From contig NIVC01003818.1 of assembly GCA_002269645.1 (NCBI GenBank), positions 1 to 41,656 on the forward strand: a stretch of 41,656 bases of DNA. Reading direction: 5' to 3'. The notes below the pieces were generated by a model, which was not told the DNA's origin, did not search any database, and saw nothing but the letters and a program-made list of their open reading frames with translations. This document shows, piece by piece, positions 1 to 41,656 of this stretch. The position numbers were made by a program, and so were the translations under genes. This DNA is from Macrostomum lignano. Taxonomy: Eukaryota. Position 1 is the stretch's first letter, and every line of letters begins with the position of its first letter.

Positions 1-72
1 TTTGGGGCGAAAAGGAAGAGAAATTGATAAGAGAGGGCTTAGAATCGGAATTACTGAATTTCGGAAAGGAAG

Positions 73-483
73 GAGAGGGTGCAGGAGTGATTGAGAGGGT
101 GCAGGAGTGACTGAGAGGGTGCAGGAGTGACTGAGAGGGTGCAGGAGTGATTGAGAGGGTGCAGGAGTGATTGAGAGGGTGCAGGAGTGACTGAGAGGGT
201 GCAGGAGTGACTGAGAGGGTGCAGGAGTGACTGAGAGGGTGCAGGAGTGACTGAGAGGGTGCAGGAGTGATTGTGATGGTGCAGGAGTGATTGAGAGGGT
301 GCAGGACTGATTGTGAGGGTGCAGGAGTGATTGAGAGGGTGCAGGAGTGATTGTGAGGGTGCAGGAGTGATTGTGAGGGTGCAGAAGTGATTGTGAGGGT
401 GCAGGAGTGATTGTGAGGGTGCAGAAGTGATTGTGAGGGTGCAGAAGTGATTGTGAGGGTGCAGGAGTGATTGAGAGGGTGCA
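73..483 (+). repeat. 20-bp minisatellite (GAGAGGGTGCAGGAGTGA[C/T]T), about 20 copies
   Basis: Direct periodicity in the sequence; it explains the repetitive minus-strand ORF 51..731. Confidence 0.95.
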
Positions 484-992
484 AAGCTGGGGGAAAGCCA
501 CGCCGGGGTGGGGTGGGGCAAAGAGGCAAGCCACTCAGGCTTGGGGGTGGGCAAGCCACGCAGGGGTGGGGGGCAAAATTCACAGAGTTGAAGGGCGAGA
601 GAGATAGAAGGTGGAATCCGGAAGTCTAGCCAATCAGCGGTCTTCTTGTCTAGAGACATGAGCTGCCAAGCCCAAACGACGAGAGAAACCAAAAGTGGGC
701 AGCCAACTAGAATACGAAAGAACGAAAACATTGGCGGGATAAGGCAGAAGACAGACTAGAATGAACAAACGAAAGGAAAAGAAGAGGCTGGGGTTCTATT
801 CTTTCCTCCATGGTTTTAGTTGTCTCTTGATGATCTACTAATCCACACTAAGTCGGCAGAGTTATAAATAAAGTTCCTACAGCAGCAGTTCGGCCATAGA
901 CAGACGGATCAAACCTGCGCCCATATGCAGATAGAAGCCTAGCGGGATGAAAATCCGCCAGCACAGCTCAGATAACCAAGAGTAAACACAGA

Positions 993-1601
993 ATGGGGCA
1001 GCAGGCTAAGAAGAAGCCGAGCCTCGCCGCTGATGAAGTCGGGCAGCTGGACAGCGACTACAAGGACGCCTTCATGCGGCGCCTGGCCACCGACATGCAG
1101 GCGGAAGGCGTGGCCCCCAACGATCTCAAGAAGCGCTTCGGCCTGGCCAAGGACAGCCTGGACCGTCTGCTGCCCGAGTACAAGCTGCTGCTGTCCCGCT
1201 TCGACCTCAGCTTGTACAGCTACTGCCAGGAGGCGCTGACGGCCCGCTACCTGCACAGCAAGCAGATCGGCTCCGACCAGATCATCCAGACCTCCAGCTC
1301 CTCGCACAACATCATCGAGGTCGACGAGGCGGCCGTGGCGGCGGCGGCTGAGGCGCACCGCCGGCGCTGGAAGGAGATGCAGCGCCAGGAGCTGCACAAG
1401 GCCAGCCGGGAGAAGCTGGGCAACGTGATGGAGCTCATCCGGTCCGAGGAGCGGCCCGTGCAGGCCTTCCCCGAGGGGGGCGCCAACAGTGAGAGCGGCG
1501 CGGCCGACCTCGGCACCAGCGGCTCCGGCGGCGCTTCCGGCGTTGGCGCCAGCGCGGACGGCGGTGCCACAGTCACTGGCGACCGCGGCACGGGCGCCTG
1601 A
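993..1601 (+). CDS. Hypothetical 202-aa protein (predicted helical core, G/A/S-rich tail); no family recognised
   Basis: Uninterrupted ATG-TGA ORF with the strong C/G third-position bias of the spliced genes in this window; AATAAA at 1732-1737 downstream. It could also be the terminal exon of a longer gene. Confidence 0.6.
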   Translation: MGQQAKKKPSLAADEVGQLDSDYKDAFMRRLATDMQAEGVAPNDLKKRFGLAKDSLDRLLPEYKLLLSRFDLSLYSYCQEALTARYLHSKQIGSDQIIQTSSSSHNIIEVDEAAVAAAAEAHRRRWKEMQRQELHKASREKLGNVMELIRSEERPVQAFPEGGANSESGAADLGTSGSGGASGVGASADGGATVTGDRGTGA

Positions 1602-1731
1602 GGAACCTCCACTTCTCTGAATCCAGCTGACTGACAGTGGCGGGACTGAGTGCTTCTGTTTCTGTGCGAATTCCATTCGGTTGCTGAAGTTCTGCTCAAA
1701 TTCCTGTGAAGGCTTTGAAAAAACTTTTCTG

Positions 1732-1737
1732 AATAAA
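1732..1737 (+). promoter_or_regulatory. Candidate polyadenylation signal for the 993-1601 ORF
   Basis: AATAAA about 130 nt after the stop codon, followed by T/GT-rich sequence. Confidence 0.4.
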
Positions 1738-1799
1738 GCATTTAAGTTTTAGTCCGTGACTTCTGACTCAGGATTGGAAACGATGTGCGGTTTTTCTGG

Positions 1800-1971
1800 C
1801 AGCGGAGTCCTGAAGGACAAGGAGGGAGACAGCGGAGTCCTGAAGGACAAGGAGGGAGACAGCGGAGCCCTGAAGGACAGGGAGGGAGACAGCGGAGCCC
1901 TGAAGGACAGGGAGGGAGACAGCGGAGCCCTGAAGGACAGGGAGGGAGACAGCGCAGACCTGAAGGACAGG
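1800..1971 (+). repeat. 30-bp minisatellite (CAGCGGAGCCCTGAAGGACAGGGAGGGAGA), about 6 copies
   Basis: Direct periodicity. Confidence 0.92.
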
Positions 1972-2455
1972 TAGGAGATGAAATCTGTTGGTTGCCTGTG
2001 GCGGCACAGCGGCGGCACAACAGTGGCAGCAGGTACTTTTCATTCCGGATACGGAACTCTGGGGCCCACTTTAGCAGAGCGACCCAGACGGGCTCCACAC
2101 AATCATACAGCTCAGCATTGCGGCGCTCAGAATGCTGGCCTTCGTTGCAATAAAGTTTTTCTCAGTGAATTTAGAAAAGTAAAAAGCAGAAAATCATCCT
2201 GTGCGGGACGACTCCTGCGGAGCCGCCCGTGCTCAGCGCCGGAAATGGAAAACTGGAAATGCGAAGAGTTCCGCTTTTTGCAGAGTTGGGCTGGGGATGG
2301 GCAGGCGCTGGCTGCTGGCGCTGCGGGCGCTGCGGGCTTGGGTCTGGAAAAATCCTGCCAGGCTTGAAAATGCTGACTGCGCCTGATAAAGTTGCTGGGG
2401 CTTTTAGTGGATTTATGAAATTTGCATGCAGAGTAGTGAAGGGGGGAGAGCGGAG

Positions 2456-2598
2456 AAGGGTAGGGACAAGGGTGGAGAAGGGTAGGGACAGGGAGGAGAA
2501 GGGTAGGGACAGGGTTGAGAAGGGTAGGGACAGGGTGGAGAAGGGTAGGGACAGGGTTGAGAAGGGTAGGGACAGGGTTGAGAAGGGTAGGGACAGGG
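2456..2598 (+). repeat. 21-bp G-rich minisatellite (GAAGGGTAGGGACAGGGTTGA), about 7 copies
   Basis: Direct periodicity; three GGG runs per unit. Confidence 0.92.
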
Positions 2599-2974
2599 CG
2601 GATTAGGCAGGGCTATACCGTGCCAGTGGAGCATTGTGTAGGGCAGCAATCAGCGCAAGTCAGAGTTTCTACAGTTGCCATAGCAGCGAATTGCACCTGC
2701 AATTTCCATGTAGTAAATTGAAGCAATTATCTGATGAAGCGATTCAGGAGATCAGCCTCAGAGTTGTCTCCAGCAGGAAATTCGGCTTTTTCCCTGGTTT
2801 GCACTTGTCAGACCTCCAGCCATGAGTGGCCAAATCCACCCACTTACCCGCTCCCATCTCCCCTCTCGCCAGCAGCTCTCAGTCAGGGAATGCTTGTCAA
2901 AGTCCAGGGGCTTTAGCGCATCAGCACTCAGTGGGTTTGAGGCACTTGTACAGCAGGCAATTGTTCAGCAGGCA

Positions 2975-3270
2975 GGGGGTTGCAGCCCAGTGTTTAGAGC
3001 GTCGCACTCACGACCGAACGGTCAGGGGTTCGATTCTCAACCTACTCGTAACAATTAGTGTCCTTGAGCAAGGCCACTTACCTCTACATAGCTTCAGTTC
3101 AACCCAGCTGTAAAATGGGTGCCAGCATTAGCTGGGGCAACTGAGGGTGTGTGTGGCGCCCCCACTCCAGGCCTTGGACTGAACAGCCGTAGGCAGCTTT
3201 CAGATGCGCGCTGCGCAATAGCTGCGGCTGAGCTGTCGGTTGTAATAAAAATGTATTTGTGTAATAAAAA
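2975..3270 (+). mobile_element. tRNA-derived CORE-type SINE
   Basis: tRNA-like head with A-box-like GCAGCCCAGTGTTTAGAGC (2982-3000) and B box GGTTCGATTC (3027-3036). It is followed by GTGTCCTTGAGCAAGGCCACTTACCTCT...CTTCAGTT...CTGTAAAATGGG (3058-3119), which resembles the MIR/CORE consensus as I recall it, and an AATAAAA-rich end (3244-3270). Confidence 0.75.
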
Positions 3271-3670
3271 CAGCAGGCACTTGAGCAGCACTGTACAGTG
3301 TACAGTGTACAAGCACTTGTACACTGTCTGGCTTCGCTCTCGCATTCTCACCAATATTACTACTTCTGCATTCAAAAGCTTTCATGGGTTAATTTCCTGA
3401 GCTGCAGAAGGGCTCTTTTTCCCAACCAGTTGGCACGGGATGGCGGCGCTCTCCCGACGGCTTGGCTGATTGGCTGGGGCCTCCCACAGTTGAAAAGCGG
3501 CTAAAAAGCGCGGAGAGCGCAGGGCTGTGCGCCGCTGCCTGCTGAGCTCAAGCCTGACTGCTCAAGTTGAGCTGCAGACTTCGCTTCCCCAACCTCAGAT
3601 CCCCAGTCTCTCGCCTGTTTCCAGCCCCCATGGTAGTGCCGGGCTAGCCGTGAGTTCGAATCCGTGCTCC

Positions 3671-4384
3671 ATGTTCACCCGGCCCACCGCCGCCACGCCG
3701 GAGTCGCCGGTCGCGACTGTTGCCGACGAGGCTCCGGCGCCGCCGCCCGCGATGGCAGCCGCCGTTGCGGCCGCCGGTGCCGTCAGCTTCGAGGACGAGG
3801 AGCTCGACGACTTCGACGACTTCGCGGGCTACGGCGTCATCGCTGAGAGCTCCGCCGACCTGACCGGAGCCGGCGGATTCGCCGACCTCGCCACATCGTC
3901 AGGCATGAAGAGCCAGGCGACGCTGACGGACTGCAGCCACACCGCCCTGCCGGAGGTCGGCGAGCTGCTGCAGGACCGCGTCAAGCTGATGCTATGCGGC
4001 GGCCTCGTCCTGCTGCACAGCGTGGCGCTCATCGTGCTGGACGTGCTGATGATGCGCCGCCGCTGCTCCCCCATGCTCGGCGGCTCCTTCGCCGTCTTCG
4101 CCGCCGCTTTAGCCGTTGCCATAGCAACCACCCTGCTCGTCTTCGTCCGAGTCTTTGGTCGGCGCGCCATCGTCATCGTCGCTTGCGTCTGGACGGCCAG
4201 CCTGACGACGGACGCCTGCTGGGTCTGCCTGACCTTCCCGCGGCTGGACATCAGCAGCTGCCTGGGCACCGCTATGATCGGCGTGACGGCCGTGGGGCTC
4301 GTGGCCTGCCCGGCCAGCCTGGTGGCCTTCGTCATCATGCACAGCTGGTACCGGGTGAAGCCCAGCGAGGGCCAGGGCCAGTGA
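3671..4384 (+). CDS. Hypothetical membrane protein with an acidic N-terminus and about four TM helices (237 aa from ATG 3671)
   Basis: GC3-biased ORF (track ORF 3527..4384; first in-frame ATG at 3671). Four hydrophobic stretches lie in the C-terminal half. Confidence 0.65.
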   Translation: MFTRPTAATPESPVATVADEAPAPPPAMAAAVAAAGAVSFEDEELDDFDDFAGYGVIAESSADLTGAGGFADLATSSGMKSQATLTDCSHTALPEVGELLQDRVKLMLCGGLVLLHSVALIVLDVLMMRRRCSPMLGGSFAVFAAALAVAIATTLLVFVRVFGRRAIVIVACVWTASLTTDACWVCLTFPRLDISSCLGTAMIGVTAVGLVACPASLVAFVIMHSWYRVKPSEGQGQ

Positions 4385-4406
4385 CCCTCTGGGCTCTACT
4401 GGGGAG

Positions 4407-4462
4407 ATTAGATAGATAGATGATAGATAGATAGATCGATGATAGATAGATAGATAGATAGG
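4407..4462 (+). repeat. (GATA)n microsatellite
   Basis: Imperfect GATA run directly visible. Confidence 0.9.
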
Positions 4463-5366
4463 TAGGAAGGCGCCTACACCATTACTGCACCTGTGCCCCA
4501 GCCTGTGAGACACGGTCTTCCCCCTGTTAAACACGGGTGCCAGAGCAGGACATGCGGCAGCCCTGGAAACCCGGAGATCCCGCTGCACAACGTCTCAGAA
4601 TGCTGCTGCTATTGAGCTGAACATCGATGAGGCTGTGGCCGCCGCAGCTGTTTTTCGAGACCTGTAAAATATCATACAATATACAATGCAACTGAGTTGT
4701 TCTTCGCTTTTTGCTAAAATTTCCTGCGCACCGGCGGGTGCTCTTGAGTCCGAGCCAGGCTTATTTTTGCGATTCCCCGCCTTTCCGGGCAGTCCGAGTG
4801 GCCAAGGAGCTCAATGCGGAAAATTCCTCGGCAAGCCAGCCCGCTGCTGCCAGACACGCCTGAGTCTCCCTCAGTGTCGCTCGCCAAATTCCAGACTGCT
4901 CGCCCACCTGTCTCACAGGCAAACAATGCCCCCCCCCCTCCGCATTGTGTCCCCGGCTCTGCCACTCTGCCCTCTCCTCTGTCCCCGCCCCTCCTGTTGC
5001 CACGGTGATCAGCTCCTGGAAGACAGCAAGACGGCGCCCGCCCCGCCCCGCTGCCTTGAGGCTCCGCAGCCGGCTGTACTCTGCATGGCCTTCCCGGCCG
5101 CCTTGAGGCTGCCGAGAGTTCAGAGCTGCAGCCCCACCCGCTCCGTGGTGATGAGGCGGGACGCGCCAGTCTGCCTGTGAGTAGCAACAGGCCGGCTGTG
5201 ACTGGTGCGTCTTCCTTGCCCATTGTTCGACTAACTGCTTCAGAAGCTTCAGTGCTTTGCTGAGCCTCAGCGGGCGAGCTGGAAGCGACACCTCTGAATA
5301 ATAGCGCAGGAAATTGACCGAGAAAATGCATGGAATGCGTAGAAAATGCGGAGAAAGAAATTCAGA

Positions 5367-5900
5367 GGGAGCAGACACAGGTAGAGAGCAGACACACAAG
5401 CAGAGAGCAGACACACAAGCAGAGAGCAGACACACAAGCAGAGAGCAGACACAGGGAGCAGACACACAAGCAGAGAGCAGACACACAAGTAGAGAGCAGA
5501 CACACAAGCAGAGAGCAGAGACACAAGCAGAGAGCAGACACACAAGCAGAGAGCAGACACAGGGAGCAGACACACAAGCAGAGAGCAGACACACAAGTAG
5601 AGAGCAGACACACAAGTAGAGAGCAGACAAACAGGTAGAGAGCAGACACACAAGCAGAGAGCAGACACACAAGCAGAGAGCAGACACAGGGAGCAGACAC
5701 ACAAGCAGAGAGCAGACACACAAGCAGAGAGCAGACACACAAGCAGAGAGCAGACACAGGGAGCAGACACACAAGCAGAGAGCAGACACAGGGAGCAGAC
5801 ACACAAGCAGAGAGCAGACACAGGGAGCAGACACACAAGCAGAGAGCAGACACAGGGAGCAGACACACAAGCAGAGAGCAGACACAGGGAGCAGACACAG
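5367..5900 (+). repeat. Compound minisatellite of about 19/13-bp units (GAGAGCAGACACACAAGCA / GGGAGCAGACACA)
   Basis: Direct periodicity; it generates the spurious Cys/Leu-rich ORFs 4761..5975, 5267..5866 and 5362..5898. Confidence 0.93.
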
Positions 5901-6245
5901 CGTACAGAGAGCAGCGTACTGCATGGATAAAGTTCTGTTCTGTTTATAAACTGAAGCTTGCAAATTTGGGAGCATTTAAGGTAGTAAAAAACATTTTGAC
6001 AATTTTTACACTTTCTACCTTTTTCTCCTACTTTAAGTAGGCAATTGCAGTTGTCATATGCCAGTTAGTACATGCTAGTCACAATTTTGCGTCTGAAGGA
6101 ATGACCTGCAAGAATGTCACACTTTTGCCTTGGCAGCTATGAGTCAACAACTCAACACGGTGGACTTTAGTCATCCTTTAGGATCTTCTTTGGACTCGAA
6201 GAATTTATACCAAACTCGAGACAGTAGGGTATTCCAGTGCCTTGA

Positions 6246-7110
6246 GCTGGGTGCCCCTTCTGCCTTAGTCTGGGTGTCCTTACTGCCTTAGTCTGGGTGT
6301 CCCTACTGCCTTAGTCTGGGTGTCCCTACTGCCTTAATCTGGGTGTCCCTACTGCCTTAATCTGGGTGTCCTTACTGCCTTAATCTGGGTGTCCTTACTG
6401 CCTTAATCTGGGTGTCCCTACTGCCTTAATCTGGGTGTCCTTACTGTCTTAATCTGGGTGTCCCTACTGCCTTAGTCTGGGTGTCCTTACTGCCTTAATC
6501 TGGGTGTCCTTACTGCCTTAATCTGGGTGTCCCTACTGCCTTAATCTGGGTGTCCCTACTGCCTTAATCTGGGTGTCCCTACTGCCTTAGTCTGGGTGTC
6601 CTTACTGCCTTAATCTGGGTGTCCTTACTGCCTTAATCTGGGTGTCCCTACTGCCTTAATCTGGGTGTCCCTACTGCCTTAATCTGGGTGTCCCTACTGC
6701 CTTAATCTGGGTGCCCCTACTGCCTTAGTCTGGGTGTCCCTACTGCCTTAGTCTGGGTGTCCCTACTGCCTTAGTCTGGGTGTCCCTACTGCCTTAGTCT
6801 GGGTGTCCCTACTGCCTTAGTCTGGGTGTCCCTACTGCCTTAGTCTGGGTGTCCCTACTGCCTTAGTCTGGGTGTCCCTACTGCCTTAGTCTGGGTGTCC
6901 CTACTGCCTTAGTCTGGGTGTCCCTACTGCCTTAGTCTGGGTGTCCCTACTGCCTTAGTCTGGGTGCCCCTTCTGCCTTAGTCTGGGTGTCCTTACTGCC
7001 TTAGTCTGGGTGTCCCTACTGCCTTAGTCTGGGTGTCCCTACTGCCTTAGTCTGGGTGTCCCTACTGCCTTAGTCTGGGTGTCCCTTCTGCCTTAATCTA
7101 ATTGTCCCTA
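6246..7110 (+). repeat. 23-bp minisatellite (CTGGGTGTCC[C/T]TACTGCCTTA[G/A]T), about 37 copies
   Basis: Direct periodicity. Confidence 0.96.
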
Positions 7111-7880
7111 CTGCCATAAACTCAATGAATCTGATCAACGCCATAAATTTTAGCTGGCAAGGTTTTTCCAAAAAGGCCAGGCTGTACTCAGAAAGGCTGA
7201 CGCGGCTTTGTAAATGCCGGTGTTGGCATCTGTTTTATTATTAGCTTTCTAAGAACTGCTCTCAAGCTGTTTTGTTAGCCAGAACGCTGGAAGAGCATCG
7301 CACAGACTGATGAGTGAGACAAAAGGTGAGAGTTTGTGAGCTCAGACGAGCTCTGCTCTGAGTTGGCCAGGCCCCAATGCCGCAGCAGGACTAACTGGTT
7401 TCCAGAGCTGGCACTGAGGCCCCTGCACACATGCCGAACTGGACGAGTGCAAATGACAGAATCTGCAGTATAAGCTCATCGATTTGCTGAATGTTTTCAA
7501 TAACATTATATGCGTGTGATTAATGCCGATGTACTATAAAGCGAATCAATGAATCGTAGCAAAGTGCCACTTAAAGCAATCGTCGCGTTCAAAACTGGAA
7601 GACACCACAAGGTCAAACTGAGCAGACTTGTGAGTTGAATGGAAGCACAAACAAGCAAATTCACCTGAAAGCAAAATGCAACAAACAGTCGAGTCAAACG
7701 GAGTAGAGAATAAAAATGATTCAGCAGAACTGGAAAAGTAAAAAACTGAGCACAAGAGAAAGGAAGACGGCAGCTGCGCGCTTGTCTGTGGATTGTGAGA
7801 AGTCTGGGAATTCGCATTAACTAATATTCGGAGAGGTGATAACCTCAGATGACCGCATGGGAAACTTGCGGAAGACGCCG

Positions 7881-8184
7881 TCACATCAGACCGCACTTGG
7901 CCGGCCGGCCAGAGTCATCGCTGCCCGAGTCACTCAGATTGTTTGGCCGCGGCCGGTTCCGCTGCAGCTCCTTTTGCCGCTGCTTCTCCCGCTTCTTGGC
8001 TTGCTTCTTCTGCTCTTTGGAGGAGACTGGCGAGCTGAGCTGAGCTGAGGAGGCTTGCTGCTTTTGCTGCGTCGCCTTCTGTTGCAGTTGCTTCTGCTGT
8101 AGCTGCTCTTTCTGCTGCTTTTGCTTTCCTGACGGCTCCTCGGGAATTGCGGAGGGGTGTCTGGCGGCTGCTGGGGCTCGGAAG
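7881..8184 (-). CDS. RPS6KB: S6 kinase terminal exon: Q/K-rich tail ending SGRPAKCGLM* (CaaX box)
   Basis: Pyrimidine-rich acceptor TTCCTTTGCCTGTCCCACCGCAG|C. The phase-2 join gives a 100-codon open frame ending ATG TGA at 7881. Confidence 0.78.
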
Positions 8185-8265
8185 CTGCGGTGGGACAGGC
8201 AAAGGAATTACAGTTCTCCTGGAACCACTGTGTGACTCTCCACTACTTCTGTGTGACTGTGTGTC

Positions 8266-8850
8266 CAGAGTGAATCTCAGCACAGAGTGAATCTTTAGTC
8301 CAGAGTGAATCTTTAGTCCAGAGTGATTCTTTAGTCCAGAGTGAATCTCAGTCCAGAGTGAATCTCAGTCCAGAGTGAATCTCAACCCAGAGTGAATCTT
8401 TAGTCCAGAGTGAATCTCAGCCCAAAGTGAATCTTTAGTCCAGAGTGAATCTCAGTCCAGAGTGAATCTCAGCCCAGAGTGAATCTTTAGTCCAGAGTGA
8501 ATGTCAGCCCAGAGTGAATCTCAGCCCAGAGTGAATCTCAGCCCAGAGTGAATCTCAGCTCAGAGTGAATCTCAGCTCAGAGTGAATCTCAGCTCAGAGT
8601 GGATCTCAGCTCAGAGTGGATCTCATCTCAGAGTGAATCTCAGCTCAGAGTGAATCTCAGCACAGAGTGAATCTCAGTCCAGAGTGAACCTCAGTCCAGA
8701 GTGAATCTCAGTCCAGAGTGAATCTCAACCCAGAGTGAATCTTTAGTCCAGAGTGAATCTCAGCTCAGAGTGAATCTCAGCTCAGAGTGAATCTCAGCTC
8801 AGAGTGAATCTCAGCTCAGAGTGAATCTCAGCTCAGAGTGGATCTCAGCC
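8266..8850 (+). repeat. 17/18-bp minisatellite (CAGAGTGAATCTCAGTC / CAGAGTGAATCTTTAGTC) filling the last S6K intron
   Basis: Direct periodicity; lies inside intron 8185-8858. Confidence 0.94.
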
Positions 8851-8858
8851 AGTCTTAC

Positions 8859-8974
8859 CCAGTGGCGCCGGTCAGACTGGAGCGCCGCCTTGCAACCGCT
8901 GCTTGCCGGCTGCCTGCGCTCCAAGGCTCCTTGGTGACCACGTCCAGCACAGCGGGGTCAACAAAGGTGAAGCC
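8859..8974 (-). CDS. RPS6KB: S6 kinase exon (hydrophobic motif): GFTFVDPAVLDVVTKEPWSAGSRQAAVARRRSSLTGAT
   Basis: Acceptor CTTTTAG|GGC. Joined to the previous exon it gives LFEGFTFV (FxxFT hydrophobic motif). Donor GG|GTAAGA is phase 2. Confidence 0.88.
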
Positions 8975-9065
8975 CTAAAAGGGTTGTTTGCGTATGCGCT
9001 ACTTCAAGTAGAGTTTTTGAAAAGACAAAAACTTCAACTCAGAGACTGCATCTGCATCGGCAAAC

Positions 9066-9176
9066 CTCAAACAGTTCGGCAGCGGAAGCCGTCAGCTCAG
9101 AGTCGTCCTCGGGTGACTCCACAGGGTTTTCGTGCGTGAATTTCGGGTCAAACAGGGACACGTCCGTGTCTGAGGC
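9066..9176 (-). CDS. RPS6KB: S6 kinase exon (turn motif): ASDTDVSLFDPKFTHENPVESPEDDSELTASAAELFE
   Basis: Not in the ORF track. Translated by hand between acceptor GGCAG| and donor |GTTTGC; it matches the AGC C-tail pattern DVSxFDxxFT..PVDSP. Confidence 0.88.
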
Positions 9177-9225
9177 CTGCCACAATGAGGTTTAGGGGTT
9201 GGATCTGGCTCACAGTGTGCCCTGC

Positions 9226-9460
9226 TAATACACTGCCCATACTTCTGATGCACTGTACACACTACTGATACACTGTCCATACTTCTGATGCACTGTACAC
9301 ACTACTGATACACTGCCCATACTACTAATATGCTGTACACACTACTGATACACTGCCCATACTACTAAGATACTGTAAAAAACTACTGATACACTACCCA
9401 TACTAATATACTCTACACATTACTGATGGACAATCCACACTACTGATGCGCTGTCCACAC
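9226..9460 (+). repeat. Degenerate 20/40-bp tandem repeat (CATACTACTGATACACTGCC-like) in an S6K intron
   Basis: Direct periodicity; lies inside intron 9177-9509. Confidence 0.85.
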
Positions 9461-9509
9461 AAGTTTCCAAGAACTTTGCAATCAATGGAAATTCCACAGA
9501 AGGCCTTAC

Positions 9510-9946
9510 CAACACGGAGGCAGGCCGGAACGGCGGGCTGTAGTTAAGGTCGCGCACCCGACGCCAGTCAACGCTGCGGAAGAACGGGTGCCGCTTGAGC
9601 TCCTCGACACCGGTTGGTCCGGAGCCGATTCTGTCGCGCACCCGGCGATTCAAAAGGCCTCGTAGCAGCGAGCGGGCCTCGTCACTGAGGTACTCGGGCA
9701 CCGACAGCTTGGCCTTGATGATGCGCTCAATGGTCTCCTTGCGGGTGTCGCCGCTGAAGGGCGGTCCGCCTGACAGCATGTCGTACATGAGGGTGCCCAG
9801 ACTCCACCAGTCCACGGCGCGGCCGTGGCCCTCCCGCAGGATGATCTCGGGCGCCATGTAGTCGATGGTGCCGCAGAATGTGTTGGTGATGCCGCCCTCG
9901 TTCACGGCCACTTTGCTGAGGCCAAAGTCTGTCAGCTTGATATGGC
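9510..9946 (-). CDS. RPS6KB: S6 kinase exon (DFG, activation loop, C-lobe)
   Basis: GHIKLTDFGLSK, TNTFCGTIDYMAPE, VDWWSLG, HPFFRSVDW. Acceptor GCAG|GCC matches phase 1; donor TTG|GTAAGG is phase 0. Confidence 0.93.
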
Positions 9947-10149
9947 CTGCGTGAGTTTTCATCGAATATCACTGAGTCCGAGAACCCGGGAGGATTTTCT
10001 CTTTCTTCACGATTTCATATCAGACCAATTCAACATCATGGAGTCGGGAAATCTGTGATGCGCCCAGCTACGGGCTCGCACCTACATTTAAAACGCGTTT
10101 TTATGTTTTTTAGAACGAGAGAACACAGTCCCAATCTCCGATAGTTTTA

Positions 10150-10731
<582 letters not shown>

Positions 10732-12398
10732 CTAGATTAAATAATTGGGTTTTATATGCTTTAAAATAAAATACTCATAAATTTATAGAAATTTACTTTT
10801 TGTAGAATATAGGATAGGAAATGGATACCGCAAAAATATAATAATAACTTATTTTAGCAGATTCACTATTTTTGCAGTTTTTAAAACTGCTTAACTTTAT
10901 TTCGTTGTCATGTCTGTCAGGCAAGAAAATAAAAGAGAAAGAAGGATAACAGCGTAACAGTTGTTAGTTTTTTAACAATGAAAGTCGACCAAATGCAAGA
11001 TTCACAGTTCACTAATTCGTGCCCCGCGAAAATTTTGGGTTGCTTTTATTGTTGTAACCTTTGACATTCGCTAGAATATTGAAGCGAAAAAACCCTAAAG
11101 TTTAAATATGTTGTCTATAATCACCAGGGAAAATAATATGAACACTCATAACTACATGTATAGTTATTTACTTTATTTATTTATTATAAACCCGTGTATA
11201 CACTAAAAATAAATAAACGTATGAGTCTTTGAACATATTTAGATAAACATATGCTTCTTTTCTTTTTACTGATTAAAAATATTTATGAAAAAAGATAACT
11301 ATACCATATAAGTATATGTATAAGTAAGTATTAAGTAGTAAGTAAGTATAAGTATAAGTAGCAAACCTTCTTTTTCTCAATCGTTGATTTGTCTCCGATA
11401 AATGACACATTTTCTTCTGAACTGTCAGACTTGACAGAATGTTTGTCATCTCTTTCCATTGAATGCAATATAAAAATATATTCTTATATATTATGTCGTT
11501 ATATGTATTATAATATGATTGTGTATAGCAAAAGCCAGAGTACGAACTAAGTTTTTGACACAGAATGACAATACTACACAATAGTGAACTAGTTGTTCAA
11601 AAGGCAAGCTCGAAAGAACTAAAAATGGTATACATGTAAAAGGTATTTCAGTAAAAAATTAAATACTATACTCGTAACCAGTTTAAACATATTATGTGAC
11701 TCAATCTACAGGTTACACATTTTAATTAACAAATGAGTAGCATTTGGTGAAATCCTTTGGCATTAATCATAGTATTAGGACTATAGTTTTTTATTTCTGA
11801 TGCCGGCTGTGCACTGTAATTTTATGTTTTTGTTAAAACTACAAAAAGCCGTGACAATTTTTACGAAGTTATGCATTTTATATACCAGAGCGTGCTAAAG
11901 ATATGTGGTCGCAACCTATGTCTATGGCCAACTCAAACGCCATATATCATTTATATTTATGCCTCTCTTTGAAAACAAGAGGTGAGTAAAACCAGCAGAA
12001 TCAATTTCCAGAATAACAGAATAAAACGAAACGTGTGCAAATGCGTGTACATGAATAACTCGCATTTGTGCTTACAGTAGAGCAGCATACTAATCACACG
12101 CAAAAATACAACAGTAAAATTTGTGTGAAGAAAAACATGCAAATTATTATTATTAATTAGAATATCAATGACAGTACGTGTCTGTACGTCAGATTCTCAT
12201 TTCCCCGGGCCGCATATACACGTAAATGTACATTTACGCTCGTAGAGTAAGGACTCAAACACATATTTACTCGTCTATAATTTTCACTAGATTGTCAAGT
12301 ATTAAGGGCGTTATCATCTACTGACTATAGTAATTTAAAATGAACATAAACCTACATGTACATGAATGCTTCTACCAGCCCATCCTTCAATTCACCTC

Positions 12399-12864
12399 AA
12401 CAACAACAACAACAACAGAATACGCAGTTAGCGTCACAGGGCGCGCCTCAAGGCCAGATCACGAATAAACGCCACGCCGCCGGCCGAATCCGGGGCGCCG
12501 GCGTCAGCCAGCAGGCAGTCGACGAAACGCCGAGTGCGCGCCTGCCCCTGCCGGTAGGGTGCCTGCAACGCTAGCAGCAGCACCTCCTGCACCGGCTCTG
12601 GGCAGTGCGACTCGGCGCCGATGATGTGGCCTGCCAGCTAGAGTCGCCGACGGCGCAACAGGTCGCTTGGACGGACCAGGCCGGCGCGGTGATACAAAGC
12701 CGCGTCGGTCACTCGCTCGTAGCCGATCTTGAAGGAGGCGCGCAGCAGGCTAGCGTGCGCCACGTCAACTTGTTGCTCGAGCGACTCCGTCAGCGTCCAG
12801 GTCTCGGCGTTGTACAGCAGGACGGTCTCGATCACCGCCTGGAACAACGCCGCCCTCTGACGCT
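12399..12864 (-). mobile_element. RTE-type LINE, 3' portion with (TTG)n tail
   Basis: RQRAALFQAVIETVLLYNAETWTLT...RRRRL*LAGHI is a typical post-RT C-terminus of RTE-like LINEs, with an in-frame stop. The (CAA)n run at about 12398-12418 on + is the tail; TCACCTC at 12392-12398 is a TSD candidate. Confidence 0.8.
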
Positions 12865-13006
12865 TGTTGTGTGTTTGAATGTATTAGGAGTATTCGCGCT
12901 TGGCGAGACTGTGGGCGCAGCCACACACCCTTTACAAGTATATTTGAGTTTGTCCATAGACAATAATTTATGCATGAATAAGAAACTAAAGCGGCTGGCT
13001 GCAACA
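12865..13006 (-). mobile_element. 3' LTR of a Ty3/Gypsy (Mag-like) element, preceded by a polypurine tract
   Basis: TG...CA termini (142 bp). It matches 17306-17494 apart from 2 substitutions and a 47-bp indel. PPT GAAAAAAAGGGGGA lies immediately upstream on the minus strand (13007-13020). Confidence 0.92.
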
Positions 13007-13076
13007 TCCCCCTTTTTTTCAAAAGAACATTGTTCGTTAATTGCATAGTTTGTTCATAAACAAAAAAAATTCATCA

Positions 13077-16000
13077 TTAAACAGCTTGATAGAATCTCGT
13101 CTGTTTGACAGTACGACCCGATCGTGTCACATATGGCGCATTTGTGTCAGCATTGGTCGTTTGTCGGTTAGCATCTTCAGCAGGATTACTTGTTGTTGGA
13201 TGCTCATGAGTTGGCTGAATTCCGGATGATGCAGTTGAATCTTTCAGATGACTCTCTGAGATATCTACTGGTCGCTGTAGCGCTAGATGTTTCGGTATTG
13301 CAGACAGTCTGGAGTTCGCAACTCTGGGTGCTAAAAATCGTCGGTTCCTTCTGTAGCATTTACCATCAGCAGTTTGCACTTGGTACGATCGTTCTGGATC
13401 CGTATGATCCCGCGATCGAATTTCTGCTGGAATCCACTGTCTCTTGTCCTCGTACAACCAGACTTGCTCTCCAGTCTCCAGTGGCTTCAAATCCCTAGCT
13501 GTACTGTTGTAGCGAATCGCGTCCTTCCTTCGCATGGCGTTCAGTGTTTCCAAATCATTCTTCGTCCATGTTCGTTTTGGTATCAATTCCATTATTGGTA
13601 CAGGTAGTTCGTACCTCAATTTCCTTCCCATCAGTAGCTCTGCTGGGGTCGGTAACCCACGCTCAATCGGAGTATTACGGTAGTGAAGCATTGCTTTTTC
13701 AAAGTCTTCATTCTTTCTCAAGAAGCATTTCACTGTTTGCACAGCTCGCTCCGCTAATCCATTGGACTGTGGATATCTTGGTGATGATGTTACAAGCGCT
13801 ATCCCGCTTGATTTAGCATATAATTGGAATGCGTTGGACGAGAATGGCGGTCCGTTGTCACATCGCAACTTCTCAGGTGTTCCGAATGTGGAGAAATATT
13901 TCTTTAATTGCAGGATAACAAACTCAGCTGTATTTGATCTTAATGGATCTGCACAGATCCATCGGCTGTATCTGTCCACTAAAACTATGAATTTTCGACC
14001 TTTAAAATCGAACAGGTCAGTCGCGCACTCTTGAAATGGATAATCAGGATGCGGACTTTGAATGATTGTTTCTTTCTGTGGTCGGGATTGGCTGCTTTGG
14101 CAGGCATCGCATGCTGTTATGTAGTTCTGGATGTCCCGACGCATCTGAGGCCAGTATACCGATCCTCTTGCCTTTAGCAGTGTTTTTTCAATGCCTTGAT
14201 GTCCTTCATGAATGATGTTCAAGAATTCGTGGCGCATGGTCAGTGGTATAAATATCTTGCTGGTTTTCATAATTAATCTGTCGTGCTCGGCTAAATCGTG
14301 ACGAACATTCCAGAAAGGCTTTAGTTGTTCTGGCAATTGGTTTCTGAGTTCCGGCCAACCCTCGCGAATGCGATTCTTGATCGCATGGCAAGTTGAATCT
14401 GCATATGTGTTCCTGGATCTTCTTAAGTAGGTCTTCCGGTAGACAAACCTTTTGGATACCCAAGATTTGATTCTCAAGCTCAGAGTCTATGTCATTCGCC
14501 GAATGCACGGATTGCAAGAAAGCACGGCTTAATGTATCAGCCAAATAAAGATATCTTCCCGGTTTGTATTGCACGTCTAAGTCGAATTCTTGGATCTTGA
14601 GTATCAGACGTTGAATTCTAGCCGATAGTTCATCCATTGGCTTCTTCATAATATACTGCAGCGGTTTGTGGTCAGACTCGACGGAGACTCTACGTCCCCA
14701 GAGATACTGTCTGAACCTTCGACAGCCAAATACTATCGCAAGCATTTCCTTCTCTATCTGGGCATATTTCTTTTGAGCGGATGTTAGAGCTGATGATGCA
14801 TACTCAATGACATGTCCTTCCTGCAATGGTGCTGCTCCCAAGCCATCTTTGCTGGCGTCGACAGATAAAATTAGGTCTTTATTCGGGTCAAATGGCGCAA
14901 GCACAGGTGCTTCGCAGAGGCACTGCTTGATTCCTTGATACGCCTTTTCTTAATTGTTGGTCCACACCCATTCGGATTCTTTCTTCATGAGTTCTCTCAA
15001 AGGACTTGTCAGTGCAGAAAAGTTTGCTATGAATCTTGACAAGTAATTTGCACTGCCAATAAACCGTTGGAGCTGCGCTTGCTTTTCAGCACGCTGTTCA
15101 AAACTGTTTGGGTGCGGCATTTCTTTGATGCTGTTTACTTTTTGTGGATCTACTTTCACACCTTTGTCAGTTAGTATGTGTCCAAGAAATTGAAGCTCGG
15201 TTTTGCCAATGGTCGTCTTTTGCCTGTTCAGAGTCAGGTTCTTTTTCCTGCATTGCTCCAAAAGATTTCGAACTGCTTGGTCGTGCTCTTCCCGAGTCTT
15301 TCCCCATACTATGATGTCATCGATGTAGTTAGCAGATTTTTCTACCTGACTTGTCACTTCTTCTTTGATGCGCCTTTGGTAAGCTTCAGGTGCATCCTTT
15401 AGACCAAAAGCTAGTCGATTCCATTTGTAAACACCAAACGGAGTGTGAAATGCAGTAAGAAGTGAACTTTCTTGATCCAACTGAACTTGATGGAAGCCAG
15501 ACTTAGCATCAAATGTTGAGAAGTATTTTGCTCCTGTCATCTCGCTAATCATCTCGTCATAAGTTGGAATGGGGTATCGATTTCTGACAATATCATCATT
15601 TAGATTCTTTGGATCTAAGCACAGTCTAATCGAGTTATCCTTCTTCCAGACGATAACAACATTGGACACCCAATCTGCCGGCTGGTCGCATTTCGTTATT
15701 ATTCCTTGGCTCTGCAAACGGTCAAGCTCTTCACGCAGGGCCTTCATAGCCGCAAATGGGACTTTCCTTGGGCCTTGGACTTACGGTATTGCACCTTCTC
15801 TCAATGAAATGTGATGCGCTCCAGGCAGACATCCAATTCCTTCGAACACATCGCTGTATTCCTTAAAGATCTTTGATTCCGTCAGCACTTCTTTATCTGT
15901 AGTCTTTTTTACGTTGAGGATTTGAATCAGGCCTAATTTCTCAGCTGTGCCGGTCGCTAATAGAGGTGTATTGTCTTCCTCAATGATGGTGAATTCTACT

Positions 16001-16086
16001 GTATGCACGGCGTCTTTGTGCGAGAGTCGCAATTTAATCTTGCCCTTCACATTAAGCGTCTGATTGTTATACACTGATAGTCTGGT
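13077..16086 (-). pseudogene. pol: Ty3/Gypsy pol (protease C-half, RT, RNase H, integrase), disrupted
   Basis: RT (FDAKSGFHQ, YIDDIIVWG), RNase H (VDASKDGLGA, YAQIEKEMLA, SDHKPL) and integrase (HEGHQG..CDAC, ATDLF, DNGPPF, SNGLAERAVQ). In-frame stops at 15781 and 14950, and a frameshift near 14410. Confidence 0.95.
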
Positions 16087-17150
16087 TGATGTGTTCCTTA
16101 TTACCCGACTTCGGTAATCAAAGAACAATCACTTCTAGCTCTTTAGCTAGGCAACCCAGTAATCAAATGAAGGTATTCAATTACCTTTAATCCGGATTCT
16201 TAGATTTCGTTCTTGAGTCGTTCTCAACTGTAGATCTCTCAGTAGATCTCGTAGACTTCTAGACGTCTTCAGGTGTCAATCGGGTCCGAGTTTCCTTCTT
16301 CTCTCTTTTAGAAGTATTTCCGGCCGGAATCTGTCGTTCGGACCAATAGGAAGCTTCCAAATTAACAATGGGTACCCTGCGCCAAACTGCGGTCTTAATT
16401 AAGCCTCCTTCTTCTAGCAGTGCCTCTATGCACTCTAGGAATAGCTCCGGAAACCACTGATAGTCTTCTAAGATCTATCAGGGGCAGTCCTTCTGGAGAC
16501 TGCAACCAGTAGAGTCTAAACAGACTCAAGAGTCTCAACAGACTCAAACTAAACTCAAGTCACACTGGACTTGAGCGAGACGTCTCTAACAACAACAGGC
16601 GCAAATAAGGAAGGCTTTCCGCAACAACCGACCGAGTATTGGTCCAGGAAGTCCGACTGTGGCTTCCTCTTCGGAGCTCTTCTCCTTCCGGAGGAATTGT
16701 GGCTCCGGGTCCGTTCCGGACCACTTGTATTTATAGGCGTTCAGACCTCTCTCGAGGTCGTACATCACTGTCTTCGCAAATGTCAAAGGGTCACGATTCG
16801 GTGGCTGTCAAGCATGACAGGGTAGAAAGTTGCGCAACTAGTCTACTGTAAAAGCGCATGATTGGTTACCGTAGCTGGTAGACTTTGATTGGTTCATCCG
16901 GGTGCAACCCGAGTGCAAACCAAATGATGACTTGAAGGTGGGGTTTGAATTGACAGTTGTTGGTCGCACGTGATTGGGTGATTTCTAAAATTAGCATGCT
17001 CGAGGTCTCTCTCTTCCTATTGGTTAGTCCGAATATACTTATAGTTCAAAGCATACCTTTATTCATGCTCTTCAATTTACTACTAAATAAAATGTGTGAG
17101 TAGTACATTAACACTTTTATGTCTTCTTACGGGAGGTAGAACACTCTACA
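16087..17150 (-). mobile_element. Solo LTR of a second family (copy 1, 1064 bp)
   Basis: TGTAGAG...ACACATCA termini; inverted copy of 18643-19716; 4-bp flanks ACCA and GCTA. Confidence 0.85.
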
Positions 17151-17305
17151 TAGCCTGTCCATCAGAGCCGAGGCGCTGATGGACAGGCGACGGAGCTCCC
17201 GCGTTGTCAGCAGTTCGTCTACCTCGGCGGTCTGGTTCCCGGCGTCCGCGAGGATTTGCGGCGTCGCTGCGGGCTTGCCTGGGCTGCCTTTCATTCTGTG
17301 AGCGC
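17151..17305 (+). mobile_element. RTE-type LINE, 5' portion (displaced and inverted relative to 12399-12864)
   Basis: Encodes ELPRCQQFVYLGGLVPGVREDLRRRCGLAWAAF, the FxYLG..R...AW segment that normally precedes the LFxAV.E.VLLY segment found at 12399-12864. Confidence 0.78.
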
Positions 17306-17494
17306 TGTGGCAGCCAGCCGCTTTAGTTTCTTATTCATGCATAAATCTTATATACTAAAGTTGAGTTTGTTTGTTTGTTTGTTTGCTTGTAATTATTGTC
17401 TATGGACAAACTCAAATATACTTGTAAAGGGCGTGTGGCTGCGCCCACAGTCTCGCCAAGCGCGAATACTCCTAATACATTCAAACACACAACA
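17306..17494 (+). mobile_element. 5' LTR of the Ty3/Gypsy element
   Basis: TG...CA termini, 189 bp, near-identical to 12865-13006 (reverse complement), immediately followed by a PBS. Confidence 0.92.
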
Positions 17495-17507
17495 TGGTGT
17501 CAGAGGT
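17495..17507 (+). promoter_or_regulatory. Primer-binding site (TGGTGTCAGAGGT)
   Basis: A TGG-initiated tract abutting the LTR end; resembles the TGGTGTCAG(A) PBS class of Gypsy elements. Confidence 0.75.
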
Positions 17508-17565
17508 AAAAGACTCCAATTAGATAATTGCTTTGTGCGTCGTTTTTGGTGGCAACTACAGCGGC

Positions 17566-18642
17566 ATGTCCGACGCAGCTGGACTGCGACCTCCAGGGCC
17601 CATGGTATTCGATGAGGCCAAGTCAGAACGCTGGAGAAAATGGATCGGCGCATTCAATTTATACATGACCGCCACAAAGCGCGACAAGGACACTGACAGC
17701 ATGAAGAATGCGATTTTGCTGACCGCCATCGGTGAAGAAGGCAGGGACATATTCGAGACATTCGAACTCTCTACTGACTCTGCTCACAAAGACATCATCG
17801 ACAAATTCGAGAAATTCTGCATTCCTCTGGACCGCGAAACATTTGATCGCTACAAGTTTAGAATGCGTAAGCAGGAGCAGTATGAAGATTTTGATCACTT
17901 CATAAATGAGCTACGATTGTTAATAAAGCGATGCAGTTTTTCAAAGCCTAAAAATGGGCAATGCATTGACGATGCCATGCTTCGAGATCAGATAGTATAT
18001 GGGGTTCATAATTCAGCACTCCGTGAACGGCTCCTTGAGGAAGAGAAGCTGACACTGGAAAAGGCTATTGTTCTGTGCCGTGCCACCGAAGCTTCAAAGA
18101 TGCAAGCCAGGCAGATGACAGGTATAAAGATGAAAACAGAAACTCTGTCAGTCGAATTGTAAAAGACCCTGATCACAAGTTGCAGCAATCAACCAGAGCC
18201 AAGTCCAAGTCTATCACACGAAAGGCTCCTACAGGACAACAGGCATGCAGATACTGCGGCAAGAACCACAAATTTGGTCACACCAACTGCAGTGCCTATG
18301 GCAAGACCTGCTTGAACTGTGGACAAAAGAACCATTTTAAGGCCATGTGCCGGAAAGAGAAAACAAAACAATCAAAACAGATTCGTACAGTTGAAGATGA
18401 GCTTACTGACGTGACTGAAACATCGAATTCTTACCAAGCTGCTGCATGGGATGTAAGTAAATATTCTATGAATTATTATAATGGAAATGAAGTGAAAGCC
18501 GTTTCAAAAACAGTTGTGTCGCTAGACACTGAGTTTGGACACATCGTCAACTACAAAATTGATACCGGCGCTGATGTGAATATTATGTCCGAGAAACGCT
18601 TAAGAACAATCACAGACAACCCATTAGAAAAAGACCACACCA
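17566..18642 (+). pseudogene. gag: Ty3/Gypsy gag plus protease N-half (Mag-like), frameshifted and cut by a solo LTR
   Basis: Capsid-like MSDAAGLRPP..W..W...F..Y and LRDQIVYG..LRERLL; two Cys/His knuckles (CRYCGKNH..C, CLNCGQKNHFKAMC); protease IDTGADVN. Frameshift near 18125-18130. Confidence 0.92.
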
Positions 18643-19716
18643 TGTAGAGTGTTCTACCTCCCGTAAGAAGACATAAAAGTGTTAATGTACTACTCACACA
18701 TTTTATTTAGTAGTAAATTGAAGAGCATGAATAAAGGTATGCTTTGAACTATAAGTATATTCGGACTAACCAATAGGAAGAGAGAGACCTCGAGCATGCT
18801 AATTTTAGAAATCACCCAATCACGTGCGACCAACAACTGTCAATTCAAACCCCACCTTCAAGTCATCATTTGGTTTGCACTCGGGTTGCACCCGGATGAA
18901 CCAATCAAAGTCTACCAGCTACGGTAACCAATCATGCGCTTTTACAGTAGACTAGTTGCGCAACTTTCTACCCTGTCATGCTTGACAGCCACCGAATCGT
19001 GACCCTTTGACATTTGCGAAGACAGTGATGTACGACCTCGAGAGAGGTCTGAACGCCTATAAATACAAGTGGTCCGGAACGGACCCGGAGCCACAATTCC
19101 TCCGGAAGGAGAAGAGCTCCGAAGAGGAAGCCACAGTCGGACTTCCTGGACCAATACTCGGTCGGTTGTTGCGGAAAGCCTTCCTTATTTGCGCCTGTTG
19201 TTGTTAGAGACGTCTCGCTCAAGTCCAGTGTGACTTGAGTTTAGTTTGAGTCTGTTGAGACTCTTGAGTCTGTTTAGACTCTACTGGTTGCAGTCTCCAG
19301 AAGGACTGCCCCTGATAGATCTTAGAAGACTATCAGTGGTTTCCGGAGCTATTCCTAGAGTGCATAGAGGCACTGCTAGAAGAAGGAGGCTTAATTAAGA
19401 CCGCAGTTTGGCGCAGGGTACCCATTGTTAATTTGGAAGCTTCCGATTGGTCCGAACTACAGATTACCGGCCGGCAAGAAGTCAAGGAGACAACTGCAAG
19501 AGCGGACCAGATCAACTGTTGACCGGCGCCCGGAATTCCTGAAGGACAGACGCTACTGATAGCGAGATCCACGAACAAAGAGTATTAACGAGAGCTCTCA
19601 ATTAAGGACTCAAGGTAATTGAATACCTTCTGTTGACATACTGGGTTGCCTAGCTACTGAGCTAGAAGTGATTGTTCCTTGATTACGGTTGAGGACTGGT
19701 AATAAGGAACACATCA
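18643..19716 (+). mobile_element. Solo LTR of a second family (copy 2, 1074 bp) with four CCAAT boxes and a TATA box
   Basis: Same termini as copy 1. CCAAT at 18770, 18816, 18901 and 18928, TATAAATA at 19058; flanked by ACCA (18639-18642) and GCTA (19717-19720). Confidence 0.85.
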
Positions 19717-20136
19717 GCTAGTCTCACCTCGACACTGCTCAGCTTACTTCAACAAATACAAAAAAATCAACATCAACAAAACAAAGCGAGCTCTCAGTCA
19801 AAATGTAAAATTGTCTCAAATGCAAAAAATTCTGTCTGCTCGATCAGACACCCACAATCGTTGAGGGTGATGTTGAAGGTACAGTTTTCGAACAATTGCA
19901 ATTGCCAAGCAAACTGGGTGCTCTCGCCAACTGGATTGCTAATTGCTACGTGTCAGTTCGAAACAGATTGGCACCAGCATCAAATGCTCAAGCAGCCGAT
20001 GCAGTACTGCAAGCGACTGTAGGAACATGTTAGCCAGTAAAGGAACTAAGAAAAGTTACTTTAGAGAAAGTGGAGAAAAATGCAGGCTTTGCCTTTGCAA
20101 GTACACCTTTGCAAGAGTCCTTCGTAGGAATTTATG

Positions 20137-20226
20137 CCATAGACAGTTGCAGCGGACGCGAAATGAAGTCAATCTTATAGAAGCGAAGGTCTTTTTGTCA
20201 TAGACAGTTGCAGCGGACGCGAAATC
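20137..20226 (+). repeat. Pair of CATAGACAGTTGCAGCGGACGCGAAAT motifs 61 bp apart; a related pair lies at 20705-20794
   Basis: Direct repeats visible at 20138/20199, with diverged copies at 20706/20767. Confidence 0.8.
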
Positions 20227-20282
20227 TCATTCCGGGCCCACAGATCCTAAAAACACTGGATGTGCGAACTCAATATATAGAT

Positions 20283-20352
20283 ATATCTATGCTTCCTAGG
20301 GCCGAAACGGCACAAATACGAGGGCCGTCTCGGCCGGAGGAAGCATAGACAT
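20283..20352. other. About 70-nt near-perfect inverted repeat (hairpin)
   Basis: TCTATGCTTCCT (20286-20297) pairs with AGGAAGCATAGA (20338-20349). The inner GGCCGAAACGGC / GCCGTCTCGGCC pair matches at 11 of 12 positions. Confidence 0.8.
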
Positions 20353-21672
20353 ATTTCTATTGTGTCATACTTCGCGGGCCGCATCACTTTATTATAGTTA
20401 GCCTAGGCGTGTTGAAACGGGGAGAAACGCGCAGCATCCCGCCCGCTGCAATAAACTATGGCCAACTTCAATAAGTAAAAAAACTCGTATGCATATAAGT
20501 ATCTAGTTAATGTTTCTACAACTTGTATATTTTAAAAGTGAAGCTTAGTGCTGCTTAATAATTCTTAGCATCAGTTACTATTTTTTCAATTCGCAAAATA
20601 AGGAGTTTTGGCCACAGACATTTTTTTGGATTTCATTATTTCTTTCTTTGTCTTGTGTGCTGGTGGGCTCAGCGCCCCCTTGATCCCGCTTTCCTCTGAC
20701 TTTGCCATAGAAGTTTTCAGCGGGCCGTGAAACCGACTGAATGCATTGGAGTAAATGGGATTTTACCATAGACAGTCTCAGCGGCTCGTGAAACGCGGTT
20801 TCACGCCCACTAACTATAACACTAATATGGATCGGCGTTAAAGCTCGTTTCTGCCCTCTGCAGCCCATCAATATTGGTATATTTTGGCCCGCTCCTAGAT
20901 GCAGGGCTAAGCAAAGTATGCAGTTTTCGATATTCCATCTTTACCATAGACTATAATCCCGGGCCCAATCGTTGATTATGCCCGCAGCGTGGCTGAATGC
21001 AAAAACTGGGGTGGGGGGGCTTCGCCCCCACATTTTAACCATAGATAAAATCAACCAGAGTCTGACTACAGTTAAAGTAGTGGATATCAGAATTCTTTTC
21101 ATTCTGAATTTAACTTCGTTTTTTGTGAACCTACTGAGCTAGAGAGCTACTGAGCACGCGAAGGCGTATTCAGCATGCCAGTGAAGTATGAGACAGACTA
21201 GGCCCATGGGCTAAGGTCTGCGATGCTTCACGCCTGCCCCTATCTTCAGCAGGTCAAGGCTGGTGGGAGGTCTGCACCCTCTATTTGCCTCTGGCAGCCG
21301 CAGACCCCCCCCCCACGCTGTCTCGCAAGTCGACCCAGGGTACTCGTCCCCGCGTGTGTTCAAGGCAGTCCCTAGGGCTGCTGGACAGACTGGGCTCCGG
21401 CGCTGGCGACCCTATCCAGTGGCTTCGGCCGAATTTGGGTATGCGGGTCTGGCTCGCCAACCTGCAGGCCGTGGTACTGCTCAACGTACTCTCTAATGCC
21501 TAAGGTGTTGACCGTGCCGATGGGCTGGAAGGCCGGGGAGTAGTCCGGTCGCAAGCGGTCCCCCTCCTGGTGTCGGGCCAGCCTTGAGGGTGCTATTGGC
21601 CTACTGCCCGGTCAGGTGGAGCGGCCGGGTGGGTACCGCGCCCCTTTGAGGGTAGCCCACCAACCTTTTATC

Positions 21673-23193
21673 ATGGCCTTCGAGCCGACTATGGATAAAC
21701 AAGCTATTTCTAGGGACGGGGACCCTTCTAAACCCCAACCTCAGTCCGAAGGACCGGCCGGCCCTGCTGGCAGATCCCAACCGACTGATTCAACTGTGGC
21801 AAAGGAAGGACCGGCTGGCTCTGCTGGCAGATCCGACCAGAGCTACCAAACTCAAAATACCCTAAGACCTGCCAGCTCCGCTGGTGGATCTAAGGGAACC
21901 GCGAGCTCTGAGCCTAAAGGACCGGCCAAATCTGGCAGATCCGATGAAGCTCAGCGGGCTCGGCTTGAGCGCAAACGCGCTAAACAACGCGCCAAAAGGC
22001 AGGCCAAGAAGGGAGCTGCGGGGGCCAAAGCGGCGGCGTCCACCATGGATGCTGAAGCGACTGGAGTCCCAAGGCAACCAGGCGGGCCGGCCGGTGGAAG
22101 CTCCAGTAGTTCAGCGGCGGCGCTCCCTGGAGCTGCTGCCGCGGCTGCTGAGGCCGAAACCACGGCGCAACAAATGGCCACTGCCAACAAGGAGGTTCCT
22201 TCGGGAGCTACCTTTGCGGCGAAGGCCAAGGCCAAAATCCCGGGAGTGATCATCCAAGGTCGCGACCAGGACTGGACCACTGATCAGCTTCAAAAAGTGT
22301 GGAGTGCTGTTGACTCCTATCTGATTGAGCTGACTGTCGAGGAGGGAATCTCCATCGGCGTTGAGCGGATGGTGCTGCGAAGCACATTCGTTCTTATTGC
22401 TCCTAGCAGCGAGGAGGACGCTCGGCGGCTGCTCCAGCGGCTACCGACGGTCTCCTTGGATGCTGACCTTGGCGGAGCTCTTTTTCTTCGCGAGGGCCAG
22501 CGTCCAAAGACGATACCCTATGTGGTTTTCGTCCCTGCTAAGAGCACCGCAGCTGGACCAGACGTTATTCGCCGGGTCCTACTGCGTCTGAACCCCGACC
22601 TCCCTGCTAGTGGACTGGTGTATCACCGTAAAGTCCGCAGGGGGGAGACGGGCAACTCAATTGTCCTCGGCCTTTCCAGCACTTGGGCGAGTCGGTACCC
22701 TAATGGATCCTCTTTCCAGCTGGGTGCCCTCAAGCTCAAGTTGCGCCGAGGAAAGTCTGCCAAAGGGAAGGCTACTGCCAACCCCGGCATCTCCGGCAAG
22801 AGCGGGGCGCAGTCTAAGGCCCAAGGAAAGGCGCAAGCCGATCCCAAAGCCAAAGCTGCATCTCGCCCCTCTGCTAGCAGCAGTTCGGCGACCGCGGTAA
22901 CGGCTCCGGCCGAGCCCCGGGAACCAAACCTGCCAGTCGGAGAAGGAGTTGAGGACGAGGCCGGGTCTTCGGAATCCGAGCTCTCCTCGGCCACCTTGGT
23001 GGGGTCTGAAGGTAAAGATGCAGGTGAGGAAGCTTCCTCCATCCTGTCATCGGAGCCTGAGGACTCTGCTGGGGGGCCGGTGGGGGTGAGGAGGCCATGG
23101 ACGTCGACCAACTCCCATCTCCCAGTCAAGCCCCAGCGGCCTGGGACGAGGACGATCTGTTGTCCAAGTCTCCTTGATGGCCCTGGGCTCTAG
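21673..23193 (+). CDS. Non-LTR retrotransposon ORF1 (low-complexity N-terminus, basic coil, central domain); C-terminus probably frameshifted at G6 23071-23076
   Basis: Long ORF directly upstream of ORF2; first ATG at 21673 (track start 21616 is a GTG). Confidence 0.82.
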   Translation: MAFEPTMDKQAISRDGDPSKPQPQSEGPAGPAGRSQPTDSTVAKEGPAGSAGRSDQSYQTQNTLRPASSAGGSKGTASSEPKGPAKSGRSDEAQRARLERKRAKQRAKRQAKKGAAGAKAAASTMDAEATGVPRQPGGPAGGSSSSSAAALPGAAAAAAEAETTAQQMATANKEVPSGATFAAKAKAKIPGVIIQGRDQDWTTDQLQKVWSAVDSYLIELTVEEGISIGVERMVLRSTFVLIAPSSEEDARRLLQRLPTVSLDADLGGALFLREGQRPKTIPYVVFVPAKSTAAGPDVIRRVLLRLNPDLPASGLVYHRKVRRGETGNSIVLGLSSTWASRYPNGSSFQLGALKLKLRRGKSAKGKATANPGISGKSGAQSKAQGKAQADPKAKAASRPSASSSSATAVTAPAEPREPNLPVGEGVEDEAGSSESELSSATLVGSEGKDAGEEASSILSSEPEDSAGGPVGVRRPWTSTNSHLPVKPQRPGTRTICCPSLLDGPGL

Positions 23194-23216
23194 CCAGATA
23201 TTGCATTTAATACAGT

Positions 23217-26200
23217 ATGACTAAGCTCCACGCTGCCAAAGGAGCGACATTCTGTCTGCAAATAAATTTACAGCATTGCGTATCTGCGTCAGTAAATCTG
23301 ATGAAGATTGCTGAGCTGTACAGGCCAGGCCTCATCCTGATCCAGGAACCCTGGATGCGCAACGGTAAGTTGCCCAACATTCCCTCTGGCTACTCTGATT
23401 TTTATGTGTGTGGCCCGGGGAACAGCCGCCCTAGAGCGGCTATCCTCGCTGCTAGCCATCTCCAGGCTTGGCTGAGGACTGATCTCTCTGATGGAGACCT
23501 TTGCGTCATCCAATCTAATCATTTCTCTCCGCGTACGTGTCTTGTTGCCTCGGTTTATATCCCAGGCGACAGAGACCCTGCTCCCGAGAGTTTACTGCGC
23601 CTTGCGCAGTACTGCGAGTCCCAGAACGCTGAGCTGTGCTTAGGGGGCGACCTCAACGCGCACCACAAGCACTGGGGCAGCAAAGATACCAACACTAGAG
23701 GAGAGGAGCTTCTGGCCCTCATCTCTAACACAAACCTCATGCTCTGCAACCGCGGCAGCACTCCTACCTTTAATAATGGCAGATGGACCGAGGTCCTCGA
23801 CGCCACACTCGTTACCCCAAGACTCTTTGACAGAGTCAAGGAGTGGAGAGTCTGGTCTGAGGAGCCCTCCCTGTCTGACCACTGCTTTATCGCCTTTAAT
23901 ATCGCGGACACTAAAACCCAGTCTCCGATCACTTGGAGACGCAATATCCGCAACACTGATTGGGCGGCCTACAAGGCTGCCCTTGATCTGCACCTGCAGG
24001 AACTCACGGACTTACGTCCGATTGAGACCTGCGAGGATGTGGATCATATGGCTGAGACGCTGACAGGTTGCATTATTGCAGCCTACGAAGCGGCTTGTCC
24101 TGCTCGCGCCTACAGAGGCAAGACCTCGGCGCCGTGGTGGAACCCGGAGCTGGGGAAACTCAGGCGGAAGGCCAAAAGCCTTCATCGCCGTGCCATGAAG
24201 ACCGGAAACCCGGAGGACATGGAGCTTTTCCGGCAAGCCTCCCGCAATTTCAAATCTGAAGTGCGCAAGGCCAAGGAATGTAAGTGGCGCCAATTCTGCA
24301 ATGAATTGGATCAAGACAGACCTACTTCTAGGCTTGTCAAGGCCCTTACAATGGACAAAATGTCCAAATTAGCCATGATCAAAAAAGATGATGGCTCTCT
24401 TACTAAAGACCCTGAAGAAGTGCTTCAGCATATGCTTAGCACATTCTTCCCGAGGGTACCTACTGCTAGACCGGAGCCCAACCATTCGATGGATGGAGCC
24501 ACCCTAGCGGCGGGCATTGTCACTGAAGACCTAATCGCTCGTGCGGTCAGAACCTTCAAACCCTTCAAATCTCCTGGACCTGATGGTATCTACCCTGTTC
24601 TCCTTCGTGAAGCAGCCAAGATACCCTCGTTCCTGAGACTCACCCGCAATCTTATGCGGGCCTCTATCCAGCTGGGATACGTTCCCAAAAGCTGGACTGA
24701 AGCTCGAGTAGTCTTTATTCCCAAACCTGGGAAGGGTGACTACCAAAGCGTCAAGGCCTTCCGGCCAATTAGCTTAACGTCAGCAATGCTTAAGCTCACT
24801 GAGAGGCTTATTCTCTGGCGGCTGCTCTCCTGCGAGCTGACAGCGATGCCCCTCAGCAATAATCAGCACGCCTTCCGTACCGGGAGGTCGACTGACAGCG
24901 CCCTGCATGCGATTGTCGAAAAGATTGAACGGGCGGTACTGGGTGACGGTTACGCCCTGGCTCTCTTTCTTGACATTGTTGGCGCCTTCGACAACGTTAT
25001 CTTTGAAGCGTTTCAGAGGGCCCTTCAAAATCGCAAAGCTCATGCTACCCTCATACGGTGGATCATGTACATGATCTCCAACCGTACGGTCACTGCCCAA
25101 CTTCTTGGGCAAACTGCCTCCACCAGAGTCTGTAAGGGTGGACCCCAAGGCGGAGTCCTCACCCCGACGCTCTGGAACCTGGTCATGGACGCTCTTCTGA
25201 GTGACTCCCGACCTGACCCCGTCTTCAAAGTCGGGTATGCTGATGACGTCACGGCCATTGTGGCAGGACCGTCTCCCAGCACGCTCAGGGATCTGATGCA
25301 GAGCTTTATCCGCAAAGCAGAATCCTGGGCCAATGACAATGGTTTGGAACTCTCTGAGCCCAAAACCGTTGCCATTATGTTTACCAGCAGACTACGCTGG
25401 AACATACGTCCTCTGCAGCTCTACGGCAGAGATATTGCCTTCGCGCACCAGACCAGATGTCTCGGGGTCACACTTGACCACCGGCTCAACTGGTCCTTCC
25501 ACGTGAAAGCAAAAGCTAAGCGTGCCTCAGCCATCCTGGCCCAGCTCCGACGAGCACTTGGCACTTCTTGGGGTCTATCCCCAAAGCGGCTTTGGTGGAT
25601 CTATACTTCCGTAGTTAGACCTGCCATTACGTACGCCTCTGTTGTCTGGGTTAGCGCTACCCAGGTCAAAAGCCATGCAGACCTGCTCAACACGATCCAA
25701 GGCAGAGCGTGTAGGCTCATCTGCAACGCCACCAGGTCCACGCCCTTTGCTGGCATGGGGGCCTTTCTTAATCTTCCGCCTCTTGACCTCTTCATCAGGG
25801 GTGAGGCGGCTAGAACGACGCGGCGTCTAATTGATGCCGGCGTCAAATTCATTTACATGAGAGCACCTGCTAAGCGGAACCTTGTCCCGCATAGCGATCT
25901 GTGCCTCAACTTTCTCAACGAGTGTCAGGCCAATCGCGTCTTCACCGATGGCATTGCCTCAACGCTCAACCTGAGACAGCGCTACTCCGTAGCTATCGAC
26001 TCGCGCGATAACATCAATGACCATTGGAACCCTGGTGAGCTTCATTGCTACACCGACGGTTCTAAGCAGTCAGCCAACACCGGCTTTGGTGTTGGAATCT
26101 TTCTGAACGGGAGGGTCATCGCTACCCACGCTCAATACACTGGGGTCAACTCCAGTGTTTTCCAAAATGAAGTTCTGGCCATCAGCTCCTGCACTGCAGA

Positions 26201-26957
26201 GCTTCTCGCCACTGGCGTTACTGGTAAGAACATCATTTTCCATTCGGACAGCCAAGCTGCCTTGCACGCCATCAGTGGCTGCAGCACCAACTCTGCTACA
26301 GTCCTTGACTGTATCAAACTCCTCAATATGTTGGGTTCCGCCAACAAAATTACCCTTAAGTGGGTTCCGGGGCATGTGGGGATCCGAGGAAATGAGTTGG
26401 CTGACACCCTTGCAAAAGTTGGTGCCTCCGGCTCCTCTCTCGGCCCCGAACCTCTTGTCCCGATTCCTGGCTGTGTCATCGACTCGCGCATCAAAGCGTG
26501 GATCAGGACTCAGCACCGCTCGACTTGGGCGAACCGCACGAACTGCAGGCAATCCAGAGGCGCTGTCCCTCAGCCCTCTCACCAGCTCCGGAAGCTCCTC
26601 TTGCGCCTCTCGCGCAGAGACATCCGGGCTGCCACCATGACCCTCTCTGGTCACGGCTGCTTCTCCAGGCACCAGTACCTGCAGGGCAACGCCACCAACG
26701 CCACCTGTAGTTTCTGCAACTCAGGTGACGAAACCGCTGAGCATTTCGTCAGCATCTGTCCCGCCTTCACGCGGGCCAGACTCACTTACCTCGGGCCACA
26801 CACATCTATTACTGAAGCGTGCAAACCCGAAAACTTTAATCAGCTCATGCGCTACCTTCGGGCCACCCGCAGGGCTGAACTCTCCTTTCCAGAGAGCACC
26901 ATAGCTGCTGGCGACACTGGGGGACCTCCCTGGGCGGCGCCAACCCTCCGTCCATAG
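23217..26957 (+). CDS. Non-LTR retrotransposon ORF2: APE endonuclease, RT, RNase H and CCHC finger (1246 aa, intact)
   Basis: QINLQH..LIQEPW, GGDLNAHH..WGS, SDH; PGPDGI, RPISL, PQGGVLTP.LW, GYADD; YTDGS, VFQNEVLA, HSDSQAAL, WVPGHVGIRGNELAD; CSFCNSGDETAEHFVSIC. Confidence 0.96.
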   Translation: MTKLHAAKGATFCLQINLQHCVSASVNLMKIAELYRPGLILIQEPWMRNGKLPNIPSGYSDFYVCGPGNSRPRAAILAASHLQAWLRTDLSDGDLCVIQSNHFSPRTCLVASVYIPGDRDPAPESLLRLAQYCESQNAELCLGGDLNAHHKHWGSKDTNTRGEELLALISNTNLMLCNRGSTPTFNNGRWTEVLDATLVTPRLFDRVKEWRVWSEEPSLSDHCFIAFNIADTKTQSPITWRRNIRNTDWAAYKAALDLHLQELTDLRPIETCEDVDHMAETLTGCIIAAYEAACPARAYRGKTSAPWWNPELGKLRRKAKSLHRRAMKTGNPEDMELFRQASRNFKSEVRKAKECKWRQFCNELDQDRPTSRLVKALTMDKMSKLAMIKKDDGSLTKDPEEVLQHMLSTFFPRVPTARPEPNHSMDGATLAAGIVTEDLIARAVRTFKPFKSPGPDGIYPVLLREAAKIPSFLRLTRNLMRASIQLGYVPKSWTEARVVFIPKPGKGDYQSVKAFRPISLTSAMLKLTERLILWRLLSCELTAMPLSNNQHAFRTGRSTDSALHAIVEKIERAVLGDGYALALFLDIVGAFDNVIFEAFQRALQNRKAHATLIRWIMYMISNRTVTAQLLGQTASTRVCKGGPQGGVLTPTLWNLVMDALLSDSRPDPVFKVGYADDVTAIVAGPSPSTLRDLMQSFIRKAESWANDNGLELSEPKTVAIMFTSRLRWNIRPLQLYGRDIAFAHQTRCLGVTLDHRLNWSFHVKAKAKRASAILAQLRRALGTSWGLSPKRLWWIYTSVVRPAITYASVVWVSATQVKSHADLLNTIQGRACRLICNATRSTPFAGMGAFLNLPPLDLFIRGEAARTTRRLIDAGVKFIYMRAPAKRNLVPHSDLCLNFLNECQANRVFTDGIASTLNLRQRYSVAIDSRDNINDHWNPGELHCYTDGSKQSANTGFGVGIFLNGRVIATHAQYTGVNSSVFQNEVLAISSCTAELLATGVTGKNIIFHSDSQAALHAISGCSTNSATVLDCIKLLNMLGSANKITLKWVPGHVGIRGNELADTLAKVGASGSSLGPEPLVPIPGCVIDSRIKAWIRTQHRSTWANRTNCRQSRGAVPQPSHQLRKLLLRLSRRDIRAATMTLSGHGCFSRHQYLQGNATNATCSFCNSGDETAEHFVSICPAFTRARLTYLGPHTSITEACKPENFNQLMRYLRATRRAELSFPESTIAAGDTGGPPWAAPTLRP

Positions 26958-27155
26958 CGACGCGTCGGCCGTTCAGGGACTAGCGGAATGGGCGCCCGCG
27001 CCTTCCCGCTGTGTCCCCTCCGGGACAGCCCTGCAGCTAAGTCAAGTAAGTCAAGAGCTAGAGAAAATGATCAATTTGTCAAGAATTGCGACTGGAGATA
27101 CGAGCGTATCTCCGGACTTGAACAGCAAGAGTACGAGTTTATCTCACGACTGTCT

Positions 27156-28527
27156 ATGAGCCCTGATGTGGCTGGATTGATTAACCAATACACCGGTGTG
27201 TCATTGGAGGACACTGAGGCCTTGGATAAATTCTTGTCTGAGGTTGATTCCGATGCGGATACCAGTGTGCAAACAACACTATTGGATCTGGATCAAGCTG
27301 ATATGGACTTTATATCAAAAAGTCCAAGTCTCCCGCAACCGTGGCCCAGACGAAAATGCACGTAGCTCGCTTGAAAGAATTTCTTCGTTTGAGAAAACTA
27401 CCGGATTGCATCGAGACCATGCCGCTTAGGTATGTAGACAGTTACCTGAGACTCTGCTATGTGAATCTCAAGATTTTTGACGAAGAAGGAGAGCGCCACT
27501 ATGCCCCCGACACTTTTCGCTGTTTTCGGGCAAGTATTCAACGTTACCTTGTGGAAGTTCGTGGATCAAAAGTGATTGGGGAAGACGCGTTTCGCCTTAG
27601 CAATCAAACGTACAACGGCATGCTGAGTCTATGCTGTAAGCATCGCAAGCGCACAATTGGCGAGAGCTCTGGATATGTGGCCATTTCTGAAATCGACATG
27701 GAGAAGCTTAGCAAGTACTTTGACAAAAGTGATCCGCAAAGGCTTCAAGACGAATTCTTCTTTTTGGTTATGTACCACTTCGGCTTCCGTGGTAGAGAGA
27801 CAATCCGGGGGCTGAAGAAGTCTGACCTGATTGTCTTGTCGGTAAACGGCGTTAAGTGTGTTGACCTGATCAAGGATGGAGCAGAGAAAACCATCACAGA
27901 GAGGGACTGGGCTGACGGCAAACAGATCCGTCTTTCCGCAACCGACGATAACAGATGCCCTGTCGCGGCCGTGGAGAAGTACCTGTCTAAGATTGCGGAG
28001 CTGGTCAGTGTGCTTTTTCCGAAACCTATGAAGATCAAGCCTGGGGCAGCTAATTGATATTCTTCAACCTGTGTTCTTGGAAAAAACACGCTTAATGATA
28101 TGATGAAAAGGTATCTGAACGTGCTGGACTCAGTCGTGTCTATACTAATCATTGCGTAAGAGCTACGACCGTGACGAACTTGGCTGACAGCGGACACTCT
28201 ATGGATGAAATCAAGGCTGTAACAGGTCAGTGTTCAGTTGTTTTTGTAGTGTGCTAAGTTATAGAGATTATAGCATCACTCTAAAGAAACCGATTTTTTG
28301 TAGGTTATCGCCGCGATGAATCCGTCAATCGATACACCAAGCGCATCTCTGAGAAGAGAAAGATCCAGGTTTCTCGCAGTCTCACGGAAGCATTGCACTC
28401 AGAGTCGAAGATGTCGAATGTGGTTTCAATTGAGCACCGCCAGACGGAGTACAATGAGCCTGGCCCGTCGCGCAACCCAATAGCTACTCTGGAGAAGGAT
28501 GGAGCTAAAATTAGCTTCTTCTTGTAA
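27156..28527 (+). pseudogene. Crypton-type tyrosine recombinase (DUF3504/KCTD1-ZMYM-related), two exons, disrupted
   Basis: HFGFRGRE (catalytic Arg), YTNHCVRAT (HxxR) and VTG|YRRDESVNRY (catalytic Tyr) across a 78-bp GT-AG intron (28226-28303). Frameshifts near 27320 and 28110; TGA at 28055-28057. Confidence 0.82.
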
Positions 28528-28973
28528 AAGAGGCAAGCAGTGAATGGAAGCAAGATGTGAACCTGTAACGGACAATGAATTTTGCTAGCAATGTTTGTGA
28601 CAATTACATTTAATGGTTATTTGTTAATTACGAGTACATATGTTATACTCAATCGTTCTGGCAAAAGTTTGGCCACAGACTAGCCTCACATATCCTCATT
28701 TCGGCCCGCGATGTGGCCTGCGAAATCTAGACACAATATAAAATGTCGTCGCCTCAAGATTGCTGCACTAGGCTGATAAAATTTATGTCTGTTGCGCATT
28801 TGATCTGATGACAATGCTATCTTCTTTATATTTCTAAGCTTATTCATTTAGTATATGGTTCCTAGGGACTCAATGCAACTGTATCTTTCTTTTGTGTTAA
28901 GATTCGATAAGCTTCTTTTATTAAAAAGGATTACAAGCGCTACGAGCCGCTGCAGAAAAAAAGGTATATTCTT

Positions 28974-29070
28974 CTGTATGGTATATTTATGTGTATATTT
29001 ATGGTATATTCTGTATGGTATATTATGGTATATATATTTATGGTATATATTTATAAAAGGTATATTTTTA
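28974..29070 (+). repeat. Degenerate (TATGGTATAT)n low-complexity repeat
   Basis: Directly visible. Confidence 0.7.
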
Positions 29071-30814
29071 TCGCGCAGGATAAACTTCTCCGATCCGAGT
29101 GTTCGTTCCCGCTCTGTGGCTCTGTTATGCCATAAAAATCTTTCTGCCGTACTAAGCAGCTTATCCATACTGGTATACTCTTCCCCATTCAGCTTTGATG
29201 AAGCTAAAGAGCTTGGTTGCTTTCGTTTTATAACACTAAATAAAACTTTCTGATTCAAACAAAGATTCTCTCTCTAAGTAGCCCCCTCGCTACATGTAGT
29301 CTCAAAACCGGACTTAACGTTTCAAGAGAAATAAAAAACACCACACGCCATTTGAAATTACAAATTTTCTAAATTTCAAACGTGCTACTCGATTTTCTGA
29401 TGTTTGTCTGCGTTAACGGGGAATTTTAAATTGGTGCTTGTAAAATTTAAAACGTCATGGTGTGCAATAACCGCGAATATTGGGGTGTCTGCCTTCTTGG
29501 AGTTTTTCGAGTCCTAAGACGCAAAAACGCCACGATTCGAATCCTAGCGATCTGATTTTGCGTGGAAAAAACTTTTTTTCAATTTGAAAATGCCTGTTCT
29601 ACGGACTTGACTGAGTCAATAGAACATTTCTGCGCACCTTCATGGCTCTGATTAAAAGAAGCTCGTGCGAACTCCTTAGCTGATCGAACCGTCTTATCAG
29701 TGTTCAGTTGCAGATTCTAGAATGATCTCAAATAGCAGTAGGGCGCGGTGGGAAGATAAGGAGACAGCAAAAAGCTGCCGAGATCGGCGGCGGATCGAGA
29801 AGAAAAGGAGACTTTCGAGCTGATAAGACGCGACTGCTGCCTGTAAATATAGGAATTGCCTTGGAGACGATTTCGAACTTTCGACTCGACTAAAAGCCGA
29901 AGAATGCGCATTTTCATTGATTAGACAAATTTAATGCTGGTATCAGTGAGTCGCAACGTATTCGCATCGTCGTTGGTCTTCGGTACTGCTTTATGCTTGA
30001 AAGTGCATGCAAATGTACACGCAATGTATATTAGCGTGGCTGGTAGGGGATTCCATAATTATACGAGTAGCTTTTGATGCTTATAGCAGCGATCTTCAAG
30101 CCAATCTTGCAGCATCCAGCGATGGGTCGAACCGCCCCGAATTGAATCGTTCAGCTCCATGTACGGTTCTGGGCTCGCTTGCTTGTGTTGCTGTGCTTCA
30201 CTTTGCTTCACCTGTCGCCCACCATTCTCGGTACATGTAAGAAAATCTTACCATAGCAACGGTAACAATTTGATGAAAGTGAAAGCCGTTTCTGCGATCT
30301 CTTTTTGTCTAAACAAGCTTCTAATCTTCAATTTGATTTTTAACTTTCGTGGCGAGGCAGGTGGGTGAAGTCGCTGGTTTCGCCCGCATGGTGATAAAAA
30401 CCATAGCGCCACTTTTTCAAGCAATGCATTCAAGTTGCAGATAGCAAACTCGAAAGTGAAGATAAAAGATTCCAGTGGCATTATGTGGCTGGCGCTATCA
30501 GCTGAGCAGCAGGTGATCAGAGCTGCCCCGCTCGGGCAACCAGTCAAAAAGTTCAAGTGCCGGTGGCTGCGCCGCTCACCCCTCTCTGCAATGCGTTGAC
30601 GCACGCTCAAAATAATTTTCAGACAGCCAAAACTCACCTGGCCTGGCCTCGACCAGTGCCAGCTGGCAGCGAGAGGCGTTCACCGCACGGCCTATTTGTT
30701 GTTCCGTCGTCATGGCAGCCGCGATAAAACCCCAACAGCAGCTGATAAATGTCGCCCAAGCCGCGAGTCCGAACTGCGAATCAGTTTTTTGGCGACCTCG
30801 AACCCACTGGGAAA

Positions 30815-31924
30815 ATGAGGCCGCTCCAAGCAACGCTGGCTGCAGCCCTGCTGCTGGCCTTCTGCGCCGGCTTCAATGCCGAATCAATCATCGGAACCGT
30901 TCAAGTGATGTACTCCGGCTACAAGTTCAATGGCTTGAAGGTGAACGCCTCCGGAGTAAACGAGTCGAAAGAAATTCACCGATTTCTCAGCATTCCGTAC
31001 GCTCAGCCGCCCACCGAAAACCGGCGGTTCGCCAAGCCCGAAGCGCTGGACTTCAGCAGAGACGTCCAAATCGATGCCAAAGAGCAGCCTCCGCTGTGCC
31101 CGCAGGACAACTCCACCAAGAGCCTGCCGTACAGCGAGGACTGCCTGTACATGAACATCTGGTCGCCTGACACCACCTCGGGTACCAAGTACCCCGTGCT
31201 GGTCTACATCCACGGTGGACGCTTCGAGACTGGCGGCATCGCTGAGCCGGAGTACCAGGGCGAGACCCTCGTGCGAAATCAGAACATCGTCTTTGTGACA
31301 ATCAACTACCGACTGGGCGCCACTGGCTTTCTCTACCTGGATTCGACACTGATGCCAGGTAACTTCGGCCTGTTGGATCAGCGCCTGGCTCTGAAGACGA
31401 TCACTGATATGATAAGTGCTTTCGGCGGAGACCCGAACAGAATCACCCTGGCCGGCCACGGAACCGGCTCCGCTTCTGTCGGGTTCCACATCGCCACTCA
31501 AGATGTCCCGGTCACCCGTGCGGTGATGATGGGCGGCTCGCACCTCATGCCCCTGGTCTGGTCGAACGACATCGATGCAGTGAGGGGCGTTAGTGAGCGC
31601 TTTGCGAACATTCAGCTGAACTGCGCTCGTGGGGAGGGCAAGCTTCAAGAGGTGATCGAATGCCTGCGAAATGACATCTCCATTGAGAAGCTGATCGAAG
31701 AGCAGAAGAACTACGAGAAGCTCTACATTTCGCTCGAGTTCATGCCCGTGCTGGACAAAGAGTTCTTTAACTTTATGGACCCGCTAATAACTTGGGGCGA
31801 GCGCCGTAAGAACGTCACTTTGCTGATGGGCGTCACCGCTGACTCCGGAATCGAGTTCGCCCTCAACTCGCTGCGCACTCGCAACCTGACCACCGACATC
31901 CTCAACCGCGATGTGTACTACGAG
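30815..31924 (+). CDS. Multi-domain cholinesterase-like protein, exon 1 (signal peptide plus most of domain A1)
   Basis: MRPLQATLAAALLLAFCAGFNA signal peptide; FLSIPYAQPP, SEDCLYMNIW, YIHGG, NYRLG, GNFGLLDQ, FGGDPNRITLAGHGTG; donor GAG|GTGAGT (phase 0). Confidence 0.92.
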
Positions 31925-31959
31925 GTGAGTAGCTTTTCCTATGCTAGGCGAATGTCCCC

Positions 31960-32375
31960 GCGGATATTGTTCATCCGGCTATCCAAGACCACCTGCTCTG
32001 TTGTAACAGTTGTTGCGACATTGAGCAAACTCAGCAGTTTTAAATTATTGATCGTTGTAGGACTGACTTTAGGCTCAATATACTTAAATTCATGTACATT
32101 AAAAACCAGAAACCAAATCTGACACATTCAACTTTCTCACAGTGGTGCGGGCCATTTACTCAAGGTATTCTAAGTGAAGGCACAACCCGATCATTGTACT
32201 CGCAATCTCTGCTCACTTACTCTGAACATTCTGCCCCTGATATGCCCTTGGACTGTACAGTAAACATTTGTTCTCTATTTATCTCTTATAAAAGTTGTTG
32301 CGTGAGTGAATATACATCAGACCCTGAAGATGGCCCTTGTTGGACCGAAACGCTATGGAAGAATTTAATCTAACT
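31960..32375 (+). mobile_element. Penelope-like element 3' remnant (GIY-YIG C-terminus plus hammerhead-like motif) in intron 1
   Basis: Translates as AIQDHLLCCNSCC...F*IIDRCRTDFRLNILKFMYIKNQKPNL, a typical PLE C-terminus. It is followed by TATAAAAG and CTGAAGA..GG.CC..GGACC-GAAAC (32324-32351). Confidence 0.65.
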
Positions 32376-32477
32376 TAATCTACGAGCTATGTTGATTTTC
32401 ACATTTATTTTCCATTGTTCGTTTACTTGTAAATCAATAAGCCTCATCCTCACCCCGCCTTGCCCGTCCCGCCGCAG

Positions 32478-32886
32478 ATCCTGCGCCAGCAGTTCGTGCA
32501 CTACCCCCGCTTCCCCACGGCGCTGGATGACACCGGGCTGAAATTCCTCCAGCTGTCGCACACCGAGTGGAACGACGCCCAGAACAAAGAGCTGCTGCTG
32601 AAAAAATGGTCCGAGGCTCTGGGCGACTTCAGCTTTCTCTGCCCGACCCTCTACGCCCTGTTCGATGATGACAGGCCGCAGCCGGGAGAGGACATGAACG
32701 CCTACCTGTACTACTTCGGTGCTCCGGACCCGTTTAGGGACAACGAGGCGCCCGGACACGTCAACGATGTGCGCTACTTCCTTGGCGTCCCGGACGGCCC
32801 TGGCCTCCCGTACCCGAGCGAGCACAACGAGCTGGCCAAGCGCATGATGGAGGATCTGGCCAACTTTGTCACCACCGGAAGGCCGA
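32478..32886 (+). CDS. Cholinesterase-like gene exon 2 (domain A1 C-terminal part)
   Basis: Acceptor CCGCAG|ATC; GDFSFLCP, GHVNDVRYFLG, FVTTGRP; donor A|GTGAGG (phase 1). Confidence 0.85.
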
Positions 32887-33067
32887 GTGAGGAAATTGTT
32901 TAGAATATGAATTTCAAAGGAAACAGCCCATTCCAGTAAATGTCAAATCCTCCTAGAATGAACTGAATTTCCTGCCATTCCTACAGCAGTGGGTAATCCA
33001 ACTCACACCCACTCTCATTGCCTCCTTTGCATTCTTATGACGAATTTTTCGCGGACTCTCAGCCCAG

Positions 33068-33574
33068 TCAAACCCAGCGCTAAATGGCAACCCCGGGATT
33101 TCACACACACAGACAACAACTGGCGCAGCGTGATCGCCGGGGACTGGAACTACAACAGCTACCTGCCGGTGCAGGACCCCGGCCTCTACGGCTTAACTGG
33201 CGGCTTCGCCATCCGCCGCTGCCGCTGGTGGTACGACACCCTCAGCTTCGTGAACCGCCTCGTGCCGGGCGACTCTGCAAAGCCGATGAGCCCGCTGCGG
33301 CAGGACCCGTTTCTGCTGGACGGCAGCACCATCGGTGCGGCGCCGGCCCGCTCGAAGCCGCAGCAAGAGGCTGCCGCCAACAATTTCCAGCCCACATCCG
33401 CGCAAATCATTGACAATGCCACTGTGGAGCTCACCGAGGTCGGCGCCACTGTCAGGGGGCACCGGCTCTCCGCGAACGGGAAGGAGATTGAGCGATTCCT
33501 CGGCATTCCGTACGCGCAGCCGCCAACCGGCGATCTGCGATTCGCGAAGCCGGCTCTGAAGGACATTGCGAACG
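33068..33574 (+). CDS. Exon 3 (end of A1, linker, start of domain B1)
   Basis: Acceptor CCCAG|TC restores TGRPIKPSAKWQP; RCRWW; ERFLGIPYAQPPTGDLRFAKP; donor G|GTGAGT (phase 1). Confidence 0.82.
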
Positions 33575-33909
33575 GTGAGTTACATTAAACATTGCAGCTG
33601 CAAGAAAAAGAGGCAGATCAAGGTTTTCGGTCCGAAAGTCAAACCCACAAGCAAAGATGAGAAAAAATATTCTGACAATTCAGCAGAATAAGCCAGCTCA
33701 TTTTTTTATAAAACAGTTTGCAGACTACAAAATTTCGCTTAGCCAAATCCAACGAAATTTCGTTACATCCAACGAAAGCCTTCTACTGCCAAAATGCTAT
33801 TAAATAATTGCTAGCAATTATTTCCTATCTTCCTATATCTCATATTTCCCATATCTTCCTATCTCGCCATATCTCGAAATTTGGAGGATTTTCATGTGTA
33901 GCGTCCCGC

Positions 33910-34640
33910 TGCTGCAGTTGTTCATGTACCTGTGCAATATTAACAGTTGTTCATGTACCTGTGCAATATGAACAGTTGTTCATGTACCTGTGCAATATAA
34001 ACAGTTGTTGATGTACCTGTGCAATATGAACAGTTGTTCATGTACCTGTGCAATATAAACAGTTGTTGATGTACCTGTGCAATATTAACAGTTGTTAATG
34101 TACCTGTGCAATATGAACAGTTGTTCATGTACCTGTGCAATATTAACAGTAGTTCATGTACCTGTGCAATATGAACAGTTGTTCATGTACCTGTGCAATA
34201 TGAACAGTTGTTCATGTACCTGTGCAATATGAACAGTTGTTGATGTACCTGTGCAATATGAACAGTTGTTCATGTACCTGTGCAATATGAACAGTTGTTC
34301 ATGTACCTGTGCAATATTAACAGTAGTTCATGTACCTGTGCAATATTAACAGTTGTTCATGTACCTGTGCAATATTAACAGTTGTTCATGTACCTGTGCA
34401 ATATTAACAGTTGTTCATGTACCTGTGCAATATGAACAGTTGTTCATGTACCTGTGCAATATGAACAGTTGTTCATGTACCTGTGCAATATTAACAGTAG
34501 TTCATGTACCTGTGCAATATTAACAGTTGTTCATGTACCTGTGCAATATTAACAGTAGTTCATGTACCTGTGCAATATGAACAGTTGTTCATGTACCTGT
34601 GCAATATGAACAGTTGTTCATGTACCTGTGCAATATTAAT
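33910..34640 (+). repeat. 29-bp minisatellite (TGTACCTGTGCAATAT[G/T]AACAGTTGTTCA), about 25 copies, in intron 3
   Basis: Direct periodicity. Confidence 0.96.
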
Positions 34641-35626
34641 CAAGGACCACTAGCAGTATATATACTCAGCAACATCGAAAAGTCGCCATCACAGATCCGT
34701 CTGTGATCGCCGCTTTTGAGAGTGCAGGTAGTCTCTCAATCTTTGCGAGTGACGCAACTTAAATACGCCGCGGCAGACTTGAGTTGAGAAATGAAGTGGG
34801 GGAGCTGTGTGCGAGGGTTGGACGGATTAAAGCTACCCCGATGAGTTTTCTCGCATCTTTTATTTCAGAATGGTCCAAGAGAAATTGCTCACTGGCGCAT
34901 AGAGTGGCGACTTTTCAATGTTGCTGAGTATACTTCTTAGAACATTTGAATTTTGCTCCAATGTTAGAAAATTTTCAAGCGCGCAGCGACACAAACTCAG
35001 CTGGCCCGCAGGCATAAAAACCCTGCCGAGGGAGGGGGGTGGGCGCAAGCCGGGGGTTGGCGGTGTACACAAAACCCGGTTAGTGCTGGCAGCACAAACC
35101 AGTTCAGAAGGTCTGTGCAGAGGACGGCGTGTGGCTGAGGCTGACTCAAGCCAGACAACTGTCTCAGTCTGCCTGCGCGAGGTTTGACCCCCACTTTTAG
35201 TGTGTCACAAGACACTTTCAAAACGAGAAAAATTCGTCGAAATAAATTTCTTAGGAAAAATCACAAATAAAAATCACAATACCAACAACTTGTAAAGCCG
35301 CATTGGATAAAAGCATGCTGGCTTCAATTAATTTATCACCGGTAGTATGGAAGGTACGCTCGTAGTTTTGGGCTACAGGCTCTTAATGACTCCATCATTA
35401 GTTTGAAATGGCACTGGGTCTTCAAGTAAATTTATTAAAGCCTTTCGATTTACGCTCAAAACAGAAAAATGCACTTTTAGATTTTATCAGCGACCTTCCA
35501 ATGTCAGAATCTTCCAGATAGTTCCGACTTCTGCCCCTTCTGCAAGCTGTAGAAGTCCTTTCCTCAATTCCAAAAGCACTCCTGTTGAGCATCGCATAAT
35601 TCTTATTTCTTCAATTTACTTTGCAG

Positions 35627-36483
35627 CTACCATCGATGCGCAAACGATGCCTAAGGCGTGTCCGCAGGCGTGGAATACGACCTTGGAAGAGGACGAGGAC
35701 TGCCTCTACCTCAACATCTGGACTCCGAGACCTAGCCTGACAGCCAATGAGTCTCAGCAGGTCCCCGTACTGGTGTACATTCACGGTGGCTTCTTCGAAG
35801 TCGGAGGCATCAACGATCCGTACCGGAGTGGCGAGAAGATTGTCGAGCTGCAGGACGTCGTCGTGGTTACCATCGGCTACCGACTGGGAGTTCTGGGATT
35901 CCTGCCCTTCTCGGCCGAGGGCAGCCGCGGAAACTTTGGCCTCTTCGATCAGGAGATGGCGCTCAAATGGGTGGAGGCGAATATTCACCACTTCGGTGGC
36001 AACGCCAGTCTCATCACCGCCGTGGGCGACGACGCCGGAGCCGTGTCCATTGGCTACCACCTGATCCGCAACGAGACCCGGATCTCCAGGGTGATTCTCC
36101 AGACGGGCAGTCCGTCTATGGCCTATCCCCTGAACAACGACACCGATGGCACCCGCATGCGCATCGAACAATACCTGCAGCTAATGGGATGCAACAACAG
36201 CACCACGGACGCCCAGTTGGCTTGCATGCGGGCCAAGTCCGTGTCGGATATCAACAGTGTCTACACTAACGAGTTCGCCAACAAGTTCGGTCCGGAGGCC
36301 CTGGTCACAGTCGACGGAGACTTTCTCAAGGAGGACCCGTGGCATTCGGTGCAGCAGGGCGACATGTCCCAGGTGCCCATGATCGTCGGATTTGTCGACA
36401 GGCCGGGAAATGAGATCATCAACCGCAGGATTCGCTTCGGCGAGCTGGACTTGGCAAACATTTCTTATGATGAAGTGCTGCAG
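35627..36483 (+). CDS. Exon 4 (domain B1 core)
   Basis: Acceptor TTGCAG|CT; CPQ..EDCLYLNIW, HGGFF, GNFGLFDQ, ITAVGDDAG; donor CAG|GTAAGG (phase 0). Confidence 0.9.
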
Positions 36484-36564
36484 GTAAGGCCTCTAAAATA
36501 TGTGGGTGAGTTTTATAAGTACTCGTAGATGAATAATTCACTATGCAACCATAAACACTTGCAG

Positions 36565-36847
36565 AACATCGTTAACGCATCATACTACAACCCGAGGCTA
36601 CCTAAGGAGCTGAAGCAGCCCGGAGCCACGCTGATCGGGATGCAATACCGACCGCCGCTTCTGCATAGGCAGGTGCTGATTGACAGCCTTAGTGAGGCCT
36701 ATAGTGACCGCTTCTACACCTGCGGAAACAACGAATACCTGCAGCAAGTGATCTCTAAGCGGCATCCGCTTGATGCATTCCTATATCACTATGTGTTCTC
36801 CGAGAAGTCCAATGTTGAAAATATTACATCCGATGGAGCAAGCTTGT
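36565..36847 (+). CDS. Exon 5 (domain B1)
   Basis: Acceptor TTGCAG|AAC; SDRFYTCG, FLYHYVF; donor T|GTAGGT (phase 1), at the position homologous to the exon 10 donor. Confidence 0.82.
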
Positions 36848-36944
36848 GTAGGTGCCATTTTATTGCATTTTTATTAGCAGCCGAAAAAAAATCAATCCAA
36901 AAAAACCAAATAAATCAATATATATTCACAAATCTACTCTACAG

Positions 36945-38299
36945 CCGAGGACACCTTCTATCTCTTCGGAAATCCTTTGCAAGGACCTGAGTGGAACGAT
37001 GAACAGAAGAGTCTGTCCGAAAAGATGATCGAATTATTCACGCACTTCGCCGAGACAGGAAATCCCAATCCTGAAAACAGTCTCGACCTGTGGTGGGAGT
37101 ACACGGCAAATCTAAAGCCCTACCTTGTGCTCGATGCGCAGGTGCACAATGTGTCGGTAAATTGGGGCTTCCGGATTAACGACTGCGGATTCTGGCAGGA
37201 GGTTCTTCCCTACGTCAATGAGCTGAAGGAGCCGCCGGAACCAACCAGGCCTCCGATCGGACCAGAGGGAGAAATTATCGATGAAATCATCATTGAAATC
37301 GACCTCGGAAGAACGCAAAACAGGATCAGCATCGCCGGAGACGTGGTTCGACTAGCAAACGGAAAGATCATCAAGCGATTCCTGGGTCTGCCCTATGCGG
37401 AAATGCCTCTCACTCGGTGGAGCTACGCTTCATTTCCGAAGGGTGGCAACTACACAGCGAAGTCTATGCCACCAGCCTGTCCGCAAACCATCAATCCAGT
37501 TCCGGAAAGAAGCATGTCTGAGGATTGTCTGTACATAAACGTCTTTTTTCCAAACGATACTTCAACGACGTACCCGACAGTAGTGTTCCTGCACGGTGGG
37601 AACTACACGAGTGGAGCTAACAGTCTGCCAGAGTATCGAGGTGAGCAGCTTCTCGAGAACGAGGACGTTATTCTCATCACCGTCAACTACCGACTGGGCG
37701 CGCTCGGCTTCCTGTTCCTGGACGACGAGAAGCTGCCCGGAAACTTCGGTCTGATGGACCAACGGCTCGCTCTCGACTTCATCCAAAGAGTGATTCCCTT
37801 TTTTGGAGGCAGCAGGACGCAGATCACTCTGATGGGTCACGGGACGGACGCCGCGTCGGCCGGCTTCCATGCTGTCACGGATTCGAAGGACTTCTTCGAC
37901 CGGATGATCTTGATGGGCGGATCTCCGTCGATGCCGCTGGCTTGGTCGAGCTCGACTCAGAAGGTTCTTGAAGATAGCGAGCATTTTGTCAATGTTCAAC
38001 TCGAATGCGCAAGAGGCCCACTTGATTCGGTTTTGGAGTGTCTGAGAAATCTTACATTGGATAAGATCATGACGGAACAGCTGAACATGCAGCACTCGAG
38101 AGATCACTTGGTATTCCTGCCCGTGTTCAATCAGTCGTTTTTTAACTACACGCACCCGTACGACGCTTGGTCCAAGGGCGAGATGGACAAGCCGTACATG
38201 ACAGGCGTGGGCTCAGACTCTGGTCGCTACTACATCGAGCAGTCGCTGGCTCGACGGAACATCTCCTGGGAGTCGCTGAACCGAACTATTTTCGAAAGG
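36945..38299 (+). CDS. Exon 6 (end of B1, Pro-rich linker, most of domain A2)
   Basis: Acceptor CTACAG|CC; EDTFYLFGNP, DCGFW, PTRPPIGPEG; RFLGLPYA, SEDCLYINV, ITLMGHGTD; donor AGG|GTAAGA (phase 0). Confidence 0.9.
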
Positions 38300-38394
38300 G
38301 TAAGAAAAACTAACTGTTTTGAGCTATTTAAAATAACGGAAAACATAATAACTCATTGAGAATATGATTGAAATGCAAATGGCAAACGTTCCAG

Positions 38395-38794
38395 ATCGTG
38401 GAGCTGCAGTTTAACTACTTCCCCCGCTTCCCGGAGAGGAACACGGCTACCGGAATTCAATTCCTCAAGCTGGCCCTCACTGAGTGGAACTACTACGACT
38501 ACAACAAGCGGATCAAGGCTATCTGGTCCAGGGCGATGGGTGACTTTAACTTTCTGTGCCCCATCTGGGAGGCCACGAGCGACCTACTGAGGGCCAAACA
38601 GCACGACATTCACATGTACTACATAGATGTGGAGGACCCGTTGCGGGTACAGGAGGATCTGATCGGTGCTGACCACTGGGGCGACATCCGCTACCTGTTT
38701 GGCGAGCCGCTCAGGAAGGATTTGTACCCGGAGGTTCACAAGAACCTTTCCCGACTGATGATGCACGACTTTGTCCAGTACATTGGGGGATCAG
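38395..38794 (+). CDS. Exon 7 (domain A2 C-terminal part)
   Basis: Acceptor TTCCAG|ATC; GDFNFLCP, DHWGDIRYLFG; donor G|GTGAGA (phase 1). Confidence 0.86.
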
Positions 38795-39219
38795 GTGAGA
38801 GCCAAAAAACGTTAGGGAAGCGTAGTACGATTTTATTTTCAATTATTTCCTATTTCAAAGAAAGACTTTCGTCAGCAGAATTTCTGCATAAGAAGAAAAA
38901 CAGAAGATAGGAGTAAAGAAAACCTGGACCACTGACTTTTAAACCGAAATGCATATTGTGTCCATCTTAAATGCTTGGTTGGCCATAAATTCAATTTAAG
39001 CATCGTACTCGTAGCGTAGTTTTAAACAGTGTTTTAATCAAAGTTTGAAAAAATATTTTTGTACGAGCTAGCTATTGACTACCAATATGCAAGAAAAGTT
39101 TAAAAAAATCAGACATATCGATCATGCTGTTCTGTAGAGTTTGTTTAAATGACCACTTGATAGTGCTCATATTAAGTGCTGTTTTCATGTACAGAGCAAG
39201 CTGTCTTCCCAATTTGCAG

Positions 39220-39689
39220 CACCATCTCACTGGAATGCAACAAGCCAGGAGACGTCAGACTTTCTACTGTACGACATCCTGCAAACGGACTCCGGCGGTC
39301 CGGGAAACCTGGTCTCTGTCATGGTGCCGGACGGTTTCGGCCTGAACACTGGCCGGTGCCCGCTCTGGAAAAACGAGCTGCCCTACGTCAAATCGTTTGT
39401 CAGCGCCCCCTTCCAGGAAGAAGAGACTTCGAAAATAACGTCAGTGCAAGCAGAAAGCGACCAGCAATCGGAAAGACCAGCAGCGTAAAAGACGAATCGG
39501 AGTTTAATCTCTACGAAGTCGTGTCGAACTATACTGTGGACGTTCCCGGCTTCGGCAAGGTGACGGGGCAGACCATCATGACTCTGTCGAACAATATCAC
39601 CATGTCCCAGTTTCTCGGAGTTCGGTATGCGCAGCCGCCTGTCGGAAATCGTCGATTGGCAAAGCCAGTGAAGCCACATACAACATCAG
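39220..39689 (+). CDS. Exon 8 (end of A2, linker, start of B2); contains a frame break at about 39480-39488
   Basis: Acceptor TTGCAG|CA; frame 1 gives GFGLNTGRCPLWKNELPYV up to TAA at 39486. FLGVRYAQPPVGNRRLAKP is in another frame. Donor G|GTGCAC (phase 1). Confidence 0.72.
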
Positions 39690-39783
39690 GTGCACATTTT
39701 CATTAATTTTGAGCCAAATTTATAATAGTTACTCCATATAAAACAATGCATTTAACCTAAACATTTTTATATCTCAATTCCAG

Positions 39784-40634
39784 ACTCAAAGCATTTGGCA
39801 CTGACAATGCCGCCAATGTGCATCCAGAGAGAGCATCACAACCGGAACATGTCTGAGGATTGTCTCTACCTCAATATTTGGACTCCAAGACGCGCTGGCA
39901 GGAACGTGAATGACATCCCCGTGCTTGTTTTTATTCATGGAGGCTTTTTTGAAGTCGGAGGTATTAGCGAGGATCGCTGGCAGGGAAGCATGATCTTGGA
40001 TCACTACGATGCAGTCGTGGTTACCATGAACTACCGACTTGGAGCTTTCGGCTTCCTGTCACTCGACAACAAGGAGGTGATCGGAAACTACGGTCTGTGG
40101 GATCAGGAGATGGCCTTGCAGTGGGTGGCCGATAACATTGAGAGCTTCGGCGGCAACAAGAACCGCATCACCCTGATGGGCGTGGAGGCTGGCGCCGTGT
40201 CGATCGGTTACCACATGGCCAGGCCAAAGCAGAACCGGTTTCACCAGGTCGTCCTCATGACCGGCTCTCCGTACATGTCCTACCCGCTGTCGGATGACAT
40301 TGAGGAAGTGCGTGACCTGCAATACAGCTTTTTGCGAAGACTGCGATGCCCAGTCGACCCAGCTGAAGCTCTAGAGTGCATTCGGAGTCAACCGGCTGAT
40401 TCAATTAATGAGCAGCAGGACGTGTTCCAGCAACTGTTCCAGCGGCTTGAATTCCCACCCATTATTGATGGCGACTTCATCAGGTTGGATCCTTGGACGA
40501 TGGACCCGAGCACACTGATGCAGGTGCCCATGATATTCGGAGGAGTGGACCGACCTGGAAACACGTTTATCGAAAGACTGGTGGACACTGAGATCCTTGT
40601 GCCAGAGAACTTTAGTCATAACGCGTACTTAACG
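39784..40634 (+). CDS. Exon 9 (domain B2 core)
   Basis: Acceptor TTCCAG|AC; SEDCLYLNIW, HGGFF, GNYGLWDQ, ITLMGVEAG; donor ACG|GTGAGT (phase 0). Confidence 0.9.
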
Positions 40635-40886
40635 GTGAGTAATTATCTTTAAAGTTTTATGCAATCTGAAAATTCAATTGTGTCAGGAATTTCACTCACG
40701 TATTTTTTACCTATAAAGACAACATTTATCAAAGTTTTCTTACGTACGAGCTATCAATAAATAAAAAGTAATGGATGCCCTTTAATAGCTCGTACTCATA
40801 ATGTTAATATTTTTTGCTCAGGACGTCTCAAAAACCGCACACTTTAATTCAATCCAAAAGAACAAGTCGGTACTCTGAACTTTTAG

Positions 40887-41175
40887 ATTCTGCAAAGCAT
40901 GAACGAATTCTTCCCGAGATACCCCAAGAGCATGACTGTGTCCGGGCGGACGGGCCTGCGCAACCACTTCATGCAGTACAACGGACAGGGCAATTTTGAG
41001 CGGGATCTCAGAGACCTAGGACTAGCGCTCAGCGATCGCTACTTCACCTGCGCGAATAACAAGTTCCTTGATGCGTACTCCAAAGCCTCGGGCAAGCCTG
41101 TTTACAATTATCTGTTCACTGAGGGCAAGGAATACAAGGGAGACACAGAGCTTCCCCTGCAGCATGCAAGTCTTT
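40887..41175 (+). CDS. Exon 10 (domain B2)
   Basis: Acceptor TTTTAG|ATT; SDRYFTCA, VYNYLF; donor T|GTGAGT (phase 1). Confidence 0.86.
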
Positions 41176-41297
41176 GTGAGTCGAAAGCTGCAGTATTGAT
41201 TTTCGTTTTCTCTCACAGCATTTTAAAGTCAAACTGCTTAAGCTCGTAAACTTAAAAGCTTAAGAATCTGCAACACTTATTAATTTTTCCCTTTCAG

Positions 41298-41656
41298 TCG
41301 AGGACGCATTCTATGTGTTCGGCAATCCCTCCAGCCCCGGTCCAATTGTGCCAGACCAACAGCGGCGGCTGTCCGACGCCATCATGCACGCCATCGTTCA
41401 GTTTGCTCGAACCGGCCGTCCATCCGACCTTTTGAAATGGGACCCGTACGACTCTGAGAAGAAGTCACATCTGCTGCTCGACGCCGACCATCTCCCTCCG
41501 ACGATGTATCCTGATGGGTACAGGAGACAGGAGTGCGGCTTCTGGGACCACACTTTACCGTTCGTCAACAGCCTGAACGACACTGCGCCGCCGCCGACCA
41601 GACCTCCGATCGGTCCCGATGGCGGCATTATTGAGGAAATCATCATTGAAATCGAC
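41298..41656 (+). CDS. Exon 11 (end of B2 and second Pro-rich linker); open at the window edge
   Basis: Not in the ORF track. Acceptor TTTCAG|TC; EDAFYVFGNP, FARTGRP, ECGFW, PPPTRPPIGPDGGIIEEIIIEID; no stop before 41656. Confidence 0.88.

What the first reader, a model, noticed from the sequence alone, without database searches (positions are those of the whole stretch)
7881..8184. S6 kinase with a C-terminal CaaX prenylation box and polybasic stretch
Seen: the phase-2 donor at 8859 and the acceptor at 8184 fix a reading frame (not the one in the ORF track) encoding a Q-rich segment, KKQAKKREKQRQKELQRNRPRP, an acidic SDSGSDDS patch, and terminal KCGLM-stop. Known: CaaX with X=M is a farnesyltransferase substrate class; polybasic plus farnesyl targets K-Ras4B to membranes; the upstream activator Rheb is farnesylated; to my knowledge vertebrate and fly S6Ks have no CaaX. 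The activation loop (TFCGT), turn motif (PVESP) and hydrophobic motif (FEGFTF) are intact. Inference: a membrane-anchored S6K could rewire TORC1 signalling.
Basis: partly seen in the sequence, partly recalled or inferred. Interest (0 to 1): 0.75.

Follow-up and report, generated by a model that had tools for sequence, protein, structure and literature searches.

The report
Flatworm S6 kinase ending in CaaX
A growth-control kinase gene (S6K) of the flatworm Macrostomum lignano really does end in a lipid-attachment signal, and the same K-C-x-x-M ending is kept in S6K paralogs of schistosomes, flukes and tapeworms, which points to a membrane-tethered S6K that I could not find described anywhere.

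Summary
The window is a Macrostomum lignano contig. On its minus strand lies a six-exon S6K gene identical to the RNA-seq-guided public model PAA49669.1. Its last exon (8184-7881, phase-2 junction with 8859) encodes the Q-rich segment, the K/R-rich segment, the SDSGSDDS patch and KCGLM-stop.

The CaaX box is not a chance ending:
- An old M. lignano paralog (kinase dS about 1.4) ends KCRLM.
- A third M. lignano S6K gene hides an unannotated, phase-compatible exon ending KCHLM-stop in its last intron.
- Every full-length member of a second S6K clade in trematodes and cestodes ends K-C-x-[V/I/T]-M.
- Over 19 genes, K(-4), C(-3) and M(0) are invariant, -1 is V/I/L/T and -2 is free. The 100-350-residue tails are otherwise hypervariable.
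- No non-flatworm S6K or RSK that I retrieved has a canonical CaaX.

Farnesylation is therefore the best reading. The K-Ras4B analogy is weak, because the basic stretch is 17-41 residues from the Cys, is separated from it by an acidic patch, and is absent in the parasite proteins. The anchor looks Rheb-like (farnesyl only). The window copy also lacks a TOS motif, so its link to TORC1 is doubtful. A kinase-domain tree does not unite the Macrostomum and parasite CaaX genes. I found no literature on a naturally prenylated S6K. Prenylation itself is untested.

The parts
11367..11459 (-). Exon 1 (ATG at 11459): MERDDKHSVKSDSSEENVSFIGDKSTIEKKK. It is homologous only to the 3' part of exon 1 of the paralog. 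There is no TOS motif.
   Evidence: tblastn of P0001 against the window, sequence, alignment A1, negative TOS search
10197..10731 (-). Exon 2: N-lobe of the kinase. It carries the G-loop GRGGYGKV (10593-10570), YAMKVL Lys (10527-10510) and YRDLKPEN (10239-10216).
   Evidence: Pfam Pkinase E=7e-69
9510..9946 (-). Exon 3: DFG (9929-9921), activation loop TNTFCGT (9887-9867; Asn where most S6Ks have His), APE, and the C-lobe.
9066..9176 (-). Exon 4: AGC C-terminal segment with the turn motif NPVESP (9128-9111) and the first two residues of the hydrophobic motif.
   Evidence: Pkinase_C E=1.9e-10
8859..8974 (-). Exon 5: the rest of the hydrophobic motif FEGFTF (9071-8963 across the intron) and the pseudosubstrate-like RRRSS (8890-8876). 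The phase-2 donor is GG|GTAAGA.
8185..8858 (-). Last intron (phase 2), made almost wholly of a 17-bp minisatellite (8265-8850, about 34 copies). If retained, it gives an immediate TAA stop (GGG TAA).
   Evidence: The same intron position and phase are seen in paralog locus L001.
7881..8184 (-). Terminal exon: tail of 100 residues plus the TGA stop (7883-7881).
8055..8126 (-). Q/K-rich segment KQKQQKEQLQQKQLQQKATQQKQQ (residues 451-474). It is absent from paralog P0005.
7944..8018 (-). K/R-rich segment KEQKKQAKKREKQRQKELQRNRPRP (residues 487-511). It may add electrostatic affinity for membranes or act as a nuclear localisation signal. It is not adjacent to the CaaX.
7911..7934 (-). Acidic, Ser-rich patch SDSGSDDS (residues 515-522). 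The DSG...SG pattern is shared with P0005.
7884..7898 (-). K-C-G-L-M: invariant Lys followed by the CaaX box (Cys528 at 7895-7893). This is the predicted farnesylation site.

Best explanation
The window encodes a divergent but intact p70-type S6 kinase paralog of Macrostomum lignano. Its long disordered tail ends in a genuine CaaX box (K-CGLM).

The most likely mechanism is as follows.
1. Cytosolic farnesyltransferase attaches farnesyl to Cys528 (X = Met, a2 = Leu).
2. RCE1 removes GLM.
3. ICMT methylates the new C-terminus.
4. The kinase gains a weak, reversible lipid anchor.

No palmitoylatable Cys and no contiguous polybasic run flank the Cys, so the anchor should behave like that of Rheb. 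It would give farnesyl-only, transient binding to ER, Golgi or lysosomal endomembranes rather than K-Ras4B-type plasma-membrane locking. The more distant K/R-rich block may add some electrostatic affinity or act as a nuclear localisation signal.

The CaaX tail is a conserved module of flatworm S6K genes. It sits on its own terminal exon behind a phase-2 intron. In at least one M. lignano gene it coexists with an alternative 'acidic' terminal exon.

Shown here: the gene model, the motif and its conservation pattern. Inferred: prenylation, membrane localisation and any effect on TOR signalling.
For: - The gene model is identical to the RNA-seq-guided annotation. A second, independent M. lignano fragment, P0121, spans the same junction and ends identically.
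- Paralog P0005 and its copies P0122 and P0123 end KCRLM. They share the six-exon structure and the phase-2 last intron. Divergence from the window gene is old: kinase dN 0.205, dS 1.38; tail dN 0.74. Even so, K, C, L and M are retained.
- A hidden, in-phase terminal exon ending QQKCHLM-stop lies in the last intron of Mlig018773 (L006) and of its two copies L010 and L011. My rough estimate of the chance expectation for K-C-x-L-M-stop in that locus is about 0.002.
- An exhaustive profile search and a clade search found the K-C-x-x-M end in every full-length member of a neodermatan S6K clade. That clade covers Schistosoma spp., Trichobilharzia, Heterobilharzia, Calicophoron, Dicrocoelium, Opisthorchis, Paragonimus, Mesocestoides, Hymenolepis, Rodentolepis, Taenia, Spirometra and Sparganum, plus one metatranscriptome contig.
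- The position profile over 19 genes is: M(0) 19/19, C(-3) 19/19, K(-4) 19/19, -1 only V/I/L/T, -2 free (S, C, N, G, R), and everything upstream hypervariable. This is the constraint pattern of a CaaX box.
- There is mRNA-level support in parasites. The S. mansoni protein ending KCNIM is an uninterrupted ORF on 3.1-3.2-kb contigs assembled from 150 sequencing runs. CAX-numbered S. japonicum GenBank entries in the same cluster, one of them on a 2.5-kb contig, end KCSIM.
- CSVM, the commonest parasite version, is the CaaX of human Rheb, which is farnesylated (PMC7255682).
- Catalytic and regulatory motifs of the window protein are intact.
Against: - No biochemical evidence of prenylation exists for any of these proteins, and I could not run PrePS or GPS-Lipid.
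- Gly at a1 is unusual. This position is solvent-exposed and tolerant, which I state from general knowledge and did not test.
- The window copy is on a branch roughly 1.8 times longer than that of its sister paralog (identities). It has lost the TOS-bearing N-terminus, and a retrotransposon lies just upstream.
- Its near-copy P0121 has a Pro-to-Ser change in the turn motif.
- The kinase-domain NJ tree does not unite the Macrostomum and parasite CaaX genes (0-1 of 200 bootstraps). Their shared ending may therefore be convergent or inherited through an alternative exon. Either way it argues for function, but the history is unresolved.
Confidence: 0.7

Rival explanations
1. The K/R-rich stretch plus farnesyl work together as in K-Ras4B and lock the kinase on the plasma membrane.
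For: Both Macrostomum CaaX tails have 13-14 Lys/Arg in the last 50 residues, with net charge +8 and +4. A Lys immediately precedes the Cys in all 19 genes, as in the K-Ras4B ending TKCVIM (that sequence is from memory). A disordered tail could still bring a block 20-40 residues away to the bilayer.
Against: The basic block is not contiguous with the Cys. It is interrupted by E and Q and is followed by the acidic SDSGSDDS patch. Net charge of the last 20 residues is -1 in the window protein. The parasite CaaX S6Ks have only 3-5 K/R in the last 50 residues, so the block is not part of the conserved module. For K-Ras4B it is a polybasic region in the short hypervariable linker next to the CaaX that cooperates with farnesyl (PMC7255682).
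Confidence: 0.2
2. The conserved K-C-x-x-M end is a C-terminal signal of another kind and is not prenylated. Examples would be a PDZ or other protein-binding ligand, or a C-terminal degron.
For: Mammalian S6K1 is known to use its extreme C-terminus as a PDZ ligand for neurabin (from memory, not checked here). CSVM and CSIM formally fit the class I pattern S/T-x-hydrophobic.
Against: Position -2 is free (S, C, N, G, R), and the window and P0005 have G and R there. A class I PDZ ligand needs S/T at that position. The invariant residues are exactly those a CaaX needs: Cys at -3, aliphatic or Thr at -1, and a fixed X = Met.
Confidence: 0.1
3. The CaaX module is functional in the sister paralog and in the parasites, but this particular window copy is a decaying or non-functional duplicate.
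For: The branch is about 1.8 times longer than that of P0005. The TOS-bearing N-terminus is lost. LTR-retrotransposon pol ORFs lie 1.6-4.7 kb upstream of exon 1. There are deviations in otherwise invariant positions: GRGGYG, FLAKK, GTIDYMAPE. Near-copy P0121 differs at roughly a dozen of 206 positions by my eye, including the turn-motif Pro. Only one locus was found in the assembly.
Against: The ORF is uninterrupted through six exons with canonical splice sites. All catalytic motifs are present. Kinase dN/dS against P0005 is 0.15. The model comes from an expression-based annotation. The last 30 residues are identical between P0001 and P0121, although this is not statistically significant.
Confidence: 0.12
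4. This is a gene-model artefact or a chance ending. In that case the real transcript would use another terminal exon or frame.
For: All three frames are open across 8184-7884. I could not inspect reads. Intron retention would stop translation at once (GGG TAA).
Against: Two independent annotations give the same junction and end. The intron position and phase are the same in the paralog. The translated exon is homologous to the paralog's tail in this frame only. The ending recurs across flatworms.
Confidence: 0.03

Closest known systems
p70 ribosomal S6 kinases (vertebrate S6K1/S6K2, Drosophila S6K)
   Same: It has a single AGC kinase domain with Pkinase_C. The T-loop is T-x-TFCGT, the turn motif is S-P and the hydrophobic motif is F-x-G-F-T-F/Y. 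An R-rich pseudosubstrate-like stretch follows the hydrophobic motif, and the tail is disordered. In the tree it falls inside the S6K clade.
   Different: No CaaX was seen in any non-flatworm S6K retrieved. The window copy lacks the TOS motif. It has Asn instead of His in the T-loop and Asp for Glu in GTIEYMAPE. It lacks the acidic FxFEEDFEDMD tail motif of the canonical flatworm S6Ks.
Rheb (farnesylated activator of mTORC1; human CaaX = CSVM)
   Same: The anchor would be farnesyl-only, with no second membrane signal next to the Cys. The parasite S6K paralogs carry the identical tetrapeptide CSVM. Such an anchor is expected to give weak, transient endomembrane binding (PMC7255682).
   Different: Rheb is a small GTPase, not a kinase. 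The invariant Lys before the Cys is not a Rheb feature (Rheb's upstream residues are from memory).
K-Ras4B (polybasic region plus farnesyl, CVIM)
   Same: X = Met, and a Lys comes directly before the Cys. There are basic residues in the tail of the two Macrostomum proteins.
   Different: In K-Ras4B the polybasic region sits in the short hypervariable linker next to the CaaX. Here it is 17-41 residues away, mixed with acidic residues, and absent in the parasite proteins.
Naturally prenylated protein kinases: GRK1 (farnesyl), GRK7 (geranylgeranyl), LKB1/STK11 (farnesyl)
   Same: These give precedent for a soluble Ser/Thr kinase carrying a conserved C-terminal CaaX. GRK1 and GRK7 are also AGC kinases. 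LKB1 farnesylation at a CaaX is documented in PMC3898322. The GRK facts are from memory.
   Different: They belong to different kinase families and pathways. None is a TOR-pathway effector kinase.
Yeast Sch9 (functional S6K analogue tethered to the vacuolar membrane)
   Same: It is an S6K-type TORC1 effector that has to sit on the membrane where TORC1 resides (from memory, not checked here). This makes it a functional analogy for a membrane-resident S6K.
   Different: Sch9 is tethered by lipid-binding protein regions, not by prenylation.

Membership tests
p70 S6 kinase (AGC family, S6K subfamily) | Protein kinase domain followed by the AGC C-terminal domain | tested here: met
   Pfam Pkinase E=7.1e-69 (residues 71-332) and Pkinase_C E=1.9e-10 (residues 356-396)
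p70 S6 kinase (AGC family, S6K subfamily) | Groups with S6Ks rather than with RSK N-terminal kinase domains | tested here: met
   NJ tree of 41 sequences and 326 columns. The window protein lies inside the flatworm S6K group, with RSKs as outgroup.
p70 S6 kinase (AGC family, S6K subfamily) | Activation-loop PDK1 site T-x-T-F-C-G-T, turn motif S-P, hydrophobic motif F-x-x-F-T-[FY] | tested here: met
   TNTFCGT (residues 230-236), NPVESP (372-377), FEGFTF (391-396). The His-to-Asn change in the loop is shared with all CaaX S6Ks and with three non-CaaX S6K-like hits of unknown origin.
p70 S6 kinase (AGC family, S6K subfamily) | N-terminal TOS motif (F-D/E-hydrophobic-D/E-hydrophobic) for raptor binding | tested here: not met
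   The annotated N-terminus MERDDKHS... has none. There is no match to F[DEH][ILVMF][DE][LIMF] in any minus-strand frame between 11400 and 32000. Sister paralog P0005 has FDIEL.
p70 S6 kinase (AGC family, S6K subfamily) | Basic pseudosubstrate or autoinhibitory stretch after the hydrophobic motif | tested here: inconclusive
   RRRSSLTG is present (residues 421-428) and aligns with R-R-R-x-S in other flatworm S6Ks. The S/T-P phosphorylation sites of the mammalian autoinhibitory domain are not recognisable.
p70 S6 kinase (AGC family, S6K subfamily) | Phosphorylates ribosomal protein S6; activated by TORC1 and PDK1 | not testable with these tools
   This needs kinase assays and rapamycin or Torin sensitivity tests.
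CaaX prenylation substrates (farnesyltransferase class) | Cys exactly four residues from the C-terminus, with the stop codon right after X | tested here: met
   TGC GGT CTG ATG TGA at 7895-7881
CaaX prenylation substrates (farnesyltransferase class) | a2 aliphatic, and X = Met/Ser/Gln/Ala/Cys, which directs farnesylation | tested here: met
   a2 = Leu and X = Met in the window protein. Across 19 genes a2 is V/I/L/T and X is Met in 19/19. The specificity rule itself is from general knowledge.
CaaX prenylation substrates (farnesyltransferase class) | Motif conserved in relatives while the surrounding tail drifts | tested here: met
CaaX prenylation substrates (farnesyltransferase class) | Flexible, accessible linker upstream of the Cys | tested here: inconclusive
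   NNLSDSGSDDSGRPAK is polar and Gly/Ser-rich, so it is probably disordered. I ran no predictor or structure.
CaaX prenylation substrates (farnesyltransferase class) | Isoprenoid actually attached, followed by -aaX cleavage and methylation | not testable with these tools
   This needs metabolic labelling, mass spectrometry or an in vitro FTase assay.
K-Ras4B-type polybasic-farnesyl plasma-membrane signal | Run of Lys/Arg directly adjoining the CaaX Cys | tested here: not met
   The last 20 residues have net charge -1. The basic block ends 17 residues before the Cys, and an acidic patch lies between them.
Class I PDZ-binding C-terminus | Ser/Thr at position -2 | tested here: not met
   The window protein has Gly at -2 and P0005 has Arg. 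The position is variable across the 19 genes.

The most novel reading that the evidence does not exclude
The ancestral flatworm S6K gene carried two mutually exclusive terminal exons. One was an acidic FxFEEDFEDMD tail giving a soluble isoform. The other was a K-CaaM tail giving a farnesylated, endomembrane-bound isoform. M. lignano Mlig018773 still has both exons, while later duplicates kept one each. These duplicates include the window gene, Mlig030058 and the neodermatan CaaX clade.

In the parasitic flatworms, a review reports that Rheb and TSC1/2 cannot be found. There, the farnesylated S6K carries Rheb's own CSVM and may put the effector kinase itself on the TORC1 membrane. The TOS-less window copy would then be a TORC1-independent membrane S6K, activated in the manner of Akt or SGK by PDK1 and TORC2.
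Probability: 0.15. Interest if true: 0.85.

Novelty: new variant of a known kind. Interest (0 to 1): 0.7.

Why it matters
S6K is one of the best-studied effectors of TOR. It is treated as a soluble kinase that TORC1 recruits through its TOS motif. A lipid-anchored S6K kept by selection across free-living and parasitic flatworms would be a natural experiment in moving the effector, rather than the activator, to the membrane.

It is directly testable. M. lignano has transgenesis (PMC5730564), so a GFP-tail fusion with a Cys-to-Ser mutation is practical there.

The parasite orthologs lie in schistosomes, liver flukes and tapeworms, where kinases and farnesyltransferase are both discussed as drug targets. 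A review reports that Rheb and TSC appear to be missing in those parasites (PMC5745459). How TORC1 output is organised there is therefore an open question on which this protein bears.

The possible pair of alternative terminal exons (acidic or CaaX) in one gene would also be a neat case of localisation switching by choice of 3' exon.

Tried and rejected
1. A word-indexed search with the two Macrostomum tails alone returned only P0121. It gave no other Macrostomum species and no transcript contigs, so I have no independent read-level proof of the 8859/8184 junction.
2. I tested whether all CaaX S6Ks form one clade. The NJ trees do not support it: 0-1 of 200 bootstraps, under two distance corrections and three taxon sets. 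The Macrostomum CaaX pair nests with the Macrostomum paralogs 018773 and 000742 (180-191 of 200). A count of signature columns went weakly the other way, 3 against 1. No maximum-likelihood program was available, and long-branch effects on the parasite clade cannot be excluded. I therefore leave orthology versus convergence open.
3. I considered the Asn in the T-loop as a unique marker of the CaaX genes and rejected it. TNT also occurs in three S6K-like hits without CaaX and of unknown origin (P0132, P0152, P0222).
4. I compared the hidden CaaX exon among the three near-identical Mlig018773-group loci to look for selection. The result was uninformative: 1 difference in 190 bp against roughly 1.5% in the flanking intron, because the copies are too recent.
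5. I searched for an acidic-tail exon downstream of the CaaX exon in the window and in L001, and for a CaaX exon in L007, L008 and L009. None was found.
6. I searched for a TOS motif upstream of exon 1 in the window and found none.
7. Literature searches for a prenylated or CaaX-bearing S6K, including two flatworm kinome papers, found nothing.
8. The PDZ-ligand reading was rejected on the variability of position -2.
Full report
WHAT IS THERE

The window is a whole 41,656-bp contig of the free-living flatworm Macrostomum lignano. The best protein hit is the public model PAA49669.1 (BOX15_Mlig026841g1, here P0001). It is 100% identical to my translation, and its longest contig is 41,656 bp.

On the minus strand I assembled the gene directly from the sequence:
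- exon 1: 11459-11367
- exon 2: 10731-10197
- exon 3: 9946-9510
- exon 4: 9176-9066
- exon 5: 8974-8859
- exon 6: 8184-7881, which includes the TGA stop

All introns are GT-AG. The last intron (8858-8185) is phase 2 and consists almost entirely of a 17-bp minisatellite with about 34 copies.

- a Q/K-rich stretch (residues 451-474)
- KEQKKQAKKREKQRQKELQRNRPRP (487-511)
- SDSGSDDS (515-522)
- GRPA-KCGLM-stop

All three frames are open over this exon, so the frame needs outside support. It has three kinds:
1. The public annotation of this assembly is a genome-guided RNA-seq assembly (StringTie/TACO/TBONE; PMC5730564).
2. An independent 206-residue M. lignano fragment, known only from UniRef and MetaClust (P0121, A0A1I8H131), spans the same junction. 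It is 91% identical and has the same last 30 residues.
3. The tail is homologous in this frame to that of a paralog.

IS IT AN S6K?

Yes, on the following evidence.
- Pfam finds Pkinase (E=7e-69) and Pkinase_C.
- The G-loop, VAIK Lys, [14 protein letters not shown], the T-loop TNTFCGT, the turn motif NPVESP, the hydrophobic motif FEGFTF and an RRRSS stretch are all present.
- In NJ trees the protein sits inside the flatworm S6K group, with RSKs as outgroup.

One defining S6K feature is missing. The annotated N-terminus (MERDDKHS...) has no TOS motif. No TOS-like pentapeptide occurs in any minus-strand frame for 20 kb upstream. The sister paralog P0005 begins MATNGVFDIELD.

IS THE CaaX MORE THAN CHANCE?

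A C-x-aliphatic-M ending would occur by chance in roughly one protein in a thousand (my rough estimate), so a single case means little. The comparative evidence is what counts.

(a) The paralog Mlig030058.
- P0005 and its copies P0122 and P0123 end ...SGKQKDKCRLM.
- Its locus L001 has the same six exons, with nearly identical exon lengths, and the same phase-2 last intron.
- The two genes are old duplicates. The kinase region has dN 0.205 and dS 1.38 (dN/dS 0.15).
- The tail is almost unconstrained (dN 0.74, with large indels). Yet the pattern DSG...SG...K-C-x-L-M survives.

(b) A hidden exon in Mlig018773.
- In L006, the locus of the 'canonical' paralog P0006 with its annotated acidic tail, the last intron contains an open frame ending QQKCHLM-TAG.
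- With the acceptor TTTAAAG|C at 16473-74, the exon 16475-16664 is in phase with the exon-5 donor. The split codon TG|C gives Cys, as it does at the annotated junction.
- The exon starts ...AQRRPSRPTLAPAVV, which resembles AGTRRPIPMKPASAATV of P0005.
- The same intact exon is present in the two other copies of that gene, L010 and L011.
- Those copies are too similar for a selection test, and no annotated isoform uses the exon.

(c) A second S6K clade in parasitic flatworms.
- An exhaustive profile search of 1.8 billion representative proteins with the AGC C-terminal region plus tail, followed by a clade-profile search, uncovered this clade.
- Every full-length member ends K-C-x-x-M. The endings are: Schistosoma japonicum, S. 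mekongi, S. bovis and S. turkestanicum (CSIM); S. mansoni (CNIM); Trichobilharzia regenti and T. szidati (CSIM); Heterobilharzia (CSVM); Calicophoron (CCIM); Dicrocoelium (CSTM); Opisthorchis (CCTM); Paragonimus (CSVM); Mesocestoides, Hymenolepis, Rodentolepis, Taenia, Spirometra and Sparganum (CSVM); and a JGI metatranscriptome contig (CSIM).
- The members that lack the ending are evidently truncated or mis-predicted models, most of them without a hydrophobic motif.
- The canonical flatworm S6Ks have the THTFCGT loop and the acidic FVFAEDFEDMD tail motif. They never have the CaaX, and neither do the roughly 200 S6K and RSK sequences from other phyla that I retrieved.

(d) The position profile. 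Anchored at the C-terminus, 19 genes show M(0) 19/19, C(-3) 19/19 and K(-4) 19/19. Position -1 is restricted to V/I/L/T, position -2 is free, and everything further upstream is hypervariable in tails of 105-347 residues. This is the signature of a CaaX box. It is not that of a class I PDZ ligand, which would fix position -2.

(e) mRNA support in parasites. The S. mansoni protein is an uninterrupted ORF on 3.1-3.2-kb contigs assembled from 150 sequencing runs. The S. japonicum cluster includes CAX-numbered GenBank entries that end KCSIM.

HOW IT PROBABLY WORKS

With X = Met and an aliphatic a2, the expected enzyme is farnesyltransferase, followed by RCE1 and ICMT. This is the same pathway as for Rheb, whose human CaaX is CSVM, the commonest parasite version (PMC7255682).

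- The K/R-rich block ends 17 residues before the Cys.
- It is interspersed with Glu and Gln and is followed by an acidic patch.
- The last 20 residues have net charge -1.
- The parasite proteins have only 3-5 basic residues in their last 50.
- No upstream Cys is available for palmitoylation.

A farnesyl-only anchor gives weak, transient binding, mostly to ER and other endomembranes. That is my prediction. The basic block may be a secondary electrostatic contribution or a nuclear localisation signal. These steps are inferred, and nothing here shows lipid attachment.

EVOLUTIONARY HISTORY (UNRESOLVED)

- The neodermatan CaaX clade is monophyletic (200/200).
- The window gene and P0005 are sisters (181/200).
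- The two groups do not join (0-1/200). The Macrostomum pair nests with the Macrostomum paralogs 018773 and 000742 (180-191/200).
- P0005 is 79.6% identical to 018773 in the catalytic region but only about 60-63% identical to the parasite CaaX proteins.

On its face this means two origins. The hidden CaaX exon in 018773 suggests a reconciling model: an alternative terminal exon that predates the duplications and was later partitioned among the copies. Consistent with that model, the CaaX gene of Taenia solium also has a phase-2 intron a few residues after its R-x-R-S stretch, with the whole tail on the last exon. Either history argues that the ending is functional. Which one is right needs better trees and more free-living flatworms.

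STATUS OF THE WINDOW COPY

- It is the fastest-evolving of the Macrostomum S6Ks, with a branch about 1.8 times longer than that of P0005 (from the identities).
- It lacks a TOS motif and deviates at a few near-invariant positions.
- LTR-retrotransposon pol ORFs lie 1.6-4.7 kb upstream of its first exon.
- Its near-copy P0121 carries a Pro-to-Ser change in the turn motif.
- Against decay: the ORF and splice sites are intact, all catalytic motifs are present, and it is in an expression-based annotation.

I rate it as probably functional. Its connection to TORC1 is questionable. The idea that a TOS-less, membrane-bound S6K is activated in the manner of Akt or SGK is speculation.

NOVELTY

Full-text searches for a prenylated or CaaX-bearing S6K found only Rheb, LKB1 and Ras literature. 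Two flatworm kinome papers do not mention CaaX, prenylation or farnesylation. A review reports that Rheb, TSC1 and TSC2 cannot be found in the Hymenolepis, Echinococcus, Opisthorchis and Schistosoma genomes, with a caveat about annotation quality (PMC5745459). This makes a farnesylated S6K in some of the same genera (Schistosoma, Hymenolepis, Opisthorchis) an interesting lead, but I could not test for Rheb in M. lignano.

I class the finding as a new variant of a known kind: an S6K with a conserved prenylation module.

Noticed in passing
L006 16475-16664 (also L010 Cys at 16195 and L011 Cys at 18657): An unannotated, phase-compatible terminal exon ending QQKCHLM-stop lies inside the last intron of the 'canonical' M. 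lignano S6K gene Mlig018773 and its two copies. It sits upstream of the annotated acidic-tail exon. One gene may therefore make a CaaX isoform and a non-CaaX isoform.
   Followed up: partly
window 11367-11459 and upstream to 32000 (minus strand): The window S6K has lost the N-terminal ~40 residues that carry the TOS motif in its sister paralog (FDIEL). No TOS-like motif is found upstream.
   Followed up: yes
window 9867-9887 (minus strand): The activation loop reads T-N-TFCGT (Asn for the usual His) in all CaaX-bearing flatworm S6Ks. Among the other sequences retrieved, it occurs in only three S6K-like hits of unknown origin. The meaning of this is unknown.
   Followed up: partly
window 8855-8860; L001 18886-18893: The phase-2 GTAAG donors of the last intron create an in-frame TAA at once (GGG TAA in the window, ATG TAA in L001). 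Intron retention would therefore give a tail-less, CaaX-less kinase ending just after the RRRxS stretch.
   Followed up: no
window 8265-8850 and 9228-9460: Two introns of the S6K gene are filled with minisatellites: 17 bp x 34 copies, and 20/40 bp x 12/6 copies. The paralog loci also have minisatellite-filled introns (L001 about 17600-18030; L006 last intron).
   Followed up: no
window 13077-16128 (minus strand): LTR-retrotransposon pol ORFs lie 1.6-4.7 kb upstream of S6K exon 1. They include reverse transcriptase (RVT_1) at 14950-15747 and integrase (Integrase_H2C2 plus rve) at 13077-14477.
   Followed up: partly
window 23217-26957 (plus strand): A 1246-aa ORF of a non-LTR (LINE-type) retrotransposon: endonuclease, reverse transcriptase and RNase H.
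   Followed up: partly
window 30749-32122, 35647-36528, 36977-38359, 39795-40652 (plus strand): Four ORF pieces with strong Carboxylesterase (PF00135) matches. They probably represent two to four tandem carboxylesterase genes.
   Followed up: partly
window 1-730, 1750-2600, 4760-5975: Long tandem arrays translate into repeated peptides in several frames, for example HSCTLTITPAPSQSLLHP units and Cys/Leu-rich units. They look like more minisatellite DNA.
   Followed up: no
P0121 (UniRef A0A1I8H131), no window coordinates: This is a second M. lignano copy or allele of the window gene's C-terminal half. It is 91% identical, with small indels in the tail and a Pro-to-Ser change in the turn motif (NSVESP), but its last 30 residues are identical.
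   Followed up: partly
literature (PMC5745459): A review states that Rheb, TSC1 and TSC2 cannot be found in several parasitic flatworm genomes. Some of the same genera carry an S6K paralog ending in CSVM, which is Rheb's own CaaX. Whether the two facts are linked is unknown.
   Followed up: no

What the first reader, a model, noticed from the sequence alone, without database searches (positions are those of the whole stretch)
30815..41656. Giant secreted poly-cholinesterase-like protein built from repeated A-B di-domain modules
Seen: 11 exons join with matching GT-AG phases (one frame break, listed separately) into a single chain with one N-terminal signal peptide and four complete carboxylesterase/cholinesterase-fold domains. 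Domains 1 and 3 resemble each other, as do 2 and 4. The chain is still open at the window edge, in the same linker that precedes domain 3, so a fifth domain probably follows. No internal signal peptide separates the domains. Known: AChE, neuroligin, gliotactin, neurotactin and glutactin carry one such domain, and thyroglobulin carries one at its C-terminus. Inference: this is a heavily N-glycosylated extracellular scaffold, adhesion, mucus or ligand-sequestering protein. The A-B pair may form an intramolecular version of the helix-bundle dimer used by AChE and neuroligin. I do not recall this architecture being characterised.
Basis: partly seen in the sequence, partly recalled or inferred. Interest (0 to 1): 0.85.

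Follow-up and report, generated by a model that had tools for sequence, protein, structure and literature searches.

The report
Giant eight-domain dead-cholinesterase membrane protein
This stretch is the first half of a flatworm (Macrostomum lignano) gene for a huge cell-surface protein made of eight inactive cholinesterase-like domains in a row. The layout is real and unusual, but the gene is already in GenBank as a hypothetical protein and nobody has studied it.

Summary
Window 30815-41656 (+) carries 11 GT-AG exons with matching phases, one N-terminal signal peptide and four full PF00135 domains (E 1e-87 to 1e-111). Domain junctions lie inside single exons, so these are not tandem genes.

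The window is a whole 41,656-bp contig of the Macrostomum lignano Mlig_3_7 assembly. The gene is BOX15_Mlig018316g2 (PAA49670.1, partial). My exons 1-8 reproduce that transcript-based protein exactly.

The single frame break is a 1-nt deletion at 39439, relative to copies g1 and g3. It creates a stop at 39486.

The intact g1 locus encodes 4,684 aa:
- a signal peptide;
- eight domains (A1 B1 A2 B2 A2' B2' A3 B3), each A-B module ending in TRPPIGP;
- a Thr/Ser/Pro stalk, one transmembrane helix and a 69-aa tail ending -STDL.

So the protein is membrane-anchored, not secreted. All eight domains lack the nucleophile serine but keep six cysteines. dN/dS is 0.14-0.19.

The domains form a Macrostomum-only clade with a single-domain dead-esterase membrane paralog. 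They are separate from tandem-esterase membrane proteins of Styela, Lingula and sharks.

Function is unknown. My inference is a CLAM-like surface adhesion or coat protein. AlphaFold2 did not settle the proposed intramolecular A-B dimer. I rate it a new variant of a known kind, of moderate interest.

The parts
30815..30883 (+). Start codon and signal peptide (MRPLQATLAAALLLAFCAGFNAE)
   Evidence: This is one of only two strongly hydrophobic segments in the full-length protein. The ATG is the conserved start: the upstream ATG at 30749 is followed by an in-frame stop in copy g1. No signal-peptide predictor was available, so this was judged by eye.
30815..31924 (+). Exon 1 (signal peptide plus the first ~350 aa of domain A1), phase 0 donor GTGAGT
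   Evidence: identical to GenBank model P0190
32478..32886 (+). Exon 2 (middle of A1), ends in phase 1
33113..33574 (+). Exon 3: end of A1, the 45-47 aa A1-B1 linker, and the start of B1. An alternative in-frame acceptor at 33068 would add 15 aa.
   Evidence: The domain junction lies inside one exon.
33915..34636 (.). 29-bp minisatellite (24.9 copies) inside intron 3
   Evidence: Intron 3 is 2052 nt here and 2381 nt in g1.
35627..36483 (+). Exon 4 (core of B1, including the GDDAG motif at the nucleophile-elbow position)
36565..36847 (+). Exon 5 (B1), donor GTAGGT, phase 1
36945..38299 (+). Exon 6: end of B1, the TRPPIGP hinge, and about 370 aa of A2 (GHGTD elbow)
   Evidence: It lies within a single 481-codon stop-free stretch (36914-38356) that spans the domain junction.
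38395..38794 (+). Exon 7 (A2)
39220..39689 (+). Exon 8: end of A2, the linker, and the start of B2. It contains the frame break.
39439..39440 (+). Site of the 1-nt deletion (AAC-GTC here, AACCGTC in g3). This is the frame break.
39486..39488 (+). Premature TAA produced by the frameshift. It is the end of the annotated protein PAA49670.1.
39784..40634 (+). Exon 9 (core of B2, GVEAG elbow). It is intact, but out of frame with the upstream part in this copy.
   Evidence: the homologous exons of g1 are in frame
40887..41175 (+). Exon 10 (B2)
41298..41656 (+). Exon 11: end of B2, the TRPPIGP hinge, and the first residues of the next A domain. It is cut by the contig end.
30887..33264 (+). Domain A1 (aa 25-557), non-catalytic COesterase fold
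33400..37228 (+). Domain B1 (aa 603-1135)
37283..39401 (+). Domain A2 (aa 1154-1686)
39515..41578 (+). Domain B2 (aa 1725-2256 of the frame-corrected reading)

Best explanation
Shown:
- The region is the 5' half of copy g2 of the Macrostomum lignano gene Mlig018316. There are three copies, 94-99.7% identical, in a partly duplicated genome.
- The intact locus encodes a ~4,684-aa type I membrane glycoprotein. It has a signal peptide and eight cholinesterase-like domains arranged as four A-B modules.
- Each module ends in a proline-rich TRPPIGP hinge. A 73-aa Thr/Ser/Pro stalk, one transmembrane helix and a 69-aa Ala/Gly/acidic tail ending -STDL follow.
- Every domain keeps the AChE fold and its six cysteines but has lost the nucleophile serine. 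It is Gly in A domains and Asp or Glu in B domains. The acidic triad member is also lost, and B domains have lost the histidine too. The protein therefore cannot be a serine esterase.
- The domains remain under purifying selection.
- The array grew by internal tandem duplication within the Macrostomum lineage. Its closest relative is a single-domain, equally inactive membrane paralog (Mlig028046) with the same stalk-PPIGP-TM ending.
- The window's copy carries a 1-nt deletion in the A2-B2 linker. This would truncate it to a soluble three-domain product, or it is an assembly error.

Inferred:
- The protein works like the cholinesterase-like adhesion molecules (neuroligin, gliotactin, neurotactin). 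The dead esterase folds would serve as protein-binding modules displayed on the cell surface, and the -TDL C-terminus might reach PDZ scaffolds.
- A chain of eight ~60-kDa domains would be much longer than an ordinary intercellular cleft. I therefore favour a surface-coat or long-range adhesion role on a free epithelial surface (about 0.4) over a synapse-type trans-cellular bridge (about 0.3).
For: Gene model and splice sites.

Exact match to the transcript-based GenBank protein of this contig. The annotation method is described in PMC5730564.

Four PF00135 domains in the window. The public model P0002 has six and the partial model P0004 has seven matched stretches. My model of L001 has eight.

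Only two hydrophobic segments, the signal peptide and the TM helix.

Triad status, from the alignment to human AChE plus the eight-domain alignment.

Six cysteines per domain, and NG86 dN/dS of 0.19 (A2/A2') and 0.14 (B2/B2').

Window against g1: 50 synonymous and 19 nonsynonymous codon differences.

Fold: Foldseek best hit is human AChE, TM 0.86. PDB sequence best hit is AChE, E 4e-61.

Phylogeny: the M. lignano A, B and Mlig028046 domains form a clade with 100% bootstrap support, separate from other multi-domain proteins.

Architecture of the paralog P0051.

TRPPIGP follows every B domain and precedes the TM helix; sequons are enriched, 64 against 33 +/- 5.

The frame break is a 1-nt deletion relative to g1 and g3.
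Against: - No expression, localisation or binding data exist for this gene. Function is inferred from architecture only.
- The eight-domain mRNA is not demonstrated. The two full-length transcript-based public models (g1, g3) have six domains. They jump from B2 to B2' inside a 150-nt identical tract. I read this as short-read assembly collapse, but it could be a real isoform or haplotype.
- The PDZ-ligand reading of -STDL is a motif match only.
- Exon and intron divergence between the copies is the same, about 1.05%. Selection is visible only in the synonymous/nonsynonymous ratio.
- The nearest sequence relatives outside Macrostomum are active cholinesterases, not known adhesion molecules.
Confidence: 0.75

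Rival explanations
1. The four domains are separate tandem esterase genes that only look joined.
For: Tandem COesterase arrays are common and are often fused by gene predictors. For example, the Lineus longissimus 2475-aa model is four copies, each with its own signal peptide.
Against: Each junction (end of one domain, linker, start of the next) lies inside one stop-free exon: exons 3, 6, 8 and 11. There are no internal signal peptides or start contexts. The RNA-seq-based annotation yields one ORF across three to six domains, and its pipeline cuts transcripts at experimentally supported trans-splice and poly(A) sites.
Confidence: 0.02
2. The window's copy (g2) is a real, recently disabled or truncated allele or paralog. 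It would give a soluble SP-A1-B1-A2 protein of 1,714 aa, or an NMD-degraded transcript, while g1 and g3 carry the function.
For: The 1-nt deletion at 39439 is present in a Pilon-polished assembly. GenBank annotates the truncated ORF. The DV1 line carries redundant duplicated blocks, so one copy is free to decay.
Against: The rest of exon 8 differs from g1 at only one base. The ~2.2 kb of coding sequence downstream has no stops. Of the 8 downstream codons that differ from g1, 5 are synonymous. A single-base indel in a PacBio-derived short contig is a typical consensus error.
Confidence: 0.4
3. The protein is a non-hydrolysing ligand sink (bioscavenger or carrier) that binds choline esters, lipids or toxins in its gorge remnants, rather than an adhesion or coat protein.
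For: The domains are closest to true cholinesterases. B1 keeps a Trp aligned with the choline-binding Trp86 of human AChE. A domains keep the triad histidine.
Against: The Cys69-Cys96 omega loop, which walls the AChE gorge, is about half as long here: 13-14 residues between the cysteines against 26. The Trp is not kept in the other B domains. Membrane anchoring with a mucin-like stalk is the layout of the adhesion-type family members.
Confidence: 0.12
4. Each A-B pair folds back into an intramolecular copy of the AChE/neuroligin four-helix-bundle dimer, giving four pseudo-dimers on a string.
For: The unit of duplication is A-B-TRPPIGP. A-to-B linkers are long and disordered: 37-47 aa, with pLDDT below 50 at residues 531-578. 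B-to-A linkers are short and proline-rich, 18-21 aa. The C-terminal helix motif W...LPYV is the best conserved C-terminal feature in all eight domains. The canonical dimer uses helices alpha3(7,8) and alpha10 (PMC5943944).
Against: AlphaFold2 gave pTM 0.56 for A1-B1 and 0.60 for B1-A2. Neither pairing is placed confidently and A-B is no better than B-A. No PAE or coordinates could be inspected.
Confidence: 0.25

Closest known systems
Cholinesterase-like adhesion molecules (neuroligins, Drosophila gliotactin and neurotactin; secreted glutactin)
   Same: An extracellular COesterase/AChE-fold domain without a working catalytic triad. Neuroligin and gliotactin are type I membrane proteins with a glycosylated stalk, one TM helix and a short tail ending in a PDZ ligand (general knowledge; PMC5943944). 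Here the serine is lost in all domains, and a stalk, a TM helix and a -STDL end are present.
   Different: Those proteins have one domain; this one has eight in tandem. It is not their ortholog. In the profile search, proteins named cholinesterase scored up to 368 bits and neuroligins 283-291 bits. The domains form a Macrostomum-only clade. No neurexin-type ligand is known for it.
Acetylcholinesterase / butyrylcholinesterase
   Same: Best sequence match (E 4e-61) and best structural match (TM 0.86). All three disulfide pairs are conserved.
   Different: Ser203 is replaced by Gly, Asp or Glu. Glu334 is replaced by Ser, Thr or Pro. His447 is kept only in A domains. The omega loop is halved. The protein is multi-domain and membrane-anchored by its own TM helix.
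M. lignano Mlig028046 (PAA77638.1, P0051), a single-domain paralog
   Same: Closest relative: 496 bits to the A/B profile, and sister to the A clade with 92% bootstrap support. It has a dead nucleophile (GLDAG), a Thr-rich stalk, an EPPIGP motif, then a TM helix.
   Different: It has one domain only, preceded by a ~190-aa mucin-like N-terminal region, and its tail has no -S/T-X-L end. It is also uncharacterised.
Tandem-COesterase type I membrane proteins of Styela clava (XP_077968891, 4 domains), Lingula anatina (LOC106179609, 3 domains) and the sharks Scyliorhinus and Mustelus (3 domains)
   Same: One signal peptide, several COesterase domains with no internal signal peptides, a Ser/Thr stalk and a C-terminal TM helix. 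The membrane-proximal domain lacks the GxSxG serine.
   Different: Their distal domains keep GxSAG, so they may be active. They cluster apart from the M. lignano domains (100% bootstrap), so the tandem layout arose independently. All are unnamed 'uncharacterized protein' models.
Thyroglobulin (C-terminal ChEL domain)
   Same: A large secretory-pathway glycoprotein that uses a dead cholinesterase-like domain as a folding and dimerisation module (PMC5943944).
   Different: Thyroglobulin has one ChEL domain preceded by Tg type 1/2/3 repeats and is secreted. Here Pfam finds only PF00135 (and overlapping alpha/beta-hydrolase models), and the protein has a TM anchor.

Membership tests
Carboxylesterase type B / COesterase fold (PF00135) | Full-length match to the PF00135 profile above the gathering score | tested here: met
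   Four domains in the window, 292-371 bits against a cut-off of 27. The public full-length model has six matched stretches. Foldseek TM 0.86 to human AChE.
Carboxylesterase type B / COesterase fold (PF00135) | Three conserved disulfide pairs of the cholinesterase branch | tested here: met
   Exactly six Cys per domain, at the aligned positions.
Active cholinesterase / carboxylesterase | Ser-Glu/Asp-His catalytic triad with a GxSxG nucleophile elbow | tested here: not met
   The elbows read GHGTG, GDDAG, GHGTD, GVEAG, GHGIG and GAEAG. The acidic residue is replaced by Ser, Thr or Pro. His is kept only in A domains.
Cholinesterase-like adhesion molecules (CLAMs) | Extracellular ChE-like domain lacking catalytic residues | tested here: met
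Cholinesterase-like adhesion molecules (CLAMs) | Single-pass membrane anchoring with a cytoplasmic tail | tested here: met
   Met in the intact copies g1 and g3: TM helix at about residues 4590-4615 and a 69-aa tail. This part lies beyond the contig end, so it is not contained in the window.
Cholinesterase-like adhesion molecules (CLAMs) | Demonstrated adhesive or heterophilic ligand-binding function | not testable with these tools
   No expression or binding data were found.
Neuroligin | Orthology to neuroligins and a single ChE-like domain | tested here: not met
   Eight domains. Neuroligins score 283-291 bits against up to 368 bits for proteins named cholinesterase. The domains form a Macrostomum-specific clade.
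Neuroligin | C-terminal class I PDZ ligand | tested here: inconclusive
   The C-terminus -STDL fits S/T-X-hydrophobic. This is a motif match only.
Neuroligin | Neurexin-binding surface residues | not tested
   No reference alignment of interface residues was made.
Thyroglobulin | Tg type 1/2/3 repeats N-terminal to one ChEL domain | tested here: not met
   Pfam finds only PF00135 and overlapping alpha/beta-hydrolase models.
AChE/neuroligin-type four-helix-bundle dimer (here proposed as intramolecular A-B) | Contact of helices alpha3(7,8) and alpha10 of two domains | tested here: inconclusive
   AF2 pTM is 0.56 for A1-B1 and 0.60 for B1-A2. No coordinates or PAE were returned.

The most novel reading that the evidence does not exclude
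The protein is a rigid, 50-nm-plus surface rod. Each A-B module would fold into an intramolecular mimic of the AChE/neuroligin four-helix-bundle dimer, and the TRPPIGP hinges would string four such pseudo-dimers above a mucin stalk. That would make it a new class of giant adhesion or spacer molecule built only from dead esterases. It would have evolved in Macrostomum independently of a second, unnamed family of tandem-esterase membrane proteins found from brachiopods to sharks.
Probability: 0.2. Interest if true: 0.7.

Novelty: new variant of a known kind. Interest (0 to 1): 0.5.

Why it matters
Dead cholinesterase folds are a classic example of an enzyme scaffold reused for adhesion (neuroligin, gliotactin) or folding (thyroglobulin), and always as a single domain per chain. 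A chain of eight such domains under purifying selection shows that the fold can also be used as a repeat module, much as Ig or cadherin domains are.

It also offers a natural test of whether the canonical ChE dimer interface can be made intramolecular.

M. lignano has working RNAi, in situ hybridisation and transgenesis, so the function is directly testable.

As a by-product, tandem-esterase membrane proteins turn out to exist, unnamed, in tunicates, brachiopods and sharks. This suggests an overlooked branch of the alpha/beta-hydrolase superfamily.

Against this, the sequences are already public as hypothetical proteins and nothing yet points to a specific biological role.

Tried and rejected
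- **Exon 2/3 frame break.** I first suspected a frame break at this junction, because the acceptor at 33062 does not fit. It is resolved by the in-frame acceptors at 33068 and 33113, and the transcript-based model uses 33113.
- **Mini-intron at the exon 8 shift.** I looked for one to explain the shift. No GT...AG pair of plausible length exists, and comparison with g1 and g3 shows a 1-nt deletion.
- **DNA beyond the contig.** Look-ups of P0003 and P0004 to fetch it returned nothing.
- **First structure job.** I re-ran it with the identical region of P0002.
- **AF2 of A1-B1 and B1-A2.** This did not discriminate between pairings. Model coordinates are not exposed.
- **Exon versus intron divergence.** As a selection test this was uninformative, since both are about 1.05%. 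I used the synonymous/nonsynonymous counts instead.
- **Literature.** Searches for the gene ID, for Macrostomum esterases and for multi-domain cholinesterase-like proteins found nothing relevant, as did searches of four papers' supplements.
- **First NJ tree script.** It timed out and was redone with numpy.
- **Tandem-gene and active-esterase readings.** Both were considered and rejected (see the rival explanations).

Full report
**Identity of the sequence**

The best protein matches to the assembled chain are Macrostomum lignano proteins at 94-96% identity. Cluster look-up shows that PAA49670.1, 'hypothetical protein BOX15_Mlig018316g2, partial' (1731 aa), sits on a contig of exactly 41,656 bp. 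The window is therefore a whole contig of assembly GCA_002269645.1 (Mlig_3_7). Two further copies exist. One is g1 on NIVC01001098.1, fetched as L001. The other is g3 on NIVC01000581.1, fetched as L002. The window is collinear with both at 94-99.7% identity. This fits the duplicated DV1 genome described in PMC5730564.

The rest of the window holds protein-kinase exons on the minus strand, an LTR-element pol, a non-LTR retrotransposon and many minisatellites.

**Checking the observation**

Stop-free segments and splice sites give eleven + strand exons, all GT-AG and all with matching phases. With exon 3 starting at 33113, exons 1-8 translate residue for residue into the GenBank protein of this contig (1714/1714 from MRPLQ). 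That annotation was built from RNA-seq (StringTie/TACO plus mapped de novo transcripts), and transcripts were cut only at experimentally supported trans-splice and poly(A) sites. The splice pattern and the continuity across A1-B1-A2 therefore have transcript support.

Pfam finds four full-length PF00135 domains (E 3.7e-97, 1.1e-108, 1.6e-86, 1.4e-110). The ends of domains, the linkers and the starts of the next domains lie within single exons (3, 6, 8 and 11). This excludes separate tandem genes.

The one frame break is inside exon 8. The window reads GAAAATAAC-GTCAGTG, g3 reads AACCGTC and g1 reads AATCGCC. The shift produces TAA at 39486.

The upstream ATG at 30749 is not the start, because g1 has a stop between it and the ATG at 30815.

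**The whole gene**

On L001 the same exon logic, checked against public models at every junction, gives 21 exons and an uninterrupted 4,684-codon ORF. Its parts are:
- a signal peptide;
- eight COesterase domains, A1 B1 A2 B2 A2' B2' A3 B3;
- a 73-aa stalk that is 74% Thr/Ser/Pro;
- one transmembrane helix;
- a 69-aa tail ending -STDL.

A hydropathy scan finds only two strongly hydrophobic segments, the leader and the TM helix.

The public g1 and g3 models have six domains because they pass from B2 into B2'. The switch falls within a 150-nt tract that is identical in the two exons. I read this as short-read collapse, but it needs long-read confirmation.

**Domain anatomy**

- A domains are 38-41% identical to each other (A2/A2' 91%).
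- B domains are 37-48% identical to each other (B2/B2' 75%).
- A against B is 27-36%.
- A-to-B linkers are 37-47 aa. B-to-A linkers are 18-21 aa and proline-rich.
- TRPPIGP follows every B domain and also precedes the TM helix. The repeating unit is therefore A-B-TRPPIGP.

Aligned to human AChE, the nucleophile Ser203 is Gly in A domains and Asp or Glu in B domains. Glu334 is Ser or Thr in A domains and Pro in B domains. His447 survives only in A domains. Each domain has exactly six cysteines at the three disulfide positions. The Cys69-Cys96 loop is about half the AChE length.

N-X-S/T sequons number 64 in the ectodomain, against 33 +/- 5 in shuffles.

**Selection and evolution**

The window and g1 differ at 50 synonymous and 19 nonsynonymous codons. 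NG86 dN/dS is 0.19 for A2/A2' and 0.14 for B2/B2'. The dead domains are therefore constrained.

In a neighbour-joining tree with 100 bootstraps:
- all M. lignano A domains form one clade (100%);
- all B domains form another (96%);
- together with the single-domain M. lignano protein Mlig028046 they form a clade with 100% support.

That clade is separate from the multi-domain proteins of other phyla. Mlig028046 is itself a dead esterase (GLDAG) with a Thr-rich stalk, an EPPIGP motif and a TM helix. A plausible history is a single-domain CLAM-like membrane protein, then an A-B duplication, then multiplication of the module.

An exhaustive HMMER search and a profile search found no closer relative outside Macrostomum. 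The next best hits are proteins named cholinesterase (up to 368 bits), ahead of neuroligins (283-291 bits).

**Structure**

AlphaFold2 models of A1-B1 and B1-A2 (40-row alignments) have mean pLDDT 81.7 and 83.7. The pTM values are only 0.56 and 0.60, and the A-B linker is disordered. Foldseek's best match is human AChE, covering one domain (TM 0.86). The domains are therefore confidently AChE-like.

**What it most likely does**

Shown: it is a type I membrane glycoprotein displaying eight catalytically dead, conserved cholinesterase folds.

Inferred from established knowledge of the family (PMC5943944): such folds act as protein-interaction modules in neuroligin, gliotactin, neurotactin and thyroglobulin. 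I therefore commit to a CLAM-like surface adhesion or coat function. The very long ectodomain favours a free-surface or long-range role. A ligand-sink role and a truncated soluble g2 product are the main rivals.

**Comparison and novelty**

No paper on this gene or on multi-domain cholinesterase-like proteins was found. The proteins are, however, already deposited as hypothetical proteins.

Uncharacterised tandem-COesterase membrane proteins also occur in Styela (4 domains), Lingula (3) and sharks (3). In these the membrane-proximal domain is dead and the distal domains keep GxSAG. They are phylogenetically separate. Some other 'multi-domain' hits are fused tandem genes, for example the Lineus model, where each unit has its own signal peptide.

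I classify the finding as a new variant of a known kind (CLAM-type dead esterases), real and unusual but of moderate interest until a function is shown.

Noticed in passing
window 1-41656: The window is an entire 41,656-bp contig of GCA_002269645.1. The gene is cut by the contig end, not by the window choice. GenBank annotates it as BOX15_Mlig018316g2, partial.
   Followed up: yes
L001 19604-19753 vs L001 ~23640-23790 (B2 vs B2' exons): There is a 150-nt perfectly identical tract inside exons that are otherwise about 75% identical at the protein level. dS is 0.26 for A2/A2' but 1.23 for B2/B2'. This suggests gene conversion between modules, and it is the point where the public six-domain models switch module.
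   Followed up: partly
window 29249-41656 vs L001 and L002: Similarity among the three gene copies is mosaic. The window is 99.7% identical to g3 over 34321-39168 but only 94% over 29249-32315. Synonymous differences to g1 are concentrated in exons 1 and 6. This is consistent with recombination or conversion among copies.
   Followed up: partly
P0019 (Styela clava), P0013 (Lingula anatina), P0006/P0008 (sharks), P0015: An unnamed family of type I membrane proteins with 3-4 tandem COesterase domains, one signal peptide and a dead membrane-proximal domain. It is spread across tunicate, brachiopod and chondrichthyan genomes and is phylogenetically separate from the flatworm protein.
   Followed up: partly
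P0020 (Lineus longissimus, 2475 aa): This RefSeq model is four near-identical esterases, each with its own signal peptide, joined head to tail. It looks like a fused tandem array rather than a multi-domain protein.
   Followed up: partly
window 33915-34636: A 29-bp minisatellite (24.9 copies, 96% matches) in intron 3. The length of this intron differs between gene copies (2052 against 2381 nt).
   Followed up: partly
window 73-9460: A dense run of minisatellites with periods of 17-30 bp (73-483, 1800-1975, 2452-2602, 5375-5914, 6238-7115, 8265-8850, 9228-9460). This fits the reported 15% tandem-repeat content of this genome.
   Followed up: no
window 9420-10677 (-): Two exons of a protein-kinase gene (PF00069, E 1e-28 and 1e-34) on the minus strand, upstream of the esterase-like gene.
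   Followed up: partly
window 13077-16128 (-) and 21616-26957 (+): An LTR-retroelement pol (RVT_1, Integrase_H2C2, rve) on the minus strand. On the plus strand, an apparently intact non-LTR retrotransposon ORF2 of 1246 aa (endonuclease, RT, RNase H), preceded by a 525-aa ORF1-like ORF.
   Followed up: partly
window 30749-30814: An in-frame upstream ATG would add 22 residues before the signal peptide. It is open in this copy and in g3 but blocked by a stop in g1, so it is probably 5' UTR.
   Followed up: yes
P0051 / P0193 (M. lignano): At least two further M. lignano COesterase proteins belong to the same lineage-specific clade. Mlig028046 (P0051) has a ~190-aa mucin-like N-terminal region, one dead domain and a TM helix. 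P0193 (894 aa) is the best hit of the A/B profile search.
   Followed up: partly

Follow-up and report, generated by a model that had tools for sequence, protein, structure and literature searches.

Cholinesterase-like domains that have lost catalysis, such as those of neuroligins and thyroglobulin, are the classic case of an enzyme that has become a binding module, and they occur one per chain. Gliotactin, neurotactin and glutactin, like the neuroligins, have a non-catalytic extracellular cholinesterase-like domain. Thyroglobulin is, according to PMC10578121, a very large secreted protein that uses its catalytically dead cholinesterase-like (ChEL) domain in folding and dimerisation.

Here we analyse a window of 41,656 nucleotides from the flatworm Macrostomum lignano (contig NIVC01003818.1), which contains the 5' part of one very large spliced gene on the forward strand. 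Behind a predicted signal peptide, the window encodes cholinesterase-like domains of two types in the order A1-B1-A2-B2. Their closest solved relatives are acetyl- and butyrylcholinesterase (AChE and BChE), both by sequence (E = 1e-50 to 1e-61, ca 30% identity) and by predicted structure. The M. lignano domains agree with these enzymes in their overall core and in having the three disulfides; unlike them, they lack the Ser-Glu-His triad, the third oxyanion glycine and the aromatic gorge, and there are many of them per chain.

The lost triad, the predicted signal peptide and the glycosylation sequons would place the protein among the non-catalytic extracellular cholinesterase-like proteins of the neuroligin, gliotactin, neurotactin and glutactin kind. 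However, while neuroligin-type proteins have a single such domain, the present chain carries many, of two divergent types in alternation. The neuroligin layout of one domain, stalk, transmembrane segment and tail is not that of this gene, since at least four domains lie in the window, with the C-terminus outside it, and the corresponding UniProt model A0A1I8G704 (P0241) has eight matches; nor do we see a PDZ motif or one for neurexin binding. In thyroglobulin, one C-terminal ChEL domain follows Tg type-1, type-2 and type-3 repeats, whereas a Pfam scan of A0A1I8G704 and its paralogues gave no family besides COesterase and overlapping general alpha/beta-hydrolase models, and thus neither Tg type-1 repeats nor a single C-terminal ChEL domain.

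Gene structure

The gene model is given in Table 1. It is 99-100% identical to A0A1I8G704 (Macrostomum lignano, 3380 residues, itself an incomplete model), its introns are GT-AG throughout, and their positions and phases are conserved between A1 and A2 and between B1 and B2. The domain boundaries fall within exons 3, 6, 8 and 11. Matches to PF00135 (COesterase) are found in every large exon, and with E values of 1e-68 to 1e-83 per main exon the pattern is not due to chance. The signal peptide was called by eye from the sequence, without a predictor, and 29 N-x-S/T sequons are present within the first 1778 residues. A 2052-nt intron inside B1 holds a 29-bp tandem array.

Table 1. Coordinates of the gene and its features in the window.
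Feature	Position	Strand	Remarks
Partial multi-domain cholinesterase-like gene	30815..41656	+	11 exons; runs past window end
Exon 1	30815-31924	+	further in-frame ATG upstream at 30749
Exon 2	32478-32886	+	
Exon 3	33113-33574	+	alternative acceptor 32987
Exon 4	35627-36483	+	
Exon 5	36565-36847	+	
Exon 6	36945-38299	+	
Exon 7	38395-38794	+	
Exon 8	39220-39689	+	carries frameshift
Exon 9	39784-40634	+	
Exon 10	40887-41175	+	
Exon 11	41298-41656	+	open at window edge
Predicted signal peptide MRPLQATLAAALLLAFCAGFNA	30815..30880	+	direct reading: basic n-region, hydrophobic core, small residues at cut
Domain A1	30881..33264	+	two introns; Pfam PF00135 E = 3e-81; aligned to BChE/AChE
A1 shortened Cys loop	31097-31144	+	
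A1 elbow	31454-31468	+	GHGTG
A1 acid position	31835-31849	+	TADSG
A1 His kept	32751-32768	+	PGHVND
Domain B1	33424..37228	+	three introns; Pfam E = 2e-68; full-length human AChE alignment E = 6e-61
B1 elbow	36025-36039	+	GDDAG
B1 acid position	36394-36414	+	VDRPG
B1 His position, Leu	36835-36952	+	GASL/S/ED; codon after Leu split by phase-1 intron 36848-36944
B1-to-A2 linker EPPEPTRPPIGPEGEIIDEIIIEID	37229..37303	+	motif repeated after B2 at 41585-41656
Domain A2	37322..39401	+	two introns; Pfam E = 3e-83; aligned to Torpedo AChE
A2 elbow	37835-37849	+	GHGTD
A2 acid position	38210-38224	+	GSDSG
A2 His kept	38668-38685	+	ADHWGD
1-nt frameshift, A2-B2 linker	39436..39485	+	ancestral frame meets TAA 39483-39485; B2 frame offset -1
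Domain B2	39530..41578	+	three introns; Pfam E = 8e-77
B2 elbow	40179-40193	+	GVEAG
B2 acid position	40545-40565	+	VDRPG
B2 His position, Leu	41163-41305	+	HASL/F/ED; codon after Leu split by phase-1 intron 41176-41297
B2-to-A3 linker	41585..41656	+	frame still open at window edge

It is important to point out that the four esterase domains counted in the initial annotation are those of the window and not the total of the gene, which runs on past the window edge. The repeat of the linker motif after B2 indicates a further A domain beyond it, and in A0A1I8G704, where Pfam finds eight COesterase stretches, B2 is followed by a partial A3 and then by B3, A4 and B4. The full gene thus holds at least four A-B units.

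The reading frame is interrupted once, in the A2-B2 linker; if real, this frameshift would stop translation after A2. At this location A0A1I8G704 has an intact frame (...TSKITVSASRKRP...), which needs one base more than the window has at ...ATAAC-GTCAGT....

Catalytic residues and predicted structure

We now turn to the catalytic positions. In HMMER alignments with the Torpedo, human and other AChE/BChE chains, high-confidence columns place glycine in the A domains and aspartate in B1 opposite Ser200, serine and proline, respectively, opposite Glu327, and histidine and leucine opposite His440. The alignment with Torpedo AChE, which had been proposed as a check, thus puts no serine at the elbow. 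Neuroligins also have glycine in place of this serine, as the A domains do. A census of the HMM columns gives the nucleophile, acid and histidine states as G/S/H for both A1 and A2, D/P/L for B1 and E/P/L for B2, and in the AlphaFold2 models the turn residue of the elbow, between the central strand and the next helix, is Gly194 in A1 and Glu187 in B2. None of the four domains has the Ser-Glu/Asp-His triad of active carboxylesterases and cholinesterases, and we infer from alignments and models that all four are catalytically inactive.

These results bear out the initial annotation in its view that the A and B types were inactivated in different ways, as the losses are type-specific in the alignments, the census and the models alike. 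The elbow motifs that it had read lie at their places in the spliced sequence, the acid-position readings (DSG in A, RPG in B) were found as well, and the histidine is indeed kept in A and lost in B, the spliced sequences ASLSED and ASLFED being exact. The three disulfide pairs described as retained are present too, with all six cysteines aligned in each of the four domains. The HGG loop, in contrast, is retained only in part, because the equivalent of Gly119, the third oxyanion glycine, is replaced by Arg or Asn in A and by Phe in B.

The surroundings of the active site have also changed. The Cys67-Cys94 loop has 15-17 residues in A and B, compared to 28 in AChE, and the aromatic residues lining the gorge and those of the acyl pocket are absent, with a tryptophan aligned to Trp84 in B1 only. 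Of the distinct conserved pockets that had been suggested for the two types, the conservation of type-specific residues holds, but the pocket is unlike a gorge of the AChE type. The A and B pockets may correspond to two binding specificities.

The fold itself is predicted with confidence (pTM 0.92-0.93), and the AlphaFold2 models have TM scores of 0.83-0.89 to AChE/BChE. For A1 the pLDDT is 86.5 and the TM score to human AChE 0.85, while the B2 model has a pLDDT of 90.3, a pTM of 0.93 and TM scores of 0.86-0.89 to AChE/BChE. The best 50 Foldseek matches are all AChE/BChE. The whole-domain profile match, the alpha/beta-hydrolase fold superposable on AChE and the three disulfides assign the domains to the PF00135 family.

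Conservation and selection

The cholinesterase fold of the A and B domains is under purifying selection, as the initial annotation had held. This follows from pN being far below pS between copies of the same type, namely 0.42 against 0.66 for A1 and A2 (z = 8.2) and 0.41 against 0.67 for B1 and B2 (z = 8.8); dS among these paralogous domains is near saturation, and omega is only bounded, at ca 0.37 or less. The retained cysteines, the confident models and ca 2345 codons with no stop apart from the one frameshift agree with this. For the recent paralogue pair P0250/P0387, omega is 0.19 in the A domain, while the value for the B domain is based on just 12 changes.

The type-specific residues were compared in five A and five B domains from 3-4 M. 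lignano genes, and the substitutions were found again in genes other than the present one. His-Gly at positions 199-200 occurs in all five A domains, four of which conserve both His199 and His440. In the B domains, Asp or Glu at 200 and Phe at 119 are each found in 5/5, Pro at 327 in 3/3 and Leu at 440 in 4/4. Since the replacements are conserved in all other M. lignano A and B domains found, they are old and retained, and do not represent recent decay.

Proposed function and alternatives

We consider it likely that the gene encodes a very large extracellular protein of alternating A and B domains that are non-catalytic, and with the triad lost, the fold kept and the gorge gone, these are most likely binding or scaffold modules. 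The protein, placed outside the cell by its putative signal peptide, would be heavily N-glycosylatable, and its domains would keep the alpha/beta-hydrolase core and the three disulfides without a working triad. The A type has His-Gly in place of Glu-Ser, retains the histidine and carries Ser or Thr where the acid would be. In the B type the nucleophile is replaced by Asp/Glu, the acid by Pro and the histidine by Leu, and the oxyanion hole contains Phe. Both could then act as in neuroligins, the thyroglobulin ChEL domain and cholinesterase-like adhesion molecules. The A-B pair would be the evolutionary unit, present alone in a mucin-stalked, membrane-anchored paralogue and multiplied in tandem here.

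Two alternatives concern the gene itself. The frame change with its in-frame TAA, for which no plausible frame-restoring GT-AG intron was found in the A2-B2 linker, could mean that the window copy is a recently disabled pseudogene, with a real deletion, a translation product of 1778 residues ending after A2, and later domains in decay. This is improbable: B2 and the next linker are fully open and identical in 568/568 residues to the intact-frame UniProt model, and a single disruption in a long open frame, together with the pN and pS values, is not the picture of multiple disruptions and omega close to 1 that a decaying pseudogene would present. Loss of the base moreover turns GG into G (ACG GTC against ACGTC), a context typical of long-read assembly errors, and the frameshift is probably such an error. 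That the four domains are instead several adjacent tandem genes, joined by a faulty gene model, has a parallel in other phyla. In most multi-domain matches from these, all domains retain Ser/Glu/His, and one match, P0242 of Lineus, has segments resembling signal peptides inside the chain, which fits a fusion of tandem genes; such fusion by gene modelling probably accounts for many of the multi-domain carboxylesterase models of other species. For the present gene this explanation is hardly credible, as each domain boundary lies inside one exon with the frame uninterrupted, no signal peptide with a Met of its own occurs within the chain, and the linker from B to A is conserved.

A further option is that the domains keep an unconventional catalysis, in which the Asp/Glu of the B elbow acts as nucleophile or the A-pocket histidines take part in metal-dependent chemistry. 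An Asp nucleophile is known from haloalkane dehalogenases and epoxide hydrolases, and the conserved acidic residue of all B domains and the two histidines of most A domains could reflect chemistry other than ester hydrolysis. However, B has neither the general-base histidine nor the acid and carries Phe in the oxyanion hole, in A the nucleophile is replaced by glycine and the acid is absent, the elements of the substrate gorge are missing, and we know of no precedent for such chemistry in the type-B carboxylesterase family. We therefore regard this option as very improbable.

Within the preferred reading of non-catalytic modules, one can speculate that the A-B pair is a single-chain pseudo-dimer mimicking the cholinesterase or neuroligin homodimer, with two dead, diverged subunits fused head to tail. 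Repeated at least four times, the pair would form an extracellular scaffold on the megadalton scale, in which A pockets and B pockets serve different partners. We hold this to be doubtful. If the A-B unit did turn out to be such a pseudo-dimer within one chain and to have two binding sites, it would be a natural system for studying the repurposing of the cholinesterase dimer interface and pocket. A true homodimer mimic would mean a lineage-specific macrostomid adhesion or matrix system, in which the alpha/beta-hydrolase fold is put to a new architectural use.

The kind of dead enzyme proposed here is known; its layout is unusual and unstudied. The gene uses the fold as a repeat unit, with two co-evolving, apparently dead types in strict alternation, at least eight of them per chain and under purifying selection. 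The same genome also encodes a less complex A-B relative with a membrane anchor. The question of a pseudo-dimer can be tested, as M. lignano is a flatworm amenable to laboratory work by RNAi, in situ hybridisation and transgenesis. As to annotation, the label 'COesterase domain-containing protein' appears to conceal a non-enzyme, and the assembled sequence of the gene probably contains an indel error.

Paralogues and proteins of other phyla

The paralogue PAA79323.1 consists of a signal peptide, one A and one B domain, a Pro/Thr-rich mucin stalk, a transmembrane anchor and a tail, a neuroligin-like layout of ectodomain, stalk, membrane segment and tail. It shares a phase-0 intron with the present gene. 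Stalk and transmembrane segment were seen only in the two-domain paralogue P0250.

Tandem cholinesterase-like domains are also found in uncharacterised membrane proteins of echinoderms, hemichordates and a nemertean, which have two domains and a transmembrane segment (for example Acanthaster XP_022079595.1, Saccoglossus XP_006825066.1, Lytechinus XP_054767789.2 and Lineus XP_064622620.1). As in M. lignano, the triad is absent, here from the second domain or from both. These proteins have only two domains each, however, and because their domains 1 and 2 group apart from the A and B types, the tandem layouts probably arose independently. In a neighbour-joining tree, in which no neuroligin was included, the A, B and single-domain forms of M. 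lignano constitute a clade of their own.

Gene Model and Extent of the Protein

The open reading frames are fragmented across the window and the sequence is eukaryotic. Between 30.7 and 41.7 kb there are long open segments on the + strand, each of which matches the carboxylesterase family PF00135 (E = 1e-68 to 1e-83). Joining them at GT-AG sites gives an 11-exon gene model, whose ten introns (81-2052 nt) begin with donors of the GTRAG-like or GTGCAC kind and end in YAG acceptors rich in pyrimidines. The GC3 of the exons, 0.66-0.78, fits coding sequence, and the chance probability of the stop-free run of ~2345 codons is ~1e-49. After a signal-like peptide, the model encodes four cholinesterase-fold domains of two alternating types in the order A1-B1-A2-B2, and the reading frame is still open at the end of the window, within the linker APPPTRPPIGPDGGIIEEIIIEID, where the linker between B1 and A2 is repeated. 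A1 and A2 share their intron positions and phases (0 and then 1), as do B1 and B2 (1, 0 and 1), and one phase-0 intron is common to both types. For exon 3, we adopted the acceptor that is also used in the UniProt model and that gives a better fit to the other domains; an alternative acceptor at 32987, which would add 42 residues and two extra cysteines, was rejected.

Word-indexed protein searches with the spliced B1-A2 sequence and with exon 6 returned P0299, a fragmentary model from M. lignano, and beyond it only esterases with 25-41% identity. In the contig collection, exact look-ups with three ORFs of the window and with P0241 matched nothing. An exhaustive search of 1.84 billion representatives with exon 6 gave a single outstanding match (E = 0, 2071 bits), namely P0241, a 3380-aa M. 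lignano protein (UniProt A0A1I8G704, 'COesterase domain-containing protein'). B2 is identical in the two at 568/568 positions and, besides gene-model gaps, A1-A2 differ at 17 of 1753 aligned positions. This near-identity means that the window is M. lignano sequence and represents a different haplotype, homeologue or assembly version. Beyond B2, P0241 goes on with a partial A3 domain and with B3, followed by A4 (G/T/H at the nucleophile, acid and histidine positions) and B4, which has Glu in the elbow; this model, too, is truncated. A Pfam scan recovers eight stretches of the COesterase family in it and, apart from these, only overlapping general alpha/beta-hydrolase models.

Features of the window and of the paralogous loci
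Feature	Position	Strand	Remark
Tandem repeat arrays	~50-730 and ~5270-5975		long artificial repetitive ORFs on the minus strand; units PAPSQSLLHP... and CLCVCSLLVCLL...
p70 ribosomal S6 kinase-like gene	9420-10677	-	two exons
Ty3/Gypsy-type LTR retroelement pol fragments	13077-16128	-	reverse transcriptase, RNase H, integrase; frames differ and are broken
Non-LTR (LINE-type) retrotransposon	21616-26957	+	two intact ORFs; ~4 kb upstream of esterase-like gene
Signal-peptide-like sequence	30815-30880	+	MRPLQATLAAALLLAFCAGFNA, at model start
Exon-3 acceptor adopted	33113
29-bp repeat	33915-34636		~25 copies, 96% identity; within 2-kb intron of B1
1-nt deletion relative to UniProt model	~39436-39485		A2-B2 linker; GG to G
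TAA ending the A2 frame	39483-39485		exon 8
Paralogue locus L001	10001-17010		NIVC01000640.1 (GCA_002269645.1)
Paralogue locus L002	3001-11101		NIVC01000640.1 (GCA_002269645.1)

It should be pointed out that the frame is shifted in the linker between A2 and B2. In exon 8, the frame that codes for the Cys-x-x-Trp motif conserved at the C-terminus of A2 meets a TAA, and B2 lies in the -1 frame. An intron does not rescue the frame: in the complete list of GT-AG pairs of suitable length there is none like the ten real introns. At this location P0241 reads ...EEETSKITVSASRKRPAIG..., which requires ACN GTC, while the window has ACGTC, that is, one base fewer. The terminated A2 frame and the lack of a credible intron bridging the frames would speak for a real pseudogene (null) allele, but we consider this improbable because from there on the sequence is intact and the same as in P0241. 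This makes an assembly indel the likeliest cause, and the frameshift is, judging from the sequence, probably of that kind. There is likewise little probability that the long protein results from a fusion of gene models, since all domain boundaries lie inside exons with the frame unbroken, which indicates one gene and not fused neighbours.

Active Sites of the Four Domains

The initial annotation described the four domains as pseudo-enzymes in which the A and B types are inactivated differently. The motifs it quoted for the elbow, the acid position and the His position are all recovered in place in the spliced sequence, and the readings ASLSED and ASLFED are exact, with a phase-1 intron splitting the codon after Leu (T/CC giving Ser and T/TC giving Phe). 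In phmmer alignments with solved cholinesterases (Torpedo AChE numbering is used throughout), A1 and A2 have Gly at Ser200 and Ser at Glu327 and keep the His at His440, while B1 has Asp, Pro and Leu, respectively. A census using an HMM built from active enzymes and the M. lignano window domains gives G/S/H for A1 and A2, D/P/L for B1 and E/P/L for B2. AlphaFold2 models were obtained for B2, which is the same as in the window (pLDDT 90.3, pTM 0.93), and for A1 in the P0241 version, with few substitutions (pLDDT 86.5, pTM 0.92). Against the PDB, the top 50 Foldseek hits for either model consist entirely of AChE and BChE structures (TM 0.83-0.89). In these predicted structures, the strand-turn-helix elbow carries Gly194 in A1 and Glu187 in B2, and no serine is placed there. 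The three placements are independent and concordant, and the triad states in alignments and models support the proposed loss of catalysis in all four domains. Unconventional catalysis, using the acidic residue conserved at the B elbow or the two histidines of A, is given a low probability.

Each of the four domains has all three cysteine pairs, as had been claimed. Several changes had been missed. The third oxyanion glycine, Gly119, is replaced by Arg or Asn in A and by Phe in B, the Trp84-bearing Cys67-Cys94 loop has 15-17 residues compared to 28, and neither type retains the residues of the aromatic gorge, the acyl pocket or the peripheral site. Taken together, this leaves the domains without an AChE-type gorge, whatever pocket remains. 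The suggestion of type-specific pockets also holds up, the substitutions being different between A and B and conserved within each type.

Selection on the Fold

The identity is 40% between A1 and A2, 41% between B1 and B2, and 27-33% between A and B. With the Nei-Gojobori method, pN is 0.42 compared to a pS of 0.66 for A1/A2 (z = 8.2), and 0.41 compared to 0.67 for B1/B2 (z = 8.8). The JC-corrected omega for both pairs, ~0.37-0.39, should be taken as a maximum, since dS is nearly saturated. For the A domain of the recent paralogue pair PAA79323.1 / PAA79327.1, dN is 0.011 and dS is 0.058, giving an omega of 0.19; the B domain of this pair has too few changes for an omega. These values are not neutral and bear out the earlier proposal that the fold is kept by selection: at the sequence level, it is under purifying selection despite the loss of the triad.

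Related Proteins

In the databases searched, the A and B signatures recur only in other M. lignano proteins. Both are carried by A0A1I8I8B3, which has the A-B layout, and A0A1I8F227 belongs to the same signature group. In both PAA79323.1 and PAA79327.1, a signal peptide precedes A and B, after which come a stalk rich in Pro and Thr, a TM helix and a short tail. When the M. lignano domains are compared, the A type has His-Gly at 199-200 (5/5 domains) and His at 440 (4/5), and the B type has Asp or Glu at 200 (5/5), Phe at 119 (5/5), Pro at 327 (3/3) and Leu at 440 (4/4). The loci of the PAA79323.1 / PAA79327.1 pair, L001 and L002, are inverted A-B-stalk-TM copies, >90% identical, that lie within a ~45-kb stretch of a single contig. 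Compared with the A domains of the window gene, the A domain of these copies is much more degenerate, having lost the HGG motif and the first Cys loop.

Seven proteins (P0255, P0257, P0258, P0261, P0263, P0266 and P0269) combine two ChE-like domains with a TM helix, and the triad is missing from the second or from both domains. This group, of ~1150-1200 aa, is conserved and unnamed, and comes from echinoderms and hemichordates, with one nemertean protein. In a rough NJ tree, without bootstrap, all forms from M. lignano (A, B and the single-domain TM ones) fall in one clade, apart from the true AChEs and from these two-domain proteins. We rejected the idea that the A-B layout was inherited from the echinoderm and hemichordate proteins, as their domains are not paired with A and B in this tree. 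Judging from the separate clade, A and B seem to have split, and the tandem units to have multiplied, within the lineage, and tandem dead ChE-like domains appear to have arisen more than once. A literature search on cholinesterase-like or carboxylesterase domains in tandem or multiple copies, or on Macrostomum esterase-like proteins, found nothing relevant, and all these tandem proteins, from M. lignano as well as from the other phyla, are uncharacterised.

Possible Function

According to the best-supported reading, the product would be a non-catalytic extracellular protein, in which the domains would act as binding or scaffold modules with the A-B pair as the unit. This reading builds on the predicted signal peptide, the 29 sequons in 1778 residues, the kept disulfides and fold, the dead active sites, and the surface layout of the sister gene, which resembles that of neuroligins. 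Binding of different partners by A and B would fit their differing, conserved pocket residues, and one can speculate that the A-B pair reproduces the cholinesterase dimer within a single chain. The class, cholinesterase-like pseudo-enzymes, is known; the architecture of highly repeated domains of two alternating types is new. UniProt already lists the protein in an unreviewed, automatically generated entry, and no description of it was found in the searchable literature.

Neighbouring Elements

The first 6 kb of the window are GC-rich (57%), and the ORFs there have no family matches. The S6 kinase-like gene has best matches of 70% to unnamed ENA proteins and 66% to the annotated M. lignano S6K, and represents a divergent paralogue or else a gene that lacks annotation. 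The Ty3/Gypsy-type pol looks degraded. In the LINE-type element, ORF1 (525 aa) has no Pfam match and ORF2 (1246 aa) contains AP-endonuclease, reverse transcriptase and RNase H domains; the element may be young and active.
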